Below, piece after piece: positions 1 through 64,000 of a stretch of DNA of 64,000 bases. How positions within the stretch are numbered: position 1 is the first letter of the stretch; the number at the start of each line of letters is the position of its first letter. Location of the stretch: positions 1,669 to 65,668 of the forward strand of contig CAZCGJ010000001.1 in assembly GCA_964498295.1 (NCBI GenBank), read 5' to 3'. A model generated the notes under the pieces. It had not been told where the DNA came from and did not search any database. It saw only the letters and a program-made list of their open reading frames with translations. Position numbers and translations under genes: made by a program. This DNA is from Candidatus Woesearchaeota archaeon. GTDB lineage: Archaea; Nanobdellota; Nanobdellia; Pacearchaeales; GW2011-AR1.

Positions 1-2
1 GG

Positions 3-1571
3 GATGGAACAGTTTCACACATCGAATCAGAAGTAGATTATTCAATCGAACAAAGAGGAAATAAGTCAGTACTGCTAGTTCATAATATTAGAAGCAATTT
101 TTCAAATTCTGCGACCGCAGATGCATTGAAAAAAGCTAAAGAAATAATCAATTTCGATAATATGGTTCTAAATAAATTATACGGAGATAAATTAGAAAGA
201 GAAATATTACCAGATTTAGTAATCGCAGGATCTCACGGATCAGGAGCATTTAGAGCCCAACCATGGTTCCATAGTTCTGACGATATAATAAGAGGAAATC
301 TCTCTGGAAAACAATATACTGCAGAAGAAAAGAAAATGTGCTGGCTAGTACAACTTCCAAAGTTCCAAGATTTACAACAACTTATGTGGTTAAGAGACAA
401 GGGCTTCAAAAATGCACATGTTAAAGCAATGGAAGCAGGCCCATTCGCTACAGCAGCAATTTTACATTCAGAAGACTCAGAGGGAGTTTCAGACTATACG
501 GTTCTCGACACATCCTACTTAGAACAACTATCTGAAATTGATGCTCAAATAAAAACATACCAAACAGAAACAAAAACGCTTGAAGGACAAGCAAAGGAAC
601 AAGCCAAACAAGAAATAGGAAAATTAAAATCTAAATTAGAAAGAATGGTTAATGGCAAAAGAGTTTCAATAGAAGCAATGGGCGATGCCCACATAGGTAC
701 AATTAATGTAACCGATGCGTCATCTAATTACCAAATGCTTAGAGCACTAAATTCTTATTTTGATAGACATGGATTACCTGATATTGTTTCACTTGATGAA
801 ATACTGCATGGTTGTGAAGATGGCATGTTTAAAGGAGCTGCAAGATATGAAGGCATGAATCCTGAAGAGTTCAGACAAAGAGTTGTTGAAAAAGTTCTAA
901 GAAATGTAAAAGAAGGAACATTGACAGAAACAGAAGCGATTAAAACACTTGCAAGTGAAAGCATAAGAAATTTGCAGAAAATCCCAGTACATAACGAAGC
1001 AGTTCAATTGTCTTTATATAATAGAATCTTAAAAGAACCATTCTTAGATAAAGTTTTGAAAGCAGGAGGAAAAGTAATTTTCACAAGCGGAAATCACTAC
1101 GGCCATGCAAACAGAAATGATGATGAAGCTCTAAAGTTGGCAGGACAATATCCTGAAGCCTATAGAGAAAGCGGAAGAATAATTGCAAACAGCGGCTTAG
1201 GAAATCCAGTAGGAGTAGGCACAATCATTCTTCCAGGCGAACAAAAATTATTTGTAATGCATAAATTCAAAGAACAAAATGATGAAGTTTATGGGATGAT
1301 GGCCCAACTAAGAAGATCTAATAATAATTCAGACATAGTAATTGGAGGAGATAGACACCACCCAGGATTAGGATATGCAGACGGACACTTAGTAGTATTA
1401 CATCCAGGATTAGAGCCAATAAATGGATACGTTCCGACAATCGGAAAACCCTCCGGAGTAAGAGGTGCAAATGTTATAGAATACATCCCAGGAGTAAGGG
1501 GTATCGCAAGCGTAAAAAGTATTTATGATCCTACACTTGAAAAAATAATAAGAACAGAAAATATAATTTAA
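3..1571 (+). CDS. 5'-truncated protein with calcineurin-like metallophosphoesterase-type motifs (GNHYGHAN, GGDRHHPG); the frame is open to the window edge and the TTG at 126 is only the ORF-caller start
   Basis: No stop codon in frame from position 3 to 126; phosphoesterase-like motifs in the translation; function not recognised beyond that. Confidence 0.35.
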   Translation, partial: DGTVSHIESEVDYSIEQRGNKSVLLVHNIRSNFSNSATADALKKAKEIINFDNMVLNKLYGDKLEREILPDLVIAGSHGSGAFRAQPWFHSSDDIIRGNLSGKQYTAEEKKMCWLVQLPKFQDLQQLMWLRDKGFKNAHVKAMEAGPFATAAILHSEDSEGVSDYTVLDTSYLEQLSEIDAQIKTYQTETKTLEGQAKEQAKQEIGKLKSKLERMVNGKRVSIEAMGDAHIGTINVTDASSNYQMLRALNSYFDRHGLPDIVSLDEILHGCEDGMFKGAARYEGMNPEEFRQRVVEKVLRNVKEGTLTETEAIKTLASESIRNLQKIPVHNEAVQLSLYNRILKEPFLDKVLKAGGKVIFTSGNHYGHANRNDDEALKLAGQYPEAYRESGRIIANSGLGNPVGVGTIILPGEQKLFVMHKFKEQNDEVYGMMAQLRRSNNNSDIVIGGDRHHPGLGYADGHLVVLHPGLEPINGYVPTIGKPSGVRGANVIEYIPGVRGIASVKSIYDPTLEKIIRTENII

Positions 1572-1573
1572 TT

Positions 1574-2572
1574 TTATTTAGTAGTCACATAAACTTTATC
1601 TGCAAAAACAACTGTATGTTCTGCCTGTGAAACTGGCTTTCTTTCTTTCTCAACTAAAGTAGGAAAATTATAAACAATTCCTTCTTTAACTAACAAAGAT
1701 AAACAATAATTTGGCTTAGCTAAATTTGCTCTTTCTATCCATCTCTTACAGAAAGGTTTTGTCTTATAAGTTCTTTTAATATAGTTTAACATATCCCTAG
1801 CATCTCTATCTCTTGGAAGTTTTTCTTGTTGCATAACATAAATCTCGGATAATTTCCCCTCAAAAATTTCTCCTTTACCTTCTGTTAAAAAGGGTTCAAT
1901 AGCAATAGCAGTATCTTCTAATTCAAATTCGTTTTCATTTTTCAAATTGCTAACAGTAATTCCTGCATGAATATTATCTTTATCTAACCCGTGTCCAGTT
2001 AAATTTCTAATAACTTTATATTTTCCATGCTTCTCTACAATACTTGAAATAGTATTTCCAATAACTTTTAACGGAGAACCAACTTTTAATTCTTTCAAAG
2101 CAGCTTCAAGTGCTTCATTATTAACTTTAATCATATCAGAATATCTTTTATCATCTGTCAAATCAAAAGAAACAGCAGTATCTGCAATAAATCCTCCAAC
2201 CTCGACTCCAATATCTACTTTCATTAAACCACTTGCTTTTGTTTCATCTCTTGCAGTAGGAGTATAATGTGCTGCAATCTCATCAATAGAAATATTTGTA
2301 GGAAAAGCCATATCTCCGCCAAGTTCTTTTATTCTAACTTCAATCTTGTCTGCAATCTCAACAACTAAAACATCTTTCTTCACGATTTCTTTCATATACT
2401 CTTTAATTTTCTTAGAAATTTCTCCAGCTTTAATATAATTCTTTAATGCTTCCGGAGTAATTCCTTCTGATTCATCATCTTCGCTATAAACCTTACTTGA
2501 TTTTAAATAACTAGCATCCGCTGGTTTATTTGTTCTGAAATTATCTGCTTTTCCGAAATCTTCTGTTGGCAT
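1574..2572 (-). CDS. map: Methionine aminopeptidase type 2 (archaeal MetAP2)
   Basis: Pita-bread fold signature stretches (AFPTNISIDEIAAHYTP, DIGVEVGGFIADTAVSF, HGLDKDNIHAG, AIEPF) with the typical type-2 insertion. Confidence 0.85.
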   Translation of the reverse strand: MPTEDFGKADNFRTNKPADASYLKSSKVYSEDDESEGITPEALKNYIKAGEISKKIKEYMKEIVKKDVLVVEIADKIEVRIKELGGDMAFPTNISIDEIAAHYTPTARDETKASGLMKVDIGVEVGGFIADTAVSFDLTDDKRYSDMIKVNNEALEAALKELKVGSPLKVIGNTISSIVEKHGKYKVIRNLTGHGLDKDNIHAGITVSNLKNENEFELEDTAIAIEPFLTEGKGEIFEGKLSEIYVMQQEKLPRDRDARDMLNYIKRTYKTKPFCKRWIERANLAKPNYCLSLLVKEGIVYNFPTLVEKERKPVSQAEHTVVFADKVYVTTK

Positions 2573-2694
2573 AATTTGTATAGAAAATGAGAGTTTTTAA
2601 GATTATGGAAGATGAATTAACTAATTCCCAATTATTTGCTCTTCCGATAAAACCTAACCAACAATATTAAATGTTTTGTCGCGGGAAAGGCAAA

Positions 2695-3186
2695 TTAATT
2701 ACGTATACGCCTTTCCTTTGGTAGAAAACTCAATAAAATTCCCTGTTCAGTTAACTTTCCAGTTCCGATAAGATCGTCCTTAAACTTAACAGCAACATAA
2801 CTAACAATTCCTTTATATTTCGCTTTTTGCTCAGCACTTAATTCTAAATTATTTCCTCTAAACCATTTCTCAGCTTGTTCTTGATCAAGTTCAACAATAT
2901 TTTTTGTAATCTGATCTTTCATTAAATGCAAAGCATCTAAACTCAAACGCGCTTCTTTTCTTCCATGCTTATCAATTATCATTTTACCAAAATATAACCC
3001 CCAACCTTCAACTGGGAAATTTCTCCAAATCTTCATTAATTCATCTACATGTAAATGCCCAGAATAAACTCTGACAGTCTCACTACCTGTTTGAGCAAAA
3101 AGTTTATTTGTCTTAAAATCACCCAAGTATGAAACTTCTTTCAAAAAATCCTTCTTCTTATGCGAATCTAATATTTCAACTTTCAT
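2695..3186 (-). CDS. Hypothetical protein, possibly a PUA/NIP7-like RNA-binding protein; last gene of a ligT-grpB operon
   Basis: 163-aa ORF starting with an ATGA overlap on the upstream gene stop; only weak resemblance to PUA-domain proteins. Confidence 0.3.
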   Translation of the reverse strand: MKVEILDSHKKKDFLKEVSYLGDFKTNKLFAQTGSETVRVYSGHLHVDELMKIWRNFPVEGWGLYFGKMIIDKHGRKEARLSLDALHLMKDQITKNIVELDQEQAEKWFRGNNLELSAEQKAKYKGIVSYVAVKFKDDLIGTGKLTEQGILLSFLPKERRIRN

Positions 3187-3674
3187 TTTGAATGTCTTTT
3201 AATAAAAGCCTCCTTTAACTCTCTGTAAATCTTTCCTTCGCCTTTAGAAATAATAACTGCTTTCTTTTTAATGTCTGCATATTCCCTAGCAAGAGCAGAG
3301 TTATTCTTTAATTTATCTCTAAATTTAATAGACTGCTTCCATGTTTTACTTCCAATCAAAGTTAAATGAACATGAAAATGATTTCTAAATAAAAAACCTC
3401 TATAAATTCTAAGAGAAATTCTATCCTTAAGTTCACTCATAACTTCATATCTGTTCTTAATTAAAACTAATTTTGCAAAATCCATATCTTTTTTCCTTTT
3501 GAAACTAATAAGGATATCAATAATTCCCTTCCCGCCCATTCCGAAAACAGAAGTGCTTCCAACATGTTCAAGACCAAAAATGTTTGGCAAAACCCTAATC
3601 AAAAACAACTTCTCAGCCTCGAAGATTTTAGGATATTTGTTACTATACTTTCTAAATGAATATTTTTTTAACAT
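3183..3674 (-). CDS. GrpB-family (UPF0157) nucleotidyltransferase-fold protein
   Basis: GLEHVGSTSV...GKGIIDI and HFHVH motifs typical of GrpB; start moved to the internal Met (MLKKYSF) because the longer ORF overlaps the upstream ligT gene. Confidence 0.55.
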   Translation of the reverse strand: MLKKYSFRKYSNKYPKIFEAEKLFLIRVLPNIFGLEHVGSTSVFGMGGKGIIDILISFKRKKDMDFAKLVLIKNRYEVMSELKDRISLRIYRGFLFRNHFHVHLTLIGSKTWKQSIKFRDKLKNNSALAREYADIKKKAVIISKGEGKIYRELKEAFIKRHSK

Positions 3675-3675
3675 T

Positions 3676-4227
3676 TTACTTAATCTCGTAGATTTTGTAA
3701 ACCTCCCAAACATTTTTATTTTTCTTAAGTAGAGCAACATTATCAAAGTTGGTTTCAAATTTTTTATCTGGAAGAGAATTAAGATATTCAACCATACCCT
3801 TAAAACTTTCAAGAGTATTTCCGTATCCAATAGTTAAATGTGGAGTAAAAGCCAAATCATGCCTATCTAAAGGAAAACCCCTTATTTTTCTTAATTCTTC
3901 AACTAAATCTTTTTGTATTTTAATAGCCTCTTCAGAAAATTCGGAATTCAGGAAAATAACTTTTTCCCTAAAGTTACTAAAACCTCCAACCGAAATTGAT
4001 TGACTCTTTTGAGTCTTTACAAAAGCTTCTAGCAAATCTTCGATAATTGCAATATCATCAGCCCAAAAAGGAGCTTTCAAAGTAAAATGTGAAGGTCGAG
4101 GATTTTCAATCAAATAATTTTCATTAAATTTAGGCCCAACTGTCTTAACCAATTCTTCGTGATATCTTCCAGACTCGCCCCTAAGCAAATGTACAATCAC
4201 AAAATCACCATTAATCATCTCACTCAT
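3676..4227 (-). CDS. ligT: 2H-phosphoesterase family RNA 2',3'-cyclic phosphodiesterase / 2'-5' RNA ligase (LigT/ThpR)
   Basis: Two H-x-T/S-x motifs (SHFTLK and PHLTIGYG) spaced as in LigT; start chosen at MSEMING, whose ATG overlaps the Nop2 stop (alternative start at 4218). Confidence 0.7.
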   Translation of the reverse strand: MSEMINGDFVIVHLLRGESGRYHEELVKTVGPKFNENYLIENPRPSHFTLKAPFWADDIAIIEDLLEAFVKTQKSQSISVGGFSNFREKVIFLNSEFSEEAIKIQKDLVEELRKIRGFPLDRHDLAFTPHLTIGYGNTLESFKGMVEYLNSLPDKKFETNFDNVALLKKNKNVWEVYKIYEIK

Positions 4228-5359
4228 TTTCATTTTCTCCTTCTTCACTATAATCATCTTCTTCGTCTAATAAACCTTCCTCAATCTGCCTAGTTACCTT
4301 GTCAACATTAGGATCCTTAGATTCCTCAACGTCTGTAAGTTTACAATCTTCGCTTAGCTTTTTAATTTTCGCCAAAAAGAAACCATCCGAATTATTGTCT
4401 TGAGGATATAATCTCCTACAATTTTTTATTTCTGGATTGTAAGTCTCCCCTTCCCATTCTAAAATTCCATCTCTTGTTTTCAAAGGCAAATCAATTTTCA
4501 TTATTTCAATATCAAAGTTTTCTTTCAAGTAATTTACAACAGATTCATCTTCTTCAGGCCCGAGAGTACAAGTAGAATAAATCATTTCACCATCAACTTT
4601 TAGTAATTTCAATGCTTCAGAAGCTAATTTCCTTTGAACCTTAGAAAGTGCTTGAATATATTTTAAATTCCACATATCAAAAGTCTTAGGAGATTTTCTT
4701 AATGTACCTTCACCAGAACAAGGAGCATCAACTAATATTTTATCAAATTTCATTTTTACCTCTTTTGTCCATCTCTTGCAAAATTGCACACCATCTTTTC
4801 TTGTAATAATAGTGTTAGATACTCCAGACTTTTCCAAATTAGCACTTAAAATTCTTATTCTGCCCAAACTTACCTCATTAGCAATAATTGTACCCTGATT
4901 ATTCATTAAAGCTGCTGCCTGAGTAGTTTTACTACCTGGAGAAGAACATAAATCTAAAAATAATTCGTCAGCTTGTGGCTTCAAAGCAAAAATAGGTAAC
5001 ATAGAGGAGATTTCTTGTACATAATAATATCCTAATAAATGCTCAAATGTCTTTCCTAAAGCTCCCGGAACTAATTTACTCTCTCTTTCTACCAATAAAA
5101 CTTCTGGAAACTCTTTGTAAGGTTGGCTCATAATCCATCCATAAGATTCTAATCTTTTCTTCATTTCTTCAGGAGAAATTTTCAAAGTATTAACTCTAAT
5201 AAAATCGGGACTTGCAAAATAAGCAATCTCGAAAAACTTTTTAGCATCTTCTTTTCCAATCAGTTTCTCAATTCTTTGAACAAACTCTTCTTTAGGTTTG
5301 TATCTTTCCATCAACTTTTCTTTGTTGGTTTTTTTAACGTAATTCTTTCCACTATCCAT
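4220..5359 (-). CDS. NOL1/NOP2/Sun-family RNA (cytosine-C5)-methyltransferase
   Basis: SAM-binding motif DLCSSPGSKT, catalytic DAPCSGEGT and TCT(L) motifs; acidic C-terminal tail. Confidence 0.85.
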   Translation of the reverse strand: MDSGKNYVKKTNKEKLMERYKPKEEFVQRIEKLIGKEDAKKFFEIAYFASPDFIRVNTLKISPEEMKKRLESYGWIMSQPYKEFPEVLLVERESKLVPGALGKTFEHLLGYYYVQEISSMLPIFALKPQADELFLDLCSSPGSKTTQAAALMNNQGTIIANEVSLGRIRILSANLEKSGVSNTIITRKDGVQFCKRWTKEVKMKFDKILVDAPCSGEGTLRKSPKTFDMWNLKYIQALSKVQRKLASEALKLLKVDGEMIYSTCTLGPEEDESVVNYLKENFDIEIMKIDLPLKTRDGILEWEGETYNPEIKNCRRLYPQDNNSDGFFLAKIKKLSEDCKLTDVEESKDPNVDKVTRQIEEGLLDEEDDYSEEGENENE

Positions 5360-5445
5360 AAATTTACAAGAAAATAAGACTATAAAAGACTATTTGAAAC
5401 GAAAATTAAGCAAGACTTATAAAGAAACTCTGCCTAGAAATATAT

Positions 5446-6381
5446 ATGATTGAATATATCAAGAGAGTAGATAAAAAAGAAAAGGTGAAAAGAATTAAAG
5501 CAATAACAGATGACTGCTGGATAAAATGTGTAAACCCTTCTGAAGAAGAATTAGGAGATCTATCGAAAAAATTTAAATTAAGAACAGATTTACTAATTGA
5601 TGGATTAGATGTTTATGAAAATCCAAGGATAGAGCAAGAAAGGGAAGCAGTATATATTTTCCTTAGAGCTCCTCTAATAGACAATCCTCAACATCCAAAA
5701 ATAGAGCAAGATTCAAGTGAATCATTCTTACTAGTTTTAACAAAAGACAATATTATAACTGTAAGTAAAACAGAATTACAAATTTTCAAACTTTTAGAAA
5801 ACTCAAAAAGCCTATTTACAGACAATCGTTCTCTGACAACATTATTGATTCTTTCGTTTATTTCCAAGATTTTTGGAAACAGTGTTAGAGAAATTATGAA
5901 AACTGTAAAAAAAGATAAAACAAATATTGCGCATTATAATGAAAAAGACTTATTTAAATTGGTAATAAAGGAAGACGCAATTAATGACTATCTTTCATCA
6001 TTCTCTCCTTTGATAGATATAAATAAACAAGTAGTAGGAATTAAGTCACTTAGATTCCCAGATGAAGAAAAAGACTTTATTGAAGATTTAGCAATTGATT
6101 TGAACCAAACATTGAGCACATGTAAAAACGCATTAAAAAGTATTTCAACAATGAGAGACTATTACACTGCAACATTAACAAACAAGTTAAATAAAACAAT
6201 CACTCTTCTTACCTTTTTCACAGTTTTTTTAACAATACCAACTATGCTTTTTAGCCTGTATGGAATGAACATCACGTTGCCCTTCCAACAGCACCCTTTA
6301 GTTTTTGAACTTATAATATCCGGAATAATTATAGGGTGGTTTATTTTATTAATAGTTCTTAAGAAAATGAAGATGTTCTAA
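5446..6381 (+). CDS. corA: CorA-family Mg2+/Co2+ transporter
   Basis: YGMN signature (LYGMNITLPF) followed by two C-terminal TM helices. Confidence 0.85.
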   Translation: MIEYIKRVDKKEKVKRIKAITDDCWIKCVNPSEEELGDLSKKFKLRTDLLIDGLDVYENPRIEQEREAVYIFLRAPLIDNPQHPKIEQDSSESFLLVLTKDNIITVSKTELQIFKLLENSKSLFTDNRSLTTLLILSFISKIFGNSVREIMKTVKKDKTNIAHYNEKDLFKLVIKEDAINDYLSSFSPLIDINKQVVGIKSLRFPDEEKDFIEDLAIDLNQTLSTCKNALKSISTMRDYYTATLTNKLNKTITLLTFFTVFLTIPTMLFSLYGMNITLPFQQHPLVFELIISGIIIGWFILLIVLKKMKMF

Positions 6382-7091
6382 GACTTACCAAATGCCCTAG
6401 ATTCATATTCACCTAGAGCTCTGTCTAAATCATTATTTTCAGCCAAATCACGAACAAGCTGAATAGAAAAATCTAGACTATCAGAAGAAAACCCTATTAG
6501 AGATTCCTCAGCTTCACACAATAATTCATACTTCGCAGCAATATGAAGTCTCCGATACTCCGGACTTCCCCTCACTAATTTTAATTTTTTTGCCTTTTCT
6601 TCGGCATATTCGAGCGAAGCATTTCTCAATAACGCTATTTCATCTTCAGAAACATATTCCGATAAACAACATTCCATTGCACTAATGTATTCATTAAGTT
6701 CATCATTAAAACTAGGATTAGAACTTTTAACAGCACCTTCTTCCGGCCGAGTTAATCTTTCTACTTCTTCCTCAACTAAATGATCAATAGCTGTGTATTT
6801 TGGAAGCTTATGCTTTAAACCCATGACTGATGAAGGACTATTATTCATTCTTTCTTGAAAATCTTTATAAAATTTTTTAAAAACTTTAGAACGAGTCATA
6901 GTTTGTAATTGAAAATATCTTTTACAATTAAGAGGAATGCCTAAATATTCTGCTTTTCTCTCCGCGAAAGCAAAAGCCCATCCTTGGAGATATTTAACTT
7001 CTCCATTCAATAACCAGTCCCCTAACTGAGATTCCATTTTCTGAGTTTCAAATTTAATTGAACTCCAATCAAGCGAATCTAGCCCGCCCAT
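6378..7091 (-). CDS. Hypothetical protein (237 aa), GC-richer than its neighbours
   Basis: Long ORF convergent with corA with overlapping stop codons; no recognisable motifs; composition differs from the surrounding genes. Confidence 0.4.
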   Translation of the reverse strand: MGGLDSLDWSSIKFETQKMESQLGDWLLNGEVKYLQGWAFAFAERKAEYLGIPLNCKRYFQLQTMTRSKVFKKFYKDFQERMNNSPSSVMGLKHKLPKYTAIDHLVEEEVERLTRPEEGAVKSSNPSFNDELNEYISAMECCLSEYVSEDEIALLRNASLEYAEEKAKKLKLVRGSPEYRRLHIAAKYELLCEAEESLIGFSSDSLDFSIQLVRDLAENNDLDRALGEYESRAFGKS

Positions 7092-7142
7092 AAAAAATAT
7101 AATGAAAACAACTTAATATATTTATCGAATATATTTAATATA

Positions 7143-9509
7143 CTAGAACAATGTCTTCTGCTTTGTTCCTTTCAAAACATCATCAAAATCTTTCTTGAAT
7201 AAGCCTAAAATCTGATTTGCAATAGGTTTTATCTGCTTATCAATATAATGTTCATAATCCAACTTATGTTTCAACTTCTGAATAGGTTCTGGCCCATCCA
7301 CAGTAATAAAATATTCAATAATATTAGACTCTACAAAATCTAACTTTCTAGCAGCCTTTACATGAGGAGGAGTTGTTTTAGTATATTCTTCTAAATTCTT
7401 TCTTATAGACTTTCTATAAACTAATTTCTTATCCATTTTCCCAGCCAAAATATCCCTTACATATTCCCGAATAAACCCATCAATCTCTTTCTTCTTAAAA
7501 ACTTTTGTCAGCAATTCTTTTTGGAATTCCTGTGCAGCTTCAGTCCAATCCCCTCTAATTGCCTCAAGACCTGTAATTTCTAATATTTCTTTACCATTAT
7601 CTAAAACTAGGCCAGCATATCTTTTTTTAGCAGCTTTCTTACCATCCTCATCACCTTCTTTTCTTAATGCAGGAAACATCATAGAAATGTATTGCTTCTT
7701 AAATTCTAACTCAAGATAAGAATCTCTCCCATAATTTTCTGTAACATAATCTTTGTAAAAATCATTAATGTATTTTTGAAGAACAAGAGCTAATTTATCC
7801 GCCTTTTCGTAATCTGAAACACCAGACTCTACAAAAACAGAGTCTGTATCGGAATAAATAACTTTGTAACCTTTTTCTTCGATCTTCTTTGCTGTCAACT
7901 GAATAATTTGTCTAGCAAAAGCAGTAATTGCTGAAGCCATGTTAAAATCAAAATAACGACAATTTGGTGAAGCCAAAACACCCCAGAAAGAATTCATAAT
8001 AATTTTAATTGCATAACTCGAAAGTTCTCTTTTTTCTTTCTTTGCCTTTTCTCTTGCAGCATGCAACTCAGTAATGACCTGAGGAAGAATTCCTTCTGAA
8101 TTTCTAAAATAAACCTTATTAGGGGCCTCAACTACATTTTTCTCATTATCTAAATTATGTCCTAAATAAGAAGCAGGATCTACATTGAATGTTTTAATGA
8201 TGGAAGGATACAGAGACTTAAAATCCAAAATAAGAACATTATGGAAAATTCCAGAAGCAGTAGATGCAACATATCCTCCTTTAAGTTTTTCCTCTTTTTG
8301 TCCAAACTGAACAGAAGGAGAAACAATACCTTTTTTTCTTAATTCTCTTATATAAACAGAATCAAAAGCGGCAATTGAAGCAGTTAACCTATCGATAGTC
8401 ATCCCAGTTAACTGACTTCTTTCAATAGATAACTCGATCATTTTAGTTTTTTCCAAAATCTCATAAACCAATTCACAATCAATCAAGTTATATTCTGTTA
8501 ATTTTTTCAAATTTGCAAGATTATCAGAATGAAACCAAGATTCAATTTCTATGTGTCGATTATTTCCTTTTATGGTTTTTCCCTTACCTAATAATTGTTG
8601 AGAAACATTTTCCAAAGTATATGACTCAAACTTTGCACTTTTTATAGAAGGTGCTTCTTGGATAAATGGGTCTTGGATAAAATCTAATCCATCTAGAACC
8701 TGTCTACCTACGACAGTAGCACTTGAAGATTTCATAAAGTTAGATTCTATCTTTAACCTAAGATTATCATTTGTTCTTGAAATATCAAAAGGAATTTTAC
8801 GTTTCTTAAATCTAGATTGTAAAAATTCTAAATCGAAATCTATTACATTCCAACCAGTAATAATATCCGGATCAAACTTTTTTAATTCCTCTTTAAATTT
8901 AGTCAAACACTCCTCTTCATCTTTACAGGAGATAACACCTTCAATTTGTTTTTTTGAAACTAAAAAACTCTTCTTATAGTTTTCAGAATACATACCTATA
9001 CAAAATAACTCTTTCTTATCCCCGCTAGTCTCAATATCTATTGAAAGAACTTTTAGTTTTGGAGTAAAAATTACGTGAGAAAGACTAACATTTCTATAAA
9101 CTCTATCTACTCTATCTGAAGTTTCATAATCACCATCAATTTCTATTCCTGCTTTTAAATTGTTATCAATCATAAACCGATTATGAGGTCTTAAATCAGA
9201 TTCATAAGTTGCAACCTTTTCTACATGAATTTCTTTAAGCAACTTATTCAAATCCTCTTGACAAGTATGACTTATTTTGAAAACAGGCTCACCTGCAATA
9301 TTTTTAAAAGAAGTTTCTTCTACCTTAAAAGCCCTCAATAATTTTTTAACAGCATTTCTATCTGCTTCTTTAACAAAAAAATAAGGACTAAACTCATTCA
9401 AAACCACAAAACTCTGCCCATTCTCCAACCTTCCAAAAAGTTGAACAAATGTCTTTCCATCAATATTAGTATAGTCGCTGTCAACTATAAAACCTCTAAT
9501 TTTTGCCAT
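7143..9509 (-). CDS. polB: Family B DNA polymerase (archaeal PolB)
   Basis: Exonuclease motif FDIET, polymerase motif A (DFKSLYPSII) and motif C (YSDTDSVFV). Confidence 0.9.
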   Translation of the reverse strand: MAKIRGFIVDSDYTNIDGKTFVQLFGRLENGQSFVVLNEFSPYFFVKEADRNAVKKLLRAFKVEETSFKNIAGEPVFKISHTCQEDLNKLLKEIHVEKVATYESDLRPHNRFMIDNNLKAGIEIDGDYETSDRVDRVYRNVSLSHVIFTPKLKVLSIDIETSGDKKELFCIGMYSENYKKSFLVSKKQIEGVISCKDEEECLTKFKEELKKFDPDIITGWNVIDFDLEFLQSRFKKRKIPFDISRTNDNLRLKIESNFMKSSSATVVGRQVLDGLDFIQDPFIQEAPSIKSAKFESYTLENVSQQLLGKGKTIKGNNRHIEIESWFHSDNLANLKKLTEYNLIDCELVYEILEKTKMIELSIERSQLTGMTIDRLTASIAAFDSVYIRELRKKGIVSPSVQFGQKEEKLKGGYVASTASGIFHNVLILDFKSLYPSIIKTFNVDPASYLGHNLDNEKNVVEAPNKVYFRNSEGILPQVITELHAAREKAKKEKRELSSYAIKIIMNSFWGVLASPNCRYFDFNMASAITAFARQIIQLTAKKIEEKGYKVIYSDTDSVFVESGVSDYEKADKLALVLQKYINDFYKDYVTENYGRDSYLELEFKKQYISMMFPALRKEGDEDGKKAAKKRYAGLVLDNGKEILEITGLEAIRGDWTEAAQEFQKELLTKVFKKKEIDGFIREYVRDILAGKMDKKLVYRKSIRKNLEEYTKTTPPHVKAARKLDFVESNIIEYFITVDGPEPIQKLKHKLDYEHYIDKQIKPIANQILGLFKKDFDDVLKGTKQKTLF

Positions 9510-9584
9510 AAGCTACAAAACCCTGTAAGATTTATATACTCTTCTAATCCCAAAGTTTATTAATTTCATTCGACTAAATAATAA

Positions 9585-10619
9585 ATGGGAGTACAAATAT
9601 CTGATATCATTCCTAGAAAAGAAATAGAACTTTCAGATCTGAAAGGAAAACTAATAGCAATTGATGCGTTTAATACTCTTTATCAGTTTTTGACAACAAT
9701 AAGGCAACAGGATGGAACTCCCCTAATGGACTTGAAAGGAAATATTACTTCTCATCTTTCAGGACTTCTCTATAGGAACATAAATCTTCTAGCAGAAGGA
9801 ATCAAGCTAATTTATGTCTTTGATGGCGTTCCGCCAGAACTCAAACTGAAAGAGATTGAAGAAAGAAAGAAAGCCAAAGAATTAGCGCAAGAAAAATATG
9901 AAGATGCAAAAGAAAGAGAAGAAGAAAAAGAAATGAGAAAATATGCATCTCAAACAGTCAAACTTACAAGAGAGATACTAGAAGAGAGCAAAGAGCTCCT
10001 AAAGGCGCTAGGAATAGCTGTAGTCCAAGCAGAAAGCGAAGGAGAAGCAGAAGCAGCCGGAATAGCTAAAAATAAATTTGCATGGGCCTCAGCATCTCAA
10101 GATTATGATTCCCTTCTATTCGGTACACCAAGATTAATTAGAAACCTAACTTTATCTAGAAAAAGAAAAACTTCTTCAGGAGCAATGGTTGACACGAGTA
10201 TTGAAATGATAGAGTTTGAAGATGTTCTTAATAAACTTCAAATAAACCAAGACCAGTTAATTTGCCTAGCGATATTAGTAGGTACAGACTATAACCCTGG
10301 AGGCGTTAGAGGAATAGGTCAAAAACGAGCTTTAGAAATAGTCCAAAAATATCAATACCCAGTGCCTATCTTTGATTACGTCGCTAATTCAGGCAAGTAC
10401 GCTCTAGAATTTGATTGGCAAGAAATTTACAAAGAGTTCAAAGAGTTCAAACCAGTAACTAAAGAAAGAATTCCAGAATTAAATATAGATAAAGAAAAAG
10501 TAATCGAAATATTAGTAACCAGACACGACTTTTCAAAAGAAAGAATCGATTCAGCTTTAGACAAATTAAAAGTTCTTGAAGAAAATAAAAAACAAAAAGG
10601 ACTTAATGAATTTTGGTAA
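9585..10619 (+). CDS. fen: Flap endonuclease 1 (FEN1)
   Basis: N-terminal MGVQISDIIP...LKGKLIAIDAFNTLYQFL, XPG-N/I domains, helix-3-turn-helix region. Confidence 0.9.
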   Translation: MGVQISDIIPRKEIELSDLKGKLIAIDAFNTLYQFLTTIRQQDGTPLMDLKGNITSHLSGLLYRNINLLAEGIKLIYVFDGVPPELKLKEIEERKKAKELAQEKYEDAKEREEEKEMRKYASQTVKLTREILEESKELLKALGIAVVQAESEGEAEAAGIAKNKFAWASASQDYDSLLFGTPRLIRNLTLSRKRKTSSGAMVDTSIEMIEFEDVLNKLQINQDQLICLAILVGTDYNPGGVRGIGQKRALEIVQKYQYPVPIFDYVANSGKYALEFDWQEIYKEFKEFKPVTKERIPELNIDKEKVIEILVTRHDFSKERIDSALDKLKVLEENKKQKGLNEFW

Positions 10620-10642
10620 ATTAAAATTAAATAAATATAGAA

Positions 10643-12706
10643 TTACTTTTTACTCTTTTTAGAAGATAACTTAACAACCTTAATTGGCTTTGCATTTGCT
10701 GCAGCTTTTCTCTTCTTAGCGATAATCCAATAAGCTAATCCAATAACAATTAAGAATACAATGATTCCTAAAGACCATCTTCCTGCTGTTGTACCAATTA
10801 CATTACCTGTAATTGTATTTACAAAATTAGGGCTATTTGTTTGATTGTTCAATTCAGTAGTATTTGAAGTATTAGTATTAGAGATAGTACATGTTCTTAA
10901 TTCTAATGGCTTATCAGTTCTAGGAGCGCAATAGTTAGTAGGATATGAACAAGTTCTTGTTTGAGAACCAGAGCTACATTCAGTCCATTCAGTACAAGAC
11001 CATTGAGTATTACATGTTCCACCGCCACCGCCACCGCCAGCAGCTTGAGGAATGATTGGTGAAACAGCTGCTTCAACTTCAAATTCTGCAAGCTTAGTTT
11101 TATTCAACAAATCATTTGAACTATAAAGAGACAAATATAAGGTATAATTACCTGCAACTAATCCAGTAGGAACAGAATAATTTGTAGGTACATCTGTAGA
11201 ATCATTAGCAGTGAAATTAAATTCATTTACAATAGTATTTCCATTATAAAGTTGGAAGTTTAAAACCAAAGGATAAACTTCAGAACTAACATTCACAGTA
11301 ACGTTATCTCCAGGTATTGTTTCATTGTCAGCATCATCTGTAACATTTGCAATAACAGAAGTATTCACATAAATAGTAACAGTAACATTCTCACTATTTT
11401 TATCTAAATCAGTAATATAATATGTAAAATTATCAACACCTACAAAACCATTGTCAGGAGTATAAACAAAACTACCATCGCCATCAACACTAAGAGACCC
11501 ATTTTGAGTTGAATTAATAACATCAATAAATAACACATCGTCATTTGCATCATTATCATTAGCCAAAATACCTAAAGAAGCACTAACATTCAATTTCTTA
11601 TTTAAAGAAGTATAATAAGAATCATTATTTGCAACAGGATCAGTATTAGTTCCTATAACAAAAATACACTTAGCAGAATCGCTTTTATGATGGTCAGTCA
11701 ATTCATAAACGAAATAATCAACACCATTTGTTTTATTAGAAGTATAATTGAAACTACCATTTACTGAAAAACCAGTACTTATTGTTTTTAACTTACCGAA
11801 TTTAACATTTTCAATAATAGATAATTCTAATTCATCTCCATCGAAATCACTATCATTAGCTAAAACACCAGTAGCATTTGTAGTATTTACAGAATCTATA
11901 ATAGCATATCTATCTTCAACTGCAACAGGAGCAGAGTTATTAAAACTTAAATAAGAGTAAACAGAAGAAAGACTGTTAGTATGACCGTCACTAACCAAAT
12001 AAGTAAAATAATCTACGCCATGAAAGCCATTATTTGCAACATAAACAAAAGAACCGTTTGACGTAAAGTTTAAAGTACCTTTTTTAGCAGTATTTACCAA
12101 AACAGCCCAAACAGAATCCCCGTCTTCATCCCTCGGATCAAAGATTACGGCACCATCCTCATCTAAATTAGACCAATTATAAATCTCCACATCATTCTTT
12201 AAAACACTCCTACTGTTTGAAATACTATAATAACTACCCACAACATAAGAAGAAGGTAAAATGTATAAGTCTCCTAAAATAGAAGGAGCATTATTTCTTA
12301 AACCCAAATAAGCAGTAGCAATTGAACTATTTGAGTTACCGTTAGTAACATAATAAGTAAAAGAGTCTACACCTGGAAAGCCATTATTTGCAACATAAAC
12401 AAAAGAACCGTTTGACGTAAAGTTTAAAGTACCTTTTTTAGCAGTATTTACCAAAACAGCCCAAACAGAATTTCCATCGTCATCTTTAGGTGCAAAAACC
12501 CATTCATCGGGATTAGATCTATCAAAAACATCAACATCATTCGTTAAAACACTCCTACTGTTTGAAATGTTATAATTATCCCCGTATACATAAGAAGAAG
12601 GCAAAGTATAAATGTCATTTTGAACAGATATCTCAGAAGCAGAAACCAAACTAACCAATAAAAAAATAGTTAAAGCAAAAATACAAGACAATTTATTGAC
12701 TGACAT
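10643..12706 (-). CDS. Cell-surface adhesin with a signal peptide, at least four cadherin-like/VCBS-type beta-sandwich repeats, a Gly7 tract, a Cys-rich module and a C-terminal TM anchor with a basic tail
   Basis: N-terminal signal sequence; repeated LANDSD..DGD...GSF.YTP..GF.G.D.FTY motifs; C-terminal hydrophobic helix followed by KKRK...KKSKK. Confidence 0.7.
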   Translation of the reverse strand: MSVNKLSCIFALTIFLLVSLVSASEISVQNDIYTLPSSYVYGDNYNISNSRSVLTNDVDVFDRSNPDEWVFAPKDDDGNSVWAVLVNTAKKGTLNFTSNGSFVYVANNGFPGVDSFTYYVTNGNSNSSIATAYLGLRNNAPSILGDLYILPSSYVVGSYYSISNSRSVLKNDVEIYNWSNLDEDGAVIFDPRDEDGDSVWAVLVNTAKKGTLNFTSNGSFVYVANNGFHGVDYFTYLVSDGHTNSLSSVYSYLSFNNSAPVAVEDRYAIIDSVNTTNATGVLANDSDFDGDELELSIIENVKFGKLKTISTGFSVNGSFNYTSNKTNGVDYFVYELTDHHKSDSAKCIFVIGTNTDPVANNDSYYTSLNKKLNVSASLGILANDNDANDDVLFIDVINSTQNGSLSVDGDGSFVYTPDNGFVGVDNFTYYITDLDKNSENVTVTIYVNTSVIANVTDDADNETIPGDNVTVNVSSEVYPLVLNFQLYNGNTIVNEFNFTANDSTDVPTNYSVPTGLVAGNYTLYLSLYSSNDLLNKTKLAEFEVEAAVSPIIPQAAGGGGGGGTCNTQWSCTEWTECSSGSQTRTCSYPTNYCAPRTDKPLELRTCTISNTNTSNTTELNNQTNSPNFVNTITGNVIGTTAGRWSLGIIVFLIVIGLAYWIIAKKRKAAANAKPIKVVKLSSKKSKK

Positions 12707-12709
12707 TTT

Positions 12710-13093
12710 TTAATTAGCCTCTGGAGAAAGATCTAGGCCAAAAAATCGTTTATTTCCAATCGCAGGTTCTTGAACACTAACATAATTTGTAGGATTTTGT
12801 CCAGAATACTTTAAAGACCTATTATCTTGCATAACGGAAGGTTTCCAAACAGCATTACCAGTAAGATTAGTAGTATAAACAACAGAATAAGTATTAGTAT
12901 TTGAAGAAGGAAGAGCAATATCCAAAATATAAGAACCATTCGGATAGCTTTTTTCAGGAGCAGAATAAGTTATACTTATAATTGAAGGCTTATTTGTTGT
13001 TACACTTGAAGTTTCATTTGTACTTGCAGCATAACCTGCAGAAGCTAACAAAGCTAATCCGCCACAAATTGCTGATCTTATTTTACTTGCCAT
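12710..13093 (-). CDS. Small secreted Ser/Thr-rich protein, co-transcribed upstream of the adhesin
   Basis: Signal peptide MASKIRSAICGGLALLASAGYAAS; 3-nt gap to the downstream adhesin gene. Confidence 0.45.
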   Translation of the reverse strand: MASKIRSAICGGLALLASAGYAASTNETSSVTTNKPSIISITYSAPEKSYPNGSYILDIALPSSNTNTYSVVYTTNLTGNAVWKPSVMQDNRSLKYSGQNPTNYVSVQEPAIGNKRFFGLDLSPEAN

Positions 13094-13145
13094 AAATAGT
13101 TCACAAAAATAGGGTATTTAAACCTTTCGGTATAGTCACTTTTAA

Positions 13146-15080
13146 GTGACATCAATAGAGCATATAACAAGCAAAGTTTATAACTATGAAAAAAAGCCAA
13201 ATACCAAAAAGATGGAAAATATTTTCAGTTCAAAGGAAGACACTCATGTTTTTGATTATCTTAAAATTTTAAAATCCCTAAATGAAATCCCGTTTCCAAT
13301 AGGAAAAACAACTTTAATAGACTTTTTAACCGGCGACTCAACAAACGCTTCAGTTTCAAAAAACAAACTAACAAGAAAAATAAATTTCAATAGTCTCAAA
13401 TTAACTAAAGACCAAACGAGAGAAATGATCGACGACATGATAAAACAAAGATTCGTTGAAGTCACAGGCACTCTTTCAAACCCATTTATTAAACTTTTAA
13501 GCTTAACATCAAAAGGACAAGCAGAACTTATTGCCCCTAAATATTATTTAAAGAAAACAGAAAAGCCAACCCTGGAGAAATTTGACATTAGCACAGAAGA
13601 AATATACGAATTTCAAGAGTTTGATAAATTCCTAGAAAACTTCAACGAAAATCAAAAGAAAGCAATAATCTCAAAAAATGAGAAAATAATGTGTATTGCT
13701 GGAGCAGGTTCTGGAAAAACAGCAGTCCTCACAAAAAGAATAGAATTCTTAATAAAACATAGGGGAGTAAATCCTTCAAAAATCCTAGCCATAACATTCA
13801 CAAGAAAAGCAAGACAAGAGATGAGAAATAGACTTCAAGAATTCGGAATCTCGACAAACGTTGAAACATTCAACTCATTAGGAGAACATATCCTCAACAA
13901 ATATGAAAATGAAATATATGGCAGGCCAATAAGATTAATTAGTACGGCAGATAAAATAACAATGATAAAAGAAGCCCTAGAAAGCCAAGGGAAAACACTT
14001 TTACAGGCTGTAGAGGAATACTTCACCCCTCAACAAAAAGCAAACAAAACTCCTGAAAGATTAATGTGGACTTTCATAAATGATTGTTTTACAATAATAG
14101 ATTACTTCAAATCGAAGAACACTCCAATCCCTGATTTCTCCAAAGATGCAGACACAAAACACTACTTGATTGCTTTAATGGTCCTAAGAACCTGTAACTA
14201 CGTTAAAACATATATGGAAACAGAGGGACTGAGAGATTTTTCAGACCAAGTTATTGACTCATTAAATTTCCTCAAAAAAAACCAAGACAGAGTCCCTAGA
14301 TTCGAACACATTCTTGTAGATGAATATCAAGACTTGAATTCTATGCAAGTAGATTTCATAAAACTACTAAACGCACCAAATATATTTGGAGTCGGAGATC
14401 CGAGGCAATCTATTTTTGGCTGGAGAGGCTCTGAAATAACACATATTACAAACTTCTCAAAAGAATATCCTGAATGCGAAGTCGTTCCTTTAGTTATGAA
14501 CTATAGAAGCACAAAAAGAATTGTAGAACTCATGAACTCTTCAATTAAACATCTTAAATTTCCAGATCTAGTTGCAAACAAAGAAAGTAAATCCCATGAA
14601 ATAGAAATAGAAAAATTTGAAACAGAAATGGACGAAATTCTTTCAGTACTTCAGAAAGTTCTAGAATCAAAATCTGAGAGACATGAGATATTTATTCTTG
14701 CAAGAACAAATAGGCAACTAGTAGAAATTTCAAAAATAATGAGAAATATGCAAATTCCTCACATTCTAAAAACAGAAGATGAAAATACACAGATAACTGC
14801 GAAAGAAGGAGAAGTAACTTTGGCAACAATCCACTCAATCAAAGGATTACAAGCAAAAGAAACTTTTGTAATTGGCTGCAACGTTCAAAACTTCCCTTGC
14901 AAGGCCTCAGATCACCCAATAATAGAAATGATCAAAATGGAAAACTACGACAAAGACGAAGAAGAAAAAAGATTATTCTACGTAGCAATTTCAAGAGCAA
15001 AAGAAAAATTATACCTTAGTTACTCCGGAACAAAAACAGACTATATAACTGACGAAATGGTTAAGATAATTAATGATTAA
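13146..15080 (+). CDS. UvrD/Rep/PcrA-family superfamily-1 DNA helicase with an N-terminal extension of about 150 aa
   Basis: Walker A CIAGAGSGKTAVL, motif Ia ILAITFTRKA, DEYQD (motif II), C-terminal helicase motifs (ATIHSIKGLQ, LFYVAISRAK). Confidence 0.75.
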   Translation: MTSIEHITSKVYNYEKKPNTKKMENIFSSKEDTHVFDYLKILKSLNEIPFPIGKTTLIDFLTGDSTNASVSKNKLTRKINFNSLKLTKDQTREMIDDMIKQRFVEVTGTLSNPFIKLLSLTSKGQAELIAPKYYLKKTEKPTLEKFDISTEEIYEFQEFDKFLENFNENQKKAIISKNEKIMCIAGAGSGKTAVLTKRIEFLIKHRGVNPSKILAITFTRKARQEMRNRLQEFGISTNVETFNSLGEHILNKYENEIYGRPIRLISTADKITMIKEALESQGKTLLQAVEEYFTPQQKANKTPERLMWTFINDCFTIIDYFKSKNTPIPDFSKDADTKHYLIALMVLRTCNYVKTYMETEGLRDFSDQVIDSLNFLKKNQDRVPRFEHILVDEYQDLNSMQVDFIKLLNAPNIFGVGDPRQSIFGWRGSEITHITNFSKEYPECEVVPLVMNYRSTKRIVELMNSSIKHLKFPDLVANKESKSHEIEIEKFETEMDEILSVLQKVLESKSERHEIFILARTNRQLVEISKIMRNMQIPHILKTEDENTQITAKEGEVTLATIHSIKGLQAKETFVIGCNVQNFPCKASDHPIIEMIKMENYDKDEEEKRLFYVAISRAKEKLYLSYSGTKTDYITDEMVKIIND

Positions 15081-15994
15081 GAAAAAGCAGTCAAAGGCTC
15101 TATACAACCAGTAGGCGGAATAAATACTGACTCGTCTATATTCTCAACAGAAATATTAAAAAAAGAAGTCTTAAAACTATCCCCTTCTATAAAGGTCTCC
15201 ATTTGTAAAGGCACACAAAATTTAGTACTAAAGTAATCCAAACTTATCTCAGCATCTCCACCCAAGCCAATTTTAGCTTTATCCATATAAGATAAATGAC
15301 TAGCAGTCATCTTCAAAGCTTCCTGACCTTTAAAAACAACTTTTTCATCACGAACATAATTCTTTATATAAAAAGCATAATCAAGTAAATACACGCTCTC
15401 CAAAGGATTATGCCCATAAATATTTTCAGAATCATCTACCATCTCATCTTCTTTTTTCACAAGTACACAAACGTCGCCATTAGAAGTATAGCTTGCAGTC
15501 TCCCTATTTTCAGAGATAGTCCAATACCTAGCACTCACTCCGCCTAACATAGATTCAGAATATACAATTCTTTTAACCTTGTTTTCCAAAATCCAATACT
15601 TAGAGATGCCACTACCTCCAGTACCAGAACCTTCAACTTCATAAGAATACTTTTCAAAATCAATTACTCTCAAACACCCGCAAGAACCATTAGTAGTATT
15701 AAACCCTATAGCAAGATTGCTCCCATTGCATAAAGAATTATTTCCAATTTTATTAGAAGAAATATTAGACAAGTTATTGCTATCAGAGAAACCAGTCTCA
15801 TTTTTTAAAGAAGGATTATTCGAAAAAGCTATTTTACTCTCTTCTAAAGAACTGTTTGAGGTAGCTGCAAGCATATTCTCTCCAGTATCTTGATTTAAAT
15901 TATCAGAAAATAAGAAAACCCAAGAAGCTCCTGCAATCAGAACTAAAGCTAGAATAATACCTGAAATAACTAAAATACTTCCCTTTTTGTACAT
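15077..15994 (-). CDS. Hypothetical secreted or membrane-anchored protein (N-terminal TM/signal anchor)
   Basis: Hydrophobic N-terminus ILVISGIILALVLIAGASWVFLF; Asn/Ser-rich ectodomain. Confidence 0.45.
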   Translation of the reverse strand: MYKKGSILVISGIILALVLIAGASWVFLFSDNLNQDTGENMLAATSNSSLEESKIAFSNNPSLKNETGFSDSNNLSNISSNKIGNNSLCNGSNLAIGFNTTNGSCGCLRVIDFEKYSYEVEGSGTGGSGISKYWILENKVKRIVYSESMLGGVSARYWTISENRETASYTSNGDVCVLVKKEDEMVDDSENIYGHNPLESVYLLDYAFYIKNYVRDEKVVFKGQEALKMTASHLSYMDKAKIGLGGDAEISLDYFSTKFCVPLQMETFIEGDSFKTSFFNISVENIDESVFIPPTGCIEPLTAFS

Positions 15995-16047
15995 ATAAAA
16001 AACAAAAAAAGAAAGTATTTAAATATAGTCTTGGTTAAATAAATATT

Positions 16048-16461
16048 ATGGAAGAGGTATCTACAACAAACAAATTACCCTGGATAATCGCAGGAATAGT
16101 AGCTTTAGTAATCTTAGTAGGAATAACAGCAGTTATGTTTAGCGGTTCATCTAATAAAACAACAGAAAAAGCCCCTGAAGACATGACAATAAGCGAAACA
16201 ATAACTAGCTGTATGCAAACTTGCAAGCAATTACCAATAGGTTCGACAAGAACTAATTGCGAATCAGGATGCTCTCAAGTACAACAAGCAGTAAATGAAG
16301 AATTTCAAGAAGCAGGAATAAGCGGGGCCGCAGATATGACAACAGAGGAGTTGTTACAAGAATTAATTGCTAAATGTATTAACAATTGCCAAACAGATAC
16401 AAGAATAGAAGATCAATACAAACCAGCTTGTATAGAGAACTGTAAAAAAACTACATTATAA
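16048..16461 (+). CDS. Small membrane-anchored Cys-rich protein
   Basis: N-terminal TM helix; ectodomain with spaced Cys pairs (CMQTC, CESGC, CINNC, CIENC). Confidence 0.4.
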   Translation: MEEVSTTNKLPWIIAGIVALVILVGITAVMFSGSSNKTTEKAPEDMTISETITSCMQTCKQLPIGSTRTNCESGCSQVQQAVNEEFQEAGISGAADMTTEELLQELIAKCINNCQTDTRIEDQYKPACIENCKKTTL

Positions 16462-16463
16462 AA

Positions 16464-18386
16464 TTAATTAGTTCTTCTTATAATTAAAACAATAAGTAAT
16501 AATAGTACAATTATTGCAATAAGTAAAATCATATTAAATATCAATTGATTTGTTTTACCGGAGATATAACTATCCATATTAAATCCTTCATTTACAGAAC
16601 CATTTTGGTAATTAAGAGCAATAACAAAATCATCATCCATTGAAACAGAATCTGCAGTTTCATTATAATCAAAGTCATTCACAGGTGCACGAGTATGACT
16701 TCTACAGGCATCGCAATCTGGATCCTTATCGCAATCAACTCCTTGAGAAACATTTACTATAAAAGAAACACTGTCCACGCCAATATTACTAGAACTATCG
16801 TTTGCATAAGCAATAAGAGTATAATTTCCATTTGATAAATTCATAAGATAGCTATAATTATAATTATAACGAACACCATTTAGACTATACCAAACATCAT
16901 CTACAACAACATCATCAACTGCAAGAATAGTTAGTCTAACTAAATTAGAAGTATAAATTTGATTTACCGGGGAAATTATTGTGACATTAGGTCCAAGATT
17001 ATCTGAAGTATTATTAGTACCATTTGAAGAAGTATTTATAATAAAATGAGTATGCACAGAACTTAAACTTCCACAACTATCATTTGCATAAGCAACAAGA
17101 GTATAGTTTCCATTTGATAAATTTGCAATTGTAGATCCAGAATAACTAAAGTTAACTCCATTAAGAGTATACCAAACATGAGAAAGATTTGAATCTAAAG
17201 CAGAAATACTAACAGTTACCAAAGTGTTATTATATATTCTAGAGACTGGAGAAACTATTGTCAAAACAGGAGCAGTATTTCCAATACAAGAATTATTTGT
17301 AGTATTTGTGTTATTGCAATTAGTACAAATAGTAGAATTTGTTAAAACAGTCACATTTGGATTGTTTAATATAAAACTAGCATTATTACCTAAATAAGTT
17401 GTGTAATTTACATAAGCAATTTCATTCAAATGAGCAAGACTAGAATTGTAAACAATAACATTAAAGCTAAATGACTTCGACTCATTAATTTTTAATAATC
17501 CAGCATTGCAAGTCATCTTTCTTGTGTTTAGAGTATAATTACATCCAAAAGGAAGAGAAATAGGCACAACACCTAATGCCAAAAAATCTGTAATAATGAT
17601 ATTTTCTCCAGCAATAACCGTTATTTCCTTACTCCTAACATCATCTACAATCCAATGAGCAATATCATTCATCGTATGAGGATCGCTATCAGTAGGGTAA
17701 TGCCAGTAAATACCATTGCTAATATTAGAGATATTCTTAAGCAAATTAAATCCAGGAGTATTAAATTCTTCTCCAATACCAATTGTATAAATAGAAATAT
17801 TTTTTGCAGCAGCGAGATTTGCTTGTTGAAGAGCATAGGCTTTTGCATCGGCAGGAAGATTTGCCTTTCCATCAGAAATTAAAACAATAACTTTTGAATT
17901 CATAGTATTATTAAATTGTTCAGAAGCTTTCTTTATTGCTTCTCCAATATTAGTATTGCCTGAAGCAGAAATTGTATCGATATTGTTCTTTACAGAAACA
18001 TAATCTTTAGTTAAATTGTTTTTCACGAAAGGATTAGTATTGAAATAAACAAGACCCACCCTATCGTAAAGAGAGTCTAAAATGTTAACTATGGCCTTTC
18101 CAGCTAATTTTGCCTGAGAAATTTTATTCCCACACATGCTACATGAATTATCAATAACTAAAATAATATCCATAGGAACTCTAACATTGTTCATATTTCC
18201 GGCCCCATTAACAGTCAAAGTAATAGTTGCATTATCTCCAACATATAAAATATTAGGTGAAACAGACTTATTGCCTTCCAAATAAGGAACTGCAGAAATA
18301 GAGCTTAAAGAAATAATAATCGCTGCTACAAGCACTAGCAATCCTGCCAAAAGCTTCCATTGAATTTTGTGTGACTTTCTCTTCAT
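16464..18386 (-). CDS. Surface protein with a von Willebrand factor A (MIDAS) domain, tandem Ig-like domains and a C-terminal TM anchor; last gene of the pilin-like cluster
   Basis: Signal peptide; vWA motifs DIILVIDNSCSM (DxSxS), VIVLISDG, IYTIGIGE; duplicated NLSNGNYTL(V/I)AYANDS Ig-like modules; C-terminal hydrophobic stretch plus RRTN. Confidence 0.75.
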   Translation of the reverse strand: MKRKSHKIQWKLLAGLLVLVAAIIISLSSISAVPYLEGNKSVSPNILYVGDNATITLTVNGAGNMNNVRVPMDIILVIDNSCSMCGNKISQAKLAGKAIVNILDSLYDRVGLVYFNTNPFVKNNLTKDYVSVKNNIDTISASGNTNIGEAIKKASEQFNNTMNSKVIVLISDGKANLPADAKAYALQQANLAAAKNISIYTIGIGEEFNTPGFNLLKNISNISNGIYWHYPTDSDPHTMNDIAHWIVDDVRSKEITVIAGENIIITDFLALGVVPISLPFGCNYTLNTRKMTCNAGLLKINESKSFSFNVIVYNSSLAHLNEIAYVNYTTYLGNNASFILNNPNVTVLTNSTICTNCNNTNTTNNSCIGNTAPVLTIVSPVSRIYNNTLVTVSISALDSNLSHVWYTLNGVNFSYSGSTIANLSNGNYTLVAYANDSCGSLSSVHTHFIINTSSNGTNNTSDNLGPNVTIISPVNQIYTSNLVRLTILAVDDVVVDDVWYSLNGVRYNYNYSYLMNLSNGNYTLIAYANDSSSNIGVDSVSFIVNVSQGVDCDKDPDCDACRSHTRAPVNDFDYNETADSVSMDDDFVIALNYQNGSVNEGFNMDSYISGKTNQLIFNMILLIAIIVLLLLIVLIIRRTN

Positions 18387-18565
18387 GGTATTCTATCACA
18401 CACTCTCTTCACTCGGGTTAAACTAAATAATAGTTATTATTCAGTAACAACAACCCTATTTAAATCTTTTGATTTTAGAACTACTATCAAGTTACATAAA
18501 AAATAAAAAATAAACACAACCAACTAGAGACAAAAAATTAAGAAATAAAAACCTTCGAAAAATTC

Positions 18566-19117
18566 TTAAGCCTTAAGAGCTAAAGAATAAATATTTCCCT
18601 GCTCTACTGTAGGTAAAGTAGCAATATCTAAACCGAACTTAGTTACATTAATTGACTTATCACATTTCATACCGTTAATATATTCTGTCCAACTAGTACT
18701 ATCTCCAGAATGAGATCTATTGAACTCAAAACATTTATTATAAGCCATTTGATTTTGAACCGTAAGGTTACAAGACTCCAATACCTTCTGAGGAACTTCT
18801 TCAGTTGTAAAAGAAGCTAAATTATTTTGCTTTAAGAAAGCACAATTAGCATAACTCTTTTTACCGCCGACAATTAAAGGATATTTAAAATTACCACAAT
18901 ATGCAGCAAGCTTTGCTTCATCAGTAGAAGCCAACTTCAAATCCTTTTGACAAGATAAAATCATATTTGTAGTCTCAATAGCTTGAGCATCGATAGTAGT
19001 ATTTATTTTAAAGAAAAATGCATATGTGGCATAAGCAATAACAGCTGCAACAATAAGCACAAGAACAAAAACAACTATTGCTCCGCCAGATTCCTCAGCT
19101 CCTTTTTTATTAATCAT
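18566..19117 (-). CDS. Archaeal type IV pilin-like protein (class III signal peptide)
   Basis: Start moved to the internal Met giving MINKKGAEESGG followed by a 20-aa hydrophobic helix; Cys-containing ectodomain. Confidence 0.6.
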   Translation of the reverse strand: MINKKGAEESGGAIVVFVLVLIVAAVIAYATYAFFFKINTTIDAQAIETTNMILSCQKDLKLASTDEAKLAAYCGNFKYPLIVGGKKSYANCAFLKQNNLASFTTEEVPQKVLESCNLTVQNQMAYNKCFEFNRSHSGDSTSWTEYINGMKCDKSINVTKFGLDIATLPTVEQGNIYSLALKA

Positions 19118-19151
19118 CTTTTTCTTAGAACAAACCCATTTATAAATCTTT

Positions 19152-19859
19152 TTATGAACTTCCAGATTCAGTATAGTCAAAAGATAATAAGAATTCAATC
19201 TTTTTCATTTCTTTGTCAATATAATACTCATCGCCACTAACTAACTTTAGCTGTTTCTCCTTAATCACACTTATGACAAAGTTAGGAAGTTCCTGCTCGA
19301 GACAAACCTTGACTTCACTATCTTTAACAGAACCTTCATTACATACAGTACGAATAAGCATAATTTTATCTAAGCTTGGCAAACCGAAATTATCAAACCC
19401 TACAGAAACATTTAATTCAGAAGAATAAGTAATATTCAAATTAGGATAAACTCTTTTAGCACCCCAAGGAGAAAGACTTGTATAAACTTTTTTACCATCA
19501 AAATAAAATAAAGTCACACCTGAAAACAATTTTTTTAAATCTTCTGGTACAGAGCTCTCAGTCTGCTTAAAACGAACCTTTAAATCTTCTTCAAAAACCT
19601 TGTTTAAATCTGCAGAAGAACTAATCTTTTCAGAATTTTCAGATAAAATTTTTTGATAACTACTTAAGAAATCCTCGGTTAATTTAATATAAAGAGTATT
19701 TTCATATCCTTGTTTTTCAGAGTAGATATTACTCACTGCATTAAAATTCTCTGAAACTTTTGAAGACTGATTAGATATTGCAAATATGATATAGATAAAC
19801 AACAAAAGAGTCATGATCACCATAACACCCACTTCGATAGATGCCTTCTTATTTATCAT
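19152..19859 (-). CDS. Archaeal type IV pilin-like protein (class III signal peptide)
   Basis: N-terminus MINKKA|SIEVGVMVIMTLLLFIYIIFAI. Confidence 0.6.
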   Translation of the reverse strand: MINKKASIEVGVMVIMTLLLFIYIIFAISNQSSKVSENFNAVSNIYSEKQGYENTLYIKLTEDFLSSYQKILSENSEKISSSADLNKVFEEDLKVRFKQTESSVPEDLKKLFSGVTLFYFDGKKVYTSLSPWGAKRVYPNLNITYSSELNVSVGFDNFGLPSLDKIMLIRTVCNEGSVKDSEVKVCLEQELPNFVISVIKEKQLKLVSGDEYYIDKEMKKIEFLLSFDYTESGSS

Positions 19860-20283
19860 AATTGCTCCTCCTTATTACTGTAATAGAAAGATATCCTTTT
19901 TCACAATGACTGCACGGAAAATAAGTTTTATCTGCAAAAAAAGGAACAGAACCTAAAGGATAAAGGTTAAAGGTATAGTTATTAGGAATAGATAATTTTG
20001 GAAGATTAACCATAAACCCTCCAGTAACAGTATTTGTATACTTATAAGCATCATATAGCACTTTTCCTTTACTACTACTATTGAAATCGCTAATAACTGC
20101 ATAAGCTGCAACTCTTTGAGATTCGGAAGAATAAACATTAGAGTCATAATTAATAACAACGGACTTCTGACTAAATTTTCCAGCAATTGAAAAGAACACT
20201 GCAAAGATAACTATTAGCGCAATAGCAATAAGTCCTGCTGCCCAAGACAATCCTTCTCCTGCTGCACGTTTATTTATAATCAC
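19849..20283 (-). CDS. Archaeal type IV pilin-like protein
   Basis: N-terminus MIINKRAAGEG|LSWAAGLIAIALIVIFAVFF; overlaps the neighbouring genes by a few nt (operon). Confidence 0.55.
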   Translation of the reverse strand: MIINKRAAGEGLSWAAGLIAIALIVIFAVFFSIAGKFSQKSVVINYDSNVYSSESQRVAAYAVISDFNSSSKGKVLYDAYKYTNTVTGGFMVNLPKLSIPNNYTFNLYPLGSVPFFADKTYFPCSHCEKGYLSITVIRRSNYDK

Positions 20284-20783
20284 TTTCTCACCCCGTTATT
20301 ATCAGATGAAACCCACCCGACAATTTTAACATTAATAATAGAAGATCCATTGAAATAAAGATAAGTTTCATTTCTAAAAAGACACGAAATTACATTTTCA
20401 GTTTCAGTAGGATAAATAACTGCACAAGTTTGTTTCTTCTCAACTCTTTCAAGAACATCCCCTCCAACAAATGATTTAATTTCAACACCGGATTCATTTC
20501 TAAAACTAAAATCAAAATAGAGATGATAATTATCAATAATTGTTTTATTTAAATCACATTCAGAATACAAATCAAATTTAGAGTAAAAAGTATCATTATT
20601 AATAAACCCGTTCGAAACAAAACAATTCATTAAACGATCATACAGAACTTGAGTTTCATAACCTCGAATATCTACAGGAGTATTGACATATGAAGAAAGT
20701 ACAACCGTTGCCCCTCCAGCAATCAAAACCAAATAAAGTAAAAACATACCTGCATTTATTTTTTCACTAGCTTTTTTATCCAT
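20280..20783 (-). CDS. Membrane-anchored extracellular protein, possibly pilin-like
   Basis: N-terminus MDKKASEKINAG followed by a hydrophobic helix; less canonical cleavage motif. Confidence 0.4.
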   Translation of the reverse strand: MDKKASEKINAGMFLLYLVLIAGGATVVLSSYVNTPVDIRGYETQVLYDRLMNCFVSNGFINNDTFYSKFDLYSECDLNKTIIDNYHLYFDFSFRNESGVEIKSFVGGDVLERVEKKQTCAVIYPTETENVISCLFRNETYLYFNGSSIINVKIVGWVSSDNNGVRK

Positions 20784-20897
20784 TTTACAAAACTCTCCTA
20801 AGATTTATTTTATCAATTGAGAGTTTGTAAGGTAAAAATTTCATAGATTTACCACTAACATTCTTGACTGCTGCGACATAAGGGAGCATTATGCAAG

Positions 20898-21332
20898 TCA
20901 TTTTTTCACCTCAATAGAATAAAGAACTTTTTTATCAGTTGAAATTGCACTAGTAGTTACTAAATAATCACTGAAATAATTTTGAACATATCCGGCTGTA
21001 GCTCCCAAACGCAGTGAAACCATAACGCTGTGATTTAAAGGATCAATTTTAATTAAGTCCCCATAAGAACTTTCCTTCTCACCAGACCTAATAGCTATTT
21101 TATTAAGCTCAGTCACATCCAACACAAAAGTAGTATTTGGTTGAGCGCCATCAATAAGCAATGCAATTTTTTTTGCATAGATTTCTTCTTGAATCAAAGC
21201 CCCGCTCAAAGTATTTCTTGCAAATAAAAAGAAAACAACCATAAAAGCCAAAAGTAAAACGACAGAAATAATTGTAGGCCATGCAATTTCCTCACTATCT
21301 CCTTTTTTTCCAAGATTAAAATTAAACCTCAT
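20898..21332 (-). CDS. Archaeal type IV pilin-like protein
   Basis: N-terminal basic segment ...LGKKG|DSEEIAWPTIISVVLLLAFMVVFFLFA. Confidence 0.5.
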   Translation of the reverse strand: MRFNFNLGKKGDSEEIAWPTIISVVLLLAFMVVFFLFARNTLSGALIQEEIYAKKIALLIDGAQPNTTFVLDVTELNKIAIRSGEKESSYGDLIKIDPLNHSVMVSLRLGATAGYVQNYFSDYLVTTSAISTDKKVLYSIEVKK

Positions 21333-21370
21333 AAGAAAACAAACGAAGAGAGAATTATAAACTTAACGAC

Positions 21371-22387
21371 TTAAAGATTCTCAAAAGAATCTATGTTCCA
21401 TTGTGAAAAACCTTCTAAACTATAATTAGTTAACATTAATCCCCCAACATGATTACTACAAGGATCCGTATTTTTAGGATCATTACAAAAAGAACTATCT
21501 ACGAACCATTTCTTGAAAATAGAATCGCCAGCATTTGAACCGAGAACAAATCCTCCTCCAATAAGAATTCTGGCGCCCAATCCTTTTGTAAAATAAGCAC
21601 CAACAGCACCAGCACTCGCACCCGCAACCCCTCCAATTCTTTGAGCAAAACTAGTAAGAGTAGATTCAATATAAACAATAGACTTAACACCCTCTAAAGA
21701 AGTATTATCATTTAAAGTTGCACTCTTGACGTCTGAAACGACTAATGAGCCGAACAACTCCTGAGCGCTCTGACCCTCATAAGTCCCCCTTAAATAATCC
21801 ATATAACTATAATTATTATTAGGGACTTTATGGCTAACCATATAAAACATTAAGCCAGTAATATTCCTAATATCATCTTCATTTCCAGAGACACCATCTT
21901 TCCCATCTAAAACACTGTTATCGAACTCAATCTTATCACAAATAATTCCTTTAGAAGTAAAAGTCTTTGAATCAAACTCTCTAGAAAATATTTGTAATTT
22001 GCCCTCTCCGAACATTCCCCAGCAATCGGCCATTTCCCTAGATAAGAACATTTTTATTTGATCTTTCCTAGCTTCAACAGTTGTACCCGTCAATTTCATC
22101 GTATTGAATTCTTTTCCTAACTGAGTACAGTTTCCACGGCCAGACTTAGCAGTAACACAAATTTTAGTAGTTTTACATCTAATACTAATAGCATCTTTTG
22201 CGTTTACGCTAACACCTCCGACCTCACTAGGAACCGTAGCTCTCAAAATAATAGAAGCCTGACAAGCAGATCGATCAATAGTATCGCTAGTTGGAAAAAA
22301 GATTGCAATAACCACAAACACAACTAAAGTCATAACAGCAATAATAATACTTACAACAAACCAATTTATATCTCCTCGTTTATTCAT
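21371..22387 (-). CDS. Archaeal type IV pilin-like protein with a Cys-rich ectodomain
   Basis: N-terminus MNKRG|DINWFVVSIIIAVMTLVVFVVIAIFF. Confidence 0.55.
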   Translation of the reverse strand: MNKRGDINWFVVSIIIAVMTLVVFVVIAIFFPTSDTIDRSACQASIILRATVPSEVGGVSVNAKDAISIRCKTTKICVTAKSGRGNCTQLGKEFNTMKLTGTTVEARKDQIKMFLSREMADCWGMFGEGKLQIFSREFDSKTFTSKGIICDKIEFDNSVLDGKDGVSGNEDDIRNITGLMFYMVSHKVPNNNYSYMDYLRGTYEGQSAQELFGSLVVSDVKSATLNDNTSLEGVKSIVYIESTLTSFAQRIGGVAGASAGAVGAYFTKGLGARILIGGGFVLGSNAGDSIFKKWFVDSSFCNDPKNTDPCSNHVGGLMLTNYSLEGFSQWNIDSFENL

Positions 22388-22560
22388 AAAAAAAAGAGCA
22401 TATATCTCTTTTTATATTTATCCTAGCTTAGTAAAATAAGTGGCAATATAATAAACACCATAAGCCAATAACGCCAAAAGTAAAATTAAACCAATCTTCA
22501 CAACTAAGCTTTCTCCAAGATTATCTGCCATCTAAAACATGAGCAAAAAGAGTTAATAAA

Positions 22561-23904
22561 TTATTCCATACTTCTAAGAGAAACAGTATTTTGACCATTA
22601 GGATAACTAAAAACAAAATAGTCCCCGGTAATAGGATAAGAACCATCTAATATAAAAGAAACATTATACAAATAAACCAAGGAACTGGGATTAAAATTTT
22701 CAATCTCGGGCTCACCAAACAATAAATAAGAGTAAGACTCTAAAGGATTGCCTTCATGATAAAAAGTAATATTATACTTATTTACCTGGTTTTTTAAATT
22801 AGACAAATACTCCTTAAATGAATCCTTCGCACAATTTGTTTCAAATATAAAATAAAATTGATCATATCCTAACTTATTACTATAACTCTCATAACCTATG
22901 TTTTTTATACTACACGAAACATCAGTTTTATCTAACTTAAAAGAAAGACCTTTCCATTTTTGAATAGGGCACCTACTTCCACCACCCTCTAAATATGTCT
23001 TTGAGCAATCCACAGTATCCCACTCAACACTAATCTCTAAATCACATTTTGTAGAGTCCTTACCTGCTAAAACGTCTTCATTCAAAAAACAAGAAAAGTT
23101 TGCACTAGTATCTTGTATTGATAAAATATTACATTCAGGAACAGAATCATGAGGGACATACTTAACATTCTGTAAAAAAGAATCATCACAGACAAAATCA
23201 AAACGAATAACAGAATCTCTAAGTAATTCTAATTTACAATCTTTGAAGCTAGGATTGATATTTCTAACTAAAAATCTTCCATCAGATTTTATAAGTGTTT
23301 GATCATAGTATATAGAATCTGTAGAAAAAGAACAACCAGGATTTTGGGAACCATAAATAGTCCTAATAGCACCACCAAGACTACTTGGATAAAGTTTTAC
23401 CACACTAGATCCTTTATCTACTTGCAACCCGTATGGGACTTGAGTAATTTGCAAGCAATTAGCAATAGAACCCCAACTATTTACACAGCTAGTAGAAATA
23501 CTTGCATCTAAATTAATAGACTTACAAATATTTTGTGCTTTACAAATACCAAAAACTTTATTTTGTAAAACAGGATCAACAATAACACTCGAAGAGTATA
23601 GCTTACTTATTGGAGAACAAAAACAAACCTCTGTATTATTTGCCATAATAACCCATCCTTTAGGACTTTCAATAAAAACCTCCTTTGTTTGACCATCCGT
23701 CATTTTTCCAATCTCATAAACAATAGTATCAAGAGTATTTCTTGCCTGCTCCTCTTTCAAATTACTAGCAACAATCTTCCCCAATGCAAATAAAATAAAT
23801 AAAATAAAAATAAAAACGCCAATTCCAATTACTAATTTTACTATTTCTTCAACAGCTAAAGTTCCGCCCCTCTTTGACCTCATAAAAATAAGAAAAGAAC
23901 ACAA
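22561..23904 (-). CDS. Large (447 aa) pilin-like protein with a Cys-rich ectodomain; first gene of the co-directional cluster
   Basis: N-terminus ...MRSKRG|GTLAVEEIVKLVIGIGVFIFILFILFAL; the true start may be the Met at 23883. Confidence 0.55.
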   Translation of the reverse strand: MCSFLIFMRSKRGGTLAVEEIVKLVIGIGVFIFILFILFALGKIVASNLKEEQARNTLDTIVYEIGKMTDGQTKEVFIESPKGWVIMANNTEVCFCSPISKLYSSSVIVDPVLQNKVFGICKAQNICKSINLDASISTSCVNSWGSIANCLQITQVPYGLQVDKGSSVVKLYPSSLGGAIRTIYGSQNPGCSFSTDSIYYDQTLIKSDGRFLVRNINPSFKDCKLELLRDSVIRFDFVCDDSFLQNVKYVPHDSVPECNILSIQDTSANFSCFLNEDVLAGKDSTKCDLEISVEWDTVDCSKTYLEGGGSRCPIQKWKGLSFKLDKTDVSCSIKNIGYESYSNKLGYDQFYFIFETNCAKDSFKEYLSNLKNQVNKYNITFYHEGNPLESYSYLLFGEPEIENFNPSSLVYLYNVSFILDGSYPITGDYFVFSYPNGQNTVSLRSME

Positions 23905-23955
23905 ATTATAAACTTAACTAAAAATATATAAATAATAAAGATTAAGAAAAAAATA

Positions 23956-25287
23956 ATGAAAGGATTAGAAAACCTACTCAAACGAACAGGAAGATATCTC
24001 GCGTCTACAATTTCTGCAATAGCCCTTTATTCTTCCGCTCAAGAACCTGCTAAAATAGAAGTAGCAAAAGATGGAAGTTGGAAAAAAACCTCGGACATAA
24101 CTCTTTATTTTCAAAGTACTACCGGTTCGCAAGGAAGAGATCCTTCAAAAAACCCATATAACCAATCTAAAGCAATGGCGTGTTTTGTAGGAAGAAATAA
24201 TCCGGATGGAAGCCTGACAATAACTTATTTAACAACTGATCCTGAAAACCCTTCAAAAGATGCAGCATATGCCTCGTTTAATTCATCATATGTATCTTTT
24301 CTTTCCAGCCAAAATTTGGAAGCAAGAGTTTCACAGAGAACAATTCTTATGGATGCTGGAGGAAATATCTCTTTCGAAAAAGCACAGCTTAAAGAGGAAG
24401 TAACAAACCCTCTGATCTGGGTCGGTCAAAAAATATATGAAAAAGCAGATGAATATGACCCTGTAAAAAAAATAGGAGACGAAAGCGGATTTTTTAGCGG
24501 AGGCACATTAGATATAATCAGAAACTATGCCGATTCATTTGAAAAAACCTCTAATGAAGGTTTAGAAAAAGTAAAGGGAAAAGAAATAAGCATAAACCAA
24601 ATACCTAAGAGATCTAGAACTTCTTGGATAACTACGACAAAAAAAGAAATAGGTACAGAAACTACGCTTGTATTCTTAGGAGATAAAGAAGGAAAAACAA
24701 AAATTAGTGTTTATTATGACATCGGTCTAATGAAAGGAAGAGATACGGGAAGAACAAAAGCCTATACAGGTTTAATAGAAGTAAAAACATCGGCAAAAGA
24801 ACAAACACAAACTTGTTTAGAAAAAGGAACAGGTACAAGCAATCCCTTAGAGGGGTTTTGGAGAGAAAAAGAAAATAAGAACAGTCTAGTATATATCACT
24901 CCAAAAGGAATTTTTATTTCTCTTCCAGAAATGCTATTTGAAAATAAATATACTTTAATGGCAATAGCTAATAATTCTAAAAAAGAAAAAGAGATATATG
25001 TATCTAGAATAAAAGATAGCAAGTTCAATATTGATATTAGAGAAACTGGAAAAGTAGAACAGATAAGCAACCAACAAATAAAAGCAGCCTGTATAATTGC
25101 AAACGCACCAGATATGGAAATAACCTTAGAAAGAGCTCCGGAATTAAACAGAGGACTAGAAGAAATCACTCAATCAGAAACACAATCTGGAAATGATCAG
25201 GCAAAACCAATAGAAAAGCCAAAATCTACACCGCCAAAACAAACAACAGGCCCTTCCTATGATATTAGAAATTGGATGAAGAAATAA
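23956..25287 (+). CDS. Hypothetical secreted protein (443 aa) inserted between two pilin-like transcription units
   Basis: Signal-peptide-like N-terminus; no recognisable domains. Confidence 0.45.
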   Translation: MKGLENLLKRTGRYLASTISAIALYSSAQEPAKIEVAKDGSWKKTSDITLYFQSTTGSQGRDPSKNPYNQSKAMACFVGRNNPDGSLTITYLTTDPENPSKDAAYASFNSSYVSFLSSQNLEARVSQRTILMDAGGNISFEKAQLKEEVTNPLIWVGQKIYEKADEYDPVKKIGDESGFFSGGTLDIIRNYADSFEKTSNEGLEKVKGKEISINQIPKRSRTSWITTTKKEIGTETTLVFLGDKEGKTKISVYYDIGLMKGRDTGRTKAYTGLIEVKTSAKEQTQTCLEKGTGTSNPLEGFWREKENKNSLVYITPKGIFISLPEMLFENKYTLMAIANNSKKEKEIYVSRIKDSKFNIDIRETGKVEQISNQQIKAACIIANAPDMEITLERAPELNRGLEEITQSETQSGNDQAKPIEKPKSTPPKQTTGPSYDIRNWMKK

Positions 25288-25324
25288 TTAGAAACAAACT
25301 AAATCTACAGCATTAAAAGAATAA

Positions 25325-25924
25325 TTATTTTTTAGAAACAACTTTTTGATAAAAATGAAATTGCCCATTTGAATCTAAGATAAAGGTATTCACTTCGGTA
25401 GGAAGTTTAAACACATTAGAGCAAGAACTAGGCAAAGTATGTTGACCCACAATAATATCACAAATAAAAGTATCGCCTATCCCTTCTGTACTAAAAAGAG
25501 AAACCTTTGCACGAGGAAAAAAAGAATATTTCTTAAAATAATACTCTTGCATTTCAGGTCCGGCAGGCCAATTTGCTAAAATACAATAAGAAGTACCTAG
25601 AGACCACCAACAATCTTTATTAGAAACATTGTAAGAAACCTGCCATCCAGAAACTTCAACTAAACTTTCATCATTTTGGATGACAATAGCTCCATTCTGT
25701 TCAATAACACCAGGAACAAGCTCATCAGTGCCGTTAATTTCATTGTATTTTTCTCCCTGACTAGTATTCATGCTAGGGAGCCATCCTTTGATTATATCTC
25801 CCCAACTTGCTTTCATAAAAATAGGAGTAAGAATCAAAACAATTAGCAATAGTCCTAGAAACAAATACATCATTTCAGTCCAACCCATTTCAAAACCTTT
25901 TTTGTTTTTTATAATAGACCTCAT
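25325..25924 (-). CDS. Archaeal type IV pilin-like protein
   Basis: N-terminus MRSIIKNKKG|FEMGWTEMMYLFLGLLLIVLIL; its ATG overlaps the stop of the upstream small pilin ORF (ATGA). Confidence 0.6.
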   Translation of the reverse strand: MRSIIKNKKGFEMGWTEMMYLFLGLLLIVLILTPIFMKASWGDIIKGWLPSMNTSQGEKYNEINGTDELVPGVIEQNGAIVIQNDESLVEVSGWQVSYNVSNKDCWWSLGTSYCILANWPAGPEMQEYYFKKYSFFPRAKVSLFSTEGIGDTFICDIIVGQHTLPSSCSNVFKLPTEVNTFILDSNGQFHFYQKVVSKK

Positions 25925-26088
25925 TTAAAACAACCCCCGAAACGCATACAATCATAAAACTTAGATAAGTAATTAGAAATAGTATCCCTAGCAAAAAACA
26001 AAATAAGCGCTGCAACAACCAAACCAATTATTGCAAGTATCATCCAAATACCTTGTAAAGTTATTTGACCTTTTTTTATCAACCTCAT
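25921..26088 (-). CDS. Small (55 aa) archaeal pilin-like protein, absent from the ORF track; candidate major pilin
   Basis: Hand translation gives MRLIKKG|QITLQGIWMILAIIGLVVAALILFFARDTISNYLSKFYDCMRFGGCFK: a class-III signal motif with Gln at +1, one long hydrophobic helix and a short tail. Confidence 0.6.
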   Translation of the reverse strand: MRLIKKGQITLQGIWMILAIIGLVVAALILFFARDTISNYLSKFYDCMRFGGCFK

Positions 26089-26198
26089 AGAAACATAACA
26101 GCTAAGAGATTAATAAATCTTTATGTGCCTGAAATGCCGTATTTTAAATACAAAGAATTCATTACAATACCCTTACAAGTAACCTTTATATAATCCAA

Positions 26199-26735
26199 AT
26201 GACTTTAACAAGTATGGAAAAAATAAAGGCAACATTTATGTCTGAAAAAGTATTCTCCAACACAAAAGAAGCATTTGAGTTATTTGAATCACAGAGATTT
26301 GGAGAAAAAACCGGAGAAAAAGTCTATTATATTTTACAAGAAGCCTTGCTCCTAGTTGAAACTAAAAAAATGGAAATTTTTGACTCAAAGGACAAAAAAA
26401 TTCCAGAAAAAGATTTGCTTAAAAAATTTGAAAAAATAGACAAGAAATTCAAAACAAAATATTTTGTTTTTAGAGACATGAGACAAAAAGGATTTATTGT
26501 TAAAACAGCACTAAAATTCGGAGCAGAATATAGAGTTTATGAAAAAGGAAAATCAATTAGCGAAGAACACTCAAAATGGTTATTATTCCCTGTATCCGCT
26601 ACTCAAAATATGACCTGGCAGGACTTTTCAGCAAAAAATAGAATAGCACACTCGACTAACAAAAAGCTTTTAATTGCAGTAGTTGATGAAGAGAATGCAG
26701 TCTCATATTATGAGGTAAACTGGTTGAAAATATAA
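26199..26735 (+). CDS. endA: tRNA-splicing endonuclease (EndA) catalytic subunit
   Basis: C-terminal catalytic domain with YFVFRDMRQKGFIVK...AEYRVYEKG...HSKWLL (Tyr/His/Lys triad context). Confidence 0.7.
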   Translation: MTLTSMEKIKATFMSEKVFSNTKEAFELFESQRFGEKTGEKVYYILQEALLLVETKKMEIFDSKDKKIPEKDLLKKFEKIDKKFKTKYFVFRDMRQKGFIVKTALKFGAEYRVYEKGKSISEEHSKWLLFPVSATQNMTWQDFSAKNRIAHSTNKKLLIAVVDEENAVSYYEVNWLKI

Positions 26736-27775
26736 TGGCAAAAATTGATGTGAGTGAAGTAAAAAAAAGGATTTTAGAATTTCTGAACAATAATGGACCG
26801 AGTCTTCCAGTTCCAATAGCAAAGCATATAGGCCTACAACCCATGTTTGCCTCAGCAATCCTCTCTGAATTACTAAATGAAAAAAGAATAAAAACAAGTT
26901 CAATGAAAATAGGCACTTCTCCTTTATACTTAATTCCAGGGCAAGAGTATAAATTAGAAGCATTCACTGAAAATCTCGGAGGCGTAGAAAAAGAAGCCTA
27001 CCTTTTACTTAAAGATAACAGACTAATTGAAGATCAAGCACAAGAACCCAGAATAAGAGTTGCATTAAGAAGCCTAAAGGATTTTGCAATACCTACTCAG
27101 ATGAATGATAAGCTATTCTGGAAATATTTCACAGTCTCAAATAATAAAATCAAAGAAGCATTACGAGATGAAGGAGAAGTAGCTATCGGAGAAAGAGTTG
27201 TAGGTCAACAAATTTGGGAAGATATAAAGAAAGAAACACCGAATAGAGATTTAATTGTAAAACCCTATCAAGAACCCAAAGTAGAAGAAATTTTGACAGA
27301 AACACATGAAAAAATTGTAACAATATTATCCAAAGAAGCTGAAAATAGAAAACCAGAAATTAAAGAAATTATAATTGCTAGAGAAGAAGAAATCCCTAGA
27401 GAAACTGCAAAACTACTAGTACAAGAAACAAAGCAAAATGAGCAACCCAAAAAGATAAAAAAACTTACAGAAAAAGAAATATTCTTAGAGCAAGTAAAAC
27501 ATGTCCTAAACTCAAGAAATATAGAACTTTTAGAAGTCATCCAATTAGATAAAAAGCAAGTCTTGGCAAAAGCGAGAGTAAATGTTGATAAGAATTGTAT
27601 CTTGTATTTCATAGATAAAAAGAAACCTGATGAAAAAGATATGCTAAAAGCATTCAAAAAAGCACAAGAGTATAATTTACCCTATTATATTTTCACCCAG
27701 GCACAACCTCCGAAAAAACTTAAAGAAACCGCAGATCTTTACAAGGCACTTTTGGGTTTCGGAAGTATTGAGTAA
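26735..27775 (+). CDS. Winged-helix protein with a Lys/Glu-rich C-terminal region; translationally coupled to endA (TAATG)
   Basis: N-terminal wH-like segment KRILEFLNNNGPSLPVPIAKHIGLQPMFASAILSELLNEKRIK; no catalytic motifs. Confidence 0.4.
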   Translation: MAKIDVSEVKKRILEFLNNNGPSLPVPIAKHIGLQPMFASAILSELLNEKRIKTSSMKIGTSPLYLIPGQEYKLEAFTENLGGVEKEAYLLLKDNRLIEDQAQEPRIRVALRSLKDFAIPTQMNDKLFWKYFTVSNNKIKEALRDEGEVAIGERVVGQQIWEDIKKETPNRDLIVKPYQEPKVEEILTETHEKIVTILSKEAENRKPEIKEIIIAREEEIPRETAKLLVQETKQNEQPKKIKKLTEKEIFLEQVKHVLNSRNIELLEVIQLDKKQVLAKARVNVDKNCILYFIDKKKPDEKDMLKAFKKAQEYNLPYYIFTQAQPPKKLKETADLYKALLGFGSIE

Positions 27776-27826
27776 TCCAAAATAACAAACCTTTTAAACC
27801 CTTAAAATTAGCTAAATATATCAAAA

Positions 27827-28027
27827 ATGGGACGAATCAAAACAAAACCAATCAAAAGGGCAGGAGCAGGATTAGTTGAAGCAGCTCCAGAATTGTTTAA
27901 CTCTGAATTCGACCACAACAAGAAAGTATTAGGAAGAGACATGCCTAGTAAGAAAGTAAGAAACATGATTGCAGGATATATCACAAGATTCAAGAGAAAC
28001 ACTAAAAAAATAATCCAAGAAGAGTAA
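27827..28027 (+). CDS. rps17e: Ribosomal protein eS17 (S17e)
   Basis: MGRIKTKPIKRAG... N-terminus and size typical of eS17. Confidence 0.8.
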   Translation: MGRIKTKPIKRAGAGLVEAAPELFNSEFDHNKKVLGRDMPSKKVRNMIAGYITRFKRNTKKIIQEE

Positions 28028-28034
28028 TTCTACA

Positions 28035-28325
28035 ATGAAATATAATAAAGAGGATAATGTGATTTTCATCGGCAGCAAGCCTTTAATGAGTTATGTTACA
28101 GGAATTGTTATGCAATTTACTACTCAAAAAGCTAATGAGGTAAAAATAACTTCTAGAGGAAAATTCATTTCAAAATGCGTTGACGTTGTTGAAGTTGCAA
28201 CAAAAAAATTCTTAAAAGAACTCAATATTAAGGTAAAAGAAATAAAAATCGACAGCCAAGAATTTGAAAACAAAGAAGGCAAAAAAGTAACTGTCTCCAC
28301 TATGGACATTATTCTATCAAAGTAA
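28035..28325 (+). CDS. albA: Alba (Sso10b) chromatin/RNA-binding protein
   Basis: NVIFIGSKPLMSYV...KITSRGKFISKCVDVVEV...VSTMDIILSK matches the Alba fold signature. Confidence 0.8.
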   Translation: MKYNKEDNVIFIGSKPLMSYVTGIVMQFTTQKANEVKITSRGKFISKCVDVVEVATKKFLKELNIKVKEIKIDSQEFENKEGKKVTVSTMDIILSK

Positions 28326-28464
28326 ATATTTCTACAAATTATTTAAAGCTAAAAGAATTCGCACCATAAAGCTATAAAATTCTTAGTAGCCTCAAATTAA
28401 TTTGAAATAATCAGATACATATCTCCGATTGATTTAAAAAAATAAAAACTTTTGGAGGTTTTAT

Positions 28465-28593
28465 TTACTCAAACTTAGTAGAGTGAATCATCTTCAAAAC
28501 CGCTACTTCTTCAGGCATTAGCTCATCGTCATCGAGAGCTACGGAGGCATCTATATATGCTCTTCCTCTACCCGAAGAGTACACCTTTCTCAT
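28465..28593 (-). CDS. Small (42 aa) ORF not in the ORF track, with a strong GGAGGGG Shine-Dalgarno
   Basis: Hand translation MRKVYSSGRGRAYIDASVALDDDELMPEEVAVLKMIHSTKFE; RBS 7-8 nt upstream; function unknown. Confidence 0.35.
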   Translation of the reverse strand: MRKVYSSGRGRAYIDASVALDDDELMPEEVAVLKMIHSTKFE

Positions 28594-28867
28594 TTGTACC
28601 ATTCTTGCCCCTCCATCATTGTATTTAGTTATTCTAGAAAATTAAAACTGCTTCAAGCAAGACCTTCAGATATTCTTAGATTGTAGTGTTATAGAAAGAT
28701 AATCCGAAGGTCTTGTCAAGAAATCAATAAAAAAACCCTAGAATTGAAACAGGTGTGACTGAGGTATTCTTCAAACATCTAATACTCCAGTGCATCTGCA
28801 TACAAAAAACAAGTATAACTAGTATATAAATATAGTGATGTTACTCGAGAAAAACAAAAAGACAAGC

Positions 28868-28875
28868 TTTTTATA
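28868..28875 (+). promoter_or_regulatory. TATA-box-like element (TTTTTATA) about 30 nt upstream of tRNA-Met
   Basis: A/T box at archaeal promoter spacing relative to the tRNA 5' end. Confidence 0.4.
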
Positions 28876-28902
28876 GGATTAAAATACCATAATAAAATAC
28901 GA

Positions 28903-28974
28903 GGCTCGGTAGCTCAGTGGTAGAGCATTGCTCTCATAAGGCAGGGGTCGGGAGTTCAATTCTCCCTCGAGCCA
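28903..28974 (+). tRNA. tRNA-Met (anticodon CAT; could alternatively be the tRNA-Ile2 precursor)
   Basis: Hand-folded cloverleaf: acceptor GGCTCGG/TCGAGCC, D-arm GCTC-AGTGGTA-GAGC, anticodon loop CTCATAA, T-arm GGGAG-TTCAATT-CTCCC; no encoded CCA. Confidence 0.85.
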
Positions 28975-29029
28975 TGAATCTAAAAATTCTAATTGAAACA
29001 TTTATATATTCAAAGATATTCCTTAAAGT

Positions 29030-29272
29030 ATGGTTTTAAATGAAACAGCAAATCTAACAGCAATAGAGATTGTGAAAACAATTTCACCATTAGTTAGCGG
29101 AAACCTATTGCCTTTAATGAATATTCTTAAAGCAGCAGGAATTATTTTTATTATTTATCTCATTCTCCTAGTAATACAACTTATAACAAGATTTAGAGAC
29201 AGCAGAAGACTAAAAAGAATAGAAAACAAATTAGATATACTTCTTGAAAAAGATACTAAAAAGAAAAAATAA
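29030..29272 (+). CDS. Small membrane protein (80 aa)
   Basis: One long hydrophobic helix followed by a basic tail. Confidence 0.3.
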   Translation: MVLNETANLTAIEIVKTISPLVSGNLLPLMNILKAAGIIFIIYLILLVIQLITRFRDSRRLKRIENKLDILLEKDTKKKK

Positions 29273-29278
29273 ATATTA

Positions 29279-30088
29279 TTATATTAATTGAGGTTCATAA
29301 AATTTCTGTCGATACATTTCCCTATTAACTTTCTCTGGTTTAAAATGCCTCTTGAAAATTTTAGAAAATAAGGTCTCTTTTTCTTTCTCACCTGCAATTG
29401 CAGAAGCCAATTTTTTAATTTCCCTTGAAACCTCATTCACACCATCATATACCGTTAGAGGAACTCTAAAATGCCCTGCCTCGAGTATTTTCTTGTGATC
29501 TTTAACTCTAGCCAAAACAGGAAGCTCAATTAGCTCTTGTATTTCAGATAAGTCTAGCTCATACTTTGAATCTTTAATTCTATTAATTATAACCCCGACA
29601 ACATTAGTCTTATTGTGTCTAGCCATCTGTGCAGCTTTAATAGAAGTATGTAAAGTAACTCTATCAGGTGTTGTAACAATAAAAATTTTATCAGCAGCAG
29701 CAATAGCGGGCAACATCTCAGAATGGTGAGGGGAAGAATCTATAACAATAAAATCGTATCTGTCCCTATACTTCTCAAGAACTTTTTTTAATTTTAAAGG
29801 ATCTATTTTATCATTAAAATGCATAGAAGCAGGAACAACATCCATACCATAAGATTCGTATATTGCTGCATGTAAACCTTCGTTATCGCTCAAAACGTCA
29901 TGTATTGTTAAATCATCTTTCAAATCAAGATACAGCCCGATATTGGGAGCAGAAAAATTTGCATCAACTAATAAAACTTTTTTTCCAAAATCATTTGCTA
30001 AAGCAGAAGCTGTCTCCATAGCAATAGTTGTTTTACCAACACCTCCTTTTATAGACACAAAACTAATTATTATCCCCATATTCACCAC
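29279..30088 (-). CDS. MinD/ParA-family P-loop ATPase
   Basis: Deviant Walker A KGGVGKTT, followed by LLVDANFSAPN and Walker B DFIVIDSSP. Confidence 0.75.
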   Translation of the reverse strand: MVNMGIIISFVSIKGGVGKTTIAMETASALANDFGKKVLLVDANFSAPNIGLYLDLKDDLTIHDVLSDNEGLHAAIYESYGMDVVPASMHFNDKIDPLKLKKVLEKYRDRYDFIVIDSSPHHSEMLPAIAAADKIFIVTTPDRVTLHTSIKAAQMARHNKTNVVGVIINRIKDSKYELDLSEIQELIELPVLARVKDHKKILEAGHFRVPLTVYDGVNEVSREIKKLASAIAGEKEKETLFSKIFKRHFKPEKVNREMYRQKFYEPQLI

Positions 30089-30170
30089 TTTTTACGAATA
30101 AATAAAGAACAAGATCTTTTTAAGATTTGTGTTTACTCAAGTAGCAACAAACTAGCCATAACAAGAATAC

Positions 30171-30998
30171 CTAAAATGATTGAGCAACAGATAAATGAGA
30201 TCTTATCTTTGCATAAATTAGAAGAACTAAAAAGATAAAGGCATTAATTAACACAATAGTACCAGAAACTGCAAAATCAAAATAATATGCAATTACAATC
30301 CCAAAAATTACTGAAGAAACAGAAATTAGCAAGGAACAGCCAAGTGTTTTCTTAAAGCTAGTTTTAATTTGTAAAGCAGATGCAGACGGTAAAATAATTA
30401 AAGCAGATGCTAGCATTAAACCAACTATATTCATTGAACAAACAATTGTAATTGAAGTTAGAACAATAAGCATAGAATTCAAGAACTCTACTTTTATTCC
30501 AGAAACTCTTGCAGATTCTTCATCAAAAGATATGTAAAATAAATCTTTATAATAAACAAGTATAAAAATAATGACAATTAAAGCCAAAAAAATAGACAAA
30601 TATAGTTCTGTATTTTTTATTGCGAGAATACTCCCAAATAAATAGCTCAAAATATCAACATTGAATCCTCTTGCAATACTAGCAATAAAAATGCCCAAAC
30701 CCAAACTAGCATGGCTTATTACACCTATAGCGGTATCTCCGTGGATATCTGCCTTTTCCTTAAGTTTAAGTATCCCAAAAGAACCTATCAGTCCAAATAG
30801 AAGAGCACCGAAAAAAGGAGTAACATTAAACAATAAGCCGGTAGCGACACCTCCAAAAGAAATGTGCGCAATCCCGTCCCCAATTAATGAAAATTTTCTT
30901 AAAACCAAAAATAACCCCAAAAGAGAGCAAGCAATAGCAATTACGATTCCAGAAATAAAAGCTTTTTGCATAAAGGTATATGTCAATATCTCAATCAT
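30171..30998 (-). CDS. znuB: Metal (Zn/Mn) ABC transporter permease, ZnuB/ABC-3 family
   Basis: 8-TM permease with MIEILTYTFMQKAF...GDGIAHISFGG signature; start moved to the internal Met. Confidence 0.75.
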   Translation of the reverse strand: MIEILTYTFMQKAFISGIVIAIACSLLGLFLVLRKFSLIGDGIAHISFGGVATGLLFNVTPFFGALLFGLIGSFGILKLKEKADIHGDTAIGVISHASLGLGIFIASIARGFNVDILSYLFGSILAIKNTELYLSIFLALIVIIFILVYYKDLFYISFDEESARVSGIKVEFLNSMLIVLTSITIVCSMNIVGLMLASALIILPSASALQIKTSFKKTLGCSLLISVSSVIFGIVIAYYFDFAVSGTIVLINAFIFLVLLIYAKIRSHLSVAQSF

Positions 30999-31752
30999 TA
31001 TTATCCTCATCCAAACACAGTTTATGTTCATGTTTATGTGCTGGATCATTCATACAGAAATCCTTATGACTCCCATAGAAATGAAGTGTTTGATTTATAC
31101 TTGCTATCTTGGTTACATATTTTGTTATCCTACTAATATCATGACTTACTAAAAGAAGGGTTATTCCCTTTTTATTTAACCTACCGAGTAATTCATAAAA
31201 ATATTTTTGATTTTCTTGATCTACTCCTGTAGTAGGTTCATCCAATATCAATATTTCCGGATTAGCAACTAGTGCTTTTGCAATCAAAACTCTTTGCTGT
31301 TGACCCCCAGACAGTTCAGTTATTCTTCTTTGCCCAAAGTCTTGCATTTTTACAGTAGAAAGAGAATTTTTTATCTGAATATTATTTTTTTGTGTTATAA
31401 TCTTTGGGAATTTTTTAATAGAAAGTAGTCCCATTGAAACGACTTCGTTTACAGTTGCTGGAAAGTTTTTTTCGATATTAGTTGCCTTTTGGGGAACATA
31501 CCCTATCTTATGCCATTCTTTAAAGTTTACTAAATTTTTTCCTAAAATACTGACTCTTCCCTTTTGAGGAACAAGTATGCCTAGAATTATTTTAAGAAGC
31601 GTTGTTTTTCCAGACCCATTTGGACCTATCAACCCGACAAAATCACCTTTTTTAACAGTAAAAGAAACATCTCTAACAACAATAGCATTCCCATATGAGA
31701 ATGAAATGTTATCTAATTCAAGTAATTTATCCATAAAATTAACTACATTCAA
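30991..31752 (-). CDS. znuC: Metal ABC transporter ATP-binding protein (ZnuC-like)
   Basis: Walker A GPNGSGKTT, ABC signature LSGGQQQR, Walker B ILILDEPT. Confidence 0.85.
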   Translation of the reverse strand: MNVVNFMDKLLELDNISFSYGNAIVVRDVSFTVKKGDFVGLIGPNGSGKTTLLKIILGILVPQKGRVSILGKNLVNFKEWHKIGYVPQKATNIEKNFPATVNEVVSMGLLSIKKFPKIITQKNNIQIKNSLSTVKMQDFGQRRITELSGGQQQRVLIAKALVANPEILILDEPTTGVDQENQKYFYELLGRLNKKGITLLLVSHDISRITKYVTKIASINQTLHFYGSHKDFCMNDPAHKHEHKLCLDEDNND

Positions 31753-33112
31753 GGCCTATTTTAAGGTTTGCTAAATTCTCTTCCATTAAAGAAACAAAAG
31801 TTACTCCTTCTTCAAATTGTTCTTTAAGAAGATTGTGCGCAGGATTTAAGATGAGTGTTTTTGCTCCTGCTTCTTTTGCAATTGTTTCTGCCATTTTTGG
31901 ATTGACGAGTTTTTCAAAATAGATATATTTTATTCCATGCTCTTTTGTTAAATCAACAATTTCCTTTATTTTCTGAGGAGTTGGCTCCGAATCAGGAGAT
32001 ATCCCAAAGGCCGATATTGTCTCTAAATCATATTTGTTTGCAAGATATGAAAATGCATTATGACCGCCAGAAATAAACTCTTTTTGCTTACAGTTCGAAA
32101 GAGAGCTTGTATAGTCTAAATGTAACTTACTTAACTTTGCATTATATTCTTTTGCATTTAGTAAATAGTACTCCTTATTCTCAGGGTCTTTATTAGAAAG
32201 CAACTCTGCAATCGCATTAACAATTTTTTGATCATTCTCAAAATCAAGCCAGATATGAGGATCGTATTCTCCGTGATTATGATGGGCTTCTCCTTCCGGC
32301 TCTTGAGCAGCTACTTCTATATCTTCTTTATTTGAATCTTTAAAGAAATGCTCTTCTGATTCAAATTCGGTTGGCATATGTTCAGTATAAAATACATACG
32401 AACCAACCTGAGTAATTTCTATCTTGAAAGTTGTTACTTCTTTTGATTCGTCGAAAATTAATTCATAATTAAACTCTCCAGAGGTTAAGGTTTCATTATT
32501 ATTTTTTTTAATTGCATTTTTTAAGAATACTGCTGTTGCAAGTTCTTCTTGTGATTCTATCCCATCGCTATCTAAAGAAGTTGTTTTTAGTAATACCATA
32601 TGCATTGCAGGATCAGCATATTGCCCATCTACTTTAGAAAAACTCCAAGTATAAACCCCTTTTTCAAGTTCAAAAACTCCCGCCCATTCAAATAAATGCT
32701 CGTCCTCTTCATGTTCATCGGAGTGCTCTTCATGATCACTAGTTTTAAGAAGAGTTACCTTTGAACTTGCATCAAGTAAAGTAAGTTCTTTGTTATTTGT
32801 TCCTTCAATAATATCGTGAGCCCAAGGTTCCATACCTGCGCCAATATAAACAAAGACATCTGCATTATTGATTTTTACAATATCGCTTGGCTTAGGTTCA
32901 AATGTATGAGCTTCTGCGCCTGGAGGCAAAAGTAAAGACACTTCTATTTTTTCCCCACCAACTTCTTTTGCGAACTCATATAATGGATATAGGGTAGTTA
33001 CTACTTCAATGTTATTATCAACTTCACCAGAAAGATTATCTTTTTGAAAAAATAGAACTCCTATAATAACTAGAATTATAACAAGAGTGGCTAAAATATA
33101 TTTATTTTTCAT
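31739..33112 (-). CDS. znuA: Metal-binding lipoprotein/solute-binding protein ZnuA (TroA-like) with a long His/Asp/Glu-rich insertion
   Basis: Cluster-9 SBP motifs (VTTLYPLYEF, DPHIWLD) and a His-rich loop SDHEEHSDEHEEDEH...EAHHNHGEYDPH. Confidence 0.75.
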   Translation of the reverse strand: MKNKYILATLVIILVIIGVLFFQKDNLSGEVDNNIEVVTTLYPLYEFAKEVGGEKIEVSLLLPPGAEAHTFEPKPSDIVKINNADVFVYIGAGMEPWAHDIIEGTNNKELTLLDASSKVTLLKTSDHEEHSDEHEEDEHLFEWAGVFELEKGVYTWSFSKVDGQYADPAMHMVLLKTTSLDSDGIESQEELATAVFLKNAIKKNNNETLTSGEFNYELIFDESKEVTTFKIEITQVGSYVFYTEHMPTEFESEEHFFKDSNKEDIEVAAQEPEGEAHHNHGEYDPHIWLDFENDQKIVNAIAELLSNKDPENKEYYLLNAKEYNAKLSKLHLDYTSSLSNCKQKEFISGGHNAFSYLANKYDLETISAFGISPDSEPTPQKIKEIVDLTKEHGIKYIYFEKLVNPKMAETIAKEAGAKTLILNPAHNLLKEQFEEGVTFVSLMEENLANLKIGLECS

Positions 33113-33173
33113 CTTGTCTAAAAAGAGATAAAATCATTTATAAATACTATTGATTCTAATTATCAATAAGAAA

Positions 33174-33560
33174 ATGGAAAGAAAATCTAGAAACACCAAA
33201 CAAAAAGAACTGTTGCAAGAAAAATGCACCGACTTTAAAGAATTTTTTACAGCAGAAGAACTACTTAAAAAAGCAAAAGAAGAAGACGAGTCTATTGGAA
33301 TTGCGACCATATATAGATTTCTAAAAGACAAAAAAAAGCAAAACAAAATTTTCTCATACGTTTGTGATAGAAAAACAATTTATTCAAATCAAGAGAAAAG
33401 CCACTGTCATTACATATGCGAAAAAACAGGAAAAATAATACACTTTAACATAACTAATTTAGACTTCCTAAAAGAAATAAGATCAAAAATTCCTGGTTCA
33501 ATTAATAGTTTTCAAATAGAAATAAAAGGAATATGTAGGGATTGTAAAATCAACAACTAA
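33174..33560 (+). CDS. zur: Fur-family metalloregulator (probable Zur), divergent from znuACB
   Basis: wHTH segment (IGIATIYRFLK) plus C-terminal HCHYIC...CRDC metal-binding cysteines; start moved to the internal Met MERKSR. Confidence 0.65.
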   Translation: MERKSRNTKQKELLQEKCTDFKEFFTAEELLKKAKEEDESIGIATIYRFLKDKKKQNKIFSYVCDRKTIYSNQEKSHCHYICEKTGKIIHFNITNLDFLKEIRSKIPGSINSFQIEIKGICRDCKINN

Positions 33561-34375
33561 TTTAAACCTTCCATAAAACCCTTCATTTGCAAAGCCCCGG
33601 CATCTTGACTATCTCTAGATTCAGAAATTAAAACAGGAAATATATTGAATTCTTTGATTAACTCACCTAAAGGATTAAATTCTGGGAAAACATTTTTCTC
33701 TAAAACAGATCGATGCATCTTCTCCCCCTTATCTGTAAATTCTACAGGGTAAAAGTGGCAATGCAACTCTTTCAATACATGTCTTCCGAGTCTTTTTTCA
33801 ATTTCAATTAACGCCTCTCTAAACTGTTCTTTAGTCTGCATTTTACCTAACGTTCTTGCATGTATATGTGCCCAATCTATACAAGGCAAACTTTCAGTAT
33901 TTTCACATATAGTCAAAACATCATTTAAGCTACCAAGTTGAGAAATTTTTCCCATTGTCTCTGGATGAATAGTTATTCCTTTAGGTTTATTTTCTTCAAC
34001 AATTTTCAAACACCTAATAACAGATTTTACATCTTTACCAAATCCAGGATGAAATACAATTCTCCTTGCACCCATTATAGAACCCAATTCCAGAGTCTTT
34101 TGCATTTCCTTTATAGAATTTTGAACTGTCTTCTCTTTTTCAGAAGTAAACACAATATAATAGGGTGCATGAATACTCAAAAAAATATCTTTTGCTTTTG
34201 CTTTCTCACCCATTAAAAGAGCATCTCCCTTTTTCATTTTCGCACCATAAGTCATCATCCTCTCATAAGCGTTCAAACCAATAGAATGAATCCAATCAGG
34301 AGCATTAACTCTATTTTTCCCATACTCTGATTTAAAAAAATTAGGAGGATTTCCAGAAGTACCGTATCTAATCAT
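33557..34375 (-). CDS. nfo: AP endonuclease family 2 (endonuclease IV, Nfo-like TIM barrel)
   Basis: Metal-ligand motifs IHAPYY, HPETMGK, IDWAHIHA, ELHCHF in Nfo order. Confidence 0.65.
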   Translation of the reverse strand: MIRYGTSGNPPNFFKSEYGKNRVNAPDWIHSIGLNAYERMMTYGAKMKKGDALLMGEKAKAKDIFLSIHAPYYIVFTSEKEKTVQNSIKEMQKTLELGSIMGARRIVFHPGFGKDVKSVIRCLKIVEENKPKGITIHPETMGKISQLGSLNDVLTICENTESLPCIDWAHIHARTLGKMQTKEQFREALIEIEKRLGRHVLKELHCHFYPVEFTDKGEKMHRSVLEKNVFPEFNPLGELIKEFNIFPVLISESRDSQDAGALQMKGFMEGLN

Positions 34376-35022
34376 AATATTCCTAGCTCTTTAAGTTTTC
34401 TTAGAGTATCTGCATCTTTAGGCTTAGCAGTTATTATCTGAGCCTCCTCCTTAATTCCTAAAGCAATATAATCTCCTTTTTTATATAACTCTCCAACTAA
34501 AGAAGAAGTTATAGCATCTAATTCATGATCAGTAATTTTATCTTTGGAAACATCTCCTTTGAACCCATAATCAATAAGAGCCTTTCTTAACTCTTCAATC
34601 CCTGCCTTTTTTCTAGGCATTGCAAGTAAATCTTGTGCACTTCCCGGATAAGTTTCAATAACTTCATATCCTTTAGCCTCCAAAATTTTCCTAAACTTCA
34701 TCCCCCTATTTGTAAGTTTTTGCATCCCGCCAAATCCACAAGGAAAAATTCTAACACCAATTTTTACCATTTGTTTTTCACCAACACGCATACAACCGAA
34801 CTTCCTGCATTCACAATTATAATCTAAACAACACCTTCCTTTCGGATAACCTAGCGGAGAATCTATAGTAATTAAATTCGCACCAGATTTTTCTATTGCA
34901 TATAAAATCTCTTCATCAGTATGCAAAACACAAGTTATTGTTTTAAAACCATCAACGATAGCAAATCCTGTTTGTCTTTCTGGAACACCTGCCAAATCAA
35001 CTCCGACTATTTTCATAAACAA
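34372..35022 (-). CDS. Hypothetical RNase H-fold protein (DUF429-like)
   Basis: MKIVGVDLAG...FAIVDG N-terminus typical of YqgF/DUF429-type nuclease folds; weak. Confidence 0.4.
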   Translation of the reverse strand: MFMKIVGVDLAGVPERQTGFAIVDGFKTITCVLHTDEEILYAIEKSGANLITIDSPLGYPKGRCCLDYNCECRKFGCMRVGEKQMVKIGVRIFPCGFGGMQKLTNRGMKFRKILEAKGYEVIETYPGSAQDLLAMPRKKAGIEELRKALIDYGFKGDVSKDKITDHELDAITSSLVGELYKKGDYIALGIKEEAQIITAKPKDADTLRKLKELGIL

Positions 35023-35070
35023 AAAACACTAGTTTTATATATAAAGACTCGCTCAAAAAATTTGACTAAA

Positions 35071-35673
35071 ATGGATATATTAAAACTCTTTCAATACGAA
35101 GAAAAACTCAAATTCTCCGATATAGAGAAAGCTCTAAACGTAAGATCTAACAAACTAACGTATCATATAAAAAAGTTGACTAAAAAAGGCATTTTGAAAA
35201 AAGAAGGTAAATACTATTTACTATCTGAAACATCAGAAAGAATTATTCCATTTTTATCAGAAAAAGACTCTACTCTTCCAGCAGTATTGATTCACATTGG
35301 AGACTCAAAAGAATGTTTTCTGATAACCAGGAAAAAAAGACCATTCAAAAGTCTCCTAAGCATGCCTGGAGGGAAAATACTTGTTGGAGAATCAATAGAA
35401 GATGCAGTTAAAAGAATAATGAAAGAAAAATACAATTTAGATACAAAGCTGGAAAAAATAAATTCAATATCACTAGAACAAGTAATAACCAAACAACAGA
35501 AAATAATCCATTCTTTTCTTTTAATTTATGTAAACGCCGCAACAAAAGACAAAATAAATTTAGTAAACATAGAAAAAAATAAAAAGAAAATAATTACCAG
35601 CGACTATTATTTACTAAAAAATGATTCAAATAAAAAAATAGATATTAAAACGATAAACACAATTGAAAGATAA
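35071..35673 (+). CDS. NUDIX hydrolase with an N-terminal winged-helix domain
   Basis: Nudix-box-like GGKILVGESIEDAVKRIMKEKYNL; start moved to MDILKLF (the longer ORF overlaps the upstream gene). Confidence 0.55.
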   Translation: MDILKLFQYEEKLKFSDIEKALNVRSNKLTYHIKKLTKKGILKKEGKYYLLSETSERIIPFLSEKDSTLPAVLIHIGDSKECFLITRKKRPFKSLLSMPGGKILVGESIEDAVKRIMKEKYNLDTKLEKINSISLEQVITKQQKIIHSFLLIYVNAATKDKINLVNIEKNKKKIITSDYYLLKNDSNKKIDIKTINTIER

Positions 35674-35674
35674 C

Positions 35675-37234
35675 TTATTCTTCCTTAACTTTTTTCTCAA
35701 CCAAGTTTCCAAGTTTGAGTAAATCTTCACCTTCAACAAATTTTCTAACAACGTCTCGCAATTCAGAAATTTTAACACTTACTTGTTTTTCACTATCTCG
35801 ATCTCTAAGAGTTACAGGACCGTCTTTTTCAATACTCGAATAGTCAATAGTAATACATAAAGGAGTTCCGATTTCGTCTTGTCTAAGATATCTCTTACCA
35901 ATACTTGCACTTTCATCCAAAACAACTAAATAATCCTGAGATAATGTTTCAAAAACATCTTTTGCAACTTTTTGTAATTCTGGTTTTTTCATTAATGGTA
36001 AAATAGCTGCTTTTACAGGAGCAAGTTTTCTTGGAAGTCGAAGTTTAGTCTTTCCTTCTTGTTCGGCTTTCTTGTCATAAAAATTATCTAAAACACCAAG
36101 CAATAATCTATTTGGACCAATAGCAATTTCTAAAACATGAGGTATTTCTTTTTTATTTGTAGTAGGATTCAAAGCAGATAAATCTTTTCCGCTAAACTTT
36201 CCATGAGTAGTTAAATCATAATCAGTTCTATCGTGACAGCCACAGCACTCAATCCATCCAAAACTATTGAACTTAACTTCTAAATCCCAAGCATCATCAG
36301 CATAAAAAGCCAATTTCTCAGGCATATGTTGTTTAAGTCTAATATTTTCATCAGAAATTCCAAGTTCTCTAAATAATTGATAAGTAATACCTAAAGTCCA
36401 AGCATACGCTTGATTTTTCAAAACTTTATTTTTCATTGCATCACCAAGGGCCATTCTAGTTATTCCTTTCTCGTCCTTCTGATTCTTAGCAGTTAAAAAT
36501 GGAAGAACTAATTTTTCAACCTCTGAAAACCTAGCAAAATTTTCTTTTTGTTCTTTAAACAAAAATACCTGAGCTTCGGCTTGAGTAAATTCTCTTCCTC
36601 GAATTACATGCTGTCTAGGAGAAATCTCATTTCTGTAAGCATTACCAATTTGGAAAATTCCAAAAGGAAGTTTATCTCTAAAAAATCTAACATAATTCAA
36701 GAAAGGCAAATAAGTAGTTGTTGCAGTTTCAGGACGATTGTACATTTCAGTATCAATCCCTACTTGAGTTTTTAACATTAAACTATGCTTCTTTACATCA
36801 TCAGATAATTTTGTTTTGCAACTTGGACAAGAAACAGTATTTTTCTGTAAAAATTCTTTTAACTGCTCAATTGTCAGAGGATCCGTATCAATATCAAACT
36901 GCTCAGAAATTAAATTATCAACTCTCCAAATAGAAGTGCATTTAGTACATCTAACTAAGGGATCAGAAAATCCGCCTAAATGGCCCGAAGCTTCCCATAC
37001 AATTTTAGGAGTTACAATAGGACATTCAACTTCAAAAAACTGAAATCTATTAAATAACTTTCTTATAGAATTTTCAATATTATTTTTTAATGTCTTACCA
37101 GCAGGACCAAAATCGTAAAAACCAGCCATACCTCCGTAAATCTCCGGACTTGGACCGTATACAAAACCCTTATCAGACACAAACGCCATTAAAGACTTCT
37201 TAAACTCTTCCGCACTTTTGTTTTCTTTTGCCAT
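35675..37234 (-). CDS. glyS: Glycyl-tRNA synthetase, archaeal/eukaryotic alpha2 type
   Basis: Class II motifs and the GlyRS-specific insertion; anticodon-binding C-terminal domain. Confidence 0.9.
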   Translation of the reverse strand: MAKENKSAEEFKKSLMAFVSDKGFVYGPSPEIYGGMAGFYDFGPAGKTLKNNIENSIRKLFNRFQFFEVECPIVTPKIVWEASGHLGGFSDPLVRCTKCTSIWRVDNLISEQFDIDTDPLTIEQLKEFLQKNTVSCPSCKTKLSDDVKKHSLMLKTQVGIDTEMYNRPETATTTYLPFLNYVRFFRDKLPFGIFQIGNAYRNEISPRQHVIRGREFTQAEAQVFLFKEQKENFARFSEVEKLVLPFLTAKNQKDEKGITRMALGDAMKNKVLKNQAYAWTLGITYQLFRELGISDENIRLKQHMPEKLAFYADDAWDLEVKFNSFGWIECCGCHDRTDYDLTTHGKFSGKDLSALNPTTNKKEIPHVLEIAIGPNRLLLGVLDNFYDKKAEQEGKTKLRLPRKLAPVKAAILPLMKKPELQKVAKDVFETLSQDYLVVLDESASIGKRYLRQDEIGTPLCITIDYSSIEKDGPVTLRDRDSEKQVSVKISELRDVVRKFVEGEDLLKLGNLVEKKVKEE

Positions 37235-37265
37235 AAAATTACATAAATAGGCAATTTATAAAGTT

Positions 37266-38246
37266 TTATACAGTACCTGCAGCCTTCCTTAAACGATTCA
37301 TAATTGCCCTACCGAGTCCCTTTTCCTCGACTTCTTCAACAATAATTGCATCAAAATTTTTATTGTCTGCCATTCTAAAAAGATTAAACAACTCTCTAGC
37401 CATCAAAACAAAATCTTTATTAAAACAGTAATAAAAATCAGAGTCTAATTTTAAATCATCAAACACAAAAACCGCGGTTTTCTTATCTTTCAAACCTTTC
37501 AATTTTTTAATAATCTCATTTCTTTTTACAACAAGAACTTCTGCCTTAGGAGAATAATGTTTATATTTCATTCCAGGAGAGGCAGGCTTATCTGCAGAAA
37601 AAGAGGTTTCAACTTTTCCAATAAAGTTCTCTAACTCTTCTAAACTAACTTTTCCAGGTCTAAGCAATCTAGGTACTTTTCCAGAAACATCCAAAACAGT
37701 AGACTCTAAACCAATATTACATTCACCACCATCAATTATCATATCAATTCTCCCACTCAAATCATCAAAGACGTGTTTAGCTCTAGTAGGGCTTGGACTT
37801 TTAGATAAATTGGCACTCGGAGCAGCAATTGGAACTCCAGAATTTTTTATTAATTCGAAAGCGATTTTATTAGAAGGCAGCCTAACAGCAACACTATCCA
37901 AACCGCAAGTTACTCCATTTGGGATTTTATTAGATTTTTTTAAAACTAAAGTCAACGGGCCGGGCCAATATTTCTTTATTAGTTTTTTTGCGATTTCAGG
38001 AACATCTGCAGCTACTTCATCTAACATTTCCAAACTAGAAACATGAACGATTAGAGGATTATCTGCCGGTCTATTTTTAGCCTTAAAAATTTTTAAAACG
38101 GCTTTATTATCCAACGCATTTGCACCTAAGCCATAAACAGTTTCAGTAGGAAAAGCTACAAGACCCCCAGATTTAATAATTTCTGAAGCTTCATCTATCA
38201 ATTTATTATCAATTTTTTCAGGATTTATTTCAATAAACTTTGTCAT
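37266..38246 (-). CDS. sua5: L-threonylcarbamoyladenylate synthase Sua5/YrdC
   Basis: YrdC motif AFPTETVYGLGANA plus a C-terminal Sua5 domain; start moved to MTKFIEI to avoid the tRNA-Cys overlap. Confidence 0.85.
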   Translation of the reverse strand: MTKFIEINPEKIDNKLIDEASEIIKSGGLVAFPTETVYGLGANALDNKAVLKIFKAKNRPADNPLIVHVSSLEMLDEVAADVPEIAKKLIKKYWPGPLTLVLKKSNKIPNGVTCGLDSVAVRLPSNKIAFELIKNSGVPIAAPSANLSKSPSPTRAKHVFDDLSGRIDMIIDGGECNIGLESTVLDVSGKVPRLLRPGKVSLEELENFIGKVETSFSADKPASPGMKYKHYSPKAEVLVVKRNEIIKKLKGLKDKKTAVFVFDDLKLDSDFYYCFNKDFVLMARELFNLFRMADNKNFDAIIVEEVEEKGLGRAIMNRLRKAAGTV

Positions 38247-38253
38247 AGGAATA

Positions 38254-38325
38254 AGCAGGTAGCAGGAATTGCACCTGCGCATCAGAGGGTTGCAGCCTCT
38301 TGCCTTACTGCTTGGCTATACCTGC
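38254..38325 (-). tRNA. tRNA-Cys (anticodon GCA)
   Basis: Hand fold: acceptor GCAGGTA/TACCTGC (one mismatch), 3-bp D-stem GCC/GGC, anticodon stem AGAGG/CCTCT with loop CTGCAAC; T-loop TGCAATT is unusual. Confidence 0.7.
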
Positions 38326-38375
38326 ACTAAATTGACAAGAAAACCTGCATTTTTAAAGATTTGTTAGATGAGGAA

Positions 38376-38870
38376 CTATTTTTTCATCCAATCTGGAACC
38401 GGGACTTTTGTAACAACTTCCATATTAACGGGCACAGAAATATTCTTATTTATAACAAATGCCAATTGTTTATCAATATCTAAACTAATATTTTTATTAA
38501 TCTCTATTTTTTTGTAAACCATTATCGATGTATTTATTGGAATTGTTTTCTTTATTGGCACATCTACGACTACGTCTCCTGTTGGCAAACTCAACGGAAC
38601 CCTTAACACTTCATTTAATTCTATAAAAGTAATTATTGGAACACTTTCATTAACAATAAAAGAATCACTAAGTGGAAAATCTACTTTAGTTTTTATGGGA
38701 ATATCTACTGATTGATTTAATTCAAAACTAAAAGTTTGATTAATGGGAATATTAACCTCAAATAAAGACTCTTGTAAAACGGTCTGCCCATAAACATAGC
38801 CACCATACGCTGCAGCCAAAATAACTATCAAAAAAATCAAAAATTTGAAAGCACTACCTGTGAAACTCAT
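38376..38870 (-). CDS. Membrane-anchored hypothetical protein with repeated V/P-rich beta-strand motifs
   Basis: N-terminal TM helix, then a repetitive VPI/VDVPIKKTIPI region. Confidence 0.35.
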   Translation of the reverse strand: MSFTGSAFKFLIFLIVILAAAYGGYVYGQTVLQESLFEVNIPINQTFSFELNQSVDIPIKTKVDFPLSDSFIVNESVPIITFIELNEVLRVPLSLPTGDVVVDVPIKKTIPINTSIMVYKKIEINKNISLDIDKQLAFVINKNISVPVNMEVVTKVPVPDWMKK

Positions 38871-38920
38871 AACAACCTAAAAATATTTTTCTTTTTAAAT
38901 ATTAGCTAAAAAGAAGATTA

Positions 38921-38995
<75 letters not shown>

Positions 38996-39043
38996 ATAAA
39001 TTAATCAGACAAAAAATGCTATTTAAAACTTTCCTATACAGAA

Positions 39044-39370
39044 CTAGGCAACAAGATATGCAGAATCTGCCCCAAAATCTTCAATCAATCCCTGACATCT
39101 ACCCCTAGACGCATTAACTTCTTCTTCAGAAGGATTAGAAGAATCATCCAAATGTTCAGATAAAGGAATAGTATACCTTATTCCAAATGCAAGCCTACAT
39201 GAAGCAACACCATAGTTAGTTTTTGGCCTATTCAAAAATCTCTCCGCAAAAGACAACCTAGCTTGTGGAAAAGAAACGCTTTCTATAAAATAAACATGTC
39301 CTTCTTTATCCACAAAAGTAGAATCAAATAAATCTTTCTTACCTATAAAGTCTCTAAGTGTTTTAGACAT
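39044..39370 (-). CDS. Hypothetical protein (108 aa)
   Basis: ORF only; slightly GC-richer; no motifs recognised. Confidence 0.3.
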   Translation of the reverse strand: MSKTLRDFIGKKDLFDSTFVDKEGHVYFIESVSFPQARLSFAERFLNRPKTNYGVASCRLAFGIRYTIPLSEHLDDSSNPSEEEVNASRGRCQGLIEDFGADSAYLVA

Positions 39371-39451
39371 ATAGAAAAAAAAGATACGTAATTTAAAAGG
39401 ATTCGTATAGTAAAATATAATATTTATAAACTATCTGTCCGATAATAGACT

Positions 39452-40360
39452 ATGGCAGAAAAAGTCAATATTACATTCCTAGGAACGGGCTCAGCAGTAC
39501 CTACTAAAAGAAGAAACCACCCTGCCGTTTTACTTCAATATAAAGATGAGAATCTTTTATTTGACTGTGGCGAAGGGACTCAAAGACAATTTAGATACAC
39601 AAATCTTAACCCATGTAACTTAACAAGAATATTTATTTCACACTGGCACGGCGATCATGTATTTGGAATTCCAGGAATTCTGCAGACATTAGCACTAAAT
39701 AACTACACAGGAAAACTATATGTCTACGGGCCGAAAGGAACAAGAAAATTTATGGAACTTTATCAAGAATTATTCGTAAAAAAGGGAGTTTCATATGAGA
39801 TAGAAATCAAAGAATGTAATGACGGAACAATCTTAGATGAAAAAGAGTTTAAAGTTGATTGTATGCAAATGAACCATGATTGTCCTTGCTTAGCTTACTC
39901 ATTTACAATAAAAGAAAAATCGAGAATTGACAAAGATAAATTGAAAAAATTAAAACTACCTGAAAACTCGCCTTTAATTGGAGAGCTAGCAAAAGGAAAA
40001 ACTATATCTTTTGAAGGTAAAAAAATAGACGGTAAAAAATTAGTTTATACAGAAGAACAGAAAAAAATAACATATATCATTGATACACAAGCAAACCCTC
40101 AATCAATAGACTTAGCTAAAAATTCAGATATTTTAATTTGCGAGTCCACCTATGGTGAAGAAGAAAATGAAAAAGCAGAAGAATACAAACACATGACAAG
40201 CACACAAGCTGCTAAATTAGCAAAAGAATCTAAGTCCAAAAAACTAATTTTAATGCATCTTTCACAAAGATACGAAAATCCAAAACATATTCTAGAAGAA
40301 GCTAAAAAAGTCTTCAAAGAAACAAAAGTCGCAGAAGATTTAGACAAAGTTTCTATTTAA
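39452..40360 (+). CDS. rnz: Ribonuclease Z (tRNA 3' endonuclease, metallo-beta-lactamase fold)
   Basis: ITFLGTGSAVP...HWHGDH (HxHxDH) and a C-terminal MHLS motif. Confidence 0.85.
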   Translation: MAEKVNITFLGTGSAVPTKRRNHPAVLLQYKDENLLFDCGEGTQRQFRYTNLNPCNLTRIFISHWHGDHVFGIPGILQTLALNNYTGKLYVYGPKGTRKFMELYQELFVKKGVSYEIEIKECNDGTILDEKEFKVDCMQMNHDCPCLAYSFTIKEKSRIDKDKLKKLKLPENSPLIGELAKGKTISFEGKKIDGKKLVYTEEQKKITYIIDTQANPQSIDLAKNSDILICESTYGEEENEKAEEYKHMTSTQAAKLAKESKSKKLILMHLSQRYENPKHILEEAKKVFKETKVAEDLDKVSI

Positions 40361-40514
40361 AGAAAAGAAAAAAAGAAAAGAAAAAAAATAATATAGCAAA
40401 AGCTATTCAAATTTAAACTACACCTCATTTGCTCTATCGGACAAAGTCCAGACTAAGCAAAGTATTGCACAAGAATTATTTTGTGCTGTAGCAAAAACTA
40501 AATCAGCTAAATGC

Positions 40515-40754
40515 TTACTTCAAGTTTGATGGAGATATAAACACAATTGTGTCGCCTCTTAAGAAAGCTAAGCCGTAGCTCTTTAACATCTGGCCGTTTT
40601 CCATCTCTTTAGCATTGTCAATTACCACATTGATGTGGATGTCAAATGCCAAAAGAGTGCCGACTAGTTGTTTGCCGCTCTTAAGTTGCACTATAATCTC
40701 CTTACCCTTAGAACTATTTAACAAGTCCAAAGGTCGTTCGATTCCGTTAACCAT
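40515..40754 (-). CDS. Sm-like archaeal protein (SmAP/Lsm)
   Basis: Sm1/Sm2 motifs (VQLKSGKQLVGTLLAFDIHINVVI ... LRGDTIVFI). Confidence 0.8.
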   Translation of the reverse strand: MVNGIERPLDLLNSSKGKEIIVQLKSGKQLVGTLLAFDIHINVVIDNAKEMENGQMLKSYGLAFLRGDTIVFISPSNLK

Positions 40755-40836
40755 AATTGAGAGGATGAATTTTGGTTTTTAAAGATATCTATACTCTGAG
40801 CTGTAAAGTAAGAGGGTGTTATTTTGACTAAAAAAA

Positions 40837-40998
40837 TTAACTTTTCTTAATAGTTAGTTTTTTATCTTTAATTTCTGATTCCAAGTCTTGTCCTTCTTTC
40901 CATTCTAGTTCTTTAATTGTTTCAGGAGGTATAACAATAACCCACTTAGCATATTCTGTATTTCCTACTTTTCTAGAAAGTTGTTTTTGTAACTTCAT
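40837..40998 (-). CDS. Small (53 aa) AbrB/MazE-like (SpoVT swapped-hairpin) DNA-binding protein, not in the ORF track
   Basis: Hand translation MKLQKQLSRKVGNTEYAKWVIVIPPETIKELEWKEGQDLESEIKDKKLTIKKS follows the K.G.S..V.IP....L.....L....KL.I pattern of AbrB/MazE antitoxin-type domains. Confidence 0.45.
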   Translation of the reverse strand: MKLQKQLSRKVGNTEYAKWVIVIPPETIKELEWKEGQDLESEIKDKKLTIKKS

Positions 40999-41029
40999 AA
41001 GATGAGAAATATTTACTTCTATTTAAATC

Positions 41030-41961
41030 TTTAGGTACCCACTAATAAATAGTAACTTAGGTACCGAAAGATATATAAAGAATAGGTACCTAATTATATT
41101 ATGAAAGAAATAATTTGTCCGCATTGCAAAGAAAAAGAGATTAAGAAAGATGGAGTAAGAACAACAGAAAAAAGAGGGAAAATTCAAAGATACAAATGTA
41201 ACCTTTGCAATTATCGATTTGTCGTCGATGATGGCTTTTACAGAATGAGAAATAATGAAAGTATTATCACAATGTCAATCGACATGTATATTTCTAATTT
41301 GTCAAGTAGAAAAATGAGAAATCAATTAAGCAGACATTTAAACACAAAAATAAGTCATATGAGTATTCTTGATTGGGTAAGAAAATATACTTTAAAAGTT
41401 AGTAAATTTGTTGATAAATTAGGTTACAACATGGGAAATAGTTTCTATGCTGATGAAACCTTAATTGATTGTGGGGGAAGAGATGATAGATTTTGGTGTT
41501 GCATTGATTGGGATACTCGATTAATTACTGGAGTTCATTATAGTTTATCTGGTAATCCAATAGAAGCACAAAAATTCTTATTTAAGTCAATTCAAAAGGG
41601 AAAACCTAAATTCATCCAGACAGATGGTGGAGTTTTCTATCCTAAAGCATTTAGAAAACTCTTCTACTCTAATAAGATTGGTGGTTTAACAGTCGAGCAT
41701 AAGATACAAAATGCAAGTGTTACTAAAATACATAATTATAGAATAGAAACTGTTTTTATGAAGATTAAAGACAGAGTAGACGACTTTAGAGGATTGAAAG
41801 CATTATGGTCTGCCCCAATACTTATGAATGCTTTAATAATTCAACATAATTTCATAGAAGCTCATACAACCTTAGATGAAGTTCCATGCAATAGAGCAGG
41901 ACAAGAGTTAAACTTGGGAGAAAATAGATGGCTAGGATTAATTCATTTATCCAGTAGGTAA
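41030..41961 (+). mobile_element. IS-like element: DDE transposase gene preceded by three TAGGTACC direct repeats; clear terminal inverted repeats not found
   Basis: Single transposase ORF; motif TAGGTACC repeated at about 41030, 41059 and 41085, all within 70 nt upstream of the ATG. Confidence 0.4.
41101..41961 (+). CDS. DDE transposase with an N-terminal zinc ribbon (IS6- or IS1595-like)
   Basis: CPHC...CNLC zinc ribbon; DDE-type motifs ADETLIDC, CIDWDTRLITG, FIQTDGGVFY, NYRIETVFMKIKDR. Confidence 0.6.
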   Translation: MKEIICPHCKEKEIKKDGVRTTEKRGKIQRYKCNLCNYRFVVDDGFYRMRNNESIITMSIDMYISNLSSRKMRNQLSRHLNTKISHMSILDWVRKYTLKVSKFVDKLGYNMGNSFYADETLIDCGGRDDRFWCCIDWDTRLITGVHYSLSGNPIEAQKFLFKSIQKGKPKFIQTDGGVFYPKAFRKLFYSNKIGGLTVEHKIQNASVTKIHNYRIETVFMKIKDRVDDFRGLKALWSAPILMNALIIQHNFIEAHTTLDEVPCNRAGQELNLGENRWLGLIHLSSR

Positions 41962-42108
41962 TGCTGGAGGTTGAGGTATAGAACTTCCACCATTAGTAAT
42001 AGGAGAAGAATCTCCTGTTAACCAAAAGTAAACTCCGACTCCAACAGCTAAAAGGATTAAAATTATTACAATCCAAATCCATGCTGAGCCTCTTTTATTG
42101 TTTATCAT
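41947..42108 (-). CDS. Small (53 aa) pilin-like ORF not in the ORF track; overlaps the transposase 3' end by about 15 nt
   Basis: Hand translation MINNKRG|SAWIWIVIILILLAVGVGVYFWLTGDSSPITNGGSSIPQPPALPTG; 1-nt gap after the upstream secreted-protein gene. Confidence 0.5.
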   Translation of the reverse strand: MINNKRGSAWIWIVIILILLAVGVGVYFWLTGDSSPITNGGSSIPQPPALPTG

Positions 42109-42109
42109 T

Positions 42110-42727
42110 TTAATAAGGGATATTTGGAGGAGCTACGTTATTCCCACCATTTACTTTAAGATTACAATTACTTGAAACTTTAACAATCATCCCTCTACCC
42201 AAATCTTGTTCTTGATCTGCGAGGGTTCTCTCATCAACATCTGTATCGACTACTCCCCACCCTCTCTGATAACCTGCAATTTTTTCAACATTACAATTTC
42301 CCTTCCAATCTTTAACTTTTAATCTGAAAATATCTGAAGTAATTCCAACAAAATTCCAACCTGTAACCATCTTTCGATTATTAGCATAAGCCCATTCTTC
42401 TTCAACATTATATTCAATCCAACCACTTTTCTTTAGATAAACCCAAAAGGCACTATTTAATAGCTCTTCATCATCAACTTTTACTTCAGGATTGGGATAA
42501 ATTCTAGCATATTTATTTTCATTAGGCAAATATGCATAAACTGCAACAACGTCTTGGTTTGTAATTTCTCCACCAGTAATTAAGTCAGGAGTTACAAATC
42601 CTTGTAATAAATTCCAACCTTCATCAACGGAAACTTTATATTTTATATTAAAGTTGTCAGCTAATACAAATACTGCACCTGCTAAAATTATTACAAATGC
42701 AATTGGTAAAATGAATTTCTTATTCAT
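42110..42727 (-). CDS. Secreted hypothetical protein (205 aa)
   Basis: Signal-peptide-like MNKKFILPIAFVIILAGAVFVLA. Confidence 0.45.
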   Translation of the reverse strand: MNKKFILPIAFVIILAGAVFVLADNFNIKYKVSVDEGWNLLQGFVTPDLITGGEITNQDVVAVYAYLPNENKYARIYPNPEVKVDDEELLNSAFWVYLKKSGWIEYNVEEEWAYANNRKMVTGWNFVGITSDIFRLKVKDWKGNCNVEKIAGYQRGWGVVDTDVDERTLADQEQDLGRGMIVKVSSNCNLKVNGGNNVAPPNIPY

Positions 42728-42756
42728 GATAATAGATACAGTAAGAACTCATTTAA

Positions 42757-42774
42757 AAAGCTTTCGAAAGCTTT
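42757..42774. promoter_or_regulatory. Perfect 18-bp palindrome AAAGCTTTCGAAAGCTTT in a divergent promoter region; candidate operator
   Basis: The sequence equals its own reverse complement; lies between the 42727(-) operon and a small wHTH gene. Confidence 0.4.
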
Positions 42775-42825
42775 GGTACAAACCTTTGGATATTGTGCTA
42801 TAAAGGTTTTAGTCCAAATCTTTGT

Positions 42826-43029
42826 ATGAGTAAATACAAAGAAATGATTTTGTCTATTATTTCTAAAACAGAGATAAAAAGCACAAATGAAATTCTAGAA
42901 GATTTACAAAAGAAAGCAGACAAAGTAATAAATTGGCACGCCTTATATAGGGTTTTAATGGAACTTCAATCAGAAAATAAGGTTGAAAGATTAGAAAGCA
43001 AAGCAGGTTTCTTTTGGAAGAAAAAGTAA
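42826..43029 (+). CDS. Small winged-HTH-like protein (about 68 aa), a candidate local regulator
   Basis: ILSIISKTEIKSTNEILEDLQKK...WHALYRVLMELQSENKV resembles a compact wHTH; start moved to MSKYKE. Confidence 0.35.
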   Translation: MSKYKEMILSIISKTEIKSTNEILEDLQKKADKVINWHALYRVLMELQSENKVERLESKAGFFWKKK

Positions 43030-43128
43030 GCATTTAGCTCCCTTTAACTTTACAGCCCACTATACTCCTGAAAATAATAATGGCGAGAAATCATAACCTT
43101 TATAAAGCAATTTTTCTGAACTTAAACT

Positions 43129-43491
43129 ATGGTAAATCGTGGAAGAAAAATCTCTGGTGGAAAGTACCACAAGAAGATGAAGAAGAAGAAATATTCTCAA
43201 GTAGGACACGTACGAGTTGTAAAACTTGGTGAAAAGAAAACAAAGATCTTGAGAGGAATGGGCGGAACAACAAAAACAATTTCACTTTCTCAAAATTTTA
43301 TTAATGTTATTAAAAATGGTAAGGCAAAAAAAGTAAAAATCAAAAACGTAATTGAAACACCATCTAATCGTTTCTTAGCTAGACAGAATGTTCTTGTAAA
43401 AAGCGCTATTGTTGATACAGACTTAGGCAAAGCAAGAATCACAAACAGACCTTCACAAGAAGGAATTGTTCAAGGCGTCTTATTAGAGTAA
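43129..43491 (+). CDS. rps8e: Ribosomal protein eS8 (S8e)
   Basis: MVNRGRKISGGKYHKK... N-terminus and KAR-rich composition typical of S8e. Confidence 0.8.
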   Translation: MVNRGRKISGGKYHKKMKKKKYSQVGHVRVVKLGEKKTKILRGMGGTTKTISLSQNFINVIKNGKAKKVKIKNVIETPSNRFLARQNVLVKSAIVDTDLGKARITNRPSQEGIVQGVLLE

Positions 43492-43521
43492 ATTTAAATA
43501 TCCTCAAACTCTTATTTTATT

Positions 43522-43848
43522 ATGAATCTCATTGCATTAGCCCTTCTTGCAGCAGGCGGAGTCGTATTAACAGTTGGAGACCTATTCATGAAAGAATGGG
43601 TAACTACTAATAAATCTTGGATCTATATTGTGGGGATAATTATTTATATTATTGGATTAAATTTTTTAGCTTTTAGTTTCAAATATAAAAATATTGCAGT
43701 AGCTACAGTAATATTCGTATTAATTAATATTACAACCTTATTAATTTTTAGCTATTTTTACTTCCATGAAAAATTATCTGGCCTGGAAATCGCAGGCGTT
43801 CTTTTAGGAATAGCAGCAATAGTAATGCTAGAACTTGCAGATAAATAA
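43522..43848 (+). CDS. Small 4-TM membrane protein (SMR/EamA-half-like)
   Basis: Four hydrophobic helices in 108 aa. Confidence 0.4.
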   Translation: MNLIALALLAAGGVVLTVGDLFMKEWVTTNKSWIYIVGIIIYIIGLNFLAFSFKYKNIAVATVIFVLINITTLLIFSYFYFHEKLSGLEIAGVLLGIAAIVMLELADK

Positions 43849-44148
43849 CTACTCTTCACTAAAACTTGCAAAAAAAAGACCCAACCCAGTACGAATCTCT
43901 AGATACGTTCTAAAACCTTTCCAAACCTCTGAAAAATCCTCTGCATAACCACTTTTAATCCATTTATCCAGAACTAAGCGATAGAATTCTTTTTTATCTG
44001 AACCTTCATCAAGGGGAAATCTTTTTGAATATTCACCCATAACCCTAAATTGTACAGAATTTCTTTCAGAATCAGACAGAGGTCTTTCTGGAAAATTAAC
44101 CATCTTTCTACCTTCCTCACAAAGAGAAACTAAATCATTCTTATTCAT
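43849..44148 (-). CDS. Hypothetical protein (99 aa)
   Basis: ORF only. Confidence 0.3.
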   Translation of the reverse strand: MNKNDLVSLCEEGRKMVNFPERPLSDSERNSVQFRVMGEYSKRFPLDEGSDKKEFYRLVLDKWIKSGYAEDFSEVWKGFRTYLEIRTGLGLFFASFSEE

Positions 44149-44364
44149 CCAAAATAGAAAAAATTAGCCTACTAAAGCAAAACCAATATAAACAATATAA
44201 AATTAAAAAAGAATAAGGATCACTGTGAAAAATATATCTAAAAACTACACTATCTTTTTACTTAACTTTTTACATATAAAAAGAGAAACCCTAAATTTTA
44301 TCTCTTCGATAAAAACCGAAACCTTTAAAAAGGCAAATCCTTTAAAAACCTTACTATATCTAAG

Positions 44365-45339
44365 ATGGTCCAAGCTAAAAAATGTCCGGAGTGCGGTAGT
44401 TCTCATTTAATTTACGACGAAGCTAGAAGCGAAGTTATTTGCGGTGATTGCGGTTTATTAGTTGAAGAAAAAATGGTTGATACAACCCATGAACTTCGAG
44501 CTTTTGACAAATCAGAAAAGAAGTCAAGAGGCGGCGCACCGATTTCTATGCAAAAATTCGATAAAGGTTTAACAACAAATGTTGGTGAAATCTCAGATAT
44601 ATACAAATTAGATTCTGCTAACCAAACAAGAAAATACTTAAGATTAAAGAAATGGCAAGAGAGAGTATCTACTTCTATTGAAAGAAATTTAAGACTCGCA
44701 ATGGCAGAATTAAGAAGAGTTGCATCTTTCTTAGAATTACCTACTGTAGTAAAAGAAGAAGCAGCGAGAGTTTACAATTATGTTCTACAAAGAGGCCTTG
44801 TAAGAGGTCGTTCTATGGAATCTGTAATCGCCTCTTGTATCTACGCAGCATGCCGTTCTTACAACATCCCAAGAACATTAGATGAAATTTCTATTGCATC
44901 CGAAGTAGAAAGAAAAGAAATCGGAAGAACATACAGATTCATTATTAGAAGAATTGGAATCAAAGTAACACCTTCTTCTCCAAGAGATTATATCTCAAGA
45001 TTCGGTTCAACACTACACTTATCTCCAAAATCCCAAGGGGGCGCATTAGACATCTTAAAGAGAGCAGAAATATCAGAATTGACATCGGGAAGAGGCCCAG
45101 CCGGAATTGCAGCAGCAGCTCTTTACGTTTCAGCTTTATTAAATGACGAAAAGAAAACACAGAGAGAAGTAGCAGATGTAGCAGGAATAACTGAAGTTAC
45201 AATTAGAAATAGATACAAGGAATTATTAGATAGACTAGGACTGGAAGAAAAAATAAAACTTAAAGAAACAGAAAAAAATGAAAAGAAAGAAGAAAAACGA
45301 AGAGAAAAAAGAGAAGAGAAGAAAAAATTAGCAGAATAA
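44365..45339 (+). CDS. tfb: Transcription initiation factor TFB (TFIIB homologue)
   Basis: N-terminal Zn ribbon CPECGS...CGDCG, two cyclin-like repeats; Lys/Glu-rich C-terminal tail. Confidence 0.9.
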   Translation: MVQAKKCPECGSSHLIYDEARSEVICGDCGLLVEEKMVDTTHELRAFDKSEKKSRGGAPISMQKFDKGLTTNVGEISDIYKLDSANQTRKYLRLKKWQERVSTSIERNLRLAMAELRRVASFLELPTVVKEEAARVYNYVLQRGLVRGRSMESVIASCIYAACRSYNIPRTLDEISIASEVERKEIGRTYRFIIRRIGIKVTPSSPRDYISRFGSTLHLSPKSQGGALDILKRAEISELTSGRGPAGIAAAALYVSALLNDEKKTQREVADVAGITEVTIRNRYKELLDRLGLEEKIKLKETEKNEKKEEKRREKREEKKKLAE

Positions 45340-45340
45340 A

Positions 45341-46096
45341 ATGAAAGTTCTAATCGTACATCGAGACAAAAATTTCGATGAGAGTTCTATAAAACAAGAA
45401 TTTCCAAATCTCAAAATAGAAAAAGTCTGGAAAAATATTATTTCTAAAGATCATCTCAAAAGCAAAGATTTAGTGATTTCCATAGGAGGAGATGGGACTT
45501 TTCTTTCAGCATCTCATTATTTGGAAAACACACCCATTCTAGGAGTAAACTCTAATAAAAATAGAAGTGAAGGAGCTTTGACAACTATAGAAATTTCACA
45601 ATTAAACAATAAGATAAAACAAATATTAGAGAATAAAATAAAAATCAAAGAATATACTAGAGAAAAAGTTACTATTCATCATAAAGACCGAAAAATAGAG
45701 ACAGAAAGTGCACTGAATGAAACCTTTTTTGGAAATGTGAACCCGCACCACACCACCAACTATGAAATAGAATATAAAAATAAAAAAGAAAATCAGAAAA
45801 GTTCCGGAATTGTAATTTCTACTGGAACAGGTTCAACAGCCTGGTATCACTCTATGGGTGGATTCGCTTTTGGTAGAGAAAGAAAACAGCTGAGATTTAG
45901 AGTAAGAGAACTATATAAAAGAAAACTACATAAATCAAAAATCAAAAAAGGAAAAATAAAGCAAGATGAAAAATTAGTTATTATCTCTAAGATGAACCAT
46001 GCAATTATTGCAATTGACTCAATAAGAACCTATTCTATGTCAAAAGATGATAAAGTAGAAATTAAGATAGGCCGACCTCTTAAGGTAATTCAATAA
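45341..46096 (+). CDS. nadK: NAD+ kinase (PpnK-like)
   Basis: GGDGT motif (ISIGGDGTFL), NE motif (ALNETFFG) and ISTGTGSTAW. Confidence 0.75.
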   Translation: MKVLIVHRDKNFDESSIKQEFPNLKIEKVWKNIISKDHLKSKDLVISIGGDGTFLSASHYLENTPILGVNSNKNRSEGALTTIEISQLNNKIKQILENKIKIKEYTREKVTIHHKDRKIETESALNETFFGNVNPHHTTNYEIEYKNKKENQKSSGIVISTGTGSTAWYHSMGGFAFGRERKQLRFRVRELYKRKLHKSKIKKGKIKQDEKLVIISKMNHAIIAIDSIRTYSMSKDDKVEIKIGRPLKVIQ

Positions 46097-46102
46097 ACTA
46101 AA

Positions 46103-46185
46103 TGGGGAGAAGAGGACTCGAACCCCTGTAAGCGTAAGCTACGACGGCCTAAACGTCGCCCGTTTGACCACTCCGGCATCTCCCC
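46103..46185 (-). tRNA. tRNA-Leu (anticodon TAG), long variable arm
   Basis: Hand fold: acceptor GGGGAGA/TCTCCCC, anticodon stem CGACG/CGTCG with loop TTTAGGC (G37), long extra arm, T-arm AGGGG-TTCGAGT-CCTCT. Confidence 0.85.
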
Positions 46186-46232
46186 AAAGTGTAAATATCT
46201 CTAATTAAGACTACTTAAAAACATATCTATAA

Positions 46233-49200
46233 TCAACCATGTTCAACACAAGAAATTCCGCCGCCTTCAAAAGTACAAGAATAACCTTCATCCCCCAACT
46301 CGAAGGCTTGTCCTTCAGTTACACCAATACTTGTTTTAGCACCATCTTTGTATAACCAATAATTACTACCTTCCATTCTAATAGAATATCCAGTATTATC
46401 GCTGCCTCTTAAAATATTATAGTTTGATCCGTCATTTAAAACAGAAAAATCTCCACTCGTAGAACTAAAAGTAGACGCAGTGCTAGCCCCAGTACCGGAA
46501 GTTCCAGAATTAGAAGCAGTAGAAGCATCAGCAGTAGCTCCTGAATTTGAACTACAAGAAATATCTTTTCCATCAAAGGTACATCTGTATCCTGCAATAT
46601 TATAAAATGGAGATCCTAGAATAACTTTTCCAATACGAGTATCGTCTTTGTATAAATCATAACTATTCTTGAAAATCCTATATGCTGTAGAGCTGCCTTT
46701 GTTCATAATCCTGTAATAACTACCAATGTCTTTTAGAGTAATATCTCCAGAACTACTAGAATCATCTAAAACAGAAGAGTCTAAACTAGGAGCACTTGAT
46801 CTCTGGCTAGAAGCAGATTTCTCTCCCTCTGAATCTTTAATATTTAAAATAGTTTTAACAACTTTAATATATAATTGAACTCTAAGATACAAAGCTTCTG
46901 CCTTATTAGCATCCAATTTTGCATTAGTATAAGCATCTGTCGCCATTCCCAAAACAGGAGAAAGAGCATTATCGATGCTAGATACTCCGCCTTTAACAAT
47001 AGCAGGACTTAAAGTCAACTTAGCAATACTCTTTTTTAAATCAGATAATTTTTCACTAGTCTTTTTCATATCATCTGAAACAACTCTCTCGCTACTATTT
47101 GCAGCCAAATATTCTATAGCTTCTGAAATACTACCTACTTTCTGTAAAACCTTCTGTGCATTCTGTACAGACTTATTATCTAACCAACAGGTCAAATTTT
47201 TACTTCCACAATAACCTACACTTTGCCAATTCTTAGAGTCTTTTCCAACACCAGGATTTTGTGTTGCACATATTCTTGTAATTCCTAAAAGAGAAACATC
47301 TGGATTAATTGCATTGTCTACTCCTTCCTGTACATTTGGATTCAATAATGAATAAATTGAAGAAGTACCAGATATACATTCGTCTTCTGTTGTAATGCCT
47401 CTCGCATTACCTTGTTCTTGCACATATAAATCATTAATAACATCTACAGCAAAATCAGTAGAAACAGAATTAAATCCACATTCTTCCTGATCGTTTACAA
47501 CCAAACACATTTGTTTATATCCGGAAGGTGCAGTAAAATCTTTAGTCTCGCTAGCCTGTTCACCCTTAGTCAAATATCCAGAAATAATATGCACTTGTGC
47601 AGGCATACTATAATAACTCAACGAAGGAGGATCTTTCAAGTAAACAGTATACGATGCGCCAATATCAGTACCGGCATAAATATGATAAAATACTTTATAC
47701 TGTGAAGTAGCTGGAACAGTTGCAGTTGTATAAGGTATAGAAGAGAAAGTACCATAGAATTGTGCAGGAGATTCTGGTTTCAACATAGACTCTATAGCCT
47801 CTGCAGAAGTAGGAATAGAAGTTCCCAAGAAATTTCTACAATATGTAGAACCTATTTCCTCTACATTTCCAAATTTATATGCCGTGAAAGAAGTAGATGC
47901 ATAATTATTTTTGAAATAATCAATGCTGCTTTGCATATTATCCCATGATTGTTGGAATGTTGCATATTCTCCACCATTAGCCTGTCCACCCCACTTAGCA
48001 GTATAAGCTAATTCTGCAAGACTAGGAATTATATTTTTCATAAGTGGAGAAACCTGTCTCCAGAAAAATTCACATTTGTAAACAGCAGTTATTTCATCAC
48101 AAATTCCTACGTGTTTTCCTGATTTTGAATATTCCGATAAACATTTCTGTTGTGCTTTTAATATAGAAATATAACCTTCAATACCTGCATGGATACCTGT
48201 TAAACAGACAGGCATATAAACATCTCCTCCAAATCCTACAAAGTTCTTCAAACACAAAACCGCACTCCCTAAAATACCTGATTGAATTACATTAGGAACA
48301 GCAATTTTTCCTCCAAAATTACATCTAGAAGTAGGGCATATTACAGGATCACAAACATTATACATAAACTTACATTCTTCAGGGCTAAAGAAATCTTGAC
48401 AAACGAAATTATTAGAACTTGCACCCATCATACCTGGCTCTACTTCAACATTATCTCCTACATTAGGAATACTAAACTTTCTTACACCACTCTTATAATT
48501 AGAAGCCACATATCTAATAGCTGTCTTAGCTCGAGAAATTAAATTTCTAATCTCGCTTGCCTGTATGCTACAACCACTAAATCCTTCAAAATTATTGTTA
48601 TTAGTATTGAAACTCTGACAAATATCGTCATTCATTCTTTGGTCCTCTCTACCATTTGGACCTACATTACATAAATACATGAAAGTCACTTCACCAGCAT
48701 CAGTATAGCCAGAAATAGCCTTTCCAGTTGTAATTGTACTTACAACATTACTTGCAGCAGTTGTTACAGTATTTCCTTGAGTTGAAGGAATATAAACGTA
48801 CCAACCTTCTTTCAAGTCTACAGGAACATATGCAGGCATACCTTTATCGTTTGCAGATTCATAGAATCTAACAGTAGGATTTGTATAATTATTTACACAT
48901 TTAATATTAGAAGTCATGTCTACATCCCATCTAGCAGTATCTCTATTATTTGGCAAACCAGTCAAGTCTGTTTTCAATAGTACATTACTGACTTGCTTAT
49001 TACTCAAATCAAAAGTATATGTACTTGCAACAGAACTACCACTACCTAATATGAGCAAATACCAAACTCCGCCAGAATTAGTTGTTGCAACACTTCTACT
49101 GCCCTCTCCCTCAAATTCTTTAACGGCAGAACCGAAAACATTTTTCAAAGTAGCCTTATCAATAGCAACGGAAGAAACAACTTTAACTTTATTATTATCA

Positions 49201-52076
49201 ATAATCGGTTTGAAGTAAGTACCTCTAATAGACTCTGGAAGTTCGCTCAAAGAAGTTTCATATCCCTTATTAGCCTCAGCATTCCTAGCAATATCATCTA
49301 GCTGTGCACTTGTATCAGCATTAATTTCAGATCTCAATCCTTCAGTAATAGTTGTAGAACCGCTCAAACGATTGTATAATAAACATTGTCTAGCCTCAGA
49401 CCAAGAATTAATTTGTTTTGCAGAAACAATTTGACCATTACTTGCTTTATACGAACAAGTACTCCCACTCTGGAATTCAGAAATATTCCCATGATATTGA
49501 TTTTTTATTTCATCATTAATGCCTTCTATCGCGCCAGTGTACGAATCAACATCTTTTGAAATATCATCTGAATAATGATTATAACAAACATCGACAGTAG
49601 GATAATTTCCAGCAGCTACTTCTTGTTTACATTTTACCTTATACACTTGCATAACTTCTTGTCTTGCAGTACTCTGACCAGTAAATCCAGTAATTAAATT
49701 CTTAACATTTAATGCTAATCCCGTAGCCAAACAAACTGCCTTCCAACCTTCAACAAGTTTTCCTAACTGAGCATTCTTTTCTTCCCATTTAGCAATAGTC
49801 TTGTTAAGCTCATCTGCTTGATCTTGAGCCTGCTCAGGACTAAGCTTGATTACTCTTTGTTCAATACCTATATTAAAAGTAAAATTTGCTTCAGAAGTTG
49901 TCTTCAATTCAGAAACAATACTCACATACGCATTCTTCTCAACTTGAACATCACTTAAATATAAACTATATGCCTCATTCTTTGTTGCACCACTACTCAA
50001 CTTTTTAGGTTCAATAACAGTATTAGAATCAGTACTATAGGAAAGCCTAAATGCGCCGTCCGACAAATAACTTACTTGTTTTCCGTCTTGCAATTTAGTA
50101 CTATAATATTCAAAAACTACTTCTTTTGAAGTAATAGTCTTGACAATTAAATAATCATTAGTATTCTTTGTTCCAGAATTAAGAGATAAATTAATTTGAT
50201 CCCCTTCATGCCACAAAATACTTCCAGTTTCATCAGGAACATTTTTGTTATTCATTACTAATTCAAAAGTTTTCGAACTGGAAGGTGCTGGTTTAAATTG
50301 AACAATACCAATAGTATGATATTCATTATTTGCAAAAACAGATTTGTATGCATTTGTAGAATCAGTTCTTTGAGCAATAGTTAACTGACTTCGAATACTC
50401 TCAGCCAAAGCAGAACTAGGATATAATTCTAAAAACTTATTCATTAGTTCAACTTTCTTAATATTATAGTCTAAACCTTTTTGCTGTAATCTTTTAGCAA
50501 GTTCTATTTCTTCAATCAATGCACTCTCACCATAATTTGTGCCTGTAGAATTAGATAAATAAGAATAATCATTTAATAATTCAGAAAGAACATTTTCACC
50601 TTCTTTGAAATAAGTAGATGCAAGCTCCTTATCTGATTGAGTAGTAGTTGTTTGAACATCTTCACCTTCGGTAGTTACAAGCCCTTTAAAAGAAATGCCT
50701 TTAACGGAATCTCCAGGCCTATCTCCGGAGAATAATATTTTAATGTTGCTTGCAGGAGCTTTTGTTGTATCAATACTATTTTTGAACTCGGTTAAAGTCA
50801 TAGCAACATCTCTTTTACTATTAAAAGTATTATAGACGTTCGCGGAAATTTCTGAATAAACTTTATTTTCCAAAGCAGATTCACTTTTAACCATCACAAC
50901 AAATTCAGTATCTGCAGATATACTCTCTATAGGTTTTTTTGTAACTCCTGCATACGCAAAATAATAGTTTCCTTCATCAGAAGGCACTCTGCTCGCCATT
51001 TCATAAGTACTCATAATATTTTGTGAATTAGTAACATTGGCTTTATACAAACTTAACAAACTTAAATCAAGAGTTTTTCCACCACAAGAAACCTTTACAG
51101 TTCCAGTATCTCCTGCAAGTACATTTAAGTTAGTAACTCTACAGCCAGTGTTACCGAGCTTAGTAGTTTTTCTTGCTTCCATTTGAACACCGTCAACACT
51201 TAAGATAACAGAATCTTCAGGAGAATCAATATCATTTAATTTAAGTTGAAGTCCAGCACGACAATAAAAACCTGGAAAATAAAATAATCCACCAGTCTGT
51301 CCACGAGTTAATGTTTCTGTTCTAATTTTTGCTCCATCCGGAGTCAAAACTTCAATAGTTGCTTGATCATTTTGAACATCAACAAGCCTAAGTACTCCTC
51401 TGCCTTGCCAAAAACCTTGCAGATATTTGCTCGATTCCCATTCATCATCACTCATTGTTCTTAAATAAAATTCAGAGCTACCAACACCAAATGCTTTTTC
51501 AGCATCATAATAAAGAGTAGCTGTTAAATTACCAGAAACATTTTTTGGAGAAGCAGTCTCATTGCTCTGTTTTTTTAAGATAATAACTACATAACCAATA
51601 TTATTTACAACAGGGCTGCCCAATAAAGTATTGTAACTATTCAAAGCAGCTCTAGCAGGATAATAACTAACGCCTGCAATTTCTGTAGGATATTTTCCTC
51701 TAAAAGAAATTGATTTTATAGAAGAAACTTTAATCAAGGGGTTTACTTTAGCAGATTCTAGTTGGCAGAAAACAGGAACGTTTTGTTCGGCAAGTAAATC
51801 AGATCTTACTACGCTAGGAGTACATCCCGAAGGAGGAATCATAACAAGAAAATCAGTATTTCCATAACAACGATTATTTGCAATATCATCTGCCAACTGA
51901 GGCCAGTAAGTATTAATATCTGTGGAAGAATAAACACTAGAAAGACTAGGATTAACATATTGATAATTAGTACTTCCAGAAAAAGAAGCAGTACCAGTAG
52001 GATTACTTAAGTCAGCACACACAAATCCTACTGAAAAAAACAAAACTGATAAAAATATTAAATTTAAATTTCTCAT
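46233..52076 (-). CDS. Giant (1947 aa) secreted/surface protein with a Ser/Thr/Ala-rich linker and two C-terminal Cys-containing repeats of about 60 aa
   Basis: Signal peptide MRNLNLIFLSVLFFSVGFVCA; no catalytic motifs; C-terminal repeats ...Y(R/S)I...Y.LYKD......G...G.....G(Y)xCTF(D/E)G..ISC. Confidence 0.6.
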   Translation of the reverse strand: MRNLNLIFLSVLFFSVGFVCADLSNPTGTASFSGSTNYQYVNPSLSSVYSSTDINTYWPQLADDIANNRCYGNTDFLVMIPPSGCTPSVVRSDLLAEQNVPVFCQLESAKVNPLIKVSSIKSISFRGKYPTEIAGVSYYPARAALNSYNTLLGSPVVNNIGYVVIILKKQSNETASPKNVSGNLTATLYYDAEKAFGVGSSEFYLRTMSDDEWESSKYLQGFWQGRGVLRLVDVQNDQATIEVLTPDGAKIRTETLTRGQTGGLFYFPGFYCRAGLQLKLNDIDSPEDSVILSVDGVQMEARKTTKLGNTGCRVTNLNVLAGDTGTVKVSCGGKTLDLSLLSLYKANVTNSQNIMSTYEMASRVPSDEGNYYFAYAGVTKKPIESISADTEFVVMVKSESALENKVYSEISANVYNTFNSKRDVAMTLTEFKNSIDTTKAPASNIKILFSGDRPGDSVKGISFKGLVTTEGEDVQTTTTQSDKELASTYFKEGENVLSELLNDYSYLSNSTGTNYGESALIEEIELAKRLQQKGLDYNIKKVELMNKFLELYPSSALAESIRSQLTIAQRTDSTNAYKSVFANNEYHTIGIVQFKPAPSSSKTFELVMNNKNVPDETGSILWHEGDQINLSLNSGTKNTNDYLIVKTITSKEVVFEYYSTKLQDGKQVSYLSDGAFRLSYSTDSNTVIEPKKLSSGATKNEAYSLYLSDVQVEKNAYVSIVSELKTTSEANFTFNIGIEQRVIKLSPEQAQDQADELNKTIAKWEEKNAQLGKLVEGWKAVCLATGLALNVKNLITGFTGQSTARQEVMQVYKVKCKQEVAAGNYPTVDVCYNHYSDDISKDVDSYTGAIEGINDEIKNQYHGNISEFQSGSTCSYKASNGQIVSAKQINSWSEARQCLLYNRLSGSTTITEGLRSEINADTSAQLDDIARNAEANKGYETSLSELPESIRGTYFKPIIDNNKVKVVSSVAIDKATLKNVFGSAVKEFEGEGSRSVATTNSGGVWYLLILGSGSSVASTYTFDLSNKQVSNVLLKTDLTGLPNNRDTARWDVDMTSNIKCVNNYTNPTVRFYESANDKGMPAYVPVDLKEGWYVYIPSTQGNTVTTAASNVVSTITTGKAISGYTDAGEVTFMYLCNVGPNGREDQRMNDDICQSFNTNNNNFEGFSGCSIQASEIRNLISRAKTAIRYVASNYKSGVRKFSIPNVGDNVEVEPGMMGASSNNFVCQDFFSPEECKFMYNVCDPVICPTSRCNFGGKIAVPNVIQSGILGSAVLCLKNFVGFGGDVYMPVCLTGIHAGIEGYISILKAQQKCLSEYSKSGKHVGICDEITAVYKCEFFWRQVSPLMKNIIPSLAELAYTAKWGGQANGGEYATFQQSWDNMQSSIDYFKNNYASTSFTAYKFGNVEEIGSTYCRNFLGTSIPTSAEAIESMLKPESPAQFYGTFSSIPYTTATVPATSQYKVFYHIYAGTDIGASYTVYLKDPPSLSYYSMPAQVHIISGYLTKGEQASETKDFTAPSGYKQMCLVVNDQEECGFNSVSTDFAVDVINDLYVQEQGNARGITTEDECISGTSSIYSLLNPNVQEGVDNAINPDVSLLGITRICATQNPGVGKDSKNWQSVGYCGSKNLTCWLDNKSVQNAQKVLQKVGSISEAIEYLAANSSERVVSDDMKKTSEKLSDLKKSIAKLTLSPAIVKGGVSSIDNALSPVLGMATDAYTNAKLDANKAEALYLRVQLYIKVVKTILNIKDSEGEKSASSQRSSAPSLDSSVLDDSSSSGDITLKDIGSYYRIMNKGSSTAYRIFKNSYDLYKDDTRIGKVILGSPFYNIAGYRCTFDGKDISCSSNSGATADASTASNSGTSGTGASTASTFSSTSGDFSVLNDGSNYNILRGSDNTGYSIRMEGSNYWLYKDGAKTSIGVTEGQAFELGDEGYSCTFEGGGISCVEHG

Positions 52077-53923
52077 CTAAAATTCAATTCGACGCTCGAA
52101 ACCTCCCATTGTGCATAATTAGCCTCTAAATCAGATATACTAGTCGGAGTTTTAAATGTAGGCACATCGATCCTTAATTCATTATAATTAGTTAATAATT
52201 CATCTGTAAAATAATCTTGCGTACTGCCTCCGCCAACTATAGCCGAATCAATACTTTGTGCAGGAATATCTAAATCAAAACATTTACTTTCTGTAGATCC
52301 AAATATACCTCCAATACTACTGGAAGGAACATCTAAACATTTTTGTTGTTTTATTCCAGCAAAACTTATAGAAGTATTTGAATAAACATAAGCAGTTACA
52401 TTATATTCTCCTTCTGCAAGTCTAACCACTTTATCTTCTGGATAACTAAATACAGAAGTATAATCATTTGAAGAGAAAACAATATTTGCTTTTCCTACAG
52501 AAGACATAGAAACGTTTATTGTATGTATTTTTTTCATCATAATATCTGCATTGTCTTCTCTATTAGTAGATATAATATATGATGATGAAGTATAATTTTC
52601 AGAATATGCATGTAATATTCCATTAACACAACTAGGAACATCTGCTATCAAATAAGACTCATCACTCGAAACTTTCTTTGTACTTCCCAAATCGCAAGTC
52701 TCATCTAAACAACTAAAACTTAATCTAGCTTCGATCGGATTCAAATCTAAATCAGTAGTACTTACTCTTACCTTCTTATCAGAATTTGCACAAATAACAT
52801 TATTATCAATAATTTCATCGCCCGTTAAAATTGCTTCTCTTGCCTGACTATTTTTGATTATGGCAACAACACCAAATTGAAATAAGTCATTTCCGTCGAA
52901 AAACTGAACCAAGACAGGGAACTTTATATCATAAACAAAATGATAAGGAACAAAACATAAACCAAACATACTAAGTCCTTGTTGAGTTCCTACAGGTTGA
53001 ACAACTTTATCCCCATACATCTGCACGCTTGTTGGCCAAGAGGAAGAATACATGAAGTTTACATTCTCATCTACTTTCTCACCTAAATCTACAACGAAAT
53101 AGGAATTTTTTTTATCAGATAAATCATAATAATTTCCAGCAACTTTTAAGAAAGCGATATTATCTTCCAAACCTAAAGAAATATTTCTTTTTGTTAAATC
53201 TTCATTAAACATTCTAGGAGAACAACCGAAATCAACACCCGTTACAGGAGCATACAAATACATAACATCCAAACCATATGCTTCTAAAAATCCGTCTGAT
53301 TTTTCTTTATCGTAAATCTTTGAAGCTAAATCATAAAACTTTCCAAGTTTAGATTTAACAGTTACTTCGTGTTTACTAACGGTAGCTGATTGATTTTCAA
53401 AAGTAATAAAAACAGGATTGTCTAAAGAAACATAGACGCTATCAGAATTTATATTAACATTTACAGAACCATCATAAATATCTACAAAAATCCCAGCACT
53501 ATTTAAAAAATCAAAATTACAATTATTTATTCCTTCATAAATAAATCGTGTTAATTCTTGATCCATTTCTTCAATAGTGGGTTTTTGTTCAACAATCATA
53601 TTATTTCCAGAAACAAACATCCAGTAAGGAACTGCACCACCGTAAAAATCTAATTGAGAAGAAGAAGGAGCATATGAACTACCAGGATAAAATTTTAATT
53701 CTTCAAGATAAAGATGTCCGCCTTGTTGACCTAATAAATTTATACCTAATTTTGCTCTATCAGAAATACAAGCTAAATATGCATCTTCTCCTTGCTTTAG
53801 TTCTTTTGAACCACCTGGTAAAGAAGTATTATTAATTAAGAAATATATTCCAATCGCAGCTACGACGAGAATTCCAATAATAATAAAAACAGTTACCTGA
53901 CCCCTCTTTTGTCTTTTAATCAT
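52073..53923 (-). CDS. 616-aa extracellular protein with an archaeal prepilin-type N-terminus, translationally coupled (ATGA) to the giant gene
   Basis: N-terminus MIKRQKRG|QVTVFIIIGILVVAAIGIYFLI; large Cys-containing ectodomain. Confidence 0.55.
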   Translation of the reverse strand: MIKRQKRGQVTVFIIIGILVVAAIGIYFLINNTSLPGGSKELKQGEDAYLACISDRAKLGINLLGQQGGHLYLEELKFYPGSSYAPSSSQLDFYGGAVPYWMFVSGNNMIVEQKPTIEEMDQELTRFIYEGINNCNFDFLNSAGIFVDIYDGSVNVNINSDSVYVSLDNPVFITFENQSATVSKHEVTVKSKLGKFYDLASKIYDKEKSDGFLEAYGLDVMYLYAPVTGVDFGCSPRMFNEDLTKRNISLGLEDNIAFLKVAGNYYDLSDKKNSYFVVDLGEKVDENVNFMYSSSWPTSVQMYGDKVVQPVGTQQGLSMFGLCFVPYHFVYDIKFPVLVQFFDGNDLFQFGVVAIIKNSQAREAILTGDEIIDNNVICANSDKKVRVSTTDLDLNPIEARLSFSCLDETCDLGSTKKVSSDESYLIADVPSCVNGILHAYSENYTSSSYIISTNREDNADIMMKKIHTINVSMSSVGKANIVFSSNDYTSVFSYPEDKVVRLAEGEYNVTAYVYSNTSISFAGIKQQKCLDVPSSSIGGIFGSTESKCFDLDIPAQSIDSAIVGGGSTQDYFTDELLTNYNELRIDVPTFKTPTSISDLEANYAQWEVSSVELNFR

Positions 53924-53990
53924 TGATAAAATAAGAAAAATAAGATATATAAATATATTTATAAAACAAAAAAGTATCGAAGTCTAATAA

Positions 53991-54061
53991 GATCCCATTG
54001 TCTAACGGTAGTACGGCTCTTTGACGTGGAGCAGGCCGAGGTTCAACTCCTCGTGGGATCA
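53991..54061 (+). tRNA. tRNA-Val (anticodon GAC) with a non-canonical D-arm
   Basis: Acceptor GATCCCA/TGGGATC, anticodon stem GCTCT/GGAGC with loop TTGACGT, T-arm CGAGG-TTCAACT-CCTCG; I could not fold a standard 4-bp D-stem by hand; TATA-like TTTATAAAA about 26 nt upstream. Confidence 0.6.
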
Positions 54062-54118
54062 TTTTACCAAGCTTCGTAGAAGTCGGTAAGGTAACGAACT
54101 TGCTGAGTTACCGCTATC

Positions 54119-54166
54119 GGACTTTTTCGATCAAGCCACGGGCTTGAAATTATGCGAAAAAAGTCC
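54119..54166 (+). other. Nested stem-loop (GGACTTTTTCG...CGAAAAAAGTCC with inner AAGCC-ACG-GGCTT) followed by a T-run; terminator-like or part of a small structured RNA downstream of tRNA-Val
   Basis: Inverted repeats read directly; this region and an adjacent 6-bp hairpin (54090-54112) are GC-richer than the surroundings. Confidence 0.3.
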
Positions 54167-54215
54167 TTTTGAATAAGAAGATATTTATCCAAGATTCTAA
54201 ATTAACAAAGAAAAA

Positions 54216-54482
54216 TTAGTGTTTACCACCAAGAACTTGTCCCCAATTCTCTTTAAGATATGCTACTTTGAAAGATTTCTTATCGAGCTTTGCTAAAATA
54301 CACAAATCACCAAAAAAATCCTCTGGAAGAGTTCTATTCTCGTTATAGTAGCTTTTAAGAGTTTGATAGTTAATTTTTAGGCCAAATTGTAACAGGCCAC
54401 GCAAAGAAGGAGAATTAATTCTTTCAACAACTAGATCTAAGAACTTTCTCTGATATCCTACTTTAAATTTTATTCTCGTCAT
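54216..54482 (-). CDS. Hypothetical protein (about 89 aa from the internal ATG; the ORF-caller start is a GTG inside a GC-rich hairpin region)
   Basis: ORF only; start uncertain. Confidence 0.3.
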   Translation of the reverse strand: MTRIKFKVGYQRKFLDLVVERINSPSLRGLLQFGLKINYQTLKSYYNENRTLPEDFFGDLCILAKLDKKSFKVAYLKENWGQVLGGKH

Positions 54483-54548
54483 CGTAATCTGGAGGCGCGC
54501 TTCGCGCAATATTTCACGCGACACTGCGCAACTATAGACATGGGAAAC

Positions 54549-54556
54549 TTTATAAA
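54549..54556 (+). promoter_or_regulatory. TATA-box-like element (TTTATAAA) about 30 nt upstream of the L44e ATG; implies a near-leaderless transcript for the rpl44e-rps3ae-ndk operon
   Basis: A/T box spacing relative to the ATG at 54587. Confidence 0.4.
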
Positions 54557-54586
54557 CCCTCCCAACGAAACCTTTTTACACACAAA

Positions 54587-54895
54587 ATGAAATTACCTAA
54601 AAAAACAAATAGATTTTGCCCATATTGCAAAAAACAAACTGAACAAAAGATAAAGTTAGTTGGATCTGGTTCAAAGAAAAACTCATTATCTAGAGGTTCA
54701 AAAATTAGAGCGAGATTAAGAGGAAGAAACAGAGGTATAGGTAACTTAGGAAGATATAGCAAACCAGCAGTATCCAAATTCAAAAGAAAAACTAAAACAA
54801 CTAAAAAGGCAAAGATTCTATACATCTGTTCAGTCTGTAACAAAGGCAAAGACAAATGCAAAGGAATAAGAGCATCTAAAGTGGTACAAGAATAA
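54587..54895 (+). CDS. rpl44e: Ribosomal protein eL42 (L44e), C4 zinc-ribbon type
   Basis: CPYCKK...CSVCNKG zinc ribbon and a basic composition typical of L44e. Confidence 0.85.
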   Translation: MKLPKKTNRFCPYCKKQTEQKIKLVGSGSKKNSLSRGSKIRARLRGRNRGIGNLGRYSKPAVSKFKRKTKTTKKAKILYICSVCNKGKDKCKGIRASKVVQE

Positions 54896-55623
54896 TGGCA
54901 ACAAGAAAAAAGTTTATTGACGTAAATTTAGCAATGGTAAACGAAACATTACCAGTATTAGGCGAACCAGAATCTCTTGTAAACAAAACAATCAAATTAG
55001 ACTTGTCTAGAAAATTAAAAGGAAGAGGATTAGAAGTAGTATTCCAAATATTAGCAAACGGCAAAGAACTTACAGGTTATCCAAAAAATATGACTTTAAT
55101 GAGAAGTTATATTACAAGAATGATGAGAAAAAGAGTAAACTATGTTGAAGATTCATTCACAAGCTCATGTAAAGACATACCGGTTACAATAAAACCATTC
55201 TTAATTACAAGAAAGAAAGTTTCCAGAGCAATTAGAAATAATCTGAGAAAAACAACAAAGGAATTTATTTTAGAATATACAAAAACAAAAACATACATGG
55301 AACTTGCAGAATCTATCTTATTTGGAGAAATGCAAAAAGAAATGTACCCTAAATTAAAGAAAGTTTACCCATTATCTTTATGCGAAATAAGAGTATTGGA
55401 AGTTAAAGACGTTACAAAAGCAGATTTAACAGTAAAAGAAAAACCAAAAGTAGAAGCAACTGAAGAAGTAGAAGAATTAACTCAAGCTGAAGAAATAGAA
55501 TTAGCTGAAAAAGCAAAAAAGGCTAAAGAAGAAGCTAAAGAAGAGAATCTAGAAGAAAAATTAGAAGAAGAAAAACCCAAGAAAGCTAAGAAGAAAAAAG
55601 AAGAAGAAAAGAAAGAGGAATAA
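54895..55623 (+). CDS. rps3ae: Ribosomal protein eS1 (S3Ae) with a Lys/Glu-rich C-terminal tail
   Basis: Core matches S3Ae (…KKVYPLSLCEIRVLEV…); the start overlaps the L44e stop. Confidence 0.7.
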   Translation: MATRKKFIDVNLAMVNETLPVLGEPESLVNKTIKLDLSRKLKGRGLEVVFQILANGKELTGYPKNMTLMRSYITRMMRKRVNYVEDSFTSSCKDIPVTIKPFLITRKKVSRAIRNNLRKTTKEFILEYTKTKTYMELAESILFGEMQKEMYPKLKKVYPLSLCEIRVLEVKDVTKADLTVKEKPKVEATEEVEELTQAEEIELAEKAKKAKEEAKEENLEEKLEEEKPKKAKKKKEEEKKEE

Positions 55624-56160
55624 ATGGCACAACAACAATGTTTAGTTCTAATTAAACCAGACGGTTTAGTAAAAAGTTTAACAGGAGATATTCTTACAAT
55701 ATTATCTAGCACTAAGTTAAAAATTGTAGGAGCAAAAATTGTCTCAATGAAGAGAGAATTTGCAGAAGAACATTATTCTGAATTAAAACAAAACCTTTTG
55801 AAAAAGTTCGGAGAACAAAAAGGAAATGATGTTTTTGAGAATGTAATTAAGTATATTGTAGGCGAATACCATACAAATAGAGTTATGGCACTTGTTTACT
55901 CTGGCGAAGATGCAATTCAAAAAATAAGAGAAGTTGCAGGAAGCACAAATCCTGAAGAAGCAGACCCTGTCTCAATCAGAGGAAAATATGGAAGAATCCA
56001 TTCTAAAACAAATGTTTTTGAAAATGTTATTCATGCGTCAGATTCTGAAGCTAGTGCAAAAAGAGAAATCCAACTATGGTTTTCACCTGACGAGTTAACA
56101 GAAATAACTTACCCAACAGAAAAAAGAACAGAAGCTACAGAAAGAACATTCTGGAAATAA
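55624..56160 (+). CDS. ndk: Nucleoside diphosphate kinase
   Basis: LVLIKPDG..., NVIHASDS (active-site His), EIQLWF. Confidence 0.9.
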   Translation: MAQQQCLVLIKPDGLVKSLTGDILTILSSTKLKIVGAKIVSMKREFAEEHYSELKQNLLKKFGEQKGNDVFENVIKYIVGEYHTNRVMALVYSGEDAIQKIREVAGSTNPEEADPVSIRGKYGRIHSKTNVFENVIHASDSEASAKREIQLWFSPDELTEITYPTEKRTEATERTFWK

Positions 56161-56256
56161 TTCTAAAAAATTAAGAGTATAATCCTATTAAAAATATTTT
56201 ATAAAAGTAAAAAACCAATATAGAAATTTGTATCTTCAATATATTTTTATGAAAAA

Positions 56257-56329
56257 AGCCTGCAGAGGGAATCAAACCCCCGACCCCAAGTTTACAAAAC
56301 TTGTGCTCTATCAGCTGAGCTATGCAGGC
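56257..56329 (-). tRNA. tRNA-Thr (anticodon TGT)
   Basis: Hand fold: acceptor GCCTGCA/TGCAGGC, D-arm GCTC-AGCTGATA-GAGC, anticodon stem CAAGT/ACTTG with loop TTTGTAA, T-arm GGGGG-TTTGATT-CCCTC. Confidence 0.8.
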
Positions 56330-56375
56330 ATAAAAATATGTTATTTAGATGGTTTTTAAGTATTTTGATTCCTGA

Positions 56376-57116
56376 TTAATCTTCACCAGTCATCGCTTTA
56401 GCAATCTTTTCTGCTGCTCTTGTTGCACTTTCTTGCCTAGCCAAAAGCTCCTTCTCTTTGCCTTCTTTATCAGACTTATTGACTTTCATCCTAATATATC
56501 TAGCAAAAACCTTAACTTCTTTAGAAAACTTAGACAAGAAAACTATTCCAACAACAAAAACCACAAAGGCAATTATTTTCATTATAGGCGATGTTAAAAA
56601 TTCAGTCAAATCTACTAACTTATTAGCTAAAAAAATAGAAAGGCCTTGGAAAACTCTAAGAAGCAACAATATTAGGAAAAAAGAAAGGGAAACCAAAATA
56701 GAAGTTGATTTAGAAAACATATCAAAATCATTCAAAACTTCATACGTAGTAAAATAATATTTTACTAGGAAAAACCAAATAACTAAAACAAGAATAAAAA
56801 ACAGAGAAAAAATAGGAGTCATACCTACTGCAAACTCAATAACGGGAGTAGTATATGGAGAAACCTTCCTATACCCTGAAATAACCTGCTTAAACCCTGT
56901 TTGATTTTCTAAAATTAATCCTAATTGCTTTTTAAGATAAGCATTACGTACATCCTCATTTGTTATAGTTGTTTTTGCAGTATCAACTTGAGAAGTAATA
57001 TTTTGCACTCTTTGATCTACTGAATTAAATTGCTGATCTATAGAACTAGTATCTATAGCTGAAACAAGCCCAACTAAGAATAAAACTGCGAAAATAAAAC
57101 ACCAACTCTTTTGCAT
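56376..57116 (-). CDS. Signal-peptide-bearing polytopic membrane protein with a charged coiled C-tail; distant member of the 56-61 kb paralogue set
   Basis: Cleavable-type N-terminus, 4-5 TM helices, Lys/Glu-rich C-terminal tail. Confidence 0.4.
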   Translation of the reverse strand: MQKSWCFIFAVLFLVGLVSAIDTSSIDQQFNSVDQRVQNITSQVDTAKTTITNEDVRNAYLKKQLGLILENQTGFKQVISGYRKVSPYTTPVIEFAVGMTPIFSLFFILVLVIWFFLVKYYFTTYEVLNDFDMFSKSTSILVSLSFFLILLLLRVFQGLSIFLANKLVDLTEFLTSPIMKIIAFVVFVVGIVFLSKFSKEVKVFARYIRMKVNKSDKEGKEKELLARQESATRAAEKIAKAMTGED

Positions 57117-57194
57117 AAAAAATAGAACAATACCGGATTTATAATCCTAACGAAATATCAATAAATATAAAAACTAAACAAGAGATAACCAGAC

Positions 57195-57773
57195 ATGAAA
57201 AAGAGACAGATATTTTTAATTTTGGTACTAACAGTTTTACTCCTTAATTTTTCACTCGCCGCCACACAAACATTACCAAAAAACACCTCAACAACAAACA
57301 CCCTATCTTCAAACCCTATAAGCTCATTTATGCAAAAAGAAATAAGTTCAGAAGCATTCAAAATAATCGGCGCTCCTGCGACAATACCTTTCCAAACCTT
57401 ACTAATTTATTTATTATTTATACTTATTGCATATATAATTATCACAGATTTATTGAACGGAGTCAGTTTATTTGATAAAAGTTGGTATAATTACACAATA
57501 GGATTAATCGTGGTCCTTTTGGGTGTCTATTCTGGTACAGCTTACAAGTTAATTTTAGCCTTTACAAAAATACAATTTACAAGTATTGCAGCAACAGGAG
57601 TAACATACTATATTATTCTAGGAATACTTGGAGCCTATTTACTAATAAGAACTTTTTTCAAAATAGTAAAAAGAAACAAAAGAACAAATGAAGAAAAGGC
57701 AGAAGAAAGAGCAGATAAAATACGACTTCTAAGAAAAGCACAAGACATAGAAGCAAGAGCCGCAGGAATCTAA
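57195..57773 (+). CDS. Signal-peptide-bearing polytopic membrane protein with a charged coiled C-tail (paralogue set)
   Basis: MKKRQIFLILVLTVLLLNFSLA signal, 3-4 TM helices, tail KRNKRTNEEKAEERADKIRLLRKAQDIEARAAGI. Confidence 0.4.
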   Translation: MKKRQIFLILVLTVLLLNFSLAATQTLPKNTSTTNTLSSNPISSFMQKEISSEAFKIIGAPATIPFQTLLIYLLFILIAYIIITDLLNGVSLFDKSWYNYTIGLIVVLLGVYSGTAYKLILAFTKIQFTSIAATGVTYYIILGILGAYLLIRTFFKIVKRNKRTNEEKAEERADKIRLLRKAQDIEARAAGI

Positions 57774-57838
57774 TATCTAAATATTAATAAATAAAAAAAT
57801 TAAATTCCCTTAAAATAAAAAGGGAAGAAAAAAATAAA

Positions 57839-57858
57839 AAACCTCGAAAACGAGGTTT
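57839..57858. terminator. Perfect 8-bp stem / 4-nt loop hairpin (AAACCTCG-AAAA-CGAGGTTT) between convergent genes, flanked by A/T runs; candidate bidirectional terminator
   Basis: Inverted repeat read directly; A-run upstream and T-run downstream. Confidence 0.3.
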
Positions 57859-57864
57859 GTAAAA

Positions 57865-58638
57865 TTAGTTCAAAAGATTTCTGAGAGATTTTATCTTCTC
57901 ATCGATTTTCTTAACTTCCTTAGCGTCGCCAGAAACAGCTGATCTAGCAGTTTCTAAATCTGCAATCTTAGCTAAAACTCTAGTCTTTTCTGTATCACTT
58001 ATACTTGTTGTAATTCTATCGTATTTAGCTTTTCTAAAGAATTTCTGTATTGTTCCATCCATTAAGAAAAGAACGATACATATAGCAACAATTGCTACAT
58101 AAACCCAATAGAAATTGCTCCAACTACCTGCATTAGACCAATTCCAAGATAGTAAAGAAATCATAACAACAGTATAAACAACCCAAAGGATCTTTCTAAC
58201 TGCTGAAGAAGAAGACTTTACAATAAGACTAGCTACAATTACAAAAGGAATTATCAAGAACAAAGAACCGACAAGTCCTTCCGAACCTACAGTAAATGCT
58301 CTTAATGCATCAACCGGAATAAATCTAACACCGATTAAGGCGATAATAACCGCAATACCCCAATTTATGAAAGACTTATCTCCAAATAGTTCGAATGGGG
58401 AAAGAATTCCACCAACAACTAAAAGAGTCAATATAAAAGCCATCCAAGAAACAAATGCATTATCTGCACTTGCAGAACTACCACTTCCAAAAAGAAGAGT
58501 AGTTATAGGGTTAAGTGCTGCAGTAACAGAAGTAATTCCACTTTGAACGCTATCTGCGAAAGACGCACTAGCAAAAGCAGTGCATAAAGCTATTGCAAAA
58601 ACACTAACGAAAAAGAAACTCAAAAATTTCTTATTCAT
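57865..58638 (-). CDS. Polytopic membrane protein paralogue with a conserved FLMDGTIQK box and coiled charged C-tail
   Basis: Start moved to MNKKFLSFFFVSVFAIALCTAFASA (signal peptide) preceded by GGAGGT; TM core, then ...LFLMDGTIQKFFRKAKYDR... Confidence 0.45.
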   Translation of the reverse strand: MNKKFLSFFFVSVFAIALCTAFASASFADSVQSGITSVTAALNPITTLLFGSGSSASADNAFVSWMAFILTLLVVGGILSPFELFGDKSFINWGIAVIIALIGVRFIPVDALRAFTVGSEGLVGSLFLIIPFVIVASLIVKSSSSAVRKILWVVYTVVMISLLSWNWSNAGSWSNFYWVYVAIVAICIVLFLMDGTIQKFFRKAKYDRITTSISDTEKTRVLAKIADLETARSAVSGDAKEVKKIDEKIKSLRNLLN

Positions 58639-58804
58639 ATTAAATAAACCTCCTTTCACATCTTTACAAAACCTATTCGATTTCATTAATTAATATAGCC
58701 CTCATGCCTTTATAAAATTTGTTGTTTTGAATTTTTATATCAACGATAACTCAAAATCACAAGATATTTAAATAAAACATTCTGATTAATAAAAAGGTGA
58801 TAAG

Positions 58805-59071
58805 ATGAAATCAATTATAGGATATATATTTGCAGCAGCAGGATTAGCAGTACTTCTAACAGCAACAAAAATATATTCTGCTTTAAGCGGAGTTTTTGAC
58901 ATAAAAATGCCAATGGTTATTATTGGAGGAGTTGGATTAATTTTAATCGGAATCATAATGTTAATGAACTCCTCAAGTAAAAGAGGAAAAGTCAGCCAAG
59001 CTGAAGAAGAAGTTCCAATATATGAAGGCGAAGGCAAAAACAGAAAAATAGTAGGCTATAGAAAAGAATAA
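58805..59071 (+). CDS. Small 2-TM membrane protein (88 aa)
   Basis: Two hydrophobic helices, charged C-terminus. Confidence 0.3.
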   Translation: MKSIIGYIFAAAGLAVLLTATKIYSALSGVFDIKMPMVIIGGVGLILIGIIMLMNSSSKRGKVSQAEEEVPIYEGEGKNRKIVGYRKE

Positions 59072-59088
59072 ATAAAAAATATTTTTAA

Positions 59089-59868
59089 TTAAGAAGTCAT
59101 TTTATACAATTTTTTCAACTGTTTCTCAAAATCAGCAATTCTTTTATCTCTGATTTCTGCAGGAATACCGCTAGCATTTCTAATATATTCATCTCTATCT
59201 TTCTGAAGTCTAACTATTGCATCCCAAATATTGTTCATTCCTGCCTGCTTAATCTTCTGCATAGTTAATGCTCTCCCAATCGTACCATCTAAAAGCAAGA
59301 AAATAAAGGCCATAAGCATAGTCCACATGTAAACATCTCCGTAGAAAGAATCATCCGCAGTAACATACAGCCCTAAATAAACACAGATGAATAAAATCCA
59401 ACCGATCTTTCTTATAATAGAAGTTTTACCCTCGCTAATGCCGTGCAAGAAGAATAAATAAATTATAAATGGTAAAACAGAAGTAATTGCAATCCCAAAT
59501 ACTTGATAAGTCATGATAATAGTATTAAGCCACGCATAATCGATGTATCTTACTGATAAAAGAGATACAATTACAGAAACAATTACAACAACCTTTCTAT
59601 TTTCATCACCTTTGAAAAAAGGAGCATTACGTAATGCAACAAAAACAATAGACAGAATTAAGATAAATATTAAAATTCTCTCAAACATCATATATCCAGT
59701 ATAATCATATCCTCCAAAGAAGAATTGCAAAACGGGTTGAGCTTGATAAATAGCACTATCAAGAGAACCAACAAAACCAAAGCGATAAGCAGATGCAAAA
59801 TTTACTACAAACAAAGATAAAAATAGAACTCCTGCAAAAAACAAAAACACCTTATTTTTATTAAACAT
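59089..59868 (-). CDS. Polytopic membrane protein paralogue (LLLDGTIGRAL box)
   Basis: Start moved to MFNKNKVFLFFAGVLFLSLFVVNFASA; shares the VLPFIIY(L/F)FF helix and DGTI box with 59903..60937. Confidence 0.45.
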   Translation of the reverse strand: MFNKNKVFLFFAGVLFLSLFVVNFASAYRFGFVGSLDSAIYQAQPVLQFFFGGYDYTGYMMFERILIFILILSIVFVALRNAPFFKGDENRKVVVIVSVIVSLLSVRYIDYAWLNTIIMTYQVFGIAITSVLPFIIYLFFLHGISEGKTSIIRKIGWILFICVYLGLYVTADDSFYGDVYMWTMLMAFIFLLLDGTIGRALTMQKIKQAGMNNIWDAIVRLQKDRDEYIRNASGIPAEIRDKRIADFEKQLKKLYKMTS

Positions 59869-59902
59869 ATTAATTAAGAGAGTATGAGATTTATAAACAT
59901 TA

Positions 59903-60937
59903 TTACAAGTTGTCAGCGTACTTACGTATAGCCTTTCTATCTTCTTCCCATGCTTTGTGAGCTGAAGCAGCATCTATAGCAGGAGTACCGCTACTTCCAC
60001 CATGCCCTAAGAAAGTAACTTGACCCTTGACATATTGTGCACCTGAAACGCCTGCAACAACATCATCGTATGCTCTTGCAAGTCTTTTTTCCAATTCATT
60101 TAACTCATGTAAAGCTTTAGCATTCTGTGATTCTTTTTGTCTTTCCTTTTTCCATCCATTCAAAATCTTTTGTATCGTTCCATCAATAAAACACATCAAA
60201 ACAGCAAGCATAGCAGTTAAAGGATATATTATACCAACTATCCCTTCTTGACCTTTTAACTCATCATACCTCATTATCCATATAGATAAGAAAACAACTG
60301 CAAAGAAAATCCATGCAACCTTTCTGAATACAGGAGATTTAGGTGCTCCCCATGTTTTTTCAACAAAAAAGAAATAAATAATAAAAGGCAAGACTGCAGT
60401 TATTACAATTCCAAAAGTAGTATAAGGTACTAAAATAGTTTGAATCATTTCAGGAGTTAAAAATCTTACAGCAAGAATTGCTACAATAGAACTTACTACC
60501 CAATGAGCTGCACCCTCTTTTAAAAGATCAACGCCAGAACTCTTAAAAGTAGTTGAAACAAGAGCCAAAACTAAAATAAGTAATAATATTTTAGCCAAAA
60601 ATATATTAGTAGAAAGATCAGGATCAGCAGACACATCAGCTGTTGCACCAACTAAATAACTCAAAGGAGTTTTAAGAACTTCATAAACACTAGTAATCAA
60701 TCCAGAAACCATCTCCACAATAGGTTTGAAAGCCTCCCCAGTACCGGTAGCAAAACCAGTAATTGCATTTCCAGTCATTCCTTTATATGCAAAAAATAAA
60801 ACAGCAAGCAAAACTAAAATACCTAAAGCCCACCAAATCCAAGATGAACAGCACTTACTAGCTTTCTTCTCAACAACTTTTGAAACAGACTTACTAGAAA
60901 CAACCTTCTTTTTCTTAATCATCTTCTTTTTTGGCAT
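59903..60937 (-). CDS. Polytopic membrane protein paralogue (CFIDGTIQKIL box) with a basic N-terminal segment and coiled C-tail
   Basis: Shares the VLPFIIYFFF helix and DGTIQK box with its two neighbours. Confidence 0.45.
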   Translation of the reverse strand: MPKKKMIKKKKVVSSKSVSKVVEKKASKCCSSWIWWALGILVLLAVLFFAYKGMTGNAITGFATGTGEAFKPIVEMVSGLITSVYEVLKTPLSYLVGATADVSADPDLSTNIFLAKILLLILVLALVSTTFKSSGVDLLKEGAAHWVVSSIVAILAVRFLTPEMIQTILVPYTTFGIVITAVLPFIIYFFFVEKTWGAPKSPVFRKVAWIFFAVVFLSIWIMRYDELKGQEGIVGIIYPLTAMLAVLMCFIDGTIQKILNGWKKERQKESQNAKALHELNELEKRLARAYDDVVAGVSGAQYVKGQVTFLGHGGSSGTPAIDAASAHKAWEEDRKAIRKYADNL

Positions 60938-60989
60938 GCTTAATAAAAAAACAAATACTATTTAAATTTAATTATTATAGAATTACAAA

Positions 60990-61547
60990 TCAGTCCTGCT
61001 CAAGAACTTCAACTTTTTTATCCTGTACAAGAATATTCACAATTTCATTATTAAGATTTGCAACTTCTCCCTGAGCAAAAGGACCCAATGTTTCGCCTTC
61101 CAAATCCAAAAATTCATCAACATGACTTGTAAATCTAACAAGTTTAAATGAAGACTCTACTTTTCCACCAACAATCATTGAACCACTTAAATTCTTGTCT
61201 GCCTTCTCTAAACTTTTAACAATATCCTCAAATAATTCCTTCTCAAAATCCAATAAATTTTCAAAATCCTTTTTACTAATACCTGTTTCAGAGGCAACAA
61301 ATGCTAAATTCAGAACTTTCTTTCTTCTTCTCAATAGAAGTTCCTTGAAAAGAGCCATTGCATTTTCAAGCCGTTTTTTGCTCTTCAAAACAACATCAGA
61401 AAACATATCATCATCCTTATCAGAAAACTTCTTCTTTTCTGCAAAATACTCTGCAACTTCATTCAAGAAAGATTTCTTCAATAATTGCAAATCATCACTA
61501 TACCTCTCCTTTCTCAATGCCTCATACAAATCATTATAGCTAATCAT
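60990..61547 (-). CDS. Hypothetical alpha-helical protein, possibly a GINS-like or prefoldin-like subunit
   Basis: 185 aa; N-terminal helical segment ISYNDLYEALRKERYSDDLQLL...FLNEVAEYF followed by a small C-terminal beta region; weak. Confidence 0.3.
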   Translation of the reverse strand: MISYNDLYEALRKERYSDDLQLLKKSFLNEVAEYFAEKKKFSDKDDDMFSDVVLKSKKRLENAMALFKELLLRRRKKVLNLAFVASETGISKKDFENLLDFEKELFEDIVKSLEKADKNLSGSMIVGGKVESSFKLVRFTSHVDEFLDLEGETLGPFAQGEVANLNNEIVNILVQDKKVEVLEQD

Positions 61548-61715
61548 GCCTCTAAAAAAGCGCTTTCCTTTAAAAGAATTTATGTTCTCTCCAGAATAGA
61601 AACAAACGCCAGATTTTTAAACAAAGAAATATTATAAAATTAAACCGAAGGTTTAAAATTCCGAGCGAAGCGGACTAACTCAAAGGAAAGGTGACGTATC
61701 ACGGAAAACCATTGG

Positions 61716-62933
61716 TTGTCATATACTATGTTTAACTTCTTAAAAGAAAAGCTGAATCAATGGAAAGAAAAAGTAAAAGAAGAATTCTCAGAGCCAGAAG
61801 TAAAAGTAAAAAAACTCTCAGAAGTTAAAAAGAAAAAGTCTTCTAAACAGGCAAAACCTGCAAAAAAAGAAACTTTTAAAACCAAACCTTCTAAAAAAAT
61901 AAAAGAAGAAAAAATAGAAGTTAAGCAAGAGGAACCGCAAGAACATAAGCAAGGTTTCCTATCAAAAATATTCTCACACAATACAGAACAGAAAGTATCT
62001 GAACAAATTCTAGAAGACATAAAAAAAGAAGGAGCAAAAATAGAGTCTCCAGAGGAAAGATTAGAAGAAGAACAGAAAACTTCCTTTTTTGACAGATTCA
62101 AGAAAAAAATTACAGAAGAAAAATTTGACGAATTATTCACAGAACTTGAGATGATTATGCTCCAAAATAATGTAGCCTATGAAGTAGTCGAATTCATTAG
62201 AACCAGACTAAAACATGATTTAGTTGGAAAAAACCTTTCGGAAGTAAATCTAGAAGAAAAATTAACAGATGCAATTGATGAAATTTTAATCAACCCACCA
62301 AGTCTAATAAAAGAAATTAAAGATAAACTAAAAGAAAAGAAACCATACGTTATTGCATTTGTAGGAATTAATGGTTCAGGTAAAACAACTTCAATTGCTA
62401 AAGTAGCTAATTTACTTAAGAAAGAAAAATTATCTGTTTGTTTAGCAGCAGGAGACACATTCAGAGCTGCGGCAATTGAACAATTAGAAATTCATGCAAA
62501 TAAACTAAAAGTTCCAATAATAAAGAAAGATTACAATGCAGATCCTGCTTCAGTAGGATTTGAAGCAATAGCTTATGCAAAAAAACACGGAATTGATGTT
62601 GTTTTAATAGATACTGCTGGAAGAATGAACACAAAAGAAAGTTTGATGAAAGAAATGGAAAAAATAATCAAAGTATGCAATCCTGACAAAAAAATATTTT
62701 TAGGCGAAAGTATAACAGGCAATGATGCAACTGAACAAGCAAGAGCTTTCAACCAACATATTTCAATTGATGGAATAATATTAAGTAAGGCAGATATAGA
62801 TGAAAAAGGCGGAACAGCTTTGTCAGTCTCTTACATAACAAAAAAACCAATTTATTTCTTAGGAACAGGCCAAACCTATGATGATTTGGAAGTTTTCGAA
62901 AAGAAGAAGATGATTAAAAGATTAGGATTATAA
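61716..62933 (+). CDS. ftsY: Signal recognition particle receptor FtsY
   Basis: SRP54-type GTPase motifs VGINGSGKTT, DTFRAAAIEQL, LIDTAGR, plus a Lys/Glu-rich N-terminal A-domain. Confidence 0.9.
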   Translation: MSYTMFNFLKEKLNQWKEKVKEEFSEPEVKVKKLSEVKKKKSSKQAKPAKKETFKTKPSKKIKEEKIEVKQEEPQEHKQGFLSKIFSHNTEQKVSEQILEDIKKEGAKIESPEERLEEEQKTSFFDRFKKKITEEKFDELFTELEMIMLQNNVAYEVVEFIRTRLKHDLVGKNLSEVNLEEKLTDAIDEILINPPSLIKEIKDKLKEKKPYVIAFVGINGSGKTTSIAKVANLLKKEKLSVCLAAGDTFRAAAIEQLEIHANKLKVPIIKKDYNADPASVGFEAIAYAKKHGIDVVLIDTAGRMNTKESLMKEMEKIIKVCNPDKKIFLGESITGNDATEQARAFNQHISIDGIILSKADIDEKGGTALSVSYITKKPIYFLGTGQTYDDLEVFEKKKMIKRLGL

Positions 62934-62934
62934 T

Positions 62935-63888
62935 TTATCTCTTTGGCCCTTCTATAATCTTGTTTAACAAAGAATCTTTCTTTAACTTCAAATGAGATTT
63001 ATAGAAAAATAAACCTACAATCAAGAAAGTTACAACCGGAGAAACCCAAGAAGGAATATGTACTCCAAACGCATCTAAAATCATAATAATTCCTAAAACA
63101 AAAATAGAATACATTGCCCCATTCTTCAAATAGGCATATTTCTTTATTTTATCAACACCTCTAATAGTTAAATCTCTAACGATTATTGCTCCAAGACCAT
63201 TCCCTATAAGAATTAAAGGAATAGAAAGAGTAAATGCAAATGCACCCAAAACACTATCTATTGAAAAGGTTGCATCAATAACTTCTAAATATAAGATTTT
63301 ACTCAAATCGGAAACGCCACTCTTCTTTAACTTCTTTTCTTGTTCTTCAGCATTGGCTTTAAAACCATGAGTAATGAAAAATGCGGTTGATCCAATAACT
63401 GCAGCAAAAGCCATCATCGGTCTTTCTTGAAGAGCAAACCAAACAATAAGACCTAGTAAAATAGAAACACTTGCATAGAACCACACGCCATATCTCTCAA
63501 TAGTTCTTTCTCCAATCAACCCATAATTTTTAGGTTCAATAAATAACCAATGTAAAAATAAAAATAATAAATATATTCCCCCACCTAATAGTAAAAGAGG
63601 GGCGCTAGACTCAATTGCTTCAATAACACTAGGATCACTACTAAAACTTGCAATAAGTGCACCAATAGGACCAATACTAGGATTTGTAGCCCAAACAATT
63701 ATCCAAGGAAGCAATCCCCTAATAACAAAAACACCAATAATAATTCCCCAAAACAAAAACCACTTTCGATATTTAGGTTTCATAGTTCTAAGAACATCTG
63801 CATTAATTATCGCATTATCTACGCTAGTTATAATTTCAAATAAGGTAAGTCCCAAAACTACCATCACAATCGAAAATAGATCAATCAT
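62935..63888 (-). CDS. TerC-family integral membrane protein
   Basis: TSVDNAII motif in the first TM helix and a multi-TM topology typical of TerC/DUF475. Confidence 0.6.
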   Translation of the reverse strand: MIDLFSIVMVVLGLTLFEIITSVDNAIINADVLRTMKPKYRKWFLFWGIIIGVFVIRGLLPWIIVWATNPSIGPIGALIASFSSDPSVIEAIESSAPLLLLGGGIYLLFLFLHWLFIEPKNYGLIGERTIERYGVWFYASVSILLGLIVWFALQERPMMAFAAVIGSTAFFITHGFKANAEEQEKKLKKSGVSDLSKILYLEVIDATFSIDSVLGAFAFTLSIPLILIGNGLGAIIVRDLTIRGVDKIKKYAYLKNGAMYSIFVLGIIMILDAFGVHIPSWVSPVVTFLIVGLFFYKSHLKLKKDSLLNKIIEGPKR

Positions 63889-64000
63889 AAAAGAATCTCT
63901 AAAATTTAATTTATTAACCTTTCTAATCCCCCATCCAAAACCTTAAAACCTCTGAATTCTAGGTCTATTTTATGCTAGAAAAAGTATCAGAAGCGCTTAC

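Follow-up and report, generated by a model that had tools for sequence, protein, structure and literature searches.

The pilin-like gene block

The window, that is the whole 64-kb stretch of DNA analysed here, contains nine minus-strand ORFs (g55, g199, g440, g338, g144a, g167, g144b, g235 and g183; Table 1) that a first-pass annotation had proposed to encode proteins with class III signal peptides. All nine were found at the positions given there, and the pilin-like appearance of their N-termini holds as well, since each has K-[KR]-[GA] directly ahead of a hydrophobic helix of about 20 residues. For the 447-aa ORF, orthologue N-termini (MDSKRG.., MIAKKG..) indicate that the likely start is the ATG at 23883 (MRSKRGG...), giving g440, rather than the TTG at 23904; orthologue N-termini also back position 19117 (MINKKG) as the place where the 183-aa gene begins. 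The block had been called a complete module, which is slightly off, because a conserved gene of 37 aa (22531->22418, mini37) had been overlooked.

Table 1. Genes of the pilin-like block and its neighbours. Coordinates refer to the window; a slash marks the putative processing site.
Gene	Coordinates	Strand	Description
g55	25921..26088	-	55-aa short pilin-like protein, MRLIKKG/QITLQ..; no globular domain; two C-terminal Cys
g199	25325..25924	-	Pilin-like, MRSIIKNKKG/FEMGW..; 4-nt overlap with g55
443-aa gene	23956..25287	+	Opposite-strand gene, secreted-looking product, splits the cluster; no Pfam match
g440	22561..23883	-	Pilin-like, MRSKRG/GTLAVEEIVK..; large extension with 16 Cys
mini37	22418..22531	-	37-aa membrane mini-protein, MADNLGESLVVKIGLILLLALLAYGVYYIATYFTKLG; acidic N-terminus, no basic leader
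g338	21371..22387	-	MNKRG/DINWF..; best-conserved block member
g144a	20898..21332	-	Pilin-like, ..LGKKG/DSEEIAWP..
g167	20280..20783	-	Pilin-like, MDKKA/SEKINAG..; 4 conserved Cys
g144b	19849..20283	-	Pilin-like, MIINKRA/AGEGLSW..; GTG start overlaps g167 stop
g235	19152..19859	-	Pilin-like, MINKKA/SIEVG..; 11-nt overlap with g144b
g183	18566..19117	-	Pilin-like, MINKKG/AEESGG..; 6 Cys
vWA640	16464..18386	-	Surface protein: vWA and two Ig-like (Big_7) domains

The suggestion that the pilin-like genes form a paralogous family was not sustained: an all-against-all BLASTP comparison found no similarity past the first ~35 residues, so that the signal alone is common to them, and every gene of the block has its own series of orthologues across genomes. 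Their organisation into operons finds partial support in the overlaps at three junctions (g55/g199 and g167/g144b, 4 nt each; g144b/g235, 11 nt), but internal promoter-like boxes and the opposite-strand gene inside the cluster speak against it. Several internal start codons are preceded by TATA-like boxes at a spacing of exactly 29-30 nt (TTTATAA at -29 of g440, g144a and g183), and a TTTATTAA box is found ~30 nt upstream of g55; the cluster is best read as having several putative promoters, not as one operon. The 443-aa gene of the opposite strand is kept at this place in four related loci (L005, L009, L010 and L011), is missing in two others (L007 and L008) and probably stands outside the filament module. 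In the source lineage the block adjoins a tRNA-intron endonuclease gene.

The signal motif

A hydropathy scan placed K-[KR]-[GA] within 0-4 residues ahead of the first hydrophobic segment in 9/9 cluster proteins and in 3/18 other proteins of the window whose N-terminus has a hydrophobic segment (5/18 for the looser [KR][GA]), an enrichment with a one-sided Fisher p of ~5e-5, computed by hand from the counts. In the other secreted proteins of the window the signals are of the ordinary Sec type, with a short hydrophobic core and, after it, an ..A/x site. Across 88 related loci, [KR][GA] precedes the hydrophobic domain in 436/463 non-identical family members, against a background of at most 27% in other N-terminally hydrophobic ORFs. 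The consensus of these 436 proteins, which belong to ten families, is N(58%)-K(84%)-[K58/R41]-[G79/A19], with G/A at -1 in 98% and K/R at -2 in 99% of the family-wide logo. The motif is neither a product of chance nor specific to this window.

Class III signals are defined by G, A or S at -1, a charged residue at -2 and a processing site before the hydrophobic domain (PMC4371748), and this arrangement is present in all nine window proteins, with the ~20-residue hydrophobic H-domain following the site at once in the hydropathy scan. In all pilin-like proteins of the cluster except g55, polar or acidic residues occupy 1-6 positions past the putative site. The strict FlaFind-like pattern, in the form we take it to have, is matched by g55 alone. 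Traits expected of extracellular proteins are also present, namely Cys residues conserved in even numbers and N-glycosylation sequons. The AF2 models have N-terminal helices at residues 6-51 of g338 and 3-60 of g167, the latter a helix of ~55 residues followed by a 4-stranded antiparallel sheet; in g338 the long N-terminal helix leads into an alpha/beta domain with 8 Cys, a Gly-rich, moderately hydrophobic segment lies at about 251-311, and the conserved C-terminus reads GGLxLTxYSxEGF..IDSFEN.

These proteins could also be ordinary signal-anchors that are never cleaved and obey the positive-inside rule, in which case the block would be a mere cluster of unrelated bitopic membrane or surface proteins. 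Several observations go in that direction, such as the polar or acidic residues after the G/A, the additional hydrophobic Gly-rich region of g338, fold searches with block proteins that were non-diagnostic, and the want of any pilin family match: the nine proteins gave no match in Pfam and NCBIfam, the one hit with E<=1 being a weak one of the g183 N-terminus to Arch_flagellin (E 0.32), and curated pilin models run against 118 family members returned sub-threshold Flp1_like and Flp_Fap matches alone. For a plain anchor, however, positive charge suffices and no set position has to be G/A invariably, while the -1 G/A and the -3 K are held at the frequencies given above through codon turnover. 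In the clade that has no machinery nearby, K-[KR]-[GA] is retained in 63/64 orthologue cases despite synonymous changes, which points to selection on the signal, and G5 of g338 is invariant in orthologues spanning 23% to 89% identity. Since, in addition, the Sec signals on other secreted proteins of this genome are plainly of another kind and the collinear loci of relatives lie between genes for a T2SSE ATPase and an A24 prepilin peptidase, uncleaved anchoring is considered very unlikely.

Related loci and their machinery

Relatives of g338 were found in 165 Woesearchaeota and Pacearchaeota genomes, and 80 species-representative loci were fetched. In canonical loci the genes run ATPase > platform > s52 > s54 > g440 > g338 > g144a > g167 > x > g235 > g183 > peptidase; all three machinery genes lie beside the block in 38/80 loci and at least one of them in 68/80. 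The ATPase, of 762 aa, is a secretion ATPase of the T2SSE family (53.9 bits against the Pfam model, cut-off 24.9) with Walker A, GEVR and His-box motifs, whose nearest solved relatives are A. fulgidus GspE (3e-26) and CpaF (8e-24). The peptidase, an A24 prepilin peptidase of ~272 aa with D23 and a GGD motif (Peptidase_A24 48.5 bits, cut-off 26.5), has FlaK as its nearest solved relative (2.7e-7). The third gene codes for a nine-TM membrane protein of ~725 aa, taken as the platform, in which T2SSF scores are weak and confined to 3/25 members.

For six of the window proteins (g440, g338, g144a, g167, g235 and g183) the canonical loci contain an orthologue whose position is fixed. Profile comparison with hhalign relates g440 to the gene preceding g338 (98.8% over 116 columns; the canonical orthologues have ~170 aa, and 37 direct phmmer matches were obtained), g235 to the second gene after g167 (93.4% over 63 columns) and g183 to the last pilin-like gene before the peptidase (94.0% over 89 columns), while g144a, with 77 direct phmmer matches, always follows g338 immediately. 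g55 belongs to the s52 family (91.8% over 40 columns), the first gene after the platform gene, and its orthologues have KKGQ[ILV] at the site. mini37 is the orthologue of s54 (91.6% versus <=11% for other families); its direct HMM score is weak (E 0.11), and it occupies the syntenic position in L001, L005, L007, L009, L011 and L015 at 35-100% identity. g144b has weak similarity to its positional equivalent (57%), and g199 is clade-specific, having N-terminal similarity alone and no counterpart in the canonical loci.

We regard this comparative evidence, the gene-for-gene collinearity, as decisive. Because the window genes are homologous to, and collinear with, loci that are flanked by machinery elsewhere, they would constitute a filament subunit block, and it is highly probable that this region encodes, as a module, the subunits of a type IV filament (TFF) system that is conserved across Woesearchaeota and Pacearchaeota (DPANN, GTDB Nanoarchaeota). 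The earlier proposal of a pilus module therefore stands as regards type IV pilin-like subunits, collinear with a machinery-flanked block in relatives, and falls as regards paralogy and the tip adhesin discussed below.

The same annotation had reported that ATPase, platform and prepilin peptidase genes are absent from the window, and Pfam scans of 20 other ORFs, together with family HMMs run against the six-frame translation, found none in the 64 kb. Nor does any of the eight clade loci have one within 10 kb. This could mean that the block is a relic, left behind in a lineage that lost ATPase, platform and peptidase, with pilin-like genes that are decaying or have taken a role independent of filaments; the vWA gene that occupies the position of the canonical peptidase gene would fit such a history. 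We consider it very improbable, however, given that all the genes are intact and that clade members as distant as 35% identity still keep them, together with the cleavage motif, the Cys residues and the gene order. Clade genomes also encode large proteins with a canonical archaeal pilin N-terminus, G/VSAVVATVLIIMITV, which imply a working class III peptidase, and pilin loci that lie apart from ATPase/TadC loci are common in archaea (PMC4858521).

The vWA protein

The gene next to g183 (gap of 179 nt) had been annotated as coding for a vWA/MIDAS surface protein, in agreement with matches to Pfam VWA (1.3e-18) and Big_7. vWA640 has an intact DxSxS MIDAS motif (DNSCS at residue 79), 35 N-glycosylation sequons and TM segments at 8 and 612, the second being a C-terminal anchor; it and its orthologues carry a Sec/SPase-I type signal (..SFISA/VP) and lack a [KR][GA] site. 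Only the nearest relatives (L005, L007, L009 and L010) have the gene at this place, where canonical loci have the peptidase gene. The idea of a vWA tip adhesin ending a pilin operon is contradicted by the Sec-type signal and the C-terminal TM anchor, which argue against a pilin-type tip adhesin, and by an adjacency confined to a close subclade; a role as modular-pilin or tip adhesin was rejected, there being neither a pilin-like N-terminus nor a conserved co-occurrence with minor pilins. By its predicted features vWA640 is an independently exported, C-terminally anchored and heavily glycosylated surface protein, whose link to the filament is adjacency only. The cadherin-like adhesin annotated at 12706->10643 was recovered as well (Cadherin_5 1.6e-30, Big_9 6e-43).

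Proposed assembly and function

According to the proposed mechanism, each of the nine proteins would enter the membrane, an A24-family prepilin peptidase would cut after the G/A of N-K-[KR]-[GA], the freed hydrophobic N-terminal helix would pack into the filament core, and a GspE/CpaF-like secretion ATPase would drive assembly jointly with a polytopic platform protein. In the source lineage the subunit block appears to have parted from the ATPase, platform and peptidase genes, so that the machinery would have to act in trans from another locus. With a mature length of ~48 aa, a KG/QI site and no globular domain, g55 is the likely major subunit, comparable to the short Epd/Flp pilins. The eight remaining proteins are most likely minor or accessory subunits, for priming, tip or base, because each belongs to its own family, six having orthologues at fixed positions, g144b a weak equivalent and g199 being clade-specific. 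g338 and mini37 are probably membrane-retained accessory components and not filament subunits, g338 because of its Gly-rich hydrophobic C-terminal part and mini37 because it lacks a leader.

An adhesive function of the filament would be plausible. The same machinery could have another job, as a short pseudopilus or an uptake or secretion device resembling the T2SS pseudopilus or the Com (comG) competence pilus, which would serve DNA or nutrient uptake or penetration of a host envelope in place of a long adhesive pilus. The ~ten distinct subunit families in a set order recall GspG-K or ComGC-GG, without expanding paralogous major pilins, and the canonical ATPase-platform-pilins layout resembles comGA-GG. 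Two g440-family members bear an SLT lytic transglycosylase domain, and the extreme conservation of the ATPase (76-91% identity among the best 120 of 4625 matches) and of the platform (70% mean column identity) suggests a near-essential function in reduced genomes. Set against this, no ComEC/ComEA-like or secretin-like gene occurs in the loci inspected, and adhesive Tad/Epd pili typically have a short Flp/EpdE-like subunit such as g55/s52; such a device is possible, if rather unlikely.

A doubtful further proposal is that the loci represent a DPANN-specific class of filament machine, near-universal in Woesearchaeota and Pacearchaeota, that would serve for host contact or uptake and not as a generic adhesion pilus and whose motor would be uncoupled here. 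Such a class would be marked by ~ten subunit families, non-paralogous and fixed in order, by a mini-protein of 37-55 aa without a leader, by the glycine-rich, membrane-associated g338, by the ATPase of 762 aa and by a platform of ~725 aa that eludes T2SSF models.

Woesearchaeota and Pacearchaeota are abundant, uncultivated and thought to be host-dependent. According to one groundwater study, DPANN genomes lack components of type IV pili. Here, an unannotated gene block is assigned to a type IV filament system whose conservation was traced through 80 species-representative loci, a signal motif, N-K-[KR]-[GA], is defined, and ten subunit families become usable as profile models for annotating such loci; these would also reach genomes in which the signature ATPase is not adjacent, missed by signature-gene searches. 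Judged from sequence, the system would be a variant of a machine type that is well known, whose function we infer.

Comparison with known systems

Pilus adhesins that carry a vWA domain include PilY1, TadG and the modular pilin PilB of Streptococcus sanguinis. vWA640 resembles them in having a vWA domain with intact MIDAS encoded beside pilin genes, but differs in its Sec-type signal and C-terminal TM anchor, whereas modular pilins have a pilin-like N-terminus; lacking the latter, it would not be incorporated into a filament in the way of modular pilins. A remark on TadG (PMC4858521) bears on this comparison.

The 'dark matter' type IV pili islands of DPANN (Makarova, Wolf and Koonin 2019, Fig. 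2A) are similar both in the reasoning and in the kind of locus: unannotated signal-bearing proteins beside a secretion ATPase and TadC were interpreted as divergent pilins, and diverse pilins of this kind were inferred in DPANN loci (PMC6393860). The window copy differs in lacking the signature ATPase and TadC genes, and a signature-gene approach would therefore not detect it.

With the bacterial Tad/Flp pilus (CpaF ATPase, Flp pilin, TadE/F/G pseudopilins), thought to derive from archaeal Epd-like systems, the loci share a short major subunit of ~50 aa, after which come several pilin-like proteins of larger size, and a canonical ATPase related to CpaF at 8e-24. Matches of s52 and s54 members to Flp_Fap/Flp1_like are far below threshold (14-16 bits versus cut-offs of 32-33). 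The DPANN proteins differ in having neither the G/xxxxEY Flp motif nor a match to a TadE-like domain, and their loci lack a secretin or RcpA.

The Epd pilus of Methanococcus maripaludis (TFF 'system 1'), a system reported in some DPANN, differs in several respects. The window proteins do not match Pfam Class_IIIsignal, Pilin_N or NCBIfam pilin models; Q occupies +1 in 17% of DPANN family members, against the strict +1 Q of EppA (PMC4371748); the DPANN peptidase has ~272 aa and FlaK as nearest solved relative, where Epd has a large EppA; one ~725-aa platform gene stands against two in Epd; and the pilin genes of the window are unlinked to machinery. Full Epd-type identity, with a dedicated large EppA, +1 Q throughout and two platform genes, was thus rejected. 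The likeness lies in a multi-gene cluster encoding several distinct pilins with class III signals and in a canonical DPANN ATPase that has nearer relatives in archaeal GspE and CpaF than in FlaI. The major pilin of M. maripaludis, EpdE, has no globular domain and is cut at K-G/Q-I (PMC4371748); g55 has the same EppA-type site string and is likewise a short candidate major pilin, and g616, encoded elsewhere in the window, has KRG/QV, as do EpdB/C.

Class III-like signals of the pilin-like proteins

The pilin-like block is composed of nine minus-strand ORFs, all of them present as the first-pass annotation had listed them and named here by the approximate length of their products in residues (g55 to g183, see table). 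Orthologue N-termini favour the ATG at 19117 as the start of g183 and indicate that g440 begins at the ATG at 23883, not at the TTG at 23904. The class III-like N-termini claimed for these proteins are borne out: all nine contain K-[KR]-[GA] 0-4 residues before the first hydrophobic segment, against 3 of the 18 other proteins in the window that have a hydrophobic segment at the N-terminus (p ~5e-5, Fisher test computed by hand from these counts), and the remaining secreted proteins of the window have Sec signals of the typical kind. The proposed paralogous family did not hold, as similarity in an all-against-all BLASTP is confined to the N-terminal ~35 residues. When the ten cluster proteins were scanned against Pfam and NCBIfam, the nine pilin-like ones had no match, and for this reason the argument rests on comparative genomics.

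Among 436 non-identical members of ten families, the signal consensus is N58-K84-[K58/R41]-[G79/A19]; the next residue is Q, E, D or aliphatic, and the hydrophobic helix comes after it. Archaeal prepilin-peptidase substrates have G, A or S at -1 and a charged residue at -2, and the site precedes the H-domain (PMC4371748); the predicted family signal conforms to this published rule. In 34 close homologues of g338 the glycine at the putative -1 position is invariant and the cysteines are conserved. Within the clade of nearest relatives, which share the window's arrangement and have no machinery nearby, K-[KR]-[GA] is kept in 63 of 64 orthologue cases while its codons vary (GGA/GGT/GGC/GGG, GCA/GCT/GCC/GCG, AAA/AAG/AGA/CGT and others), which indicates that purifying selection acts on the site. 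The classical archaeal pilin N-terminus G↓VSAVVATVLIIMITV is also found on large beta-helix proteins of clade genomes. Together with the selection on the site, these proteins imply that a working class III peptidase would be present in the window's lineage.

Three further window proteins deserve description. A 616-aa protein outside the cluster is class III-predicted (MIKRQKRG↓QVTVFIIIG.., an EpdB/C-like KGQV-type site), and its gene overlaps by 4 nt the gene of a 1947-aa giant protein that has a Sec-type signal; neither has a Pfam match or a homologue in the fetched loci. Near the cluster, a 305-aa protein has the class III-like N-terminus MYKKG↓SILVISG..; the fetched loci yielded no homologue of it, and its one match, to Ependymin, is weak.

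Gene order in the window and in related loci

A search for g338 relatives in one genome per species yielded 165. Eighty loci were fetched together with 10 kb on either side, and their ORFs were called and sorted into families with our own scripts. Since iterative HMM searches drifted via the shared N-termini, family assignment used HMMs of a single iteration together with best-hit rules. The common N-terminus makes the profiles of one pilin-like family cross-react with those of another, and the label "s52" on the gene after g167 is a product of such cross-talk.

In most Woese- and Pacearchaeota the canonical order is an ATPase (762 aa), a variable stretch, a polytopic protein of ~725 aa, the short genes s52 (~50 aa) and s54 (~54 aa), the g440, g338, g144a and g167 families, three more pilin-like genes, a ~272-aa membrane protein and, further on, RadA. 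In addition to the nine genes, a 37-aa ORF (mini37) overlooked in the first reading lies between g440 and g338 and is conserved there in clade relatives. It reaches 91.6% with the s54 family in a profile-profile comparison (other families, 11% or less) and its direct s54 HMM score is below significance (E 0.11), so that its assignment as a related, putative s54 member rests on synteny and the profile-profile comparison. With an acidic N-terminus and no basic leader, mini37 resembles a hydrophobic helix that is already "mature", or else a membrane peptide in N-out orientation. With mini37 included, the window thus holds ten members of the system in nearly canonical order. This synteny and the conservation of the motif make it very improbable that the proteins only have plain signal-anchors, and argue almost as strongly against a relic module.

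Sister genomes encode, between mini37 and g338, a 568-727-aa protein (L005:8249-9955; a 727-aa ORF in L009; L011:7922-9934) that combines the classical archaeal pilin N-terminus G↓VSAVVATVLIIMITV with beta-helix signals of the Glug/NosD type; the window lacks it and has only a 30-nt spacer at that position.

Features of the window and their counterparts in canonical loci (hhalign, profile comparison)
Feature	Position	Strand	Counterpart or remark
g55		-	hhalign 91.8% to s52
g199		-	clade-specific
443-aa gene, no assigned role	23956-25287	+	inside pilin block; kept in L005, L009, L010, L011, absent in L007, L008
g440		-	direct phmmer matches (37-88 ORFs for g440, g338, g144a, g167); hhalign 98.8% to gene preceding g338 in canonical loci
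mini37	22418-22531	-	37-aa ORF MADNLGESLVVKIGLILLLALLAYGVYYIATYFTKLG in g440-g338 "gap"
g338		-	direct phmmer matches
g144a		-	direct phmmer matches
g167		-	direct phmmer matches
g144b		-	weak match to positional equivalent, hhalign 57%
g235		-	hhalign 93.4% to second gene after g167
g183		-	hhalign 94.0% to third gene after g167
vWA protein	16464-18386	-	
305-aa protein (g305)	15077-15994	-	
IS240-type DDE transposase	41101-41961	+	Pfam DDE_Tnp_IS240, 1.9e-11
1947-aa protein	46233-52076	-	
616-aa protein (g616)	52073-53923	-	

Secretion machinery

Pfam identifies the 762-aa protein as a secretion ATPase of the T2SSE family (53.9 bits; cut-off 24.9). It has Walker A (AGTRSSGKTS), GEVR and His-box motifs, and among solved structures it is nearest to A. 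fulgidus GspE and to CpaF, the Tad ATPase, with FlaI behind both. It also has a ~300-residue N-terminal extension without Pfam match. For the 272-aa protein the Pfam match is Peptidase_A24 (48.5 bits; cut-off 26.5), which makes it a type IV leader peptidase; both catalytic-type Asp motifs are present, and FlaK is the nearest solved structure. The ~725-aa protein (about nine TM segments, mean column identity 70%) is probably the platform; weak T2SSF scores were obtained for 3 of 25 family members, and a PDB profile search gave no match. Pilin-like genes beside the machinery show 25-30% identity, far below the ATPase and the ~725-aa protein (L016-L088; e.g. L056:813-3101, L056:6835-9024).

All three machinery genes are found in 38 of the 80 loci and at least one in 68; of the other 12, which have none, eight belong to the window's clade, three are short contigs and one is L042. 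As had been noted at first, the window itself encodes no secretion ATPase, platform or A24 peptidase detectable by Pfam scans or by family HMMs on the six-frame translation. Three candidate ATPase homologues (P0129, P0145, P0083) were rejected as clade machinery, each being from another genome in which the locus is canonical. Pilin and ATPase/TadC loci are commonly separate in archaea (PMC4858521).

The best-supported reading, which we consider likely, is a type IV filament subunit module that would work with machinery encoded elsewhere. In this module g55 is the probable Epd/Flp-like major subunit, the eight distinct pilin-like proteins beside it would be minor or accessory, and g338 and mini37 would probably be retained in the membrane. 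In two Pacearchaeota members of the g440 family (L077:8673-9767, L082:7827-8939) the pilin-like N-terminus is followed by an SLT lytic transglycosylase domain (Pfam 2.3e-22), a hint that a filament-associated subunit might attack peptidoglycan. An adhesive pilus is a plausible filament type, and three observations fit equally well a pseudopilus-like uptake, secretion or host-penetration device: the fixed, non-paralogous subunit set, the extreme conservation of ATPase and platform (ATPase identity 76-91% among the best 120 of 4625 matches) and the SLT domain in some g440-family members. Such a device is regarded as a possible, though rather unlikely, alternative.

AF2 models of two members of the subunit module, built from the available alignments, are of moderate quality. 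In the g338 model (pLDDT 67.7, pTM 0.70) the N-terminal helix spans 6-51, the alpha/beta core is confident and the Gly-rich stretch (251-311) is disordered; in that of g167 (pLDDT 73.9, pTM 0.63) two helices (3-33, 40-60) lead into an antiparallel sheet of four strands. The Gly-rich segment of g338 (residues ~251-311) is moderately hydrophobic and glycine-zipper-like (GGVAGASAGAVGAYF..ARILIGGGFVLGSNAG), has low AF2 confidence, is unusual in a pilin-like protein and is followed by a strongly conserved C-terminus, GGLxLTxYSxEGF..IDSFEN.

The vWA protein

The vWA and cadherin-like annotations were both confirmed by Pfam. The vWA protein has a Sec-type signal, MKRKSHKIQWKLLAGLLVLVAAIIISLSSISA↓VP (orthologues ..SFISA, ..LVLA), without [KR][GA] site, a vWA domain with DxSxS, two Ig-like domains, 35 N-glycosylation sequons and a C-terminal TM segment with a basic tail. 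Its gene lies 179 nt downstream of g183, a position that it occupies only in the nearest relatives (L005, L007, L009, L010) and that belongs to the peptidase gene in canonical loci. The idea of a tip adhesin ending the pilin operon is thus not sustained; the Sec signal, the C-terminal TM segment and the sequons point to a membrane-anchored surface glycoprotein, which may be an adhesin.

Source organism and transcription

The window is AT-rich (GC 31-33%) and contains archaeal housekeeping genes (family-B DNA polymerase, FEN-1-like nuclease, tRNA-intron endonuclease, Alba, S17e, TFIIB-like proteins), as well as a transposase gene (see table). Its genes have relatives in MAGs that bear the labels Woesearchaeota, Pacearchaeota or Nanoarchaeota, and LFW-170_1, a relative with the same type of arrangement, is placed by GTDB in Nanoarchaeota; Pacearchaeales; ARS1160 (LFLS paper supplements), all of which identifies the source, by gene affinity, as a DPANN archaeon. 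A sigma-70 promoter/terminator scan was disregarded, the organism being an archaeon.

A TATA-like box (TTTATAA or TTTAAAT) lies exactly 29-30 nt 5' of the ATG of g440, g144a and g183, and the same spacing is found elsewhere in the window for g305, g127, a 137-aa gene and g616; counting TTTATAT as well, the starts are 23883, 21332, 19117, 15994, 13093, 16048 and 53923 (motif frequency in random 27-nt windows, 3.8%). Similar A/T boxes precede g55, g338 and g167, and no upstream box was found in the same scan for the overlapping genes g199, g144b and g235. The constant spacing between TATA box and start codon suggests that mRNAs of this organism are leaderless. Operons had been proposed from gene overlaps; three junctions do overlap (4, 4 and 11 nt), but the boxes point to several units, likely g55-g199, g440, (mini37-)g338, g144a, g167-g144b-g235, g183 and vWA. 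The cluster is also split by the conserved opposite-strand 443-aa gene.

Comparison with known systems

Archaeal TFF systems are known, including an Epd-type "system 1" in some DPANN, and divergent "dark matter" pilins adjoining ATPase and TadC genes have already been inferred in DPANN genomes (Makarova et al. 2019, PMC6393860). A machine of this kind is expected, its gene content, motifs and synteny having been observed here and its function inferred. According to one groundwater study DPANN lack type IV pili components, and the DPANN type IV filament system is therefore under-recognised; its subunit families have no existing models and, in the window's lineage, the predicted subunits are uncoupled from the motor. 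The g55 site, KKG↓QITL, is the same string as in the M. maripaludis major pilin EpdE (KGQI). A leaderless mini-protein, the Gly-rich g338 and a single large platform set the DPANN system apart from the characterised Epd, Aap, Ups and Tad systems.

Follow-up and report, generated by a model that had tools for sequence, protein, structure and literature searches.

The question raised by this locus is whether a reading frame of 55 codons, lying ahead of a run of genes for proteins with pilin-like N-termini, is a gene at all and, if so, whether its product is a subunit of a type IV filament and which part it would play there. The window, by which we mean the whole 64-kb stretch of DNA analysed, has a GC content of 32 % and encodes the archaeal proteins TFIIB, family-B DNA polymerase (PolB), Gins51, Alba, S17e, S3Ae and tRNA-intron endonuclease. 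A first-pass annotation had proposed that the frame encodes an unannotated candidate major pilin, translationally coupled to the next gene, which encodes a pilin-like protein of 199 aa (the partner). The coordinates of the small frame, the 55-aa sequence and the overlap with the partner gene were all confirmed from the sequence (Table 1). The ORF runs from the ATG at 26088-26086 to the TGA at 25923-25921 and its product is MRLIKKGQITLQGIWMILAIIGLVVAALILFFARDTISNYLSKFYDCMRFGGCFK.

Table 1. Features of the small gene and its surroundings, with positions counted from the first nucleotide of the window.
Feature	Position	Strand	Character and evidence
Small gene	25921..26088	-	55 codons and TGA, encodes a prepilin-like protein; sequence, dN/dS, relatives, NCBI/JGI gene calls
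Predicted leader MRLIKKG (codons 1-7)	26068..26088	-	cut predicted after Gly7
Predicted mature 48-aa protein	25924..26067	-	Q1-A26 uncharged, then tail RDTISNYLSKFYDCMRFGGCFK
ATGA stop/start overlap of small gene and partner	25921..25924	-	sequence, kept in relatives
Partner gene, 199 aa	25325..25924	-	class III-like N-terminus, start MRSIIKNKKGFEMGW...
GGGGG, possible Shine-Dalgarno-like element for the partner	25934..25938	-	from Gly-Gly codons, 9 nt before the partner ATG
Archaeal promoter of the small gene	26110..26122	-	BRE-like AAAG, then TATA box TTTATTAA (26117-26110)
Rest of the cluster	16464..23904	-	seven proteins with [KR][GA] and a hydrophobic N-terminus, then a 640-aa VWA/Ig-domain surface protein

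The small gene had already been called elsewhere. The identical 55-aa protein is a called gene in both NCBI and JGI, under the name "hypothetical protein", and was absent only from the six-frame track of the first-pass annotation. A first homology search missed the protein itself because it is misfiled in the 90 % cluster of a PhoH-like ATPase. That 90 %-identity cluster has an unrelated 602-aa representative of high GC, and the placement of the small protein in it was judged to be a database artefact and not the sign of a fusion. Three homologues at 71-90 % identity, all called genes on metagenome contigs, were recovered from 5.8 billion proteins. A profile search of 1.84 billion cluster representatives detected four further relatives, and one MAG and eight contigs came from scanning GTDB genomes and JGI metagenomes. 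In total, about 17 distinct relatives or versions with an intact small ORF were found. The frame was intact at every related locus found (L001-L012, L013, L014 and L017-L023); at L024 the ORF was cut by the contig end. Lack of conservation or a disrupted frame in relatives, which the first-pass annotation had named as evidence against its proposal, was thus not seen.

Codon-by-codon comparison of four lineages gave a pairwise dN/dS of 0.075-0.28 at a dS of 0.64-1.46, and the frame of the small gene was the only one open in all four. The small protein was also the most conserved in the pilin-like cluster, being 84 % (L001) and 69 % (L014) identical to the window copy, against 31-70 % for the other cluster proteins. 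The small ORF is a real gene under strong purifying selection. That it is instead a chance ORF in AT-rich intergenic DNA, or a regulatory upstream ORF with a functionless peptide, could be argued from its length of only 55 codons and its lack of a family match. This reading is nevertheless extremely improbable and is effectively refuted by the conservation data. The dN/dS remained at 0.08-0.28 despite the high dS, the distinct intact versions are numerous, amino-acid conservation exceeds that of every other protein in the cluster, and the invariant Arg and Gly of the protein are encoded by codons that differ between lineages. In addition, we estimate from base composition that 55 stop-free codons at 32 % GC would arise by chance with a probability of about 1 %.

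Upstream of the small gene lies the sequence AAAGATTTATTAA, in which the end of the TATA box is exactly 21 nt from the ATG. The promoter motif, TAAA[CG]ATTTATTAA, was conserved across related loci, and the intervening 21 nt were variable in sequence. The length of this spacer was kept in five aligned lineages and in L014, L015, L017-L021 and L023. It was 22 nt in L022, and in L016 a distance of 21 nt from the TATA box led to an internal ATG. Among the window's genes, the distance between a TATA-like octamer and the start codon showed a sharp peak, with 9 genes at 21 nt and 4 at 22 nt. Archaeal TATA boxes are centred about 26 nt upstream of the transcription start. With the TATA box 21 nt before the ATG, the mRNA of the small gene is therefore most likely leaderless, as would be the case for the many genes of this genome that have the 21-nt spacing, and the ATG at 26088 is then the true start. 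Under the same rule the annotated starts move to MRMNKRG in L016 and to MDLVGVKKG in L022.

A TATA box followed by 21-22 nt and an ATG thus offers a practical rule for recognising true leaderless starts in this genome, and it corrects several start codons in the window. By this rule, the gene at 26199-26735 starts at codon 6 (position 26214), that at 59089-59973 at codon 36 (position 59868) and that at 22561-23904 at codon 8 (MRSKRGG..., position 23883). For the gene at 18566-19198 the longest-ORF start is too long and the rule points to the ATG at 19117 (MINKKGAEES...). The promoter type of the small gene is shared with many genes in the window, including three others of the cluster that have promoters of their own with the same geometry (TATA box and 21 nt). 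The last pilin-like gene has an internal ATG, and 21 nt ahead of this ATG lies a near-identical promoter, AAAGATTTATAAA (19139-19151, minus strand). The product of that gene would then have a true length of 183 aa, and the gene is another candidate for a subunit with separate, strong expression.

Positions -2, -1 and +1 of the signal are important in archaeal class III signal peptides (PMC3387779). In the window copy, K6-G7 occupies -2/-1 and is followed by an uncharged hydrophobic stretch, as FlaFind-type class III criteria ask. We aligned 15 versions of the small protein. The leader starts with M-R-L-x-K, is 7, 19, 20 or 22 aa long and ends with [KR]-G, or with K-A in one member. Fourteen members have G at -1 and the remaining one has A; at -2 all carry K or R apart from two, in which K stands at -3. 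The Gln that the first-pass annotation had noted after the predicted cut (Q8 in the window) is invariant in all 15 close members and is followed by I/V/L and then S/T. The junction (a slash marks the predicted cut) is accordingly G/Q in 14 of the 15 members, and A/Q in the other, despite the variable leader. We infer from this sequence pattern that a prepilin peptidase cleaves after Gly7. In the two most distant syntenic orthologues, position +1 was Ala (L015) or Gly (L016), followed by charged (acidic) residues.

From Q8 to A33 the window copy has no charged residue, and a stretch of about 26 uncharged residues is present family-wide. The tail, RDTISNYLSKFYDCMRFGGCFK, contains two Cys and the conserved R-[FY]-G motif. 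Across the family it reads N-Y-L-[SA]-K-F-Y-D-C-x-R-[FY]-G-G-C, with the R and G invariant in 15 of 15 sequences. The AlphaFold2 model of the small protein is a single helix spanning residues 5-50, with a mean pLDDT of 71.

We also compared this signal with others in the window. In a six-frame scan, [KR][GA] followed by a long uncharged run was found in 15 of 227 ORFs of at least 40 aa, and nine of these 15 are the consecutive genes of the cluster. A stricter cleavage-site hexamer rule, [KRDE][GA][ALIFQMVED][ILMVTAS]x3, which is said to go back to Szabo et al. in 2007, was applied to the same 227 ORFs. It was passed by two, the small ORF and a 616-aa ORF at 52073-53923. The small ORF, earlier described as the cleanest prepilin in the window, therefore has the best signal in the cluster and shares that rank in the window with the 616-aa ORF.

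The product of this 616-aa ORF, on the minus strand, starts MIKRQKRG/QVTVFIIIGILVVAAIG; its class III-like signal is as clean as that of the small protein and likewise has Gln at +1. The end of its gene overlaps by 4 nt the start of the gene for a giant secreted protein of 1947 aa (46233-52076, minus strand). Neither protein matched Pfam; the pair may be a second pilin-like or adhesin unit. A 53-aa ORF at 41947-42108 (minus strand) encodes MINNKRG/SAWIWIVIILILLAVGVGVYFWL..., with a class III-like N-terminus and a Pro/Gly-rich tail, and starts 1 nt past the stop of the gene for a 205-aa secreted protein (42110-42727). Just beyond the VWA gene of the cluster, at 15077-15994 (minus strand), lies a gene with its own TATA and 21-nt promoter for a 305-aa protein, MYKKG/SILVISGIILALVLIAG, which is also class III-like.

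The partner ATG is at 25924-25922, so that the four bases ATGA (25924-25921) are common to both genes. This overlap was found in eight distinct lineages (the window, L001, L007, L012, L013/L023, L014, L021 and the L017-L019 group) and in the distant orthologue L015. In L022 it takes the form TGATG. L016 was the sole lineage without a stop/start overlap, its genes being 1 nt apart. Since the stop of the small gene overlaps the start of the partner in all lineages but one, translation of the two is most likely coupled, as the first-pass annotation had proposed. At the position of GGGGG, the pattern GGnGG was kept in five aligned lineages (GGAGG in L013). It is a possible Shine-Dalgarno-like element, and the Gly-Gly that it encodes is also conserved as protein. 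No conserved RNA structure was found at the junction (consensus energy -0.15 kcal/mol, z-score 0.02) or over the ORF, and an Rfam search of junction and ORF gave no match. A scan for sigma-70 promoters and intrinsic terminators, of a type not applicable to archaea, detected no terminator between the two genes. A stop/start overlap with no intervening terminator suggests that the small protein is made in proportion to the partner, not in excess of it.

The partner protein begins KNKKG/FEMGW..., which leads into a hydrophobic helix; a region of some 75 aa is conserved, and the C-terminal domain is hypervariable. Its orthologues range from 199 to 432 aa and are only 39 % (L001) and 37 % (L014) identical to the window copy. 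Two database homologues of the 199-aa protein were found, too few for a model. BLASTP gave no alignment between the small protein and the partner, and their N-termini showed no similarity.

The small gene is the first of nine genes for proteins with class III-like N-termini, to which the VWA protein gene is added. The seven further proteins have, as listed, 447, 338, 144, 167, 144, 235 and 210 aa, and the 640-aa VWA/Ig surface protein has a C-terminal anchor. The order of the locus is a divergent tRNA endonuclease gene, the small gene, the coupled partner, usually one gene on the opposite strand, and the remaining genes. This order was kept in L001, L013, L014, L015 and L016, and the synteny extends to relatives in which the 338-aa cluster protein is only 50 %, 41 % and 36 % identical. 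In the window, the opposite-strand gene (23956-25287, plus strand) encodes a 443-aa secreted protein with no Pfam match and stands between the pair of small gene and partner and the remaining cluster genes. A gene at the same position and in the same orientation was found in L008, L013, L014, L015 and L016, and was absent in L001.

Pfam and NCBIfam scans of all cluster proteins identified no pilin family. The 338-aa protein was modelled with AlphaFold2 from 28 sequences (pLDDT 66), and the model matched no PDB fold and no known pilin fold. The ground for a pilus reading of the cluster as a whole is therefore the N-terminal motifs and nothing further. Searches of the 64-kb window, of the 5 kb past one of its ends and, in L001 and L014-L016, of the DNA up to 10 kb from the cluster detected no secretion ATPase, TadC/ArlJ-like platform protein or A24 prepilin peptidase. 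The absence of this machinery from the stretches searched does not refute a pilin reading, because the pilin loci of M. maripaludis likewise lack it nearby.

About 3 kb from the small gene, at 29279-30088 (minus strand), lies a gene for a ParA/MinD-family ATPase, whose position was kept in L014, L015 and L016. FleN/MinD ATPases are found with some type IV pilus loci of archaea (PMC4858521). Since the whole region is syntenic, no link of this gene to a pilus can be claimed. The only mobile-element gene seen in the window was a DDE transposase of the IS240 family at 41101-41961 on the plus strand (PF13610, E 1.9e-11).

Comparison of the small protein with established pilin families gave a divided result. 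Eight members of the family gave no match to Pfam PF04021 (Class_IIIsignal/DUF361), PF04964 (Flp) or PF01917 at E up to 10, and an NCBIfam scan of the small protein gave none either. A profile search of PDB sequences returned only low-complexity hydrophobic matches, and Foldseek with the single-helix model found no match, as expected for one helix. The DUF361 motif is QXSXEXXXL, including a Glu at +5 (PMC2910488). The window copy reads QITLQGIWM instead (S to T, E to Q and L to M), and +5 is Q, H or T in the family. The Flp motif, Glu at +5 and Tyr at +6, was also absent, these positions being Q and G. The protein is short and has no globular C-terminal domain, which is a mark of Epd pilins: 48 residues would remain after cleavage and the model is a single helix. 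In M. maripaludis, EppA cuts Epd pilins at KG/Q[IVL] and needs Gln at +1 (PMC4371748). On paper, then, the small protein resembles Epd and Flp pilins, and it fails the HMM, +5 Glu and Flp-motif tests.

Our preferred reading, to which we give a probability of roughly 0.55, is that the product of the small gene, in an uncultured archaeon with AT-rich DNA, is a type IV pilin-like protein that is very short and "headless". That the protein is a prepilin-like subunit of a type IV filament we regard as likely. The basic leader MRLIKKG would keep the N-terminus in the cytoplasm, and a prepilin (class III signal) peptidase would cut after Gly7. This would release a 48-residue protein consisting essentially of one long helix, with its first 26 residues hydrophobic and a short amphipathic tail that would place a small Cys-x5-Cys loop and the invariant R-[FY]-G motif on the outside. 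Extraction from the membrane would be the task of an assembly ATPase and a platform protein encoded elsewhere, and the protein would then pack by its helix into the core of a pilus-like fibre in the manner of Methanococcus Epd and bacterial Flp/Tad pilins. Surface or adhesive parts would come from the coupled partner, with its conserved N-terminal helix and exchangeable outer domain, and from the pilin-like and VWA proteins encoded downstream. The high conservation of the small protein is consistent with a subunit buried from end to end.

It is distinctly unlikely, in our judgement, that the small protein is no pilin at all. It would then be an uncleaved single-pass membrane protein (N-in, C-out) serving the surface proteins encoded nearby as an accessory, anchor or chaperone, and KKG would be a mere positive-inside signal ahead of a transmembrane helix. 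The lack of a pilin HMM or fold match agrees with this, as does the failure to find assembly machinery in the window or near the cluster. The most conserved positions in the 15 sequences are the C-terminal R-[FY]-G and not the cut site, L015 and L016 carry charged residues straight after the putative cut, and [KR][GA] with a hydrophobic stretch also occurs in probable non-pilins of the window (30171-31049, 57865-58686 and 59903-60937). Against this reading, the G/Q junction stays constant although the leader varies threefold in length. The junction matches exactly the experimentally defined EppA site KG/Q[IVL] (PMC4371748), nine consecutive genes encode the same kind of N-terminus, and proven Epd and Flp pilins are of the same size and likewise consist of a helix only (PMC3875500; AlphaFold2 model).

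If the protein is a pilin, it could be the bulk subunit or a lesser component. By analogy with known pilins, it may be the major, most abundant subunit of the filament, although we put the chance of this somewhat below even. The first place in the cluster, the promoter of its own and the highest conservation are indirect hints of such a role. The first-pass annotation had reasoned from pilus layout, in which a short major subunit precedes larger minor ones. This argument is weak for archaea: in M. maripaludis, epdE is encoded away from the minor pilins (PMC3875500). Rather unlikely, on our estimate, is the opposing case of a minor or priming pilin, or an obligate 1:1 partner of the adjacent variable-headed protein. 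It has in its favour the stop/start overlap, which, kept except in L016 and with neither a terminator nor a conserved hairpin, is the usual arrangement for proportional synthesis. Overlapping genes can still yield unequal amounts of protein, and the major pseudopilin GspG precedes the minor pseudopilins within one operon. The small gene and partner also form a unit of their own, which the opposite-strand gene parts from the cluster in most relatives, and cluster genes for proteins of 144-183 aa with their own TATA and 21-nt promoters could supply the bulk subunit. Three of the four equally short pilin-like proteins of M. maripaludis are not major: these three have 67-76 aa, EpdD being an essential minor pilin and the other two dispensable (PMC3875500).

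The partner keeps its N-terminal region of about 75 aa and swaps its C-terminal domain, as is seen in the lengths and identities of its orthologues, and this points in the same direction. Taken further, it would lead to a two-component pilin, with the small protein as a near-invariant, helix-only subunit of 48 residues that builds the fibre core and the coupled neighbour as a roughly 1:1 partner carrying an exchangeable outer domain. We hold this idea to be more doubtful still. The small protein is far more conserved than the partner, which is unusual for a tightly co-evolving pair, and the two have no N-terminal sequence similarity. Conservation, position in the cluster and precedent thus speak for a major role, whereas the tight coupling to a hypervariable partner and the small non-major pilins of M. 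maripaludis speak for a minor or 1:1 role.

Should the small protein be a pilin, the headless Flp/Epd-like class would gain members in a small clade of freshwater archaea that have not been cultured. Bacterial Tad pili are regarded as descendants of headless archaeal pilins. It would also follow that current pilin HMMs miss such subunits; pilus loci in genomes of this kind would seem to have no filament subunit, because the gene is missed by length cut-offs and family models alike. A true two-component pilin would be the shortest archaeal pilin described and an archaeal counterpart of Geobacter PilA-N/PilA-C, and it would let an archaeon that is uncultured and may depend on a host change its adhesive surface in a cassette-like way.

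Both short pilins that have Q at +1 and pilin-like gene clusters are already well documented, and the locus can be set beside three known systems. The split pilin PilA-N/PilA-C of Geobacter was reportedly described by Gu et al. in Nature in 2021. Both there and here a gene for a short helix-only pilin is immediately followed by one for a would-be outer-domain protein, and tight co-expression hints at a heterodimeric unit. Unlike the Geobacter case, the partner here has a class III-like N-terminal helix of its own, and the heterodimer here is putative. Flp/Tad pilins (PF04964) are like the small protein in their mature size (about 45-60 residues), their near single-helix form and the place of their gene at the start of the locus, and some Flp pilins of Gram-positive bacteria likewise have Gln at +1 (PMC3875500). 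The small protein differs from them in lacking the Flp motif and a PF04964 match, in its archaeal host and leaderless promoter, and in having no Tad machinery nearby.

The closest comparison is with the Epd pilins of Methanococcus. The Epd pilin (arCOG06620) resembles Tad pilins in having no globular domain, and the system to which it belongs, archaeal TFF system 1, is present in DPANN archaea (bioRxiv 10.64898/2026.04.22.720090). Differences from Epd are the lack of a PF04021 match and of a conserved N-glycosylation sequon, the Gln/His/Thr at +5 in place of the conserved Glu, and the C-terminal Cys-x5-Cys and R-F-G-G motif. The small gene moreover heads a pilin-like cluster and is coupled to the partner gene; epdE, by contrast, is a solitary gene at a distant locus. 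Larger pilin-like proteins accompany both. EpdE (MMP1685), the major pilin of Methanococcus maripaludis (PMC4371748, table 1), has 74 aa and 62 mature residues, and such a size together with Gln at +1 is typical of Flp pilins (PMC3875500). Both proteins are thus very short and headless, and the cut at KG/QI in EpdE is identical to the one predicted for the small protein, with the same Gln at +1.

Follow-up and report, generated by a model that had tools for sequence, protein, structure and literature searches.

A giant secreted protein and a partner with a prepilin-type N-terminus form a syntenic, probably envelope-associated gene pair in Pace- and Woesearchaeota-type DPANN archaea

Among the giant secreted DPANN proteins that have been proposed for host contact are the SPEARE proteins of Nanohaloarchaeota, which are reportedly giant surface proteins and are said to carry recognisable protease, adhesion and nuclease domains. 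The two-component S-layer of Sulfolobales combines a lattice-forming canopy, SlaA, with a stalk, SlaB, which is anchored by a C-terminal TM helix; archaeal S-layer proteins usually diverge quickly. Further giants are the 'large murein-transglycosylase-domain proteins' of Castelle et al. 2021 (PMC8204110; also PMC9723730, PMC10936187), whose SLT-bearing members have been proposed to bind or degrade bacterial walls (PMC8204110, PMC9723730). Class III (prepilin-type) signals also occur on large non-pilin surface proteins, e.g. the binding proteins of the bindosome (bioRxiv 10.64898/2026.04.22.720090).

Here we describe a locus at which a class III signal and a giant secreted protein occur in adjacent, overlapping genes. 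It is located on contig CAZCGJ010000001.1 of Candidatus Woesearchaeota archaeon (GCA_964498295.1), within a stretch of 64,000 nt (positions 1,669 to 65,668) that was analysed as a whole and is referred to as the window. The features of the locus, in window coordinates, are:

46102-46186, minus strand: tRNA-Leu(TAG), found by ARAGORN; syntenic neighbour downstream of the giant
46233-52076, minus strand: gene for a Sec-secreted protein of 1947 aa (the giant)
46233-47177, minus strand: lineage-variable C-terminal tail of the giant (aa ~1634-1947; stop codon 46233-46235)
52073-52076, minus strand: ATGA start/stop overlap of the two genes, 4 nt, indicating translational coupling
52073-53923, minus strand: gene for a protein of 616 aa (p616) with a class III (prepilin-like) signal
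53991-54061, plus strand: tRNA-Val(GAC), found by ARAGORN with Rfam in agreement; syntenic neighbour upstream of p616

The interval between the tRNA genes holds only two long ORFs, both on the minus strand. The original prediction for this locus had described this layout, the overlap of the giant's start with the p616 stop via ATGA, and a Ser/Thr/Ala-rich linker with two C-terminal repeats ending in CTF[DE]G..ISC. ARAGORN and the ORF coordinates reproduce the layout, the overlap and the repeats are as described, and all descriptive elements of that prediction are correct. No Pfam, NCBIfam or PHROG family was found for p616 or the giant. When the PDB was searched by phmmer and by profile with both proteins and both family alignments, nothing significant was retrieved (coiled-coil noise only), and no specific fold relative was found for either protein.

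Synteny was analysed in 80 species-representative DPANN genomes (GTDB), and the screen of the 80 loci covered just those neighbour genes and tRNAs that are present in the window itself. The gene for the giant directly follows that for p616 in all 71 testable loci, and the pair occurs in 465 GTDB species representatives. At 64 of 75 junctions the genes overlap, by four nt in 32 cases and by other lengths in 18, or are separated by 0-30 nt (14 cases); the other 11 have larger gaps. The surroundings are largely kept as well. A tRNA-Val(gac) is found within 3 kb upstream of p616 in 52 of 64 loci and L44e upstream in 40 of 51, while tRNA-Leu follows the giant in 37 of 46 loci and TFIIB is downstream in 39 of 46. 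The widely kept order is tRNA-Thr/NDK/S3Ae/L44e/orf102/tRNA-Val/p616/giant/tRNA-Leu/(NADK)/TFIIB. Pacearchaeota contigs, which reach 965 kb in length, show it as well, with proteins 36-42% identical. Throughout the clade, both tRNAs and the housekeeping genes on either side are kept with the pair (36-70% protein identity). Distant relatives of p616 (640-670 aa) again have collinear homologues of the giant next in order. The pairing, which had been called unusual, is real and obligate, but an entire clade of archaea has it as a rule, and it is not peculiar to this genome.

These results bear on the proposal that the block is an integrated or exchangeable island, bracketed by tRNA genes, which encodes a novel appendage. 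tRNA genes do flank it on both sides, and the GC content of the giant's gene is marginally higher (up to 0.354 versus about 0.31-0.33), but there is no GC step between the block (0.30-0.354) and the rest of the window (0.30-0.345). Two checks had been suggested, for direct repeats of the tRNA 3′ ends and for variability of the block among relatives. No repeat in the region touches either tRNA, and the adjacency of the pair in every testable locus speaks against a variable block. An integrase was found neither in the block nor among the window ORFs scanned, and there were no PHROG matches. The fixed syntenic position in relatives, with both tRNAs and the flanking housekeeping genes conserved along with the pair, refutes the island reading, to which we accord virtually no probability. 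tRNA-Val and tRNA-Leu are conserved syntenic neighbours, not integration sites, and their bracketing of the pair is tempting but misleading as evidence for an island.

The median identity is 43% for p616 and 36% for the giant, compared to 49% for S3Ae and 37% for NDK. The scaffold thus evolves at the pace of housekeeping proteins, and always with its class III-signal partner. The two genes form an ancient, always-paired and fixed-position module of Pace-/Woesearchaeota-type DPANN archaea, which we consider to be probably part of the cell envelope or of a host-contact apparatus.

p616 starts with MIKRQKRGQVTVFIIIGILVVAAIGIYFLI and shows the cleavage-site-like sequence KRG/QVTVFIIIG (the slash marks the site). 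It has a short basic leader, and a hydrophobic helix of ~20 residues begins just after the site; this hydrophobic segment, QVTVFIIIGILVVAAIGIYFLI, has a hydropathy of 2.91. The predicted structure of p616 consists of:

aa 7-30: hydrophobic helix
aa 31-39: flexible linker (low confidence, variable)
aa 40-66: helix
aa ~90-360: α/β domain
aa ~380-616: three β-sandwich domains, a region with stalk-like fold matches

The motif [KR][KR][GA]/Q-V-T-I-F-I-I is found in 243 of 250 family members, behind leaders of 3-69 aa. In these 243 members, K or R occupies position -3 in 89% and position -2 in 89%, G or A occupies -1 in 97%, and on the mature side T is found at +3 in 85% and F at +5 in 88%; Gln at +1 was the selection criterion for the set. 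The cleavage-site-like motif hardly varies although the leaders ahead of it differ widely in length. The N-terminus of p616 is therefore not a plain signal anchor, and the evidence supports the prepilin-type N-terminus that had been predicted.

Methanococcal pilins cannot be processed by EppA without a Gln at +1 (PMC4390842), and that of p616, judged from the sequence, fits an EppA-type pilin signature compatible with EppA specificity. With the modular type IV pilins PilB and PilC of Streptococcus sanguinis (PMC8179133, PMC9934059) and the EppA-processed Epd pilins of Methanococcus (PMC4390842), p616 shares a pilin-type leader with G/A at -1 and a large functional module behind the N-terminal helix; the Gln at +1 is shared with the Epd pilins. 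In one rival explanation, p616 would be a genuine modular pilin, either a minor or a tip subunit, which bears the giant at the tip of a host-reaching type IV pilus. The class III motif is of the Epd type (PMC4390842), large domains grafted on modular pilins have a precedent in S. sanguinis PilB (PMC8179133), and TFF systems 1 and 4A occur in DPANN (bioRxiv 10.64898/2026.04.22.720090). In addition, a pilin-like ORF of 55 aa (KKG/QITLQ) and several class III-like ORFs are encoded at 15-26 kb beside a VWA adhesin. p616 differs, however, from modular and Epd pilins in that it gave no pilin fold match, and the variable, low-confidence linker interrupts the helix and parts the hydrophobic segment from the globular part, so that there is no continuous α1 helix packed on a pilin-fold domain. 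Assembly ATPase and platform genes were found neither among the window ORFs scanned nor among the neighbour genes of loci L001-L004, and neither the window nor those loci that have Pfam-marked gene calls showed an ATPase, platform or peptidase gene beside the pair. More generally, no type IV filament ATPase or platform gene was recognised among the window ORFs scanned, and no peptidase A24 or other class III peptidase in the window of 64 kb, where no ORF combines several TM segments with GxGD; these negatives also count against the anchoring model favoured below. The genes with which the pair keeps synteny are ribosomal and TFIIB genes rather than pilus genes. We regard a minor or tip pilin as unlikely.

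Like p616, the sugar-binding bindosome proteins GlcS, AraS and TreS of Sulfolobus carry a prepilin-type signal and a hydrophobic helix in front of a large globular ectodomain, and in both cases the genes lie apart from those for filament assembly (bioRxiv 10.64898/2026.04.22.720090). p616 differs from them in lacking a substrate-binding-protein domain and a neighbouring ABC transporter, and in being coupled to a giant secreted partner. We propose that p616 is a membrane- or filament-anchored stalk or adaptor.

The giant has an N-terminal Sec-type signal, MRNLNLIFLSVLFFSVGFVCA followed by D; the predicted Sec signal is thus present, and such signals are conserved across the family. Beyond the signal peptide there is no TM segment or hydrophobic anchor. 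A lipobox at Cys20 was considered and rejected, being non-canonical with a Cys that is not conserved. Searches returned 646 homologues, most of them with 33-73% identity over 64-95% of the length; the remaining matches cover the core only (30-36% of the length). The conserved body extends from aa ~50 to ~1650, with blocks at 51-350, 500-600, 700-850 and 1050-1650, and 30 Cys are near-invariant in the family. The predicted structure of the giant without its N-terminal 747 residues is only moderately confident (pLDDT 66.8). Housekeeping-like conservation and 30 fixed Cys are unusual for an adhesin, a type of protein that is expected to evolve fast. This counts against the anchoring model favoured below and could point instead to a structural or enzymatic core role.

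The main rival explanation is a two-component S-layer like that of Sulfolobales, in which the giant would be the lattice-forming canopy and p616 the membrane-anchored stalk. However, no sequence similarity to any PDB chain, SlaA and SlaB (e.g. PDB 8qox) included, was detected for either protein or family profile, and neither sequence nor specific fold homology links p616 or the giant to SlaA/SlaB. The match of p616 to SlaB does not go beyond a generic β-sandwich, and equal scores are reached by Gram-positive pilins and by carboxypeptidase domains. The anchor of p616 is at the opposite end, an N-terminal helix of class III type versus the C-terminal TM helix of SlaB. Finally, the Cys-rich giant with exchangeable, enzyme-bearing tails in its family would be atypical for an S-layer protein. 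An S-layer is a serious candidate, which we nevertheless consider rather improbable.

The tail of the giant begins past an invariant CWLD motif (aa 1630). It consists of a helical segment, a Ser-rich linker, a first β-repeat, a Ser/Thr/Ala linker and a second β-repeat:

aa 1777-1844: β-repeat 1, ending in CTF[DE]G..ISC
aa 1876-1947: β-repeat 2, ending in CTF[DE]G..ISC

The two repeats are 41% identical (E 1e-9), and four close homologues (P0002, P0003, P0005, P0010) have one copy each. With aa 1770-1947 as query, no match was obtained elsewhere. In relatives the position of the tail is taken by SLT, Hydrolase_2, DUF1615 or TPR domains, and all accessory domains sit in the tail. An HMM built from the SLT tails of the family detects SLT in 9 of 120 relatives. 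It is negative for the giant of the window, and there was no Pfam match to SLT (PF01464) at E<=1; a hidden SLT domain was thus rejected, and the lack of recognisable catalytic motifs stated in the original prediction is borne out.

As SLT is absent here and an optional tail module in relatives, the giant differs from the murein-transglycosylase-domain proteins as described. Two SLT-annotated Pacearchaeota proteins (P0118 and P0097) are nevertheless full-length homologues of the giant (35-36% identity over 65-90% of its length), and their loci show the same synteny with a p616 gene. The family is probably fam00969, a link made through such SLT-annotated Pacearchaeota homologues. Homology over the body is collinear and full-length, SLT-annotated members included. 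The analysis shows a universally conserved scaffold with several exchangeable tails, of which SLT is only one. Searched passages of the literature on SLT giants (PMC8204110, PMC9723730, PMC10936187) mention neither the partner gene and its fixed synteny nor the conserved body and the optional nature of SLT.

Lytic domains in some relatives and the lack of an anchor in the giant would also fit a released, diffusible lytic or toxic exoprotein, with p616 as a co-expressed export or maturation factor that does not anchor it; predatory peptidoglycan degradation has been proposed in the literature (PMC9723730). Yet most members, the giant of the window included, are devoid of a catalytic domain, and a conserved structural body of ~1650 aa would be costly for a diffusible enzyme in so reduced a genome. 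That the giant is tightly and stoichiometrically coupled to a multi-domain protein with an anchor speaks for a complex instead, and we consider the exoprotein very improbable. There is a likeness to the SPEARE proteins in that both are giant secreted DPANN proteins proposed for host contact, but no search revealed a sequence relationship, and the body of the giant has no recognisable domains.

We favour, with a probability of about one half, a vertically inherited, clade-defining two-gene cell-surface module in which p616 serves to anchor the giant and to display it. p616 would be cut after [KR][GA] by a class III signal peptidase of the EppA/PibD type, and its hydrophobic N-terminal helix would keep it in the membrane or, as with the bindosome proteins, in a short type-IV-filament-like assembly. 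The β-sandwich stalk would project outward and the α/β domain would capture the co-produced giant, which would be presented as an elongated scaffold built from helical rods and β domains. The part of the giant that touches the envelope of a partner or host cell would be the exchangeable tail at its C-terminus. This tail would be a peptidoglycan hydrolase (SLT, SleB-like) in some lineages, while here it would consist of two small orphan β-modules, most likely for binding, which are carried on flexible Ser/Thr linkers. The surface appendage or host-contact system suggested in the original prediction is plausible and compatible with this evidence.

Among the archaea that are uncultured, Pace- and Woesearchaeota belong to the most abundant. 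The 'bacterial wall attack' of the literature has been inferred from the SLT domain on some giant proteins; as SLT occurs in only 9 of 120 relatives, wall attack cannot be the general function. For envelope proteomics, cryo-ET labelling and the modelling of complexes, the pair offers two defined proteins as a target, and the tail repertoire might serve to indicate the type of host. Tentatively, and as a possibility well short of an even chance, the pair may be the core of an undescribed clade-wide envelope machine, a class III-anchored, disulfide-locked giant scaffold with novel folds and plug-in C-terminal effector or binding modules, which mediates attachment to the host wall and, in SLT lineages, its local breaching. 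If true, these uncultured archaea would have in this machine their long-sought organ of host contact, one that differs from S-layers, from pili and from SPEARE proteins.

The window is an AT-rich segment of an archaeal chromosome (~32% GC) whose genes include TFIIB, NAD kinase, the ribosomal proteins L44e and S3Ae, NDK, PolB, FEN1, Sua5 and FtsY. Between tRNA-Leu and tRNA-Val there are exactly two long ORFs, and both are on the minus strand:

46102-46186, minus strand, tRNA-Leu(tag) (ARAGORN)
46233-52076, minus strand, 1947-aa ORF ("giant")
52073-53923, minus strand, 616-aa ORF (p616)
53991-54061, plus strand, tRNA-Val(gac) (ARAGORN)

ARAGORN and the ORF map thus bear out the two-gene content of the original prediction, including the ATGA overlap of p616 and the giant. 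Its description also fits both N-termini, the S/T/A linker and the pair of C-terminal repeats.

The same prediction had regarded the tRNA bracketing as typical of an integrated or exchangeable island, and by its own criterion this claim is refuted. Full-length homologues (646 hits for the giant, 700 for p616) are all from DPANN, labelled Pacearchaeota, Woesearchaeota, Nanoarchaeota or just "archaeon". In a scan with a single genome for each GTDB species, 465 p616 relatives were found, and the loci of the best 80 were analysed by tblastn and ARAGORN. In these, the giant directly follows p616 in all 71 testable loci. The flanking tRNAs are largely kept, with tRNA-Val(gac) at most 3 kb upstream of p616 in 52 of 64 testable loci and a tRNA-Leu after the giant in 37 of 46. 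TFIIB lies downstream of the pair in 39 of 46 and L44e upstream in 40 of 51. The prevalent order, which is that of the window, is tRNA-Thr / NDK / S3Ae / L44e / orf102 / tRNA-Val / p616 / giant / tRNA-Leu / (NADK) / TFIIB, and it is unchanged on contigs of 317-965 kb where giant identity is just 36-42%. Neither tRNA overlaps a direct or inverted repeat, GC is similar in the block (0.30-0.354) and in the rest of the window (0.30-0.345), no integrase or phage-like family was found in the block or the scanned window ORFs, and neither protein of the pair has a PHROG match. Therefore, the tRNA bracket is ancestral synteny at a fixed position.

The sole mobile-element-like gene recognised in the window is a DDE_Tnp_IS240-type transposase ORF (41101-41961, plus strand; E 1.9e-11), which lies outside the block, ~2.4 kb upstream of TFIIB. 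One related locus (GCA_902385655.1, L004 1-717) carries a phage-integrase-family gene ~8 kb upstream of p616, past NDK. This gene does not adjoin the pair, and none was seen in the other loci with listed gene calls. In one MAG (binchicken_co27_484), near-identical tRNA-Val/p616/giant/tRNA-Leu/NADK/TFIIB blocks occur on two contigs, which probably reflects redundant strains in the bin rather than a real duplication. The small orf102 (54216-54524, minus strand, as the pair), between L44e and tRNA-Val, has kept its synteny with a median identity of 55% in 36 loci. It has no Pfam or PHROG family; it could regulate the pair or be a housekeeping gene that has escaped recognition. Downstream of the pair, just past TFIIB/S8e, two Pacearchaeota contigs (879 and 965 kb) have a second, still larger ORF that extends beyond the end of the locus (4444-4952 aa; L001 20165-26951, L002 19173-26951), and so these genomes have more than one giant gene in the region.

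The junction of the two genes was compared in 75 loci: 32 have a 4-nt overlap of the p616 stop with the giant start, 18 another overlap and 14 a gap of 0-30 nt. The pairing is kept even in a distant p616 tier (640-670 aa). Two giants from this tier (L086, L088) are collinear with that of the window over the 700-850 block as well as the N-terminal domain. The L086 giant aligns through the Cys-rich core too (35% identity), at whose start the L088 giant runs off its contig. Median identities over the 80 loci are 43% for p616 and 36% for the giant, compared to 37% for NDK, 49% for S3Ae, 58% for L44e and 84% for TFIIB. Judged by these values, the constraint on the pair is housekeeping-like, which is unusual among surface proteins.

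The N-terminus of p616 was surveyed in 250 full-length members, including the distant tier from an exhaustive profile search. A Gln directly precedes the hydrophobic core in 243; positions are numbered relative to this Gln (+1), the feature that defines these 243 members. K/R occupies -3 and -2 (89% each), -1 is G (70%), A (27%) or S (3%), and V/I/L at +2, T at +3 (85%), F at +5 (88%) and I/V at +6 and +7 follow. A site that stays invariant whatever the leader length is the hallmark of a class III signal that undergoes processing; a plain signal anchor is not expected to show one. Because the site is near-invariant despite leaders of 3 to 69 residues, the predicted prepilin-type N-terminus is supported and a plain anchor is disfavoured. 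In Methanococcus Epd pilins, which share the +1 Gln, this residue is the determinant for EppA processing (PMC4390842).

The AlphaFold model of p616 (mean pLDDT 84.9) has a helix (7-30), a low-confidence, sequence-variable linker (31-39), a second helix (40-66), an α/β domain (~90-360, pLDDT >90) for which the fold search listed no relative, and three β-sandwich domains (~380-616). Given the interrupted helix and the lack of a pilin fold, p616 is best read as a surface protein with a class III anchor and does not resemble a filament-building pilin; a tip-pilin model is less likely. Bindosome proteins are likewise class III-anchored at the surface (bioRxiv 10.64898/2026.04.22.720090).

Class III-like N-termini also occur elsewhere in the window. 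A minus-strand run at 15077-26088 (ORFs 25921-26088, 22561-23904, 20898-21332, 19152-19859, 18566-19198, 15077-15994) adjoins a 640-aa VWA+Big_7 protein (16464-18386), and a further such ORF is at 41947-42108. None of these ORFs has a Pfam family; one is a pilin-like protein of 55 aa (MRLIKKG|QITLQGIWMILAIIGLVVAALILFF). The run may be a pilin/adhesin cluster with the processing motif of p616. A further probable surface adhesin, 687 aa long and with four Big_9/cadherin-like repeats, is encoded at 10643-12706 on the minus strand.

The giant, like its homologues, has a Sec signal, and no membrane-spanning hydrophobic segment was found beyond it. Its body has conserved blocks (aa 51-350, 500-600, 700-850, 1050-1650), and 30 Cys are each kept in ≥96% of 120 homologues. 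Pfam, NCBIfam and PHROG gave no match to the family, and no PDB sequence match was significant. A CWLD motif at aa 1630 is invariant; the tail past it is 6 to 1369 residues long, depending on the relative, and all recognisable domains of relatives are confined to it: a lytic transglycosylase domain (SLT, 9 of 120), Hydrolase_2 (SleB-like), DUF1615 and TPR. The window tail has none of these and consists of a helical segment, a Ser-rich linker and two β-repeats (41% identity, E 1e-9) joined via the S/T/A linker:

aa 1777-1844, β-repeat 1, ending CTF[DE]G..ISC
aa 1876-1947, β-repeat 2, ending CTF[DE]G..ISC

A sequence search detected homologues of this tail solely in the closest relatives.

The giant probably belongs to the "large murein-transglycosylase-domain proteins" of Castelle et al. 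2021 (fam00969; PMC8204110), because SLT-annotated Pacearchaeota proteins are its full-length homologues, and the link is made through these. That family has been taken as evidence for peptidoglycan attack (PMC9723730, PMC10936187). The window giant is SLT-less, with an orphan repeat tail instead. In the searched passages of all three papers we found no mention of SLT as a minority tail module, of the body as a conserved, structurally orphan scaffold, of its invariable pairing with a class III-signal protein, or of the fixed housekeeping locus. Measured against those passages, this is a new SLT-less version of a DPANN family that had been noticed but not characterised, and its obligate partner had gone unremarked.

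The best-supported reading is that p616 and the giant together form an envelope module. After processing, p616 would be retained via its N-terminal helix and would serve the co-translated giant, which lacks an anchor, as stalk and adaptor; the exchangeable tail of the giant would be the distal functional end. A released exoenzyme is less likely. The main rival is a two-component, SlaA/SlaB-like S-layer, which agrees with the operon logic, with the universal occurrence of the pair and with a p616 that resembles a stalk. However, it has no homology support and fits poorly with enzyme-bearing tails and fixed cysteines. The pair would be of greater interest if it turned out to be the organ by which these archaea contact their hosts.

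Follow-up and report, generated by a model that had tools for sequence, protein, structure and literature searches.

Predicted long- and short-form membrane paralogs encoded by a conserved gene set in Woesearchaeota- and Pacearchaeota-type archaea

The window analyzed here is a stretch of 64,000 nucleotides from a Candidatus Woesearchaeota archaeon (assembly GCA_964498295.1, contig CAZCGJ010000001.1). Between positions 56376 and 60937 it carries six genes for predicted membrane proteins, designated A to E and S:

56376..57116, minus strand: A, 246 aa, short-form relative of C, D and E
57195..57773, plus strand: B, 192 aa, short-form relative of C, D and E
57865..58638, minus strand: C, 257 aa, putative long-form subunit, third (C-type) orthogroup
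58805..59071, plus strand: S, 88 aa, two transmembrane (TM) helices, convergent with D
59089..59868, minus strand: D, 259 aa, putative long-form subunit, D-type orthogroup
59903..60937, minus strand: E, 344 aa, putative long-form subunit, E-type orthogroup

The six genes do not constitute one operon, since their orientations alternate and each has its own AT-rich upstream region (putative promoter). The start codon of C (ATG at 58638) is preceded by GGAGG at a distance of 9-13 nt. For D we prefer the start at 59868, because the longer ORF to 59973 would overlap E and because the orthologs are 258-260 aa long, in agreement with the shorter form. The first-pass annotation of this region counted small interleaved membrane ORFs, two in number. 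S is the only such ORF with support from conservation; the other small ORFs, 58786-59037 and 57158-57361, both on the minus strand, are antisense overlaps of S and B, respectively, and were rejected as genes. The five larger ORFs lie exactly where that annotation placed them.

Analysis of hydropathy and charge in C, D and E reveals a signal peptide or anchor at the N-terminus, followed by an ecto segment, five TM helices, and a tail of 58-85 aa rich in K, R and E. The details differ among the three: in C the signal peptide precedes an amphipathic helix on the ecto side, and the DGTIQK box after the fifth TM helix leads into a 60-aa helical tail; D, whose signal peptide ends in ..NFASA|Y, carries an ecto helix and has the DGTIGR box ahead of its charged tail; in E (orthologs of 332-345 aa that start with MPKKK) a K-rich cytoplasmic N-terminus precedes the TM anchor and the ecto segment, and an 85-aa helical tail follows the DGTIQK box. 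A and B are shorter. The former comprises a signal peptide (..LVSA|I), an ecto helical segment of 75 aa, three TM helices and a charged tail, and the latter a signal peptide, an ecto segment, three TM helices and a K/E/R-rich tail. Charges in the family proteins follow the positive-inside pattern, and the N-terminus lies outside and the C-terminus inside. An AF2 model of C (pLDDT 88.6) contains a helical tail at residues 196-234 and 239-256, and its TM1-TM2 loop is only 9 residues long, with no hairpin.

Pairwise BLASTP comparisons yielded 80 bits for D and E (31% identity across 167 aa), 48 bits for C and E, and 37 bits for C and D. The three proteins share a PF helix (VLPFIIYLFF in D, VLPFIIYFFF in E, IIPFVIV in C), a DGT box (FLMDGTIQKF in C, LLLDGTIGRA in D, CFIDGTIQKI in E) and the charged tail, as the first-pass annotation had stated for these ORFs. 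A family profile run against the 311 six-frame ORFs of the window matched exactly C, D and E, with E-values from 1e-131 to 5e-65. C, D and E are true paralogs. Among 150 members, the long forms display a common signature: an R at the outer end of TM2 within VR[FY] (R105, 97%), P-F in TM3 (P131, 99%; F132, 91%), R-K..W at the start of TM4 (R148, 95%; W152, 100%), Y in TM5 (Y180, 100%), and D-G-T at the cytoplasmic end of TM5 (D194, 97%; G195, 91%; T196, 90%). C, D and E possess every one of these residues. Conservation across the 150 members is highest in the TM2-TM5 core and the DGT box, the TM core being under purifying selection, and a VSA signal-peptidase site is also conserved. The family alignment contains no conserved His, Cys, Ser or Glu pointing to catalysis, and the searches yielded no homolog of known function that would tie the family to a particular activity.

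The relationship of A and B to the long forms is undetectable or marginal by BLAST (27.7 bits for B and C). Profile-profile comparison with hhalign, however, linked A with B, and both of them with the long forms' N-terminal module, at a probability of 94-99%, compared with at most 5% for reversed-sequence controls. The long family matched A at 97.0% (95.6% in a separate run, reversed control 1.5%) and Bl at 95.6%, while B matched the long family at 93.9%, A at 95.3% and Bl at 93.7% (reversed controls at most 3.3%); B also matches the family HMM at 2.6e-8. The module common to long and short forms comprises the ecto P..(L/F)FG loop, TM1, the cytoplasmic F..(D)KsW loop, and TM2. A and B retain only this module, to which a single additional TM helix and the tail are joined. 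Both types recur elsewhere: B orthologs are present in L001, the locus of a close relative, and in L006, and the A-type cluster has 28 members from 24 sources (23 of the 35 loci compared below, plus the window). The first-pass annotation had noted the same architecture in A and B; these results show homology beyond that likeness, A and B being distant short-form relatives of C, D and E. The similarities lie above chance and are not a compositional coincidence, and A-E together make up one superfamily, not described before, that includes long and short forms.

The first-pass annotation did not recognize the family, and searches against curated collections place these paralogous, signal-peptide-bearing polytopic proteins in no curated family. 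All Pfam matches of the six proteins are below the gathering score and all NCBIfam matches are far under the cutoff; PADLOC (defense-system families) returned zero matches, and PHROGs a single one (E = 0.006). No Pfam family is matched by more than four of the 150 members, and neither PDB sequences nor Foldseek searches of PDB and BFVD provided a significant match to the family. The top Pfam match, SpoIISA_toxin with D (17.6 bits against a cutoff of 27), was rejected as evidence of a membrane toxin: weak matches occur in 3 of the 150 members and span TM helices only, and the genes lie at a single chromosomal locus that is conserved by vertical descent. The family therefore falls under no described protein family or solved structure among those searched. 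It is large, with about 1785 clusters at 50% identity, and no member was found in viral contigs.

S combines its two TM helices with a conserved cytoplasmic C-terminal motif, EEVPIYEGEGKNRKIVGYRKE, in which EVPIYxG..IVGYRR is near-invariant. This motif is 76-90% identical to the orthologs, compared with 36-45% for the TM part. Relatives of S form at least 1083 clusters, all of unannotated proteins from Nanoarchaeota or Pacearchaeota; in a Pfam scan of 22 S proteins the best family was DUF7269, matched by five of them (best E = 0.011).

The gene set was compared across 35 loci in MAGs assigned to Woesearchaeota, Pacearchaeota and Nanoarchaeota. The L001 locus contains the same six genes in the same order as 1:1 orthologs. 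At least two long forms (two to four, in tandem) are present in 34 of the 35 loci, at least one short form in 28, and an S gene adjoining the module in 23; overall the composition ranges from one to four long and from zero to three short forms. Typically the genes are arranged as b, a<, L<, L(E)>, L(D)>, s<, with the tandem pair of E-type followed by D-type found again in 34 of the 35 loci. Of 46 tandem genes, about 40 have their closest relative from another genome at the corresponding position of the array, and the E-type and D-type genes are ancient positional orthogroups, forming separate clades that follow gene position. Matches in the genome collection number 34 and come from 34 different assemblies, i.e. 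one locus in each. The duplications are ancient, each genome having one positional ortholog per type, and the gene set is co-inherited as a unit. Our findings do not support the proposal, made in the first-pass annotation, that the family is locally amplified. In L034-L036 only one to three long forms were found in the vicinity of FEN1, and A and S are both missing from the surrounding 5 kb, so that the subunits are either not strictly inseparable or have their partners elsewhere in those genomes. The flanks change while the composition of the module stays: GINS and NDK in the window, mostly FEN1 and a Trm5/TYW2 methyltransferase in other genomes.

Evolutionary rates are uneven within the module. 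C is 82% identical to its L001 ortholog, and D, E and S are 44-56% identical, compared with 80-100% for the neighboring housekeeping genes; D, E and S thus evolve faster than core genes. The fastest-evolving parts are the cytoplasmic tails (17-47% identity to the closest ortholog, that of L001), while the extracellular segments of C, D and E are 58-94% identical, a pattern that does not support the earlier suggestion of a diversifying envelope or host-interaction component. Two ORFs of 1947 and 616 aa, both without a Pfam match, lie 2.5 kb from the module. The suggested link to surface-protein loci likewise fails to generalize, since such large putative surface-protein ORFs adjoin the module only in the window, L001 and L005, i.e. 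in the window's own lineage.

The reading that explains these observations best, and which we regard as evenly balanced between right and wrong, is that of a hetero-oligomeric membrane complex, specific to this lineage and serving the envelope in a housekeeping role. The six genes would encode subunits of one integral-membrane module in archaea of the Woesearchaeota/Pacearchaeota type (GTDB Nanoarchaeota), and the paralogs would pack next to one another within a single complex of the cytoplasmic membrane, as suggested by their conserved co-location and by the presence of one ortholog per type per genome. The tails, perhaps together with the S motif, may bundle or dock at the cytoplasmic face, and the TM2-TM5 core, with its arginines and aspartate at the membrane boundaries, could provide a conduit or a groove that faces lipids. 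Its task would be constitutive (transport, insertion or envelope anchoring) as opposed to variable host recognition. Points that count against this reading are the absence of a common operon, the loci L034-L036 with their reduced sets, the lack of conserved candidate catalytic residues, and the faster evolution of D, E and S relative to core genes. An envelope role of the module is plausible. It is possible, but distinctly more doubtful, that the module is an undescribed multi-subunit machine, restricted to DPANN archaea of the Woesearchaeota/Pacearchaeota type, by which these reduced-genome symbionts solve an essential envelope task unlike other archaea, built from five paralogs with a new helical fold and the S partner; candidate tasks are the uptake or flipping of scavenged lipids, the insertion or export of envelope proteins, and the anchoring of the envelope to a cytoplasmic scaffold.

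The paralogs might instead be functionally independent and adjacent through inherited synteny only, each forming its own homo-oligomeric channel or transporter, e.g. a small-solute or mechanosensitive-type channel with C-terminal helices bundling as in MscL. The separate putative promoters, alternating orientations and variable composition of the module would fit such independence, as would a certain resemblance to MscL, in which the TM helices likewise precede a charged helix in the cytoplasm, one that could form bundles. MscL, however, has two TM helices and no signal peptide, while B has a signal peptide and three TM helices; the match of B to the MscL model (E = 0.0012) reaches 18.9 bits against a cutoff of 180, no long-form member matches the Pfam MscL model, and we rejected B as an MscL. 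Moreover, the E-type and D-type genes were already strictly paired before the lineages split and have kept the pairing and its order ever since, which is more typical of obligate partners, and the module relocates as a unit, so that we regard independence as unlikely. Less probable still is the proposal that an envelope or host-interaction family has been amplified locally, is diversifying, and is tied functionally to the neighboring giant surface-protein genes. In its favor, these membrane proteins expose N-terminal ecto segments, D, E and S outpace the housekeeping genes, the large ORFs are close by, and the organisms are DPANN-type, presumed symbionts, whose lineage-specific families are often membrane-bound or extracellular (PMC8204110, PMC9258230). 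Yet the duplications are ancient with positional orthologs kept 1:1, the most variable part is the cytoplasmic tail and not the ecto segment, the large-ORF neighbors are confined to three loci, and single loci without dispersed expansions are found in the genomes.

We consider it very improbable that the family is an extremely remote member of a known machinery, namely a YidC/Oxa1-type insertase or a VirB6/TrbL/CedA-type conduit. The topology of the long forms equals that of Gram-positive YidC (SpoIIIJ), with a cleaved signal peptide, an extracellular amphipathic helix, five TM helices and a basic cytoplasmic C-tail. YidC, however, has the cytoplasmic C1 hairpin between TM1 and TM2, where the family has the 9-aa loop, and its groove carries a conserved Arg in TM1, while the family lacks a mid-TM1 Arg (in 74% a K stands at the outer end of this helix); the conserved residues differ as well. 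Comparison by hhalign of the family profile (A3) with B. subtilis SpoIIIJ, the sequence of which was validated against PDB 3WO7 (E = 2.7e-71), returned a probability of 1.2%. No YidC, Oxa1 or VirB6 chain appeared in a profile search of PDB sequences with E up to 1, Foldseek against PDB retrieved no YidC, and none of the 150 members matched 60KD_IMP or TrbL in Pfam. VirB6/TrbL proteins, like archaeal CedA and the family studied here, are polytopic, bear signal peptides and occur as tandem diverged paralogs (e.g. virB6 of Rickettsiales); the Foldseek match to TrwI/VirB6 (7o3v_F; E = 2.3, TM 0.11) is noise. A DUF87 ATPase of the HerA/VirB4 superfamily does lie 1-4 genes from the module in 17 loci. 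In the window, from which VirB4, VirB2 and coupling-protein genes are absent, tblastn found no DUF87/VirB4-like ATPase, and the module here has moved away from it.

Few uncultivated archaea are as abundant as Woesearchaeota and Pacearchaeota; their genomes are tiny, and a large share of what sets them apart consists of unannotated membrane protein families (PMC8204110, PMC9258230). Through the present analysis, what had been five "hypothetical proteins" and a small ORF can be described as one defined superfamily with fixed conserved residues and a confident monomer model, accompanied by a conserved partner with a short linear motif and by a conserved gene order. A Pfam-style family definition, co-variation and multimer modeling, targeted proteomics and cryo-ET are now practical. 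If the hetero-oligomeric complex is indeed an essential envelope machine, it would bear on the way membranes are built and supplied in DPANN cells; if not, an ordinary lineage-specific membrane family has been correctly described.

In the available text of the literature, PMC8204110 included, we found no description of the superfamily, its tandem orthogroups, the S partner or the conserved order; these relationships were worked out in this analysis. The nearest published counterpart is "Module 98" of Castelle et al. 2021, a set of 51 protein families common to Woesearchaeota and Pacearchaeota, mostly of unknown function and many of them membrane-bound or extracellular (PMC8204110). Our family resembles them in its Woesearchaeota and Pacearchaeota pattern, lack of annotation and predicted membrane location, but the Module 98 families are listed there under anonymous numbers. 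A parallel of another kind is offered by heteromeric membrane assemblies of diverged paralogs, such as the FliP/FliQ/FliR export gate or paired SMR transporters. With no sequence or fold similarity detected to the family, the parallel is one of analogy only, but the logic is the same: paralogous small subunits of unequal length side by side, with one copy per type per genome.

The module comprises six membrane-protein genes: three long forms (C, D and E), two short forms (A and B) and a small partner (S). The ORFs described in the first-pass annotation are present in the window, and its starts for C and D are backed by the lengths and N-termini of orthologs; GGAGG lies 5' of the C start codon. 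As to the two small ORFs it reported as interleaved among them, S on the plus strand is supported, and the remaining small ORFs, on the minus strand, are antisense overlaps of S and B.

Genes of the module, with protein length and identity to the 1:1 ortholog in L001, the closest related locus (metagenomic, 99-kb contig)
56376-57116, minus strand: A, short form, 246 aa, 67% identity
57195-57773, plus strand: B, short form, 192 aa, 68% identity
57865-58638, minus strand: C, long form, 257 aa, 82% identity
58805-59071, plus strand: S, small partner, 88 aa, 44% identity
59089-59868, minus strand: D, long form, 259 aa, 53% identity
59903-60937, minus strand: E, long form, 344 aa, 56% identity
Flanking housekeeping genes: 80-100% identity

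All-vs-all BLASTP of the five larger proteins connects D with E (80 bits, 31% identity over 167 aa), C with E (48 bits) and C with D (37 bits), relates B to C at just 27.7 bits, and reveals no match of A to the other four. The proposal that C, D and E are paralogous membrane proteins with shared motifs is borne out by these BLASTP scores (37-80 bits), by the family HMM, which recovers exactly these three out of 311 six-frame ORFs in the window, and by a common topology; the motifs themselves, namely the PF helix (TM3 with Pro-Phe), the DGT box (D-G-T after the last TM helix) and the charged tail, were all found. A and B had been assigned the same architecture, and both carry three TM helices behind a signal peptide and an ecto segment, and end in a tail like that of the long forms; moreover, they are distant relatives according to hhalign. 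Alignments of A-like and B-like proteins and of two further short-form groups, Bl and A2, were built from related loci. Among short forms, A matches A2, Bl and B with probabilities of 99.0%, 98.0% and 95.3%, and Bl matches B with 93.7%, while the alignment of the long family (proteins resembling C, D and E) matches A with 97.0%, Bl with 95.6% and B with 93.9%. Since hydrophobic helices inflate such scores, each comparison was rerun with one profile reversed, and all these controls remained at or below 5%. A separate run of the 150-sequence family alignment against the 26-sequence A alignment gave 95.6%, and B scores 2.6e-8 against the HMM of the family and 2.3e-10 against that of A. Long and short forms have in common TM1 and TM2, the cytoplasmic loop between them, F..(D)KsW, and the ecto loop P..(L/F)FG ahead of TM1. 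All five proteins thus constitute one superfamily, with C, D and E as long forms and A and B as short forms.

By hydropathy and charge, C, D and E are built alike: an N-terminal signal peptide, replaced in E by a K-rich signal anchor, precedes an ecto segment of 30-60 aa and five TM helices, and the protein ends in a cytoplasmic, K/R/E-rich tail of 58-85 aa. In S, two TM helices are followed by a charged tail. The model of C, calculated from 150 sequences (pLDDT 88.6), is all-helical, with a signal-peptide helix (residues 3-23), an ecto amphipathic helix (25-50), TM helices 58-79, 89-105, 109-140, 145-168 and 173-192, and cytoplasmic helices 196-234 and 239-256; the model of E, from 19 sequences, is weak (pLDDT 66). 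Once the signal peptide is cleaved, the positive-inside rule agrees with an N-out, C-in topology; on the outer side the membrane boundary then carries R105 and R166, on the inner side R148 and D194-G195-T196. E-type proteins (the long-form orthogroup of E) start with a stretch rich in Lys, followed by a TM helix and the sequence GM(T/S)GNVI(T/S)G (window 60760-60800, E residues ~47-60). An unrelated thioredoxin-like membrane protein in the related locus L035 (12739-13212) has this sequence too, behind its N-terminal TM helix; it could be a signal-anchor or processing motif peculiar to the lineage.

A word-indexed search retrieved few relatives, none of them annotated; an exhaustive HMM search of 1.84 billion cluster representatives retrieved 1785 clusters at E ≤ 1e-3, of which 599 reach E ≤ 1e-30. 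Among the 1785, the 150 best-scoring clusters are 226-363 aa long, mostly 255-295 aa. All relatives of the genes studied stem from MAGs that bear the label Woesearchaeota, Pacearchaeota, Nanoarchaeota or "archaeon", which marks the organism of the window as a Woesearchaeota/Pacearchaeota-type DPANN archaeon. Across 150 diverse members, conservation peaks in TM2-TM5 and the DGT box, and the ecto helix and tails vary most. The strongest positions (C numbering) are R105 (97%), P131 (99%), F132 (91%), R148 (95%), W152 (100%) and Y180 (100%), together with the DGT box (D194 97%, G195 91%, T196 90%); the VSA signal-peptidase site at 19-21, P44, G51, K64, P118 and R166 are also conserved. Within the long forms, identity to L001 is lowest in the cytoplasmic tails (E 21%, D 33%, C 47%), and the ecto segments (E 58%, D 71%, C 94%) resemble or exceed the TM core; towards the more distant locus L006 ecto identity is lower (E 32%, C 39%). 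Judged by identity to the L001 orthologs, the ecto segments are not hypervariable; it is the TM core that is conserved and the cytoplasmic tails that vary.

S exhibits the reverse pattern, with 36-45% identity to its orthologs in the TM part and 76-90% in the C-terminal motif. This motif, derived from 22 proteins, reads EVPIYxG, an optional EGKxR, then K[IV]VGYRR, with P71, I72 and Y73 invariant in all 22; when sought in the other proteins of the window and of the fetched loci, it was found in S only. The S family numbers at least 1083 clusters at 90% identity, its members being ~80-95 aa long and all from the same archaeal groups as the long family.

L001 has the same gene order as the window (GINS, E, D, S, C, B, A, NDK, S3Ae, L44e), with S and B likewise on the opposite strand. 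A genome scan with the E-type alignment as query, covering one genome per GTDB species, yielded 34 loci in 34 different assemblies, and every ORF of 35 loci was searched with the HMMs of each group. Two to four long forms are present in 34 of the 35 loci, at least one short form in 28 and S in 23, the usual layout being [b] [a<] [L<] [L, E-type >] [L, D-type >] [s<]. A 1045-aa ORF parts the D-type gene from S in L016 (~9800-13500), in that genome only; the pair is otherwise adjacent. When 98 long-form sequences are clustered (95 from the loci, and the window's C, D and E), the E-type genes, which mostly come first in the tandem pair, form one clade and the D-type genes, mostly second, another; the C-type and other third-member groups lie outside these two. 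Of the 46 genes in two-gene arrays, ~40 have their nearest relative from another genome at the same array position. Clades thus follow array position, and the duplications are older than the divergence of the sampled lineages: the paralogs are ancient, and each genome has a single positional ortholog per type.

The flanks of the module differ among lineages. Most genomes (L007-L038, e.g. L017 3124-6000, L037 5597-6901) exhibit a conserved block in which PolB and FEN1 flank the module at one end, and at the opposite end lie a Trm5/TYW2 methyltransferase, a HerA-like DUF87 ATPase (435-870 aa, HerA/VirB4/FtsK superfamily) and a thioredoxin-like membrane protein. The window, L001, L005 and L006 have the module between GINS and NDK instead; PolB (7143-9509, minus strand) and FEN1 (9585-10619, plus strand) lie 47 kb from it in the window, where tblastn found neither the DUF87 ATPase nor the methyltransferase. 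A rearrangement has therefore shifted the six membrane genes as a block away from PolB, FEN1, the ATPase and the methyltransferase, and the gene set, including the conserved small partner S, has been co-inherited through at least one relocation. We read the presence of these four neighbors beside the module, which in the window are 47 kb away or not found by tblastn, as inherited housekeeping synteny, though the DUF87 ATPase may have a functional link to it.

The window has a G+C content of ~31% and six tRNA genes, and the surroundings of the module include archaeal housekeeping genes for the ribosomal proteins L44e and S3Ae, NDK, FtsY, a GINS51-like and a TerC/DUF475 protein. A is followed on its own strand, after 46 bp, by a tRNA-Thr(TGT) gene (56257-56329, minus strand), and the two are possibly co-transcribed. 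The convergent C/B intergenic region (57790-57860) contains a short G+C-rich inverted repeat, CCTCG AAAA CGAGG, with A/T runs on either side, which may be a bidirectional terminator-like element. Beside tRNA-Val and L44e lies a 102-aa ORF (54216-54524, minus strand) without a Pfam match; its syntenic counterpart in L001, an 88-aa ORF, shares 90% identity with it, and it represents a conserved small hypothetical protein. Two abutting minus-strand ORFs, 46233-52076 (1947 aa) and 52073-53923 (616 aa), have no Pfam match at E ≤ 1e-3; the 616-aa protein is kept in L001 (80%) and L005 (53%).

Regarding the role of the module, we consider it about an even call that its products assemble into a single hetero-oligomeric complex of the cytoplasmic membrane, whose tails and S motif would act at the cytoplasmic face, and which would serve constitutive envelope housekeeping, e.g. 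transport, insertion or anchoring. The main alternative, that the paralogs are separate homo-oligomeric channels or transporters, adjacent merely through inherited synteny, seems to us rather unlikely. Still less probable is the interpretation put forward in the first-pass annotation, of a locally amplified, diversifying envelope or host-interaction family beside surface-protein loci, presumably the 1947-aa and 616-aa ORFs. Taken as a recent amplification linked to these ORFs, it is contradicted by the age of the duplications and the 1:1 positional orthologs, by the location of the variation in the cytoplasmic tails, the ecto segments being 58-94% identical to those of L001, and by the adjacency to the giant ORFs, which is limited to the window's own lineage. 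The underlying observation was thus confirmed and extended, and its interpretation only partly supported.

None of the six proteins has an above-threshold match in Pfam, NCBIfam, PADLOC or PHROGs, nor has any of the 150 family members and 22 S proteins scanned against curated families. Searching PDB sequences with profiles of the family and of S returned only coiled-coil noise; Foldseek gave at best E 1.2 (PDB) and 0.19 (BFVD) for the C model, with TM-scores ≤0.35, and E 0.12 with TM 0.19 for the weaker E model against PDB. A viral or mobile origin is without support, as no relative was found on viral contigs in IMG/VR. VirB6/TrbL, MscL and SpoIISA each failed their defining tests. The topology of the long forms resembles that of Gram-positive YidC/SpoIIIJ, but YidC has a TM1-TM2 cytoplasmic hairpin that is missing in the C model, and hhalign of the family profile against a validated YidC sequence gave 1.2% probability, so that a YidC identity is rejected at the profile level. 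Literature searches found no published description of the family. The family and gene module are real and well defined, they are widespread in an uncultivated group of importance, and no relative with a known function was detected. Castelle et al. (2021; PMC8204110) describe a module of 51 families common to Woesearchaeota and Pacearchaeota, most of them without a known function and many membrane-bound, and Méheust et al. (2022; PMC9258230) reported in general terms that TM helices and signal peptides are over-represented among lineage-specific hypothetical proteins of archaea; the family of long and short forms probably belongs to such a lineage-specific, unannotated set.
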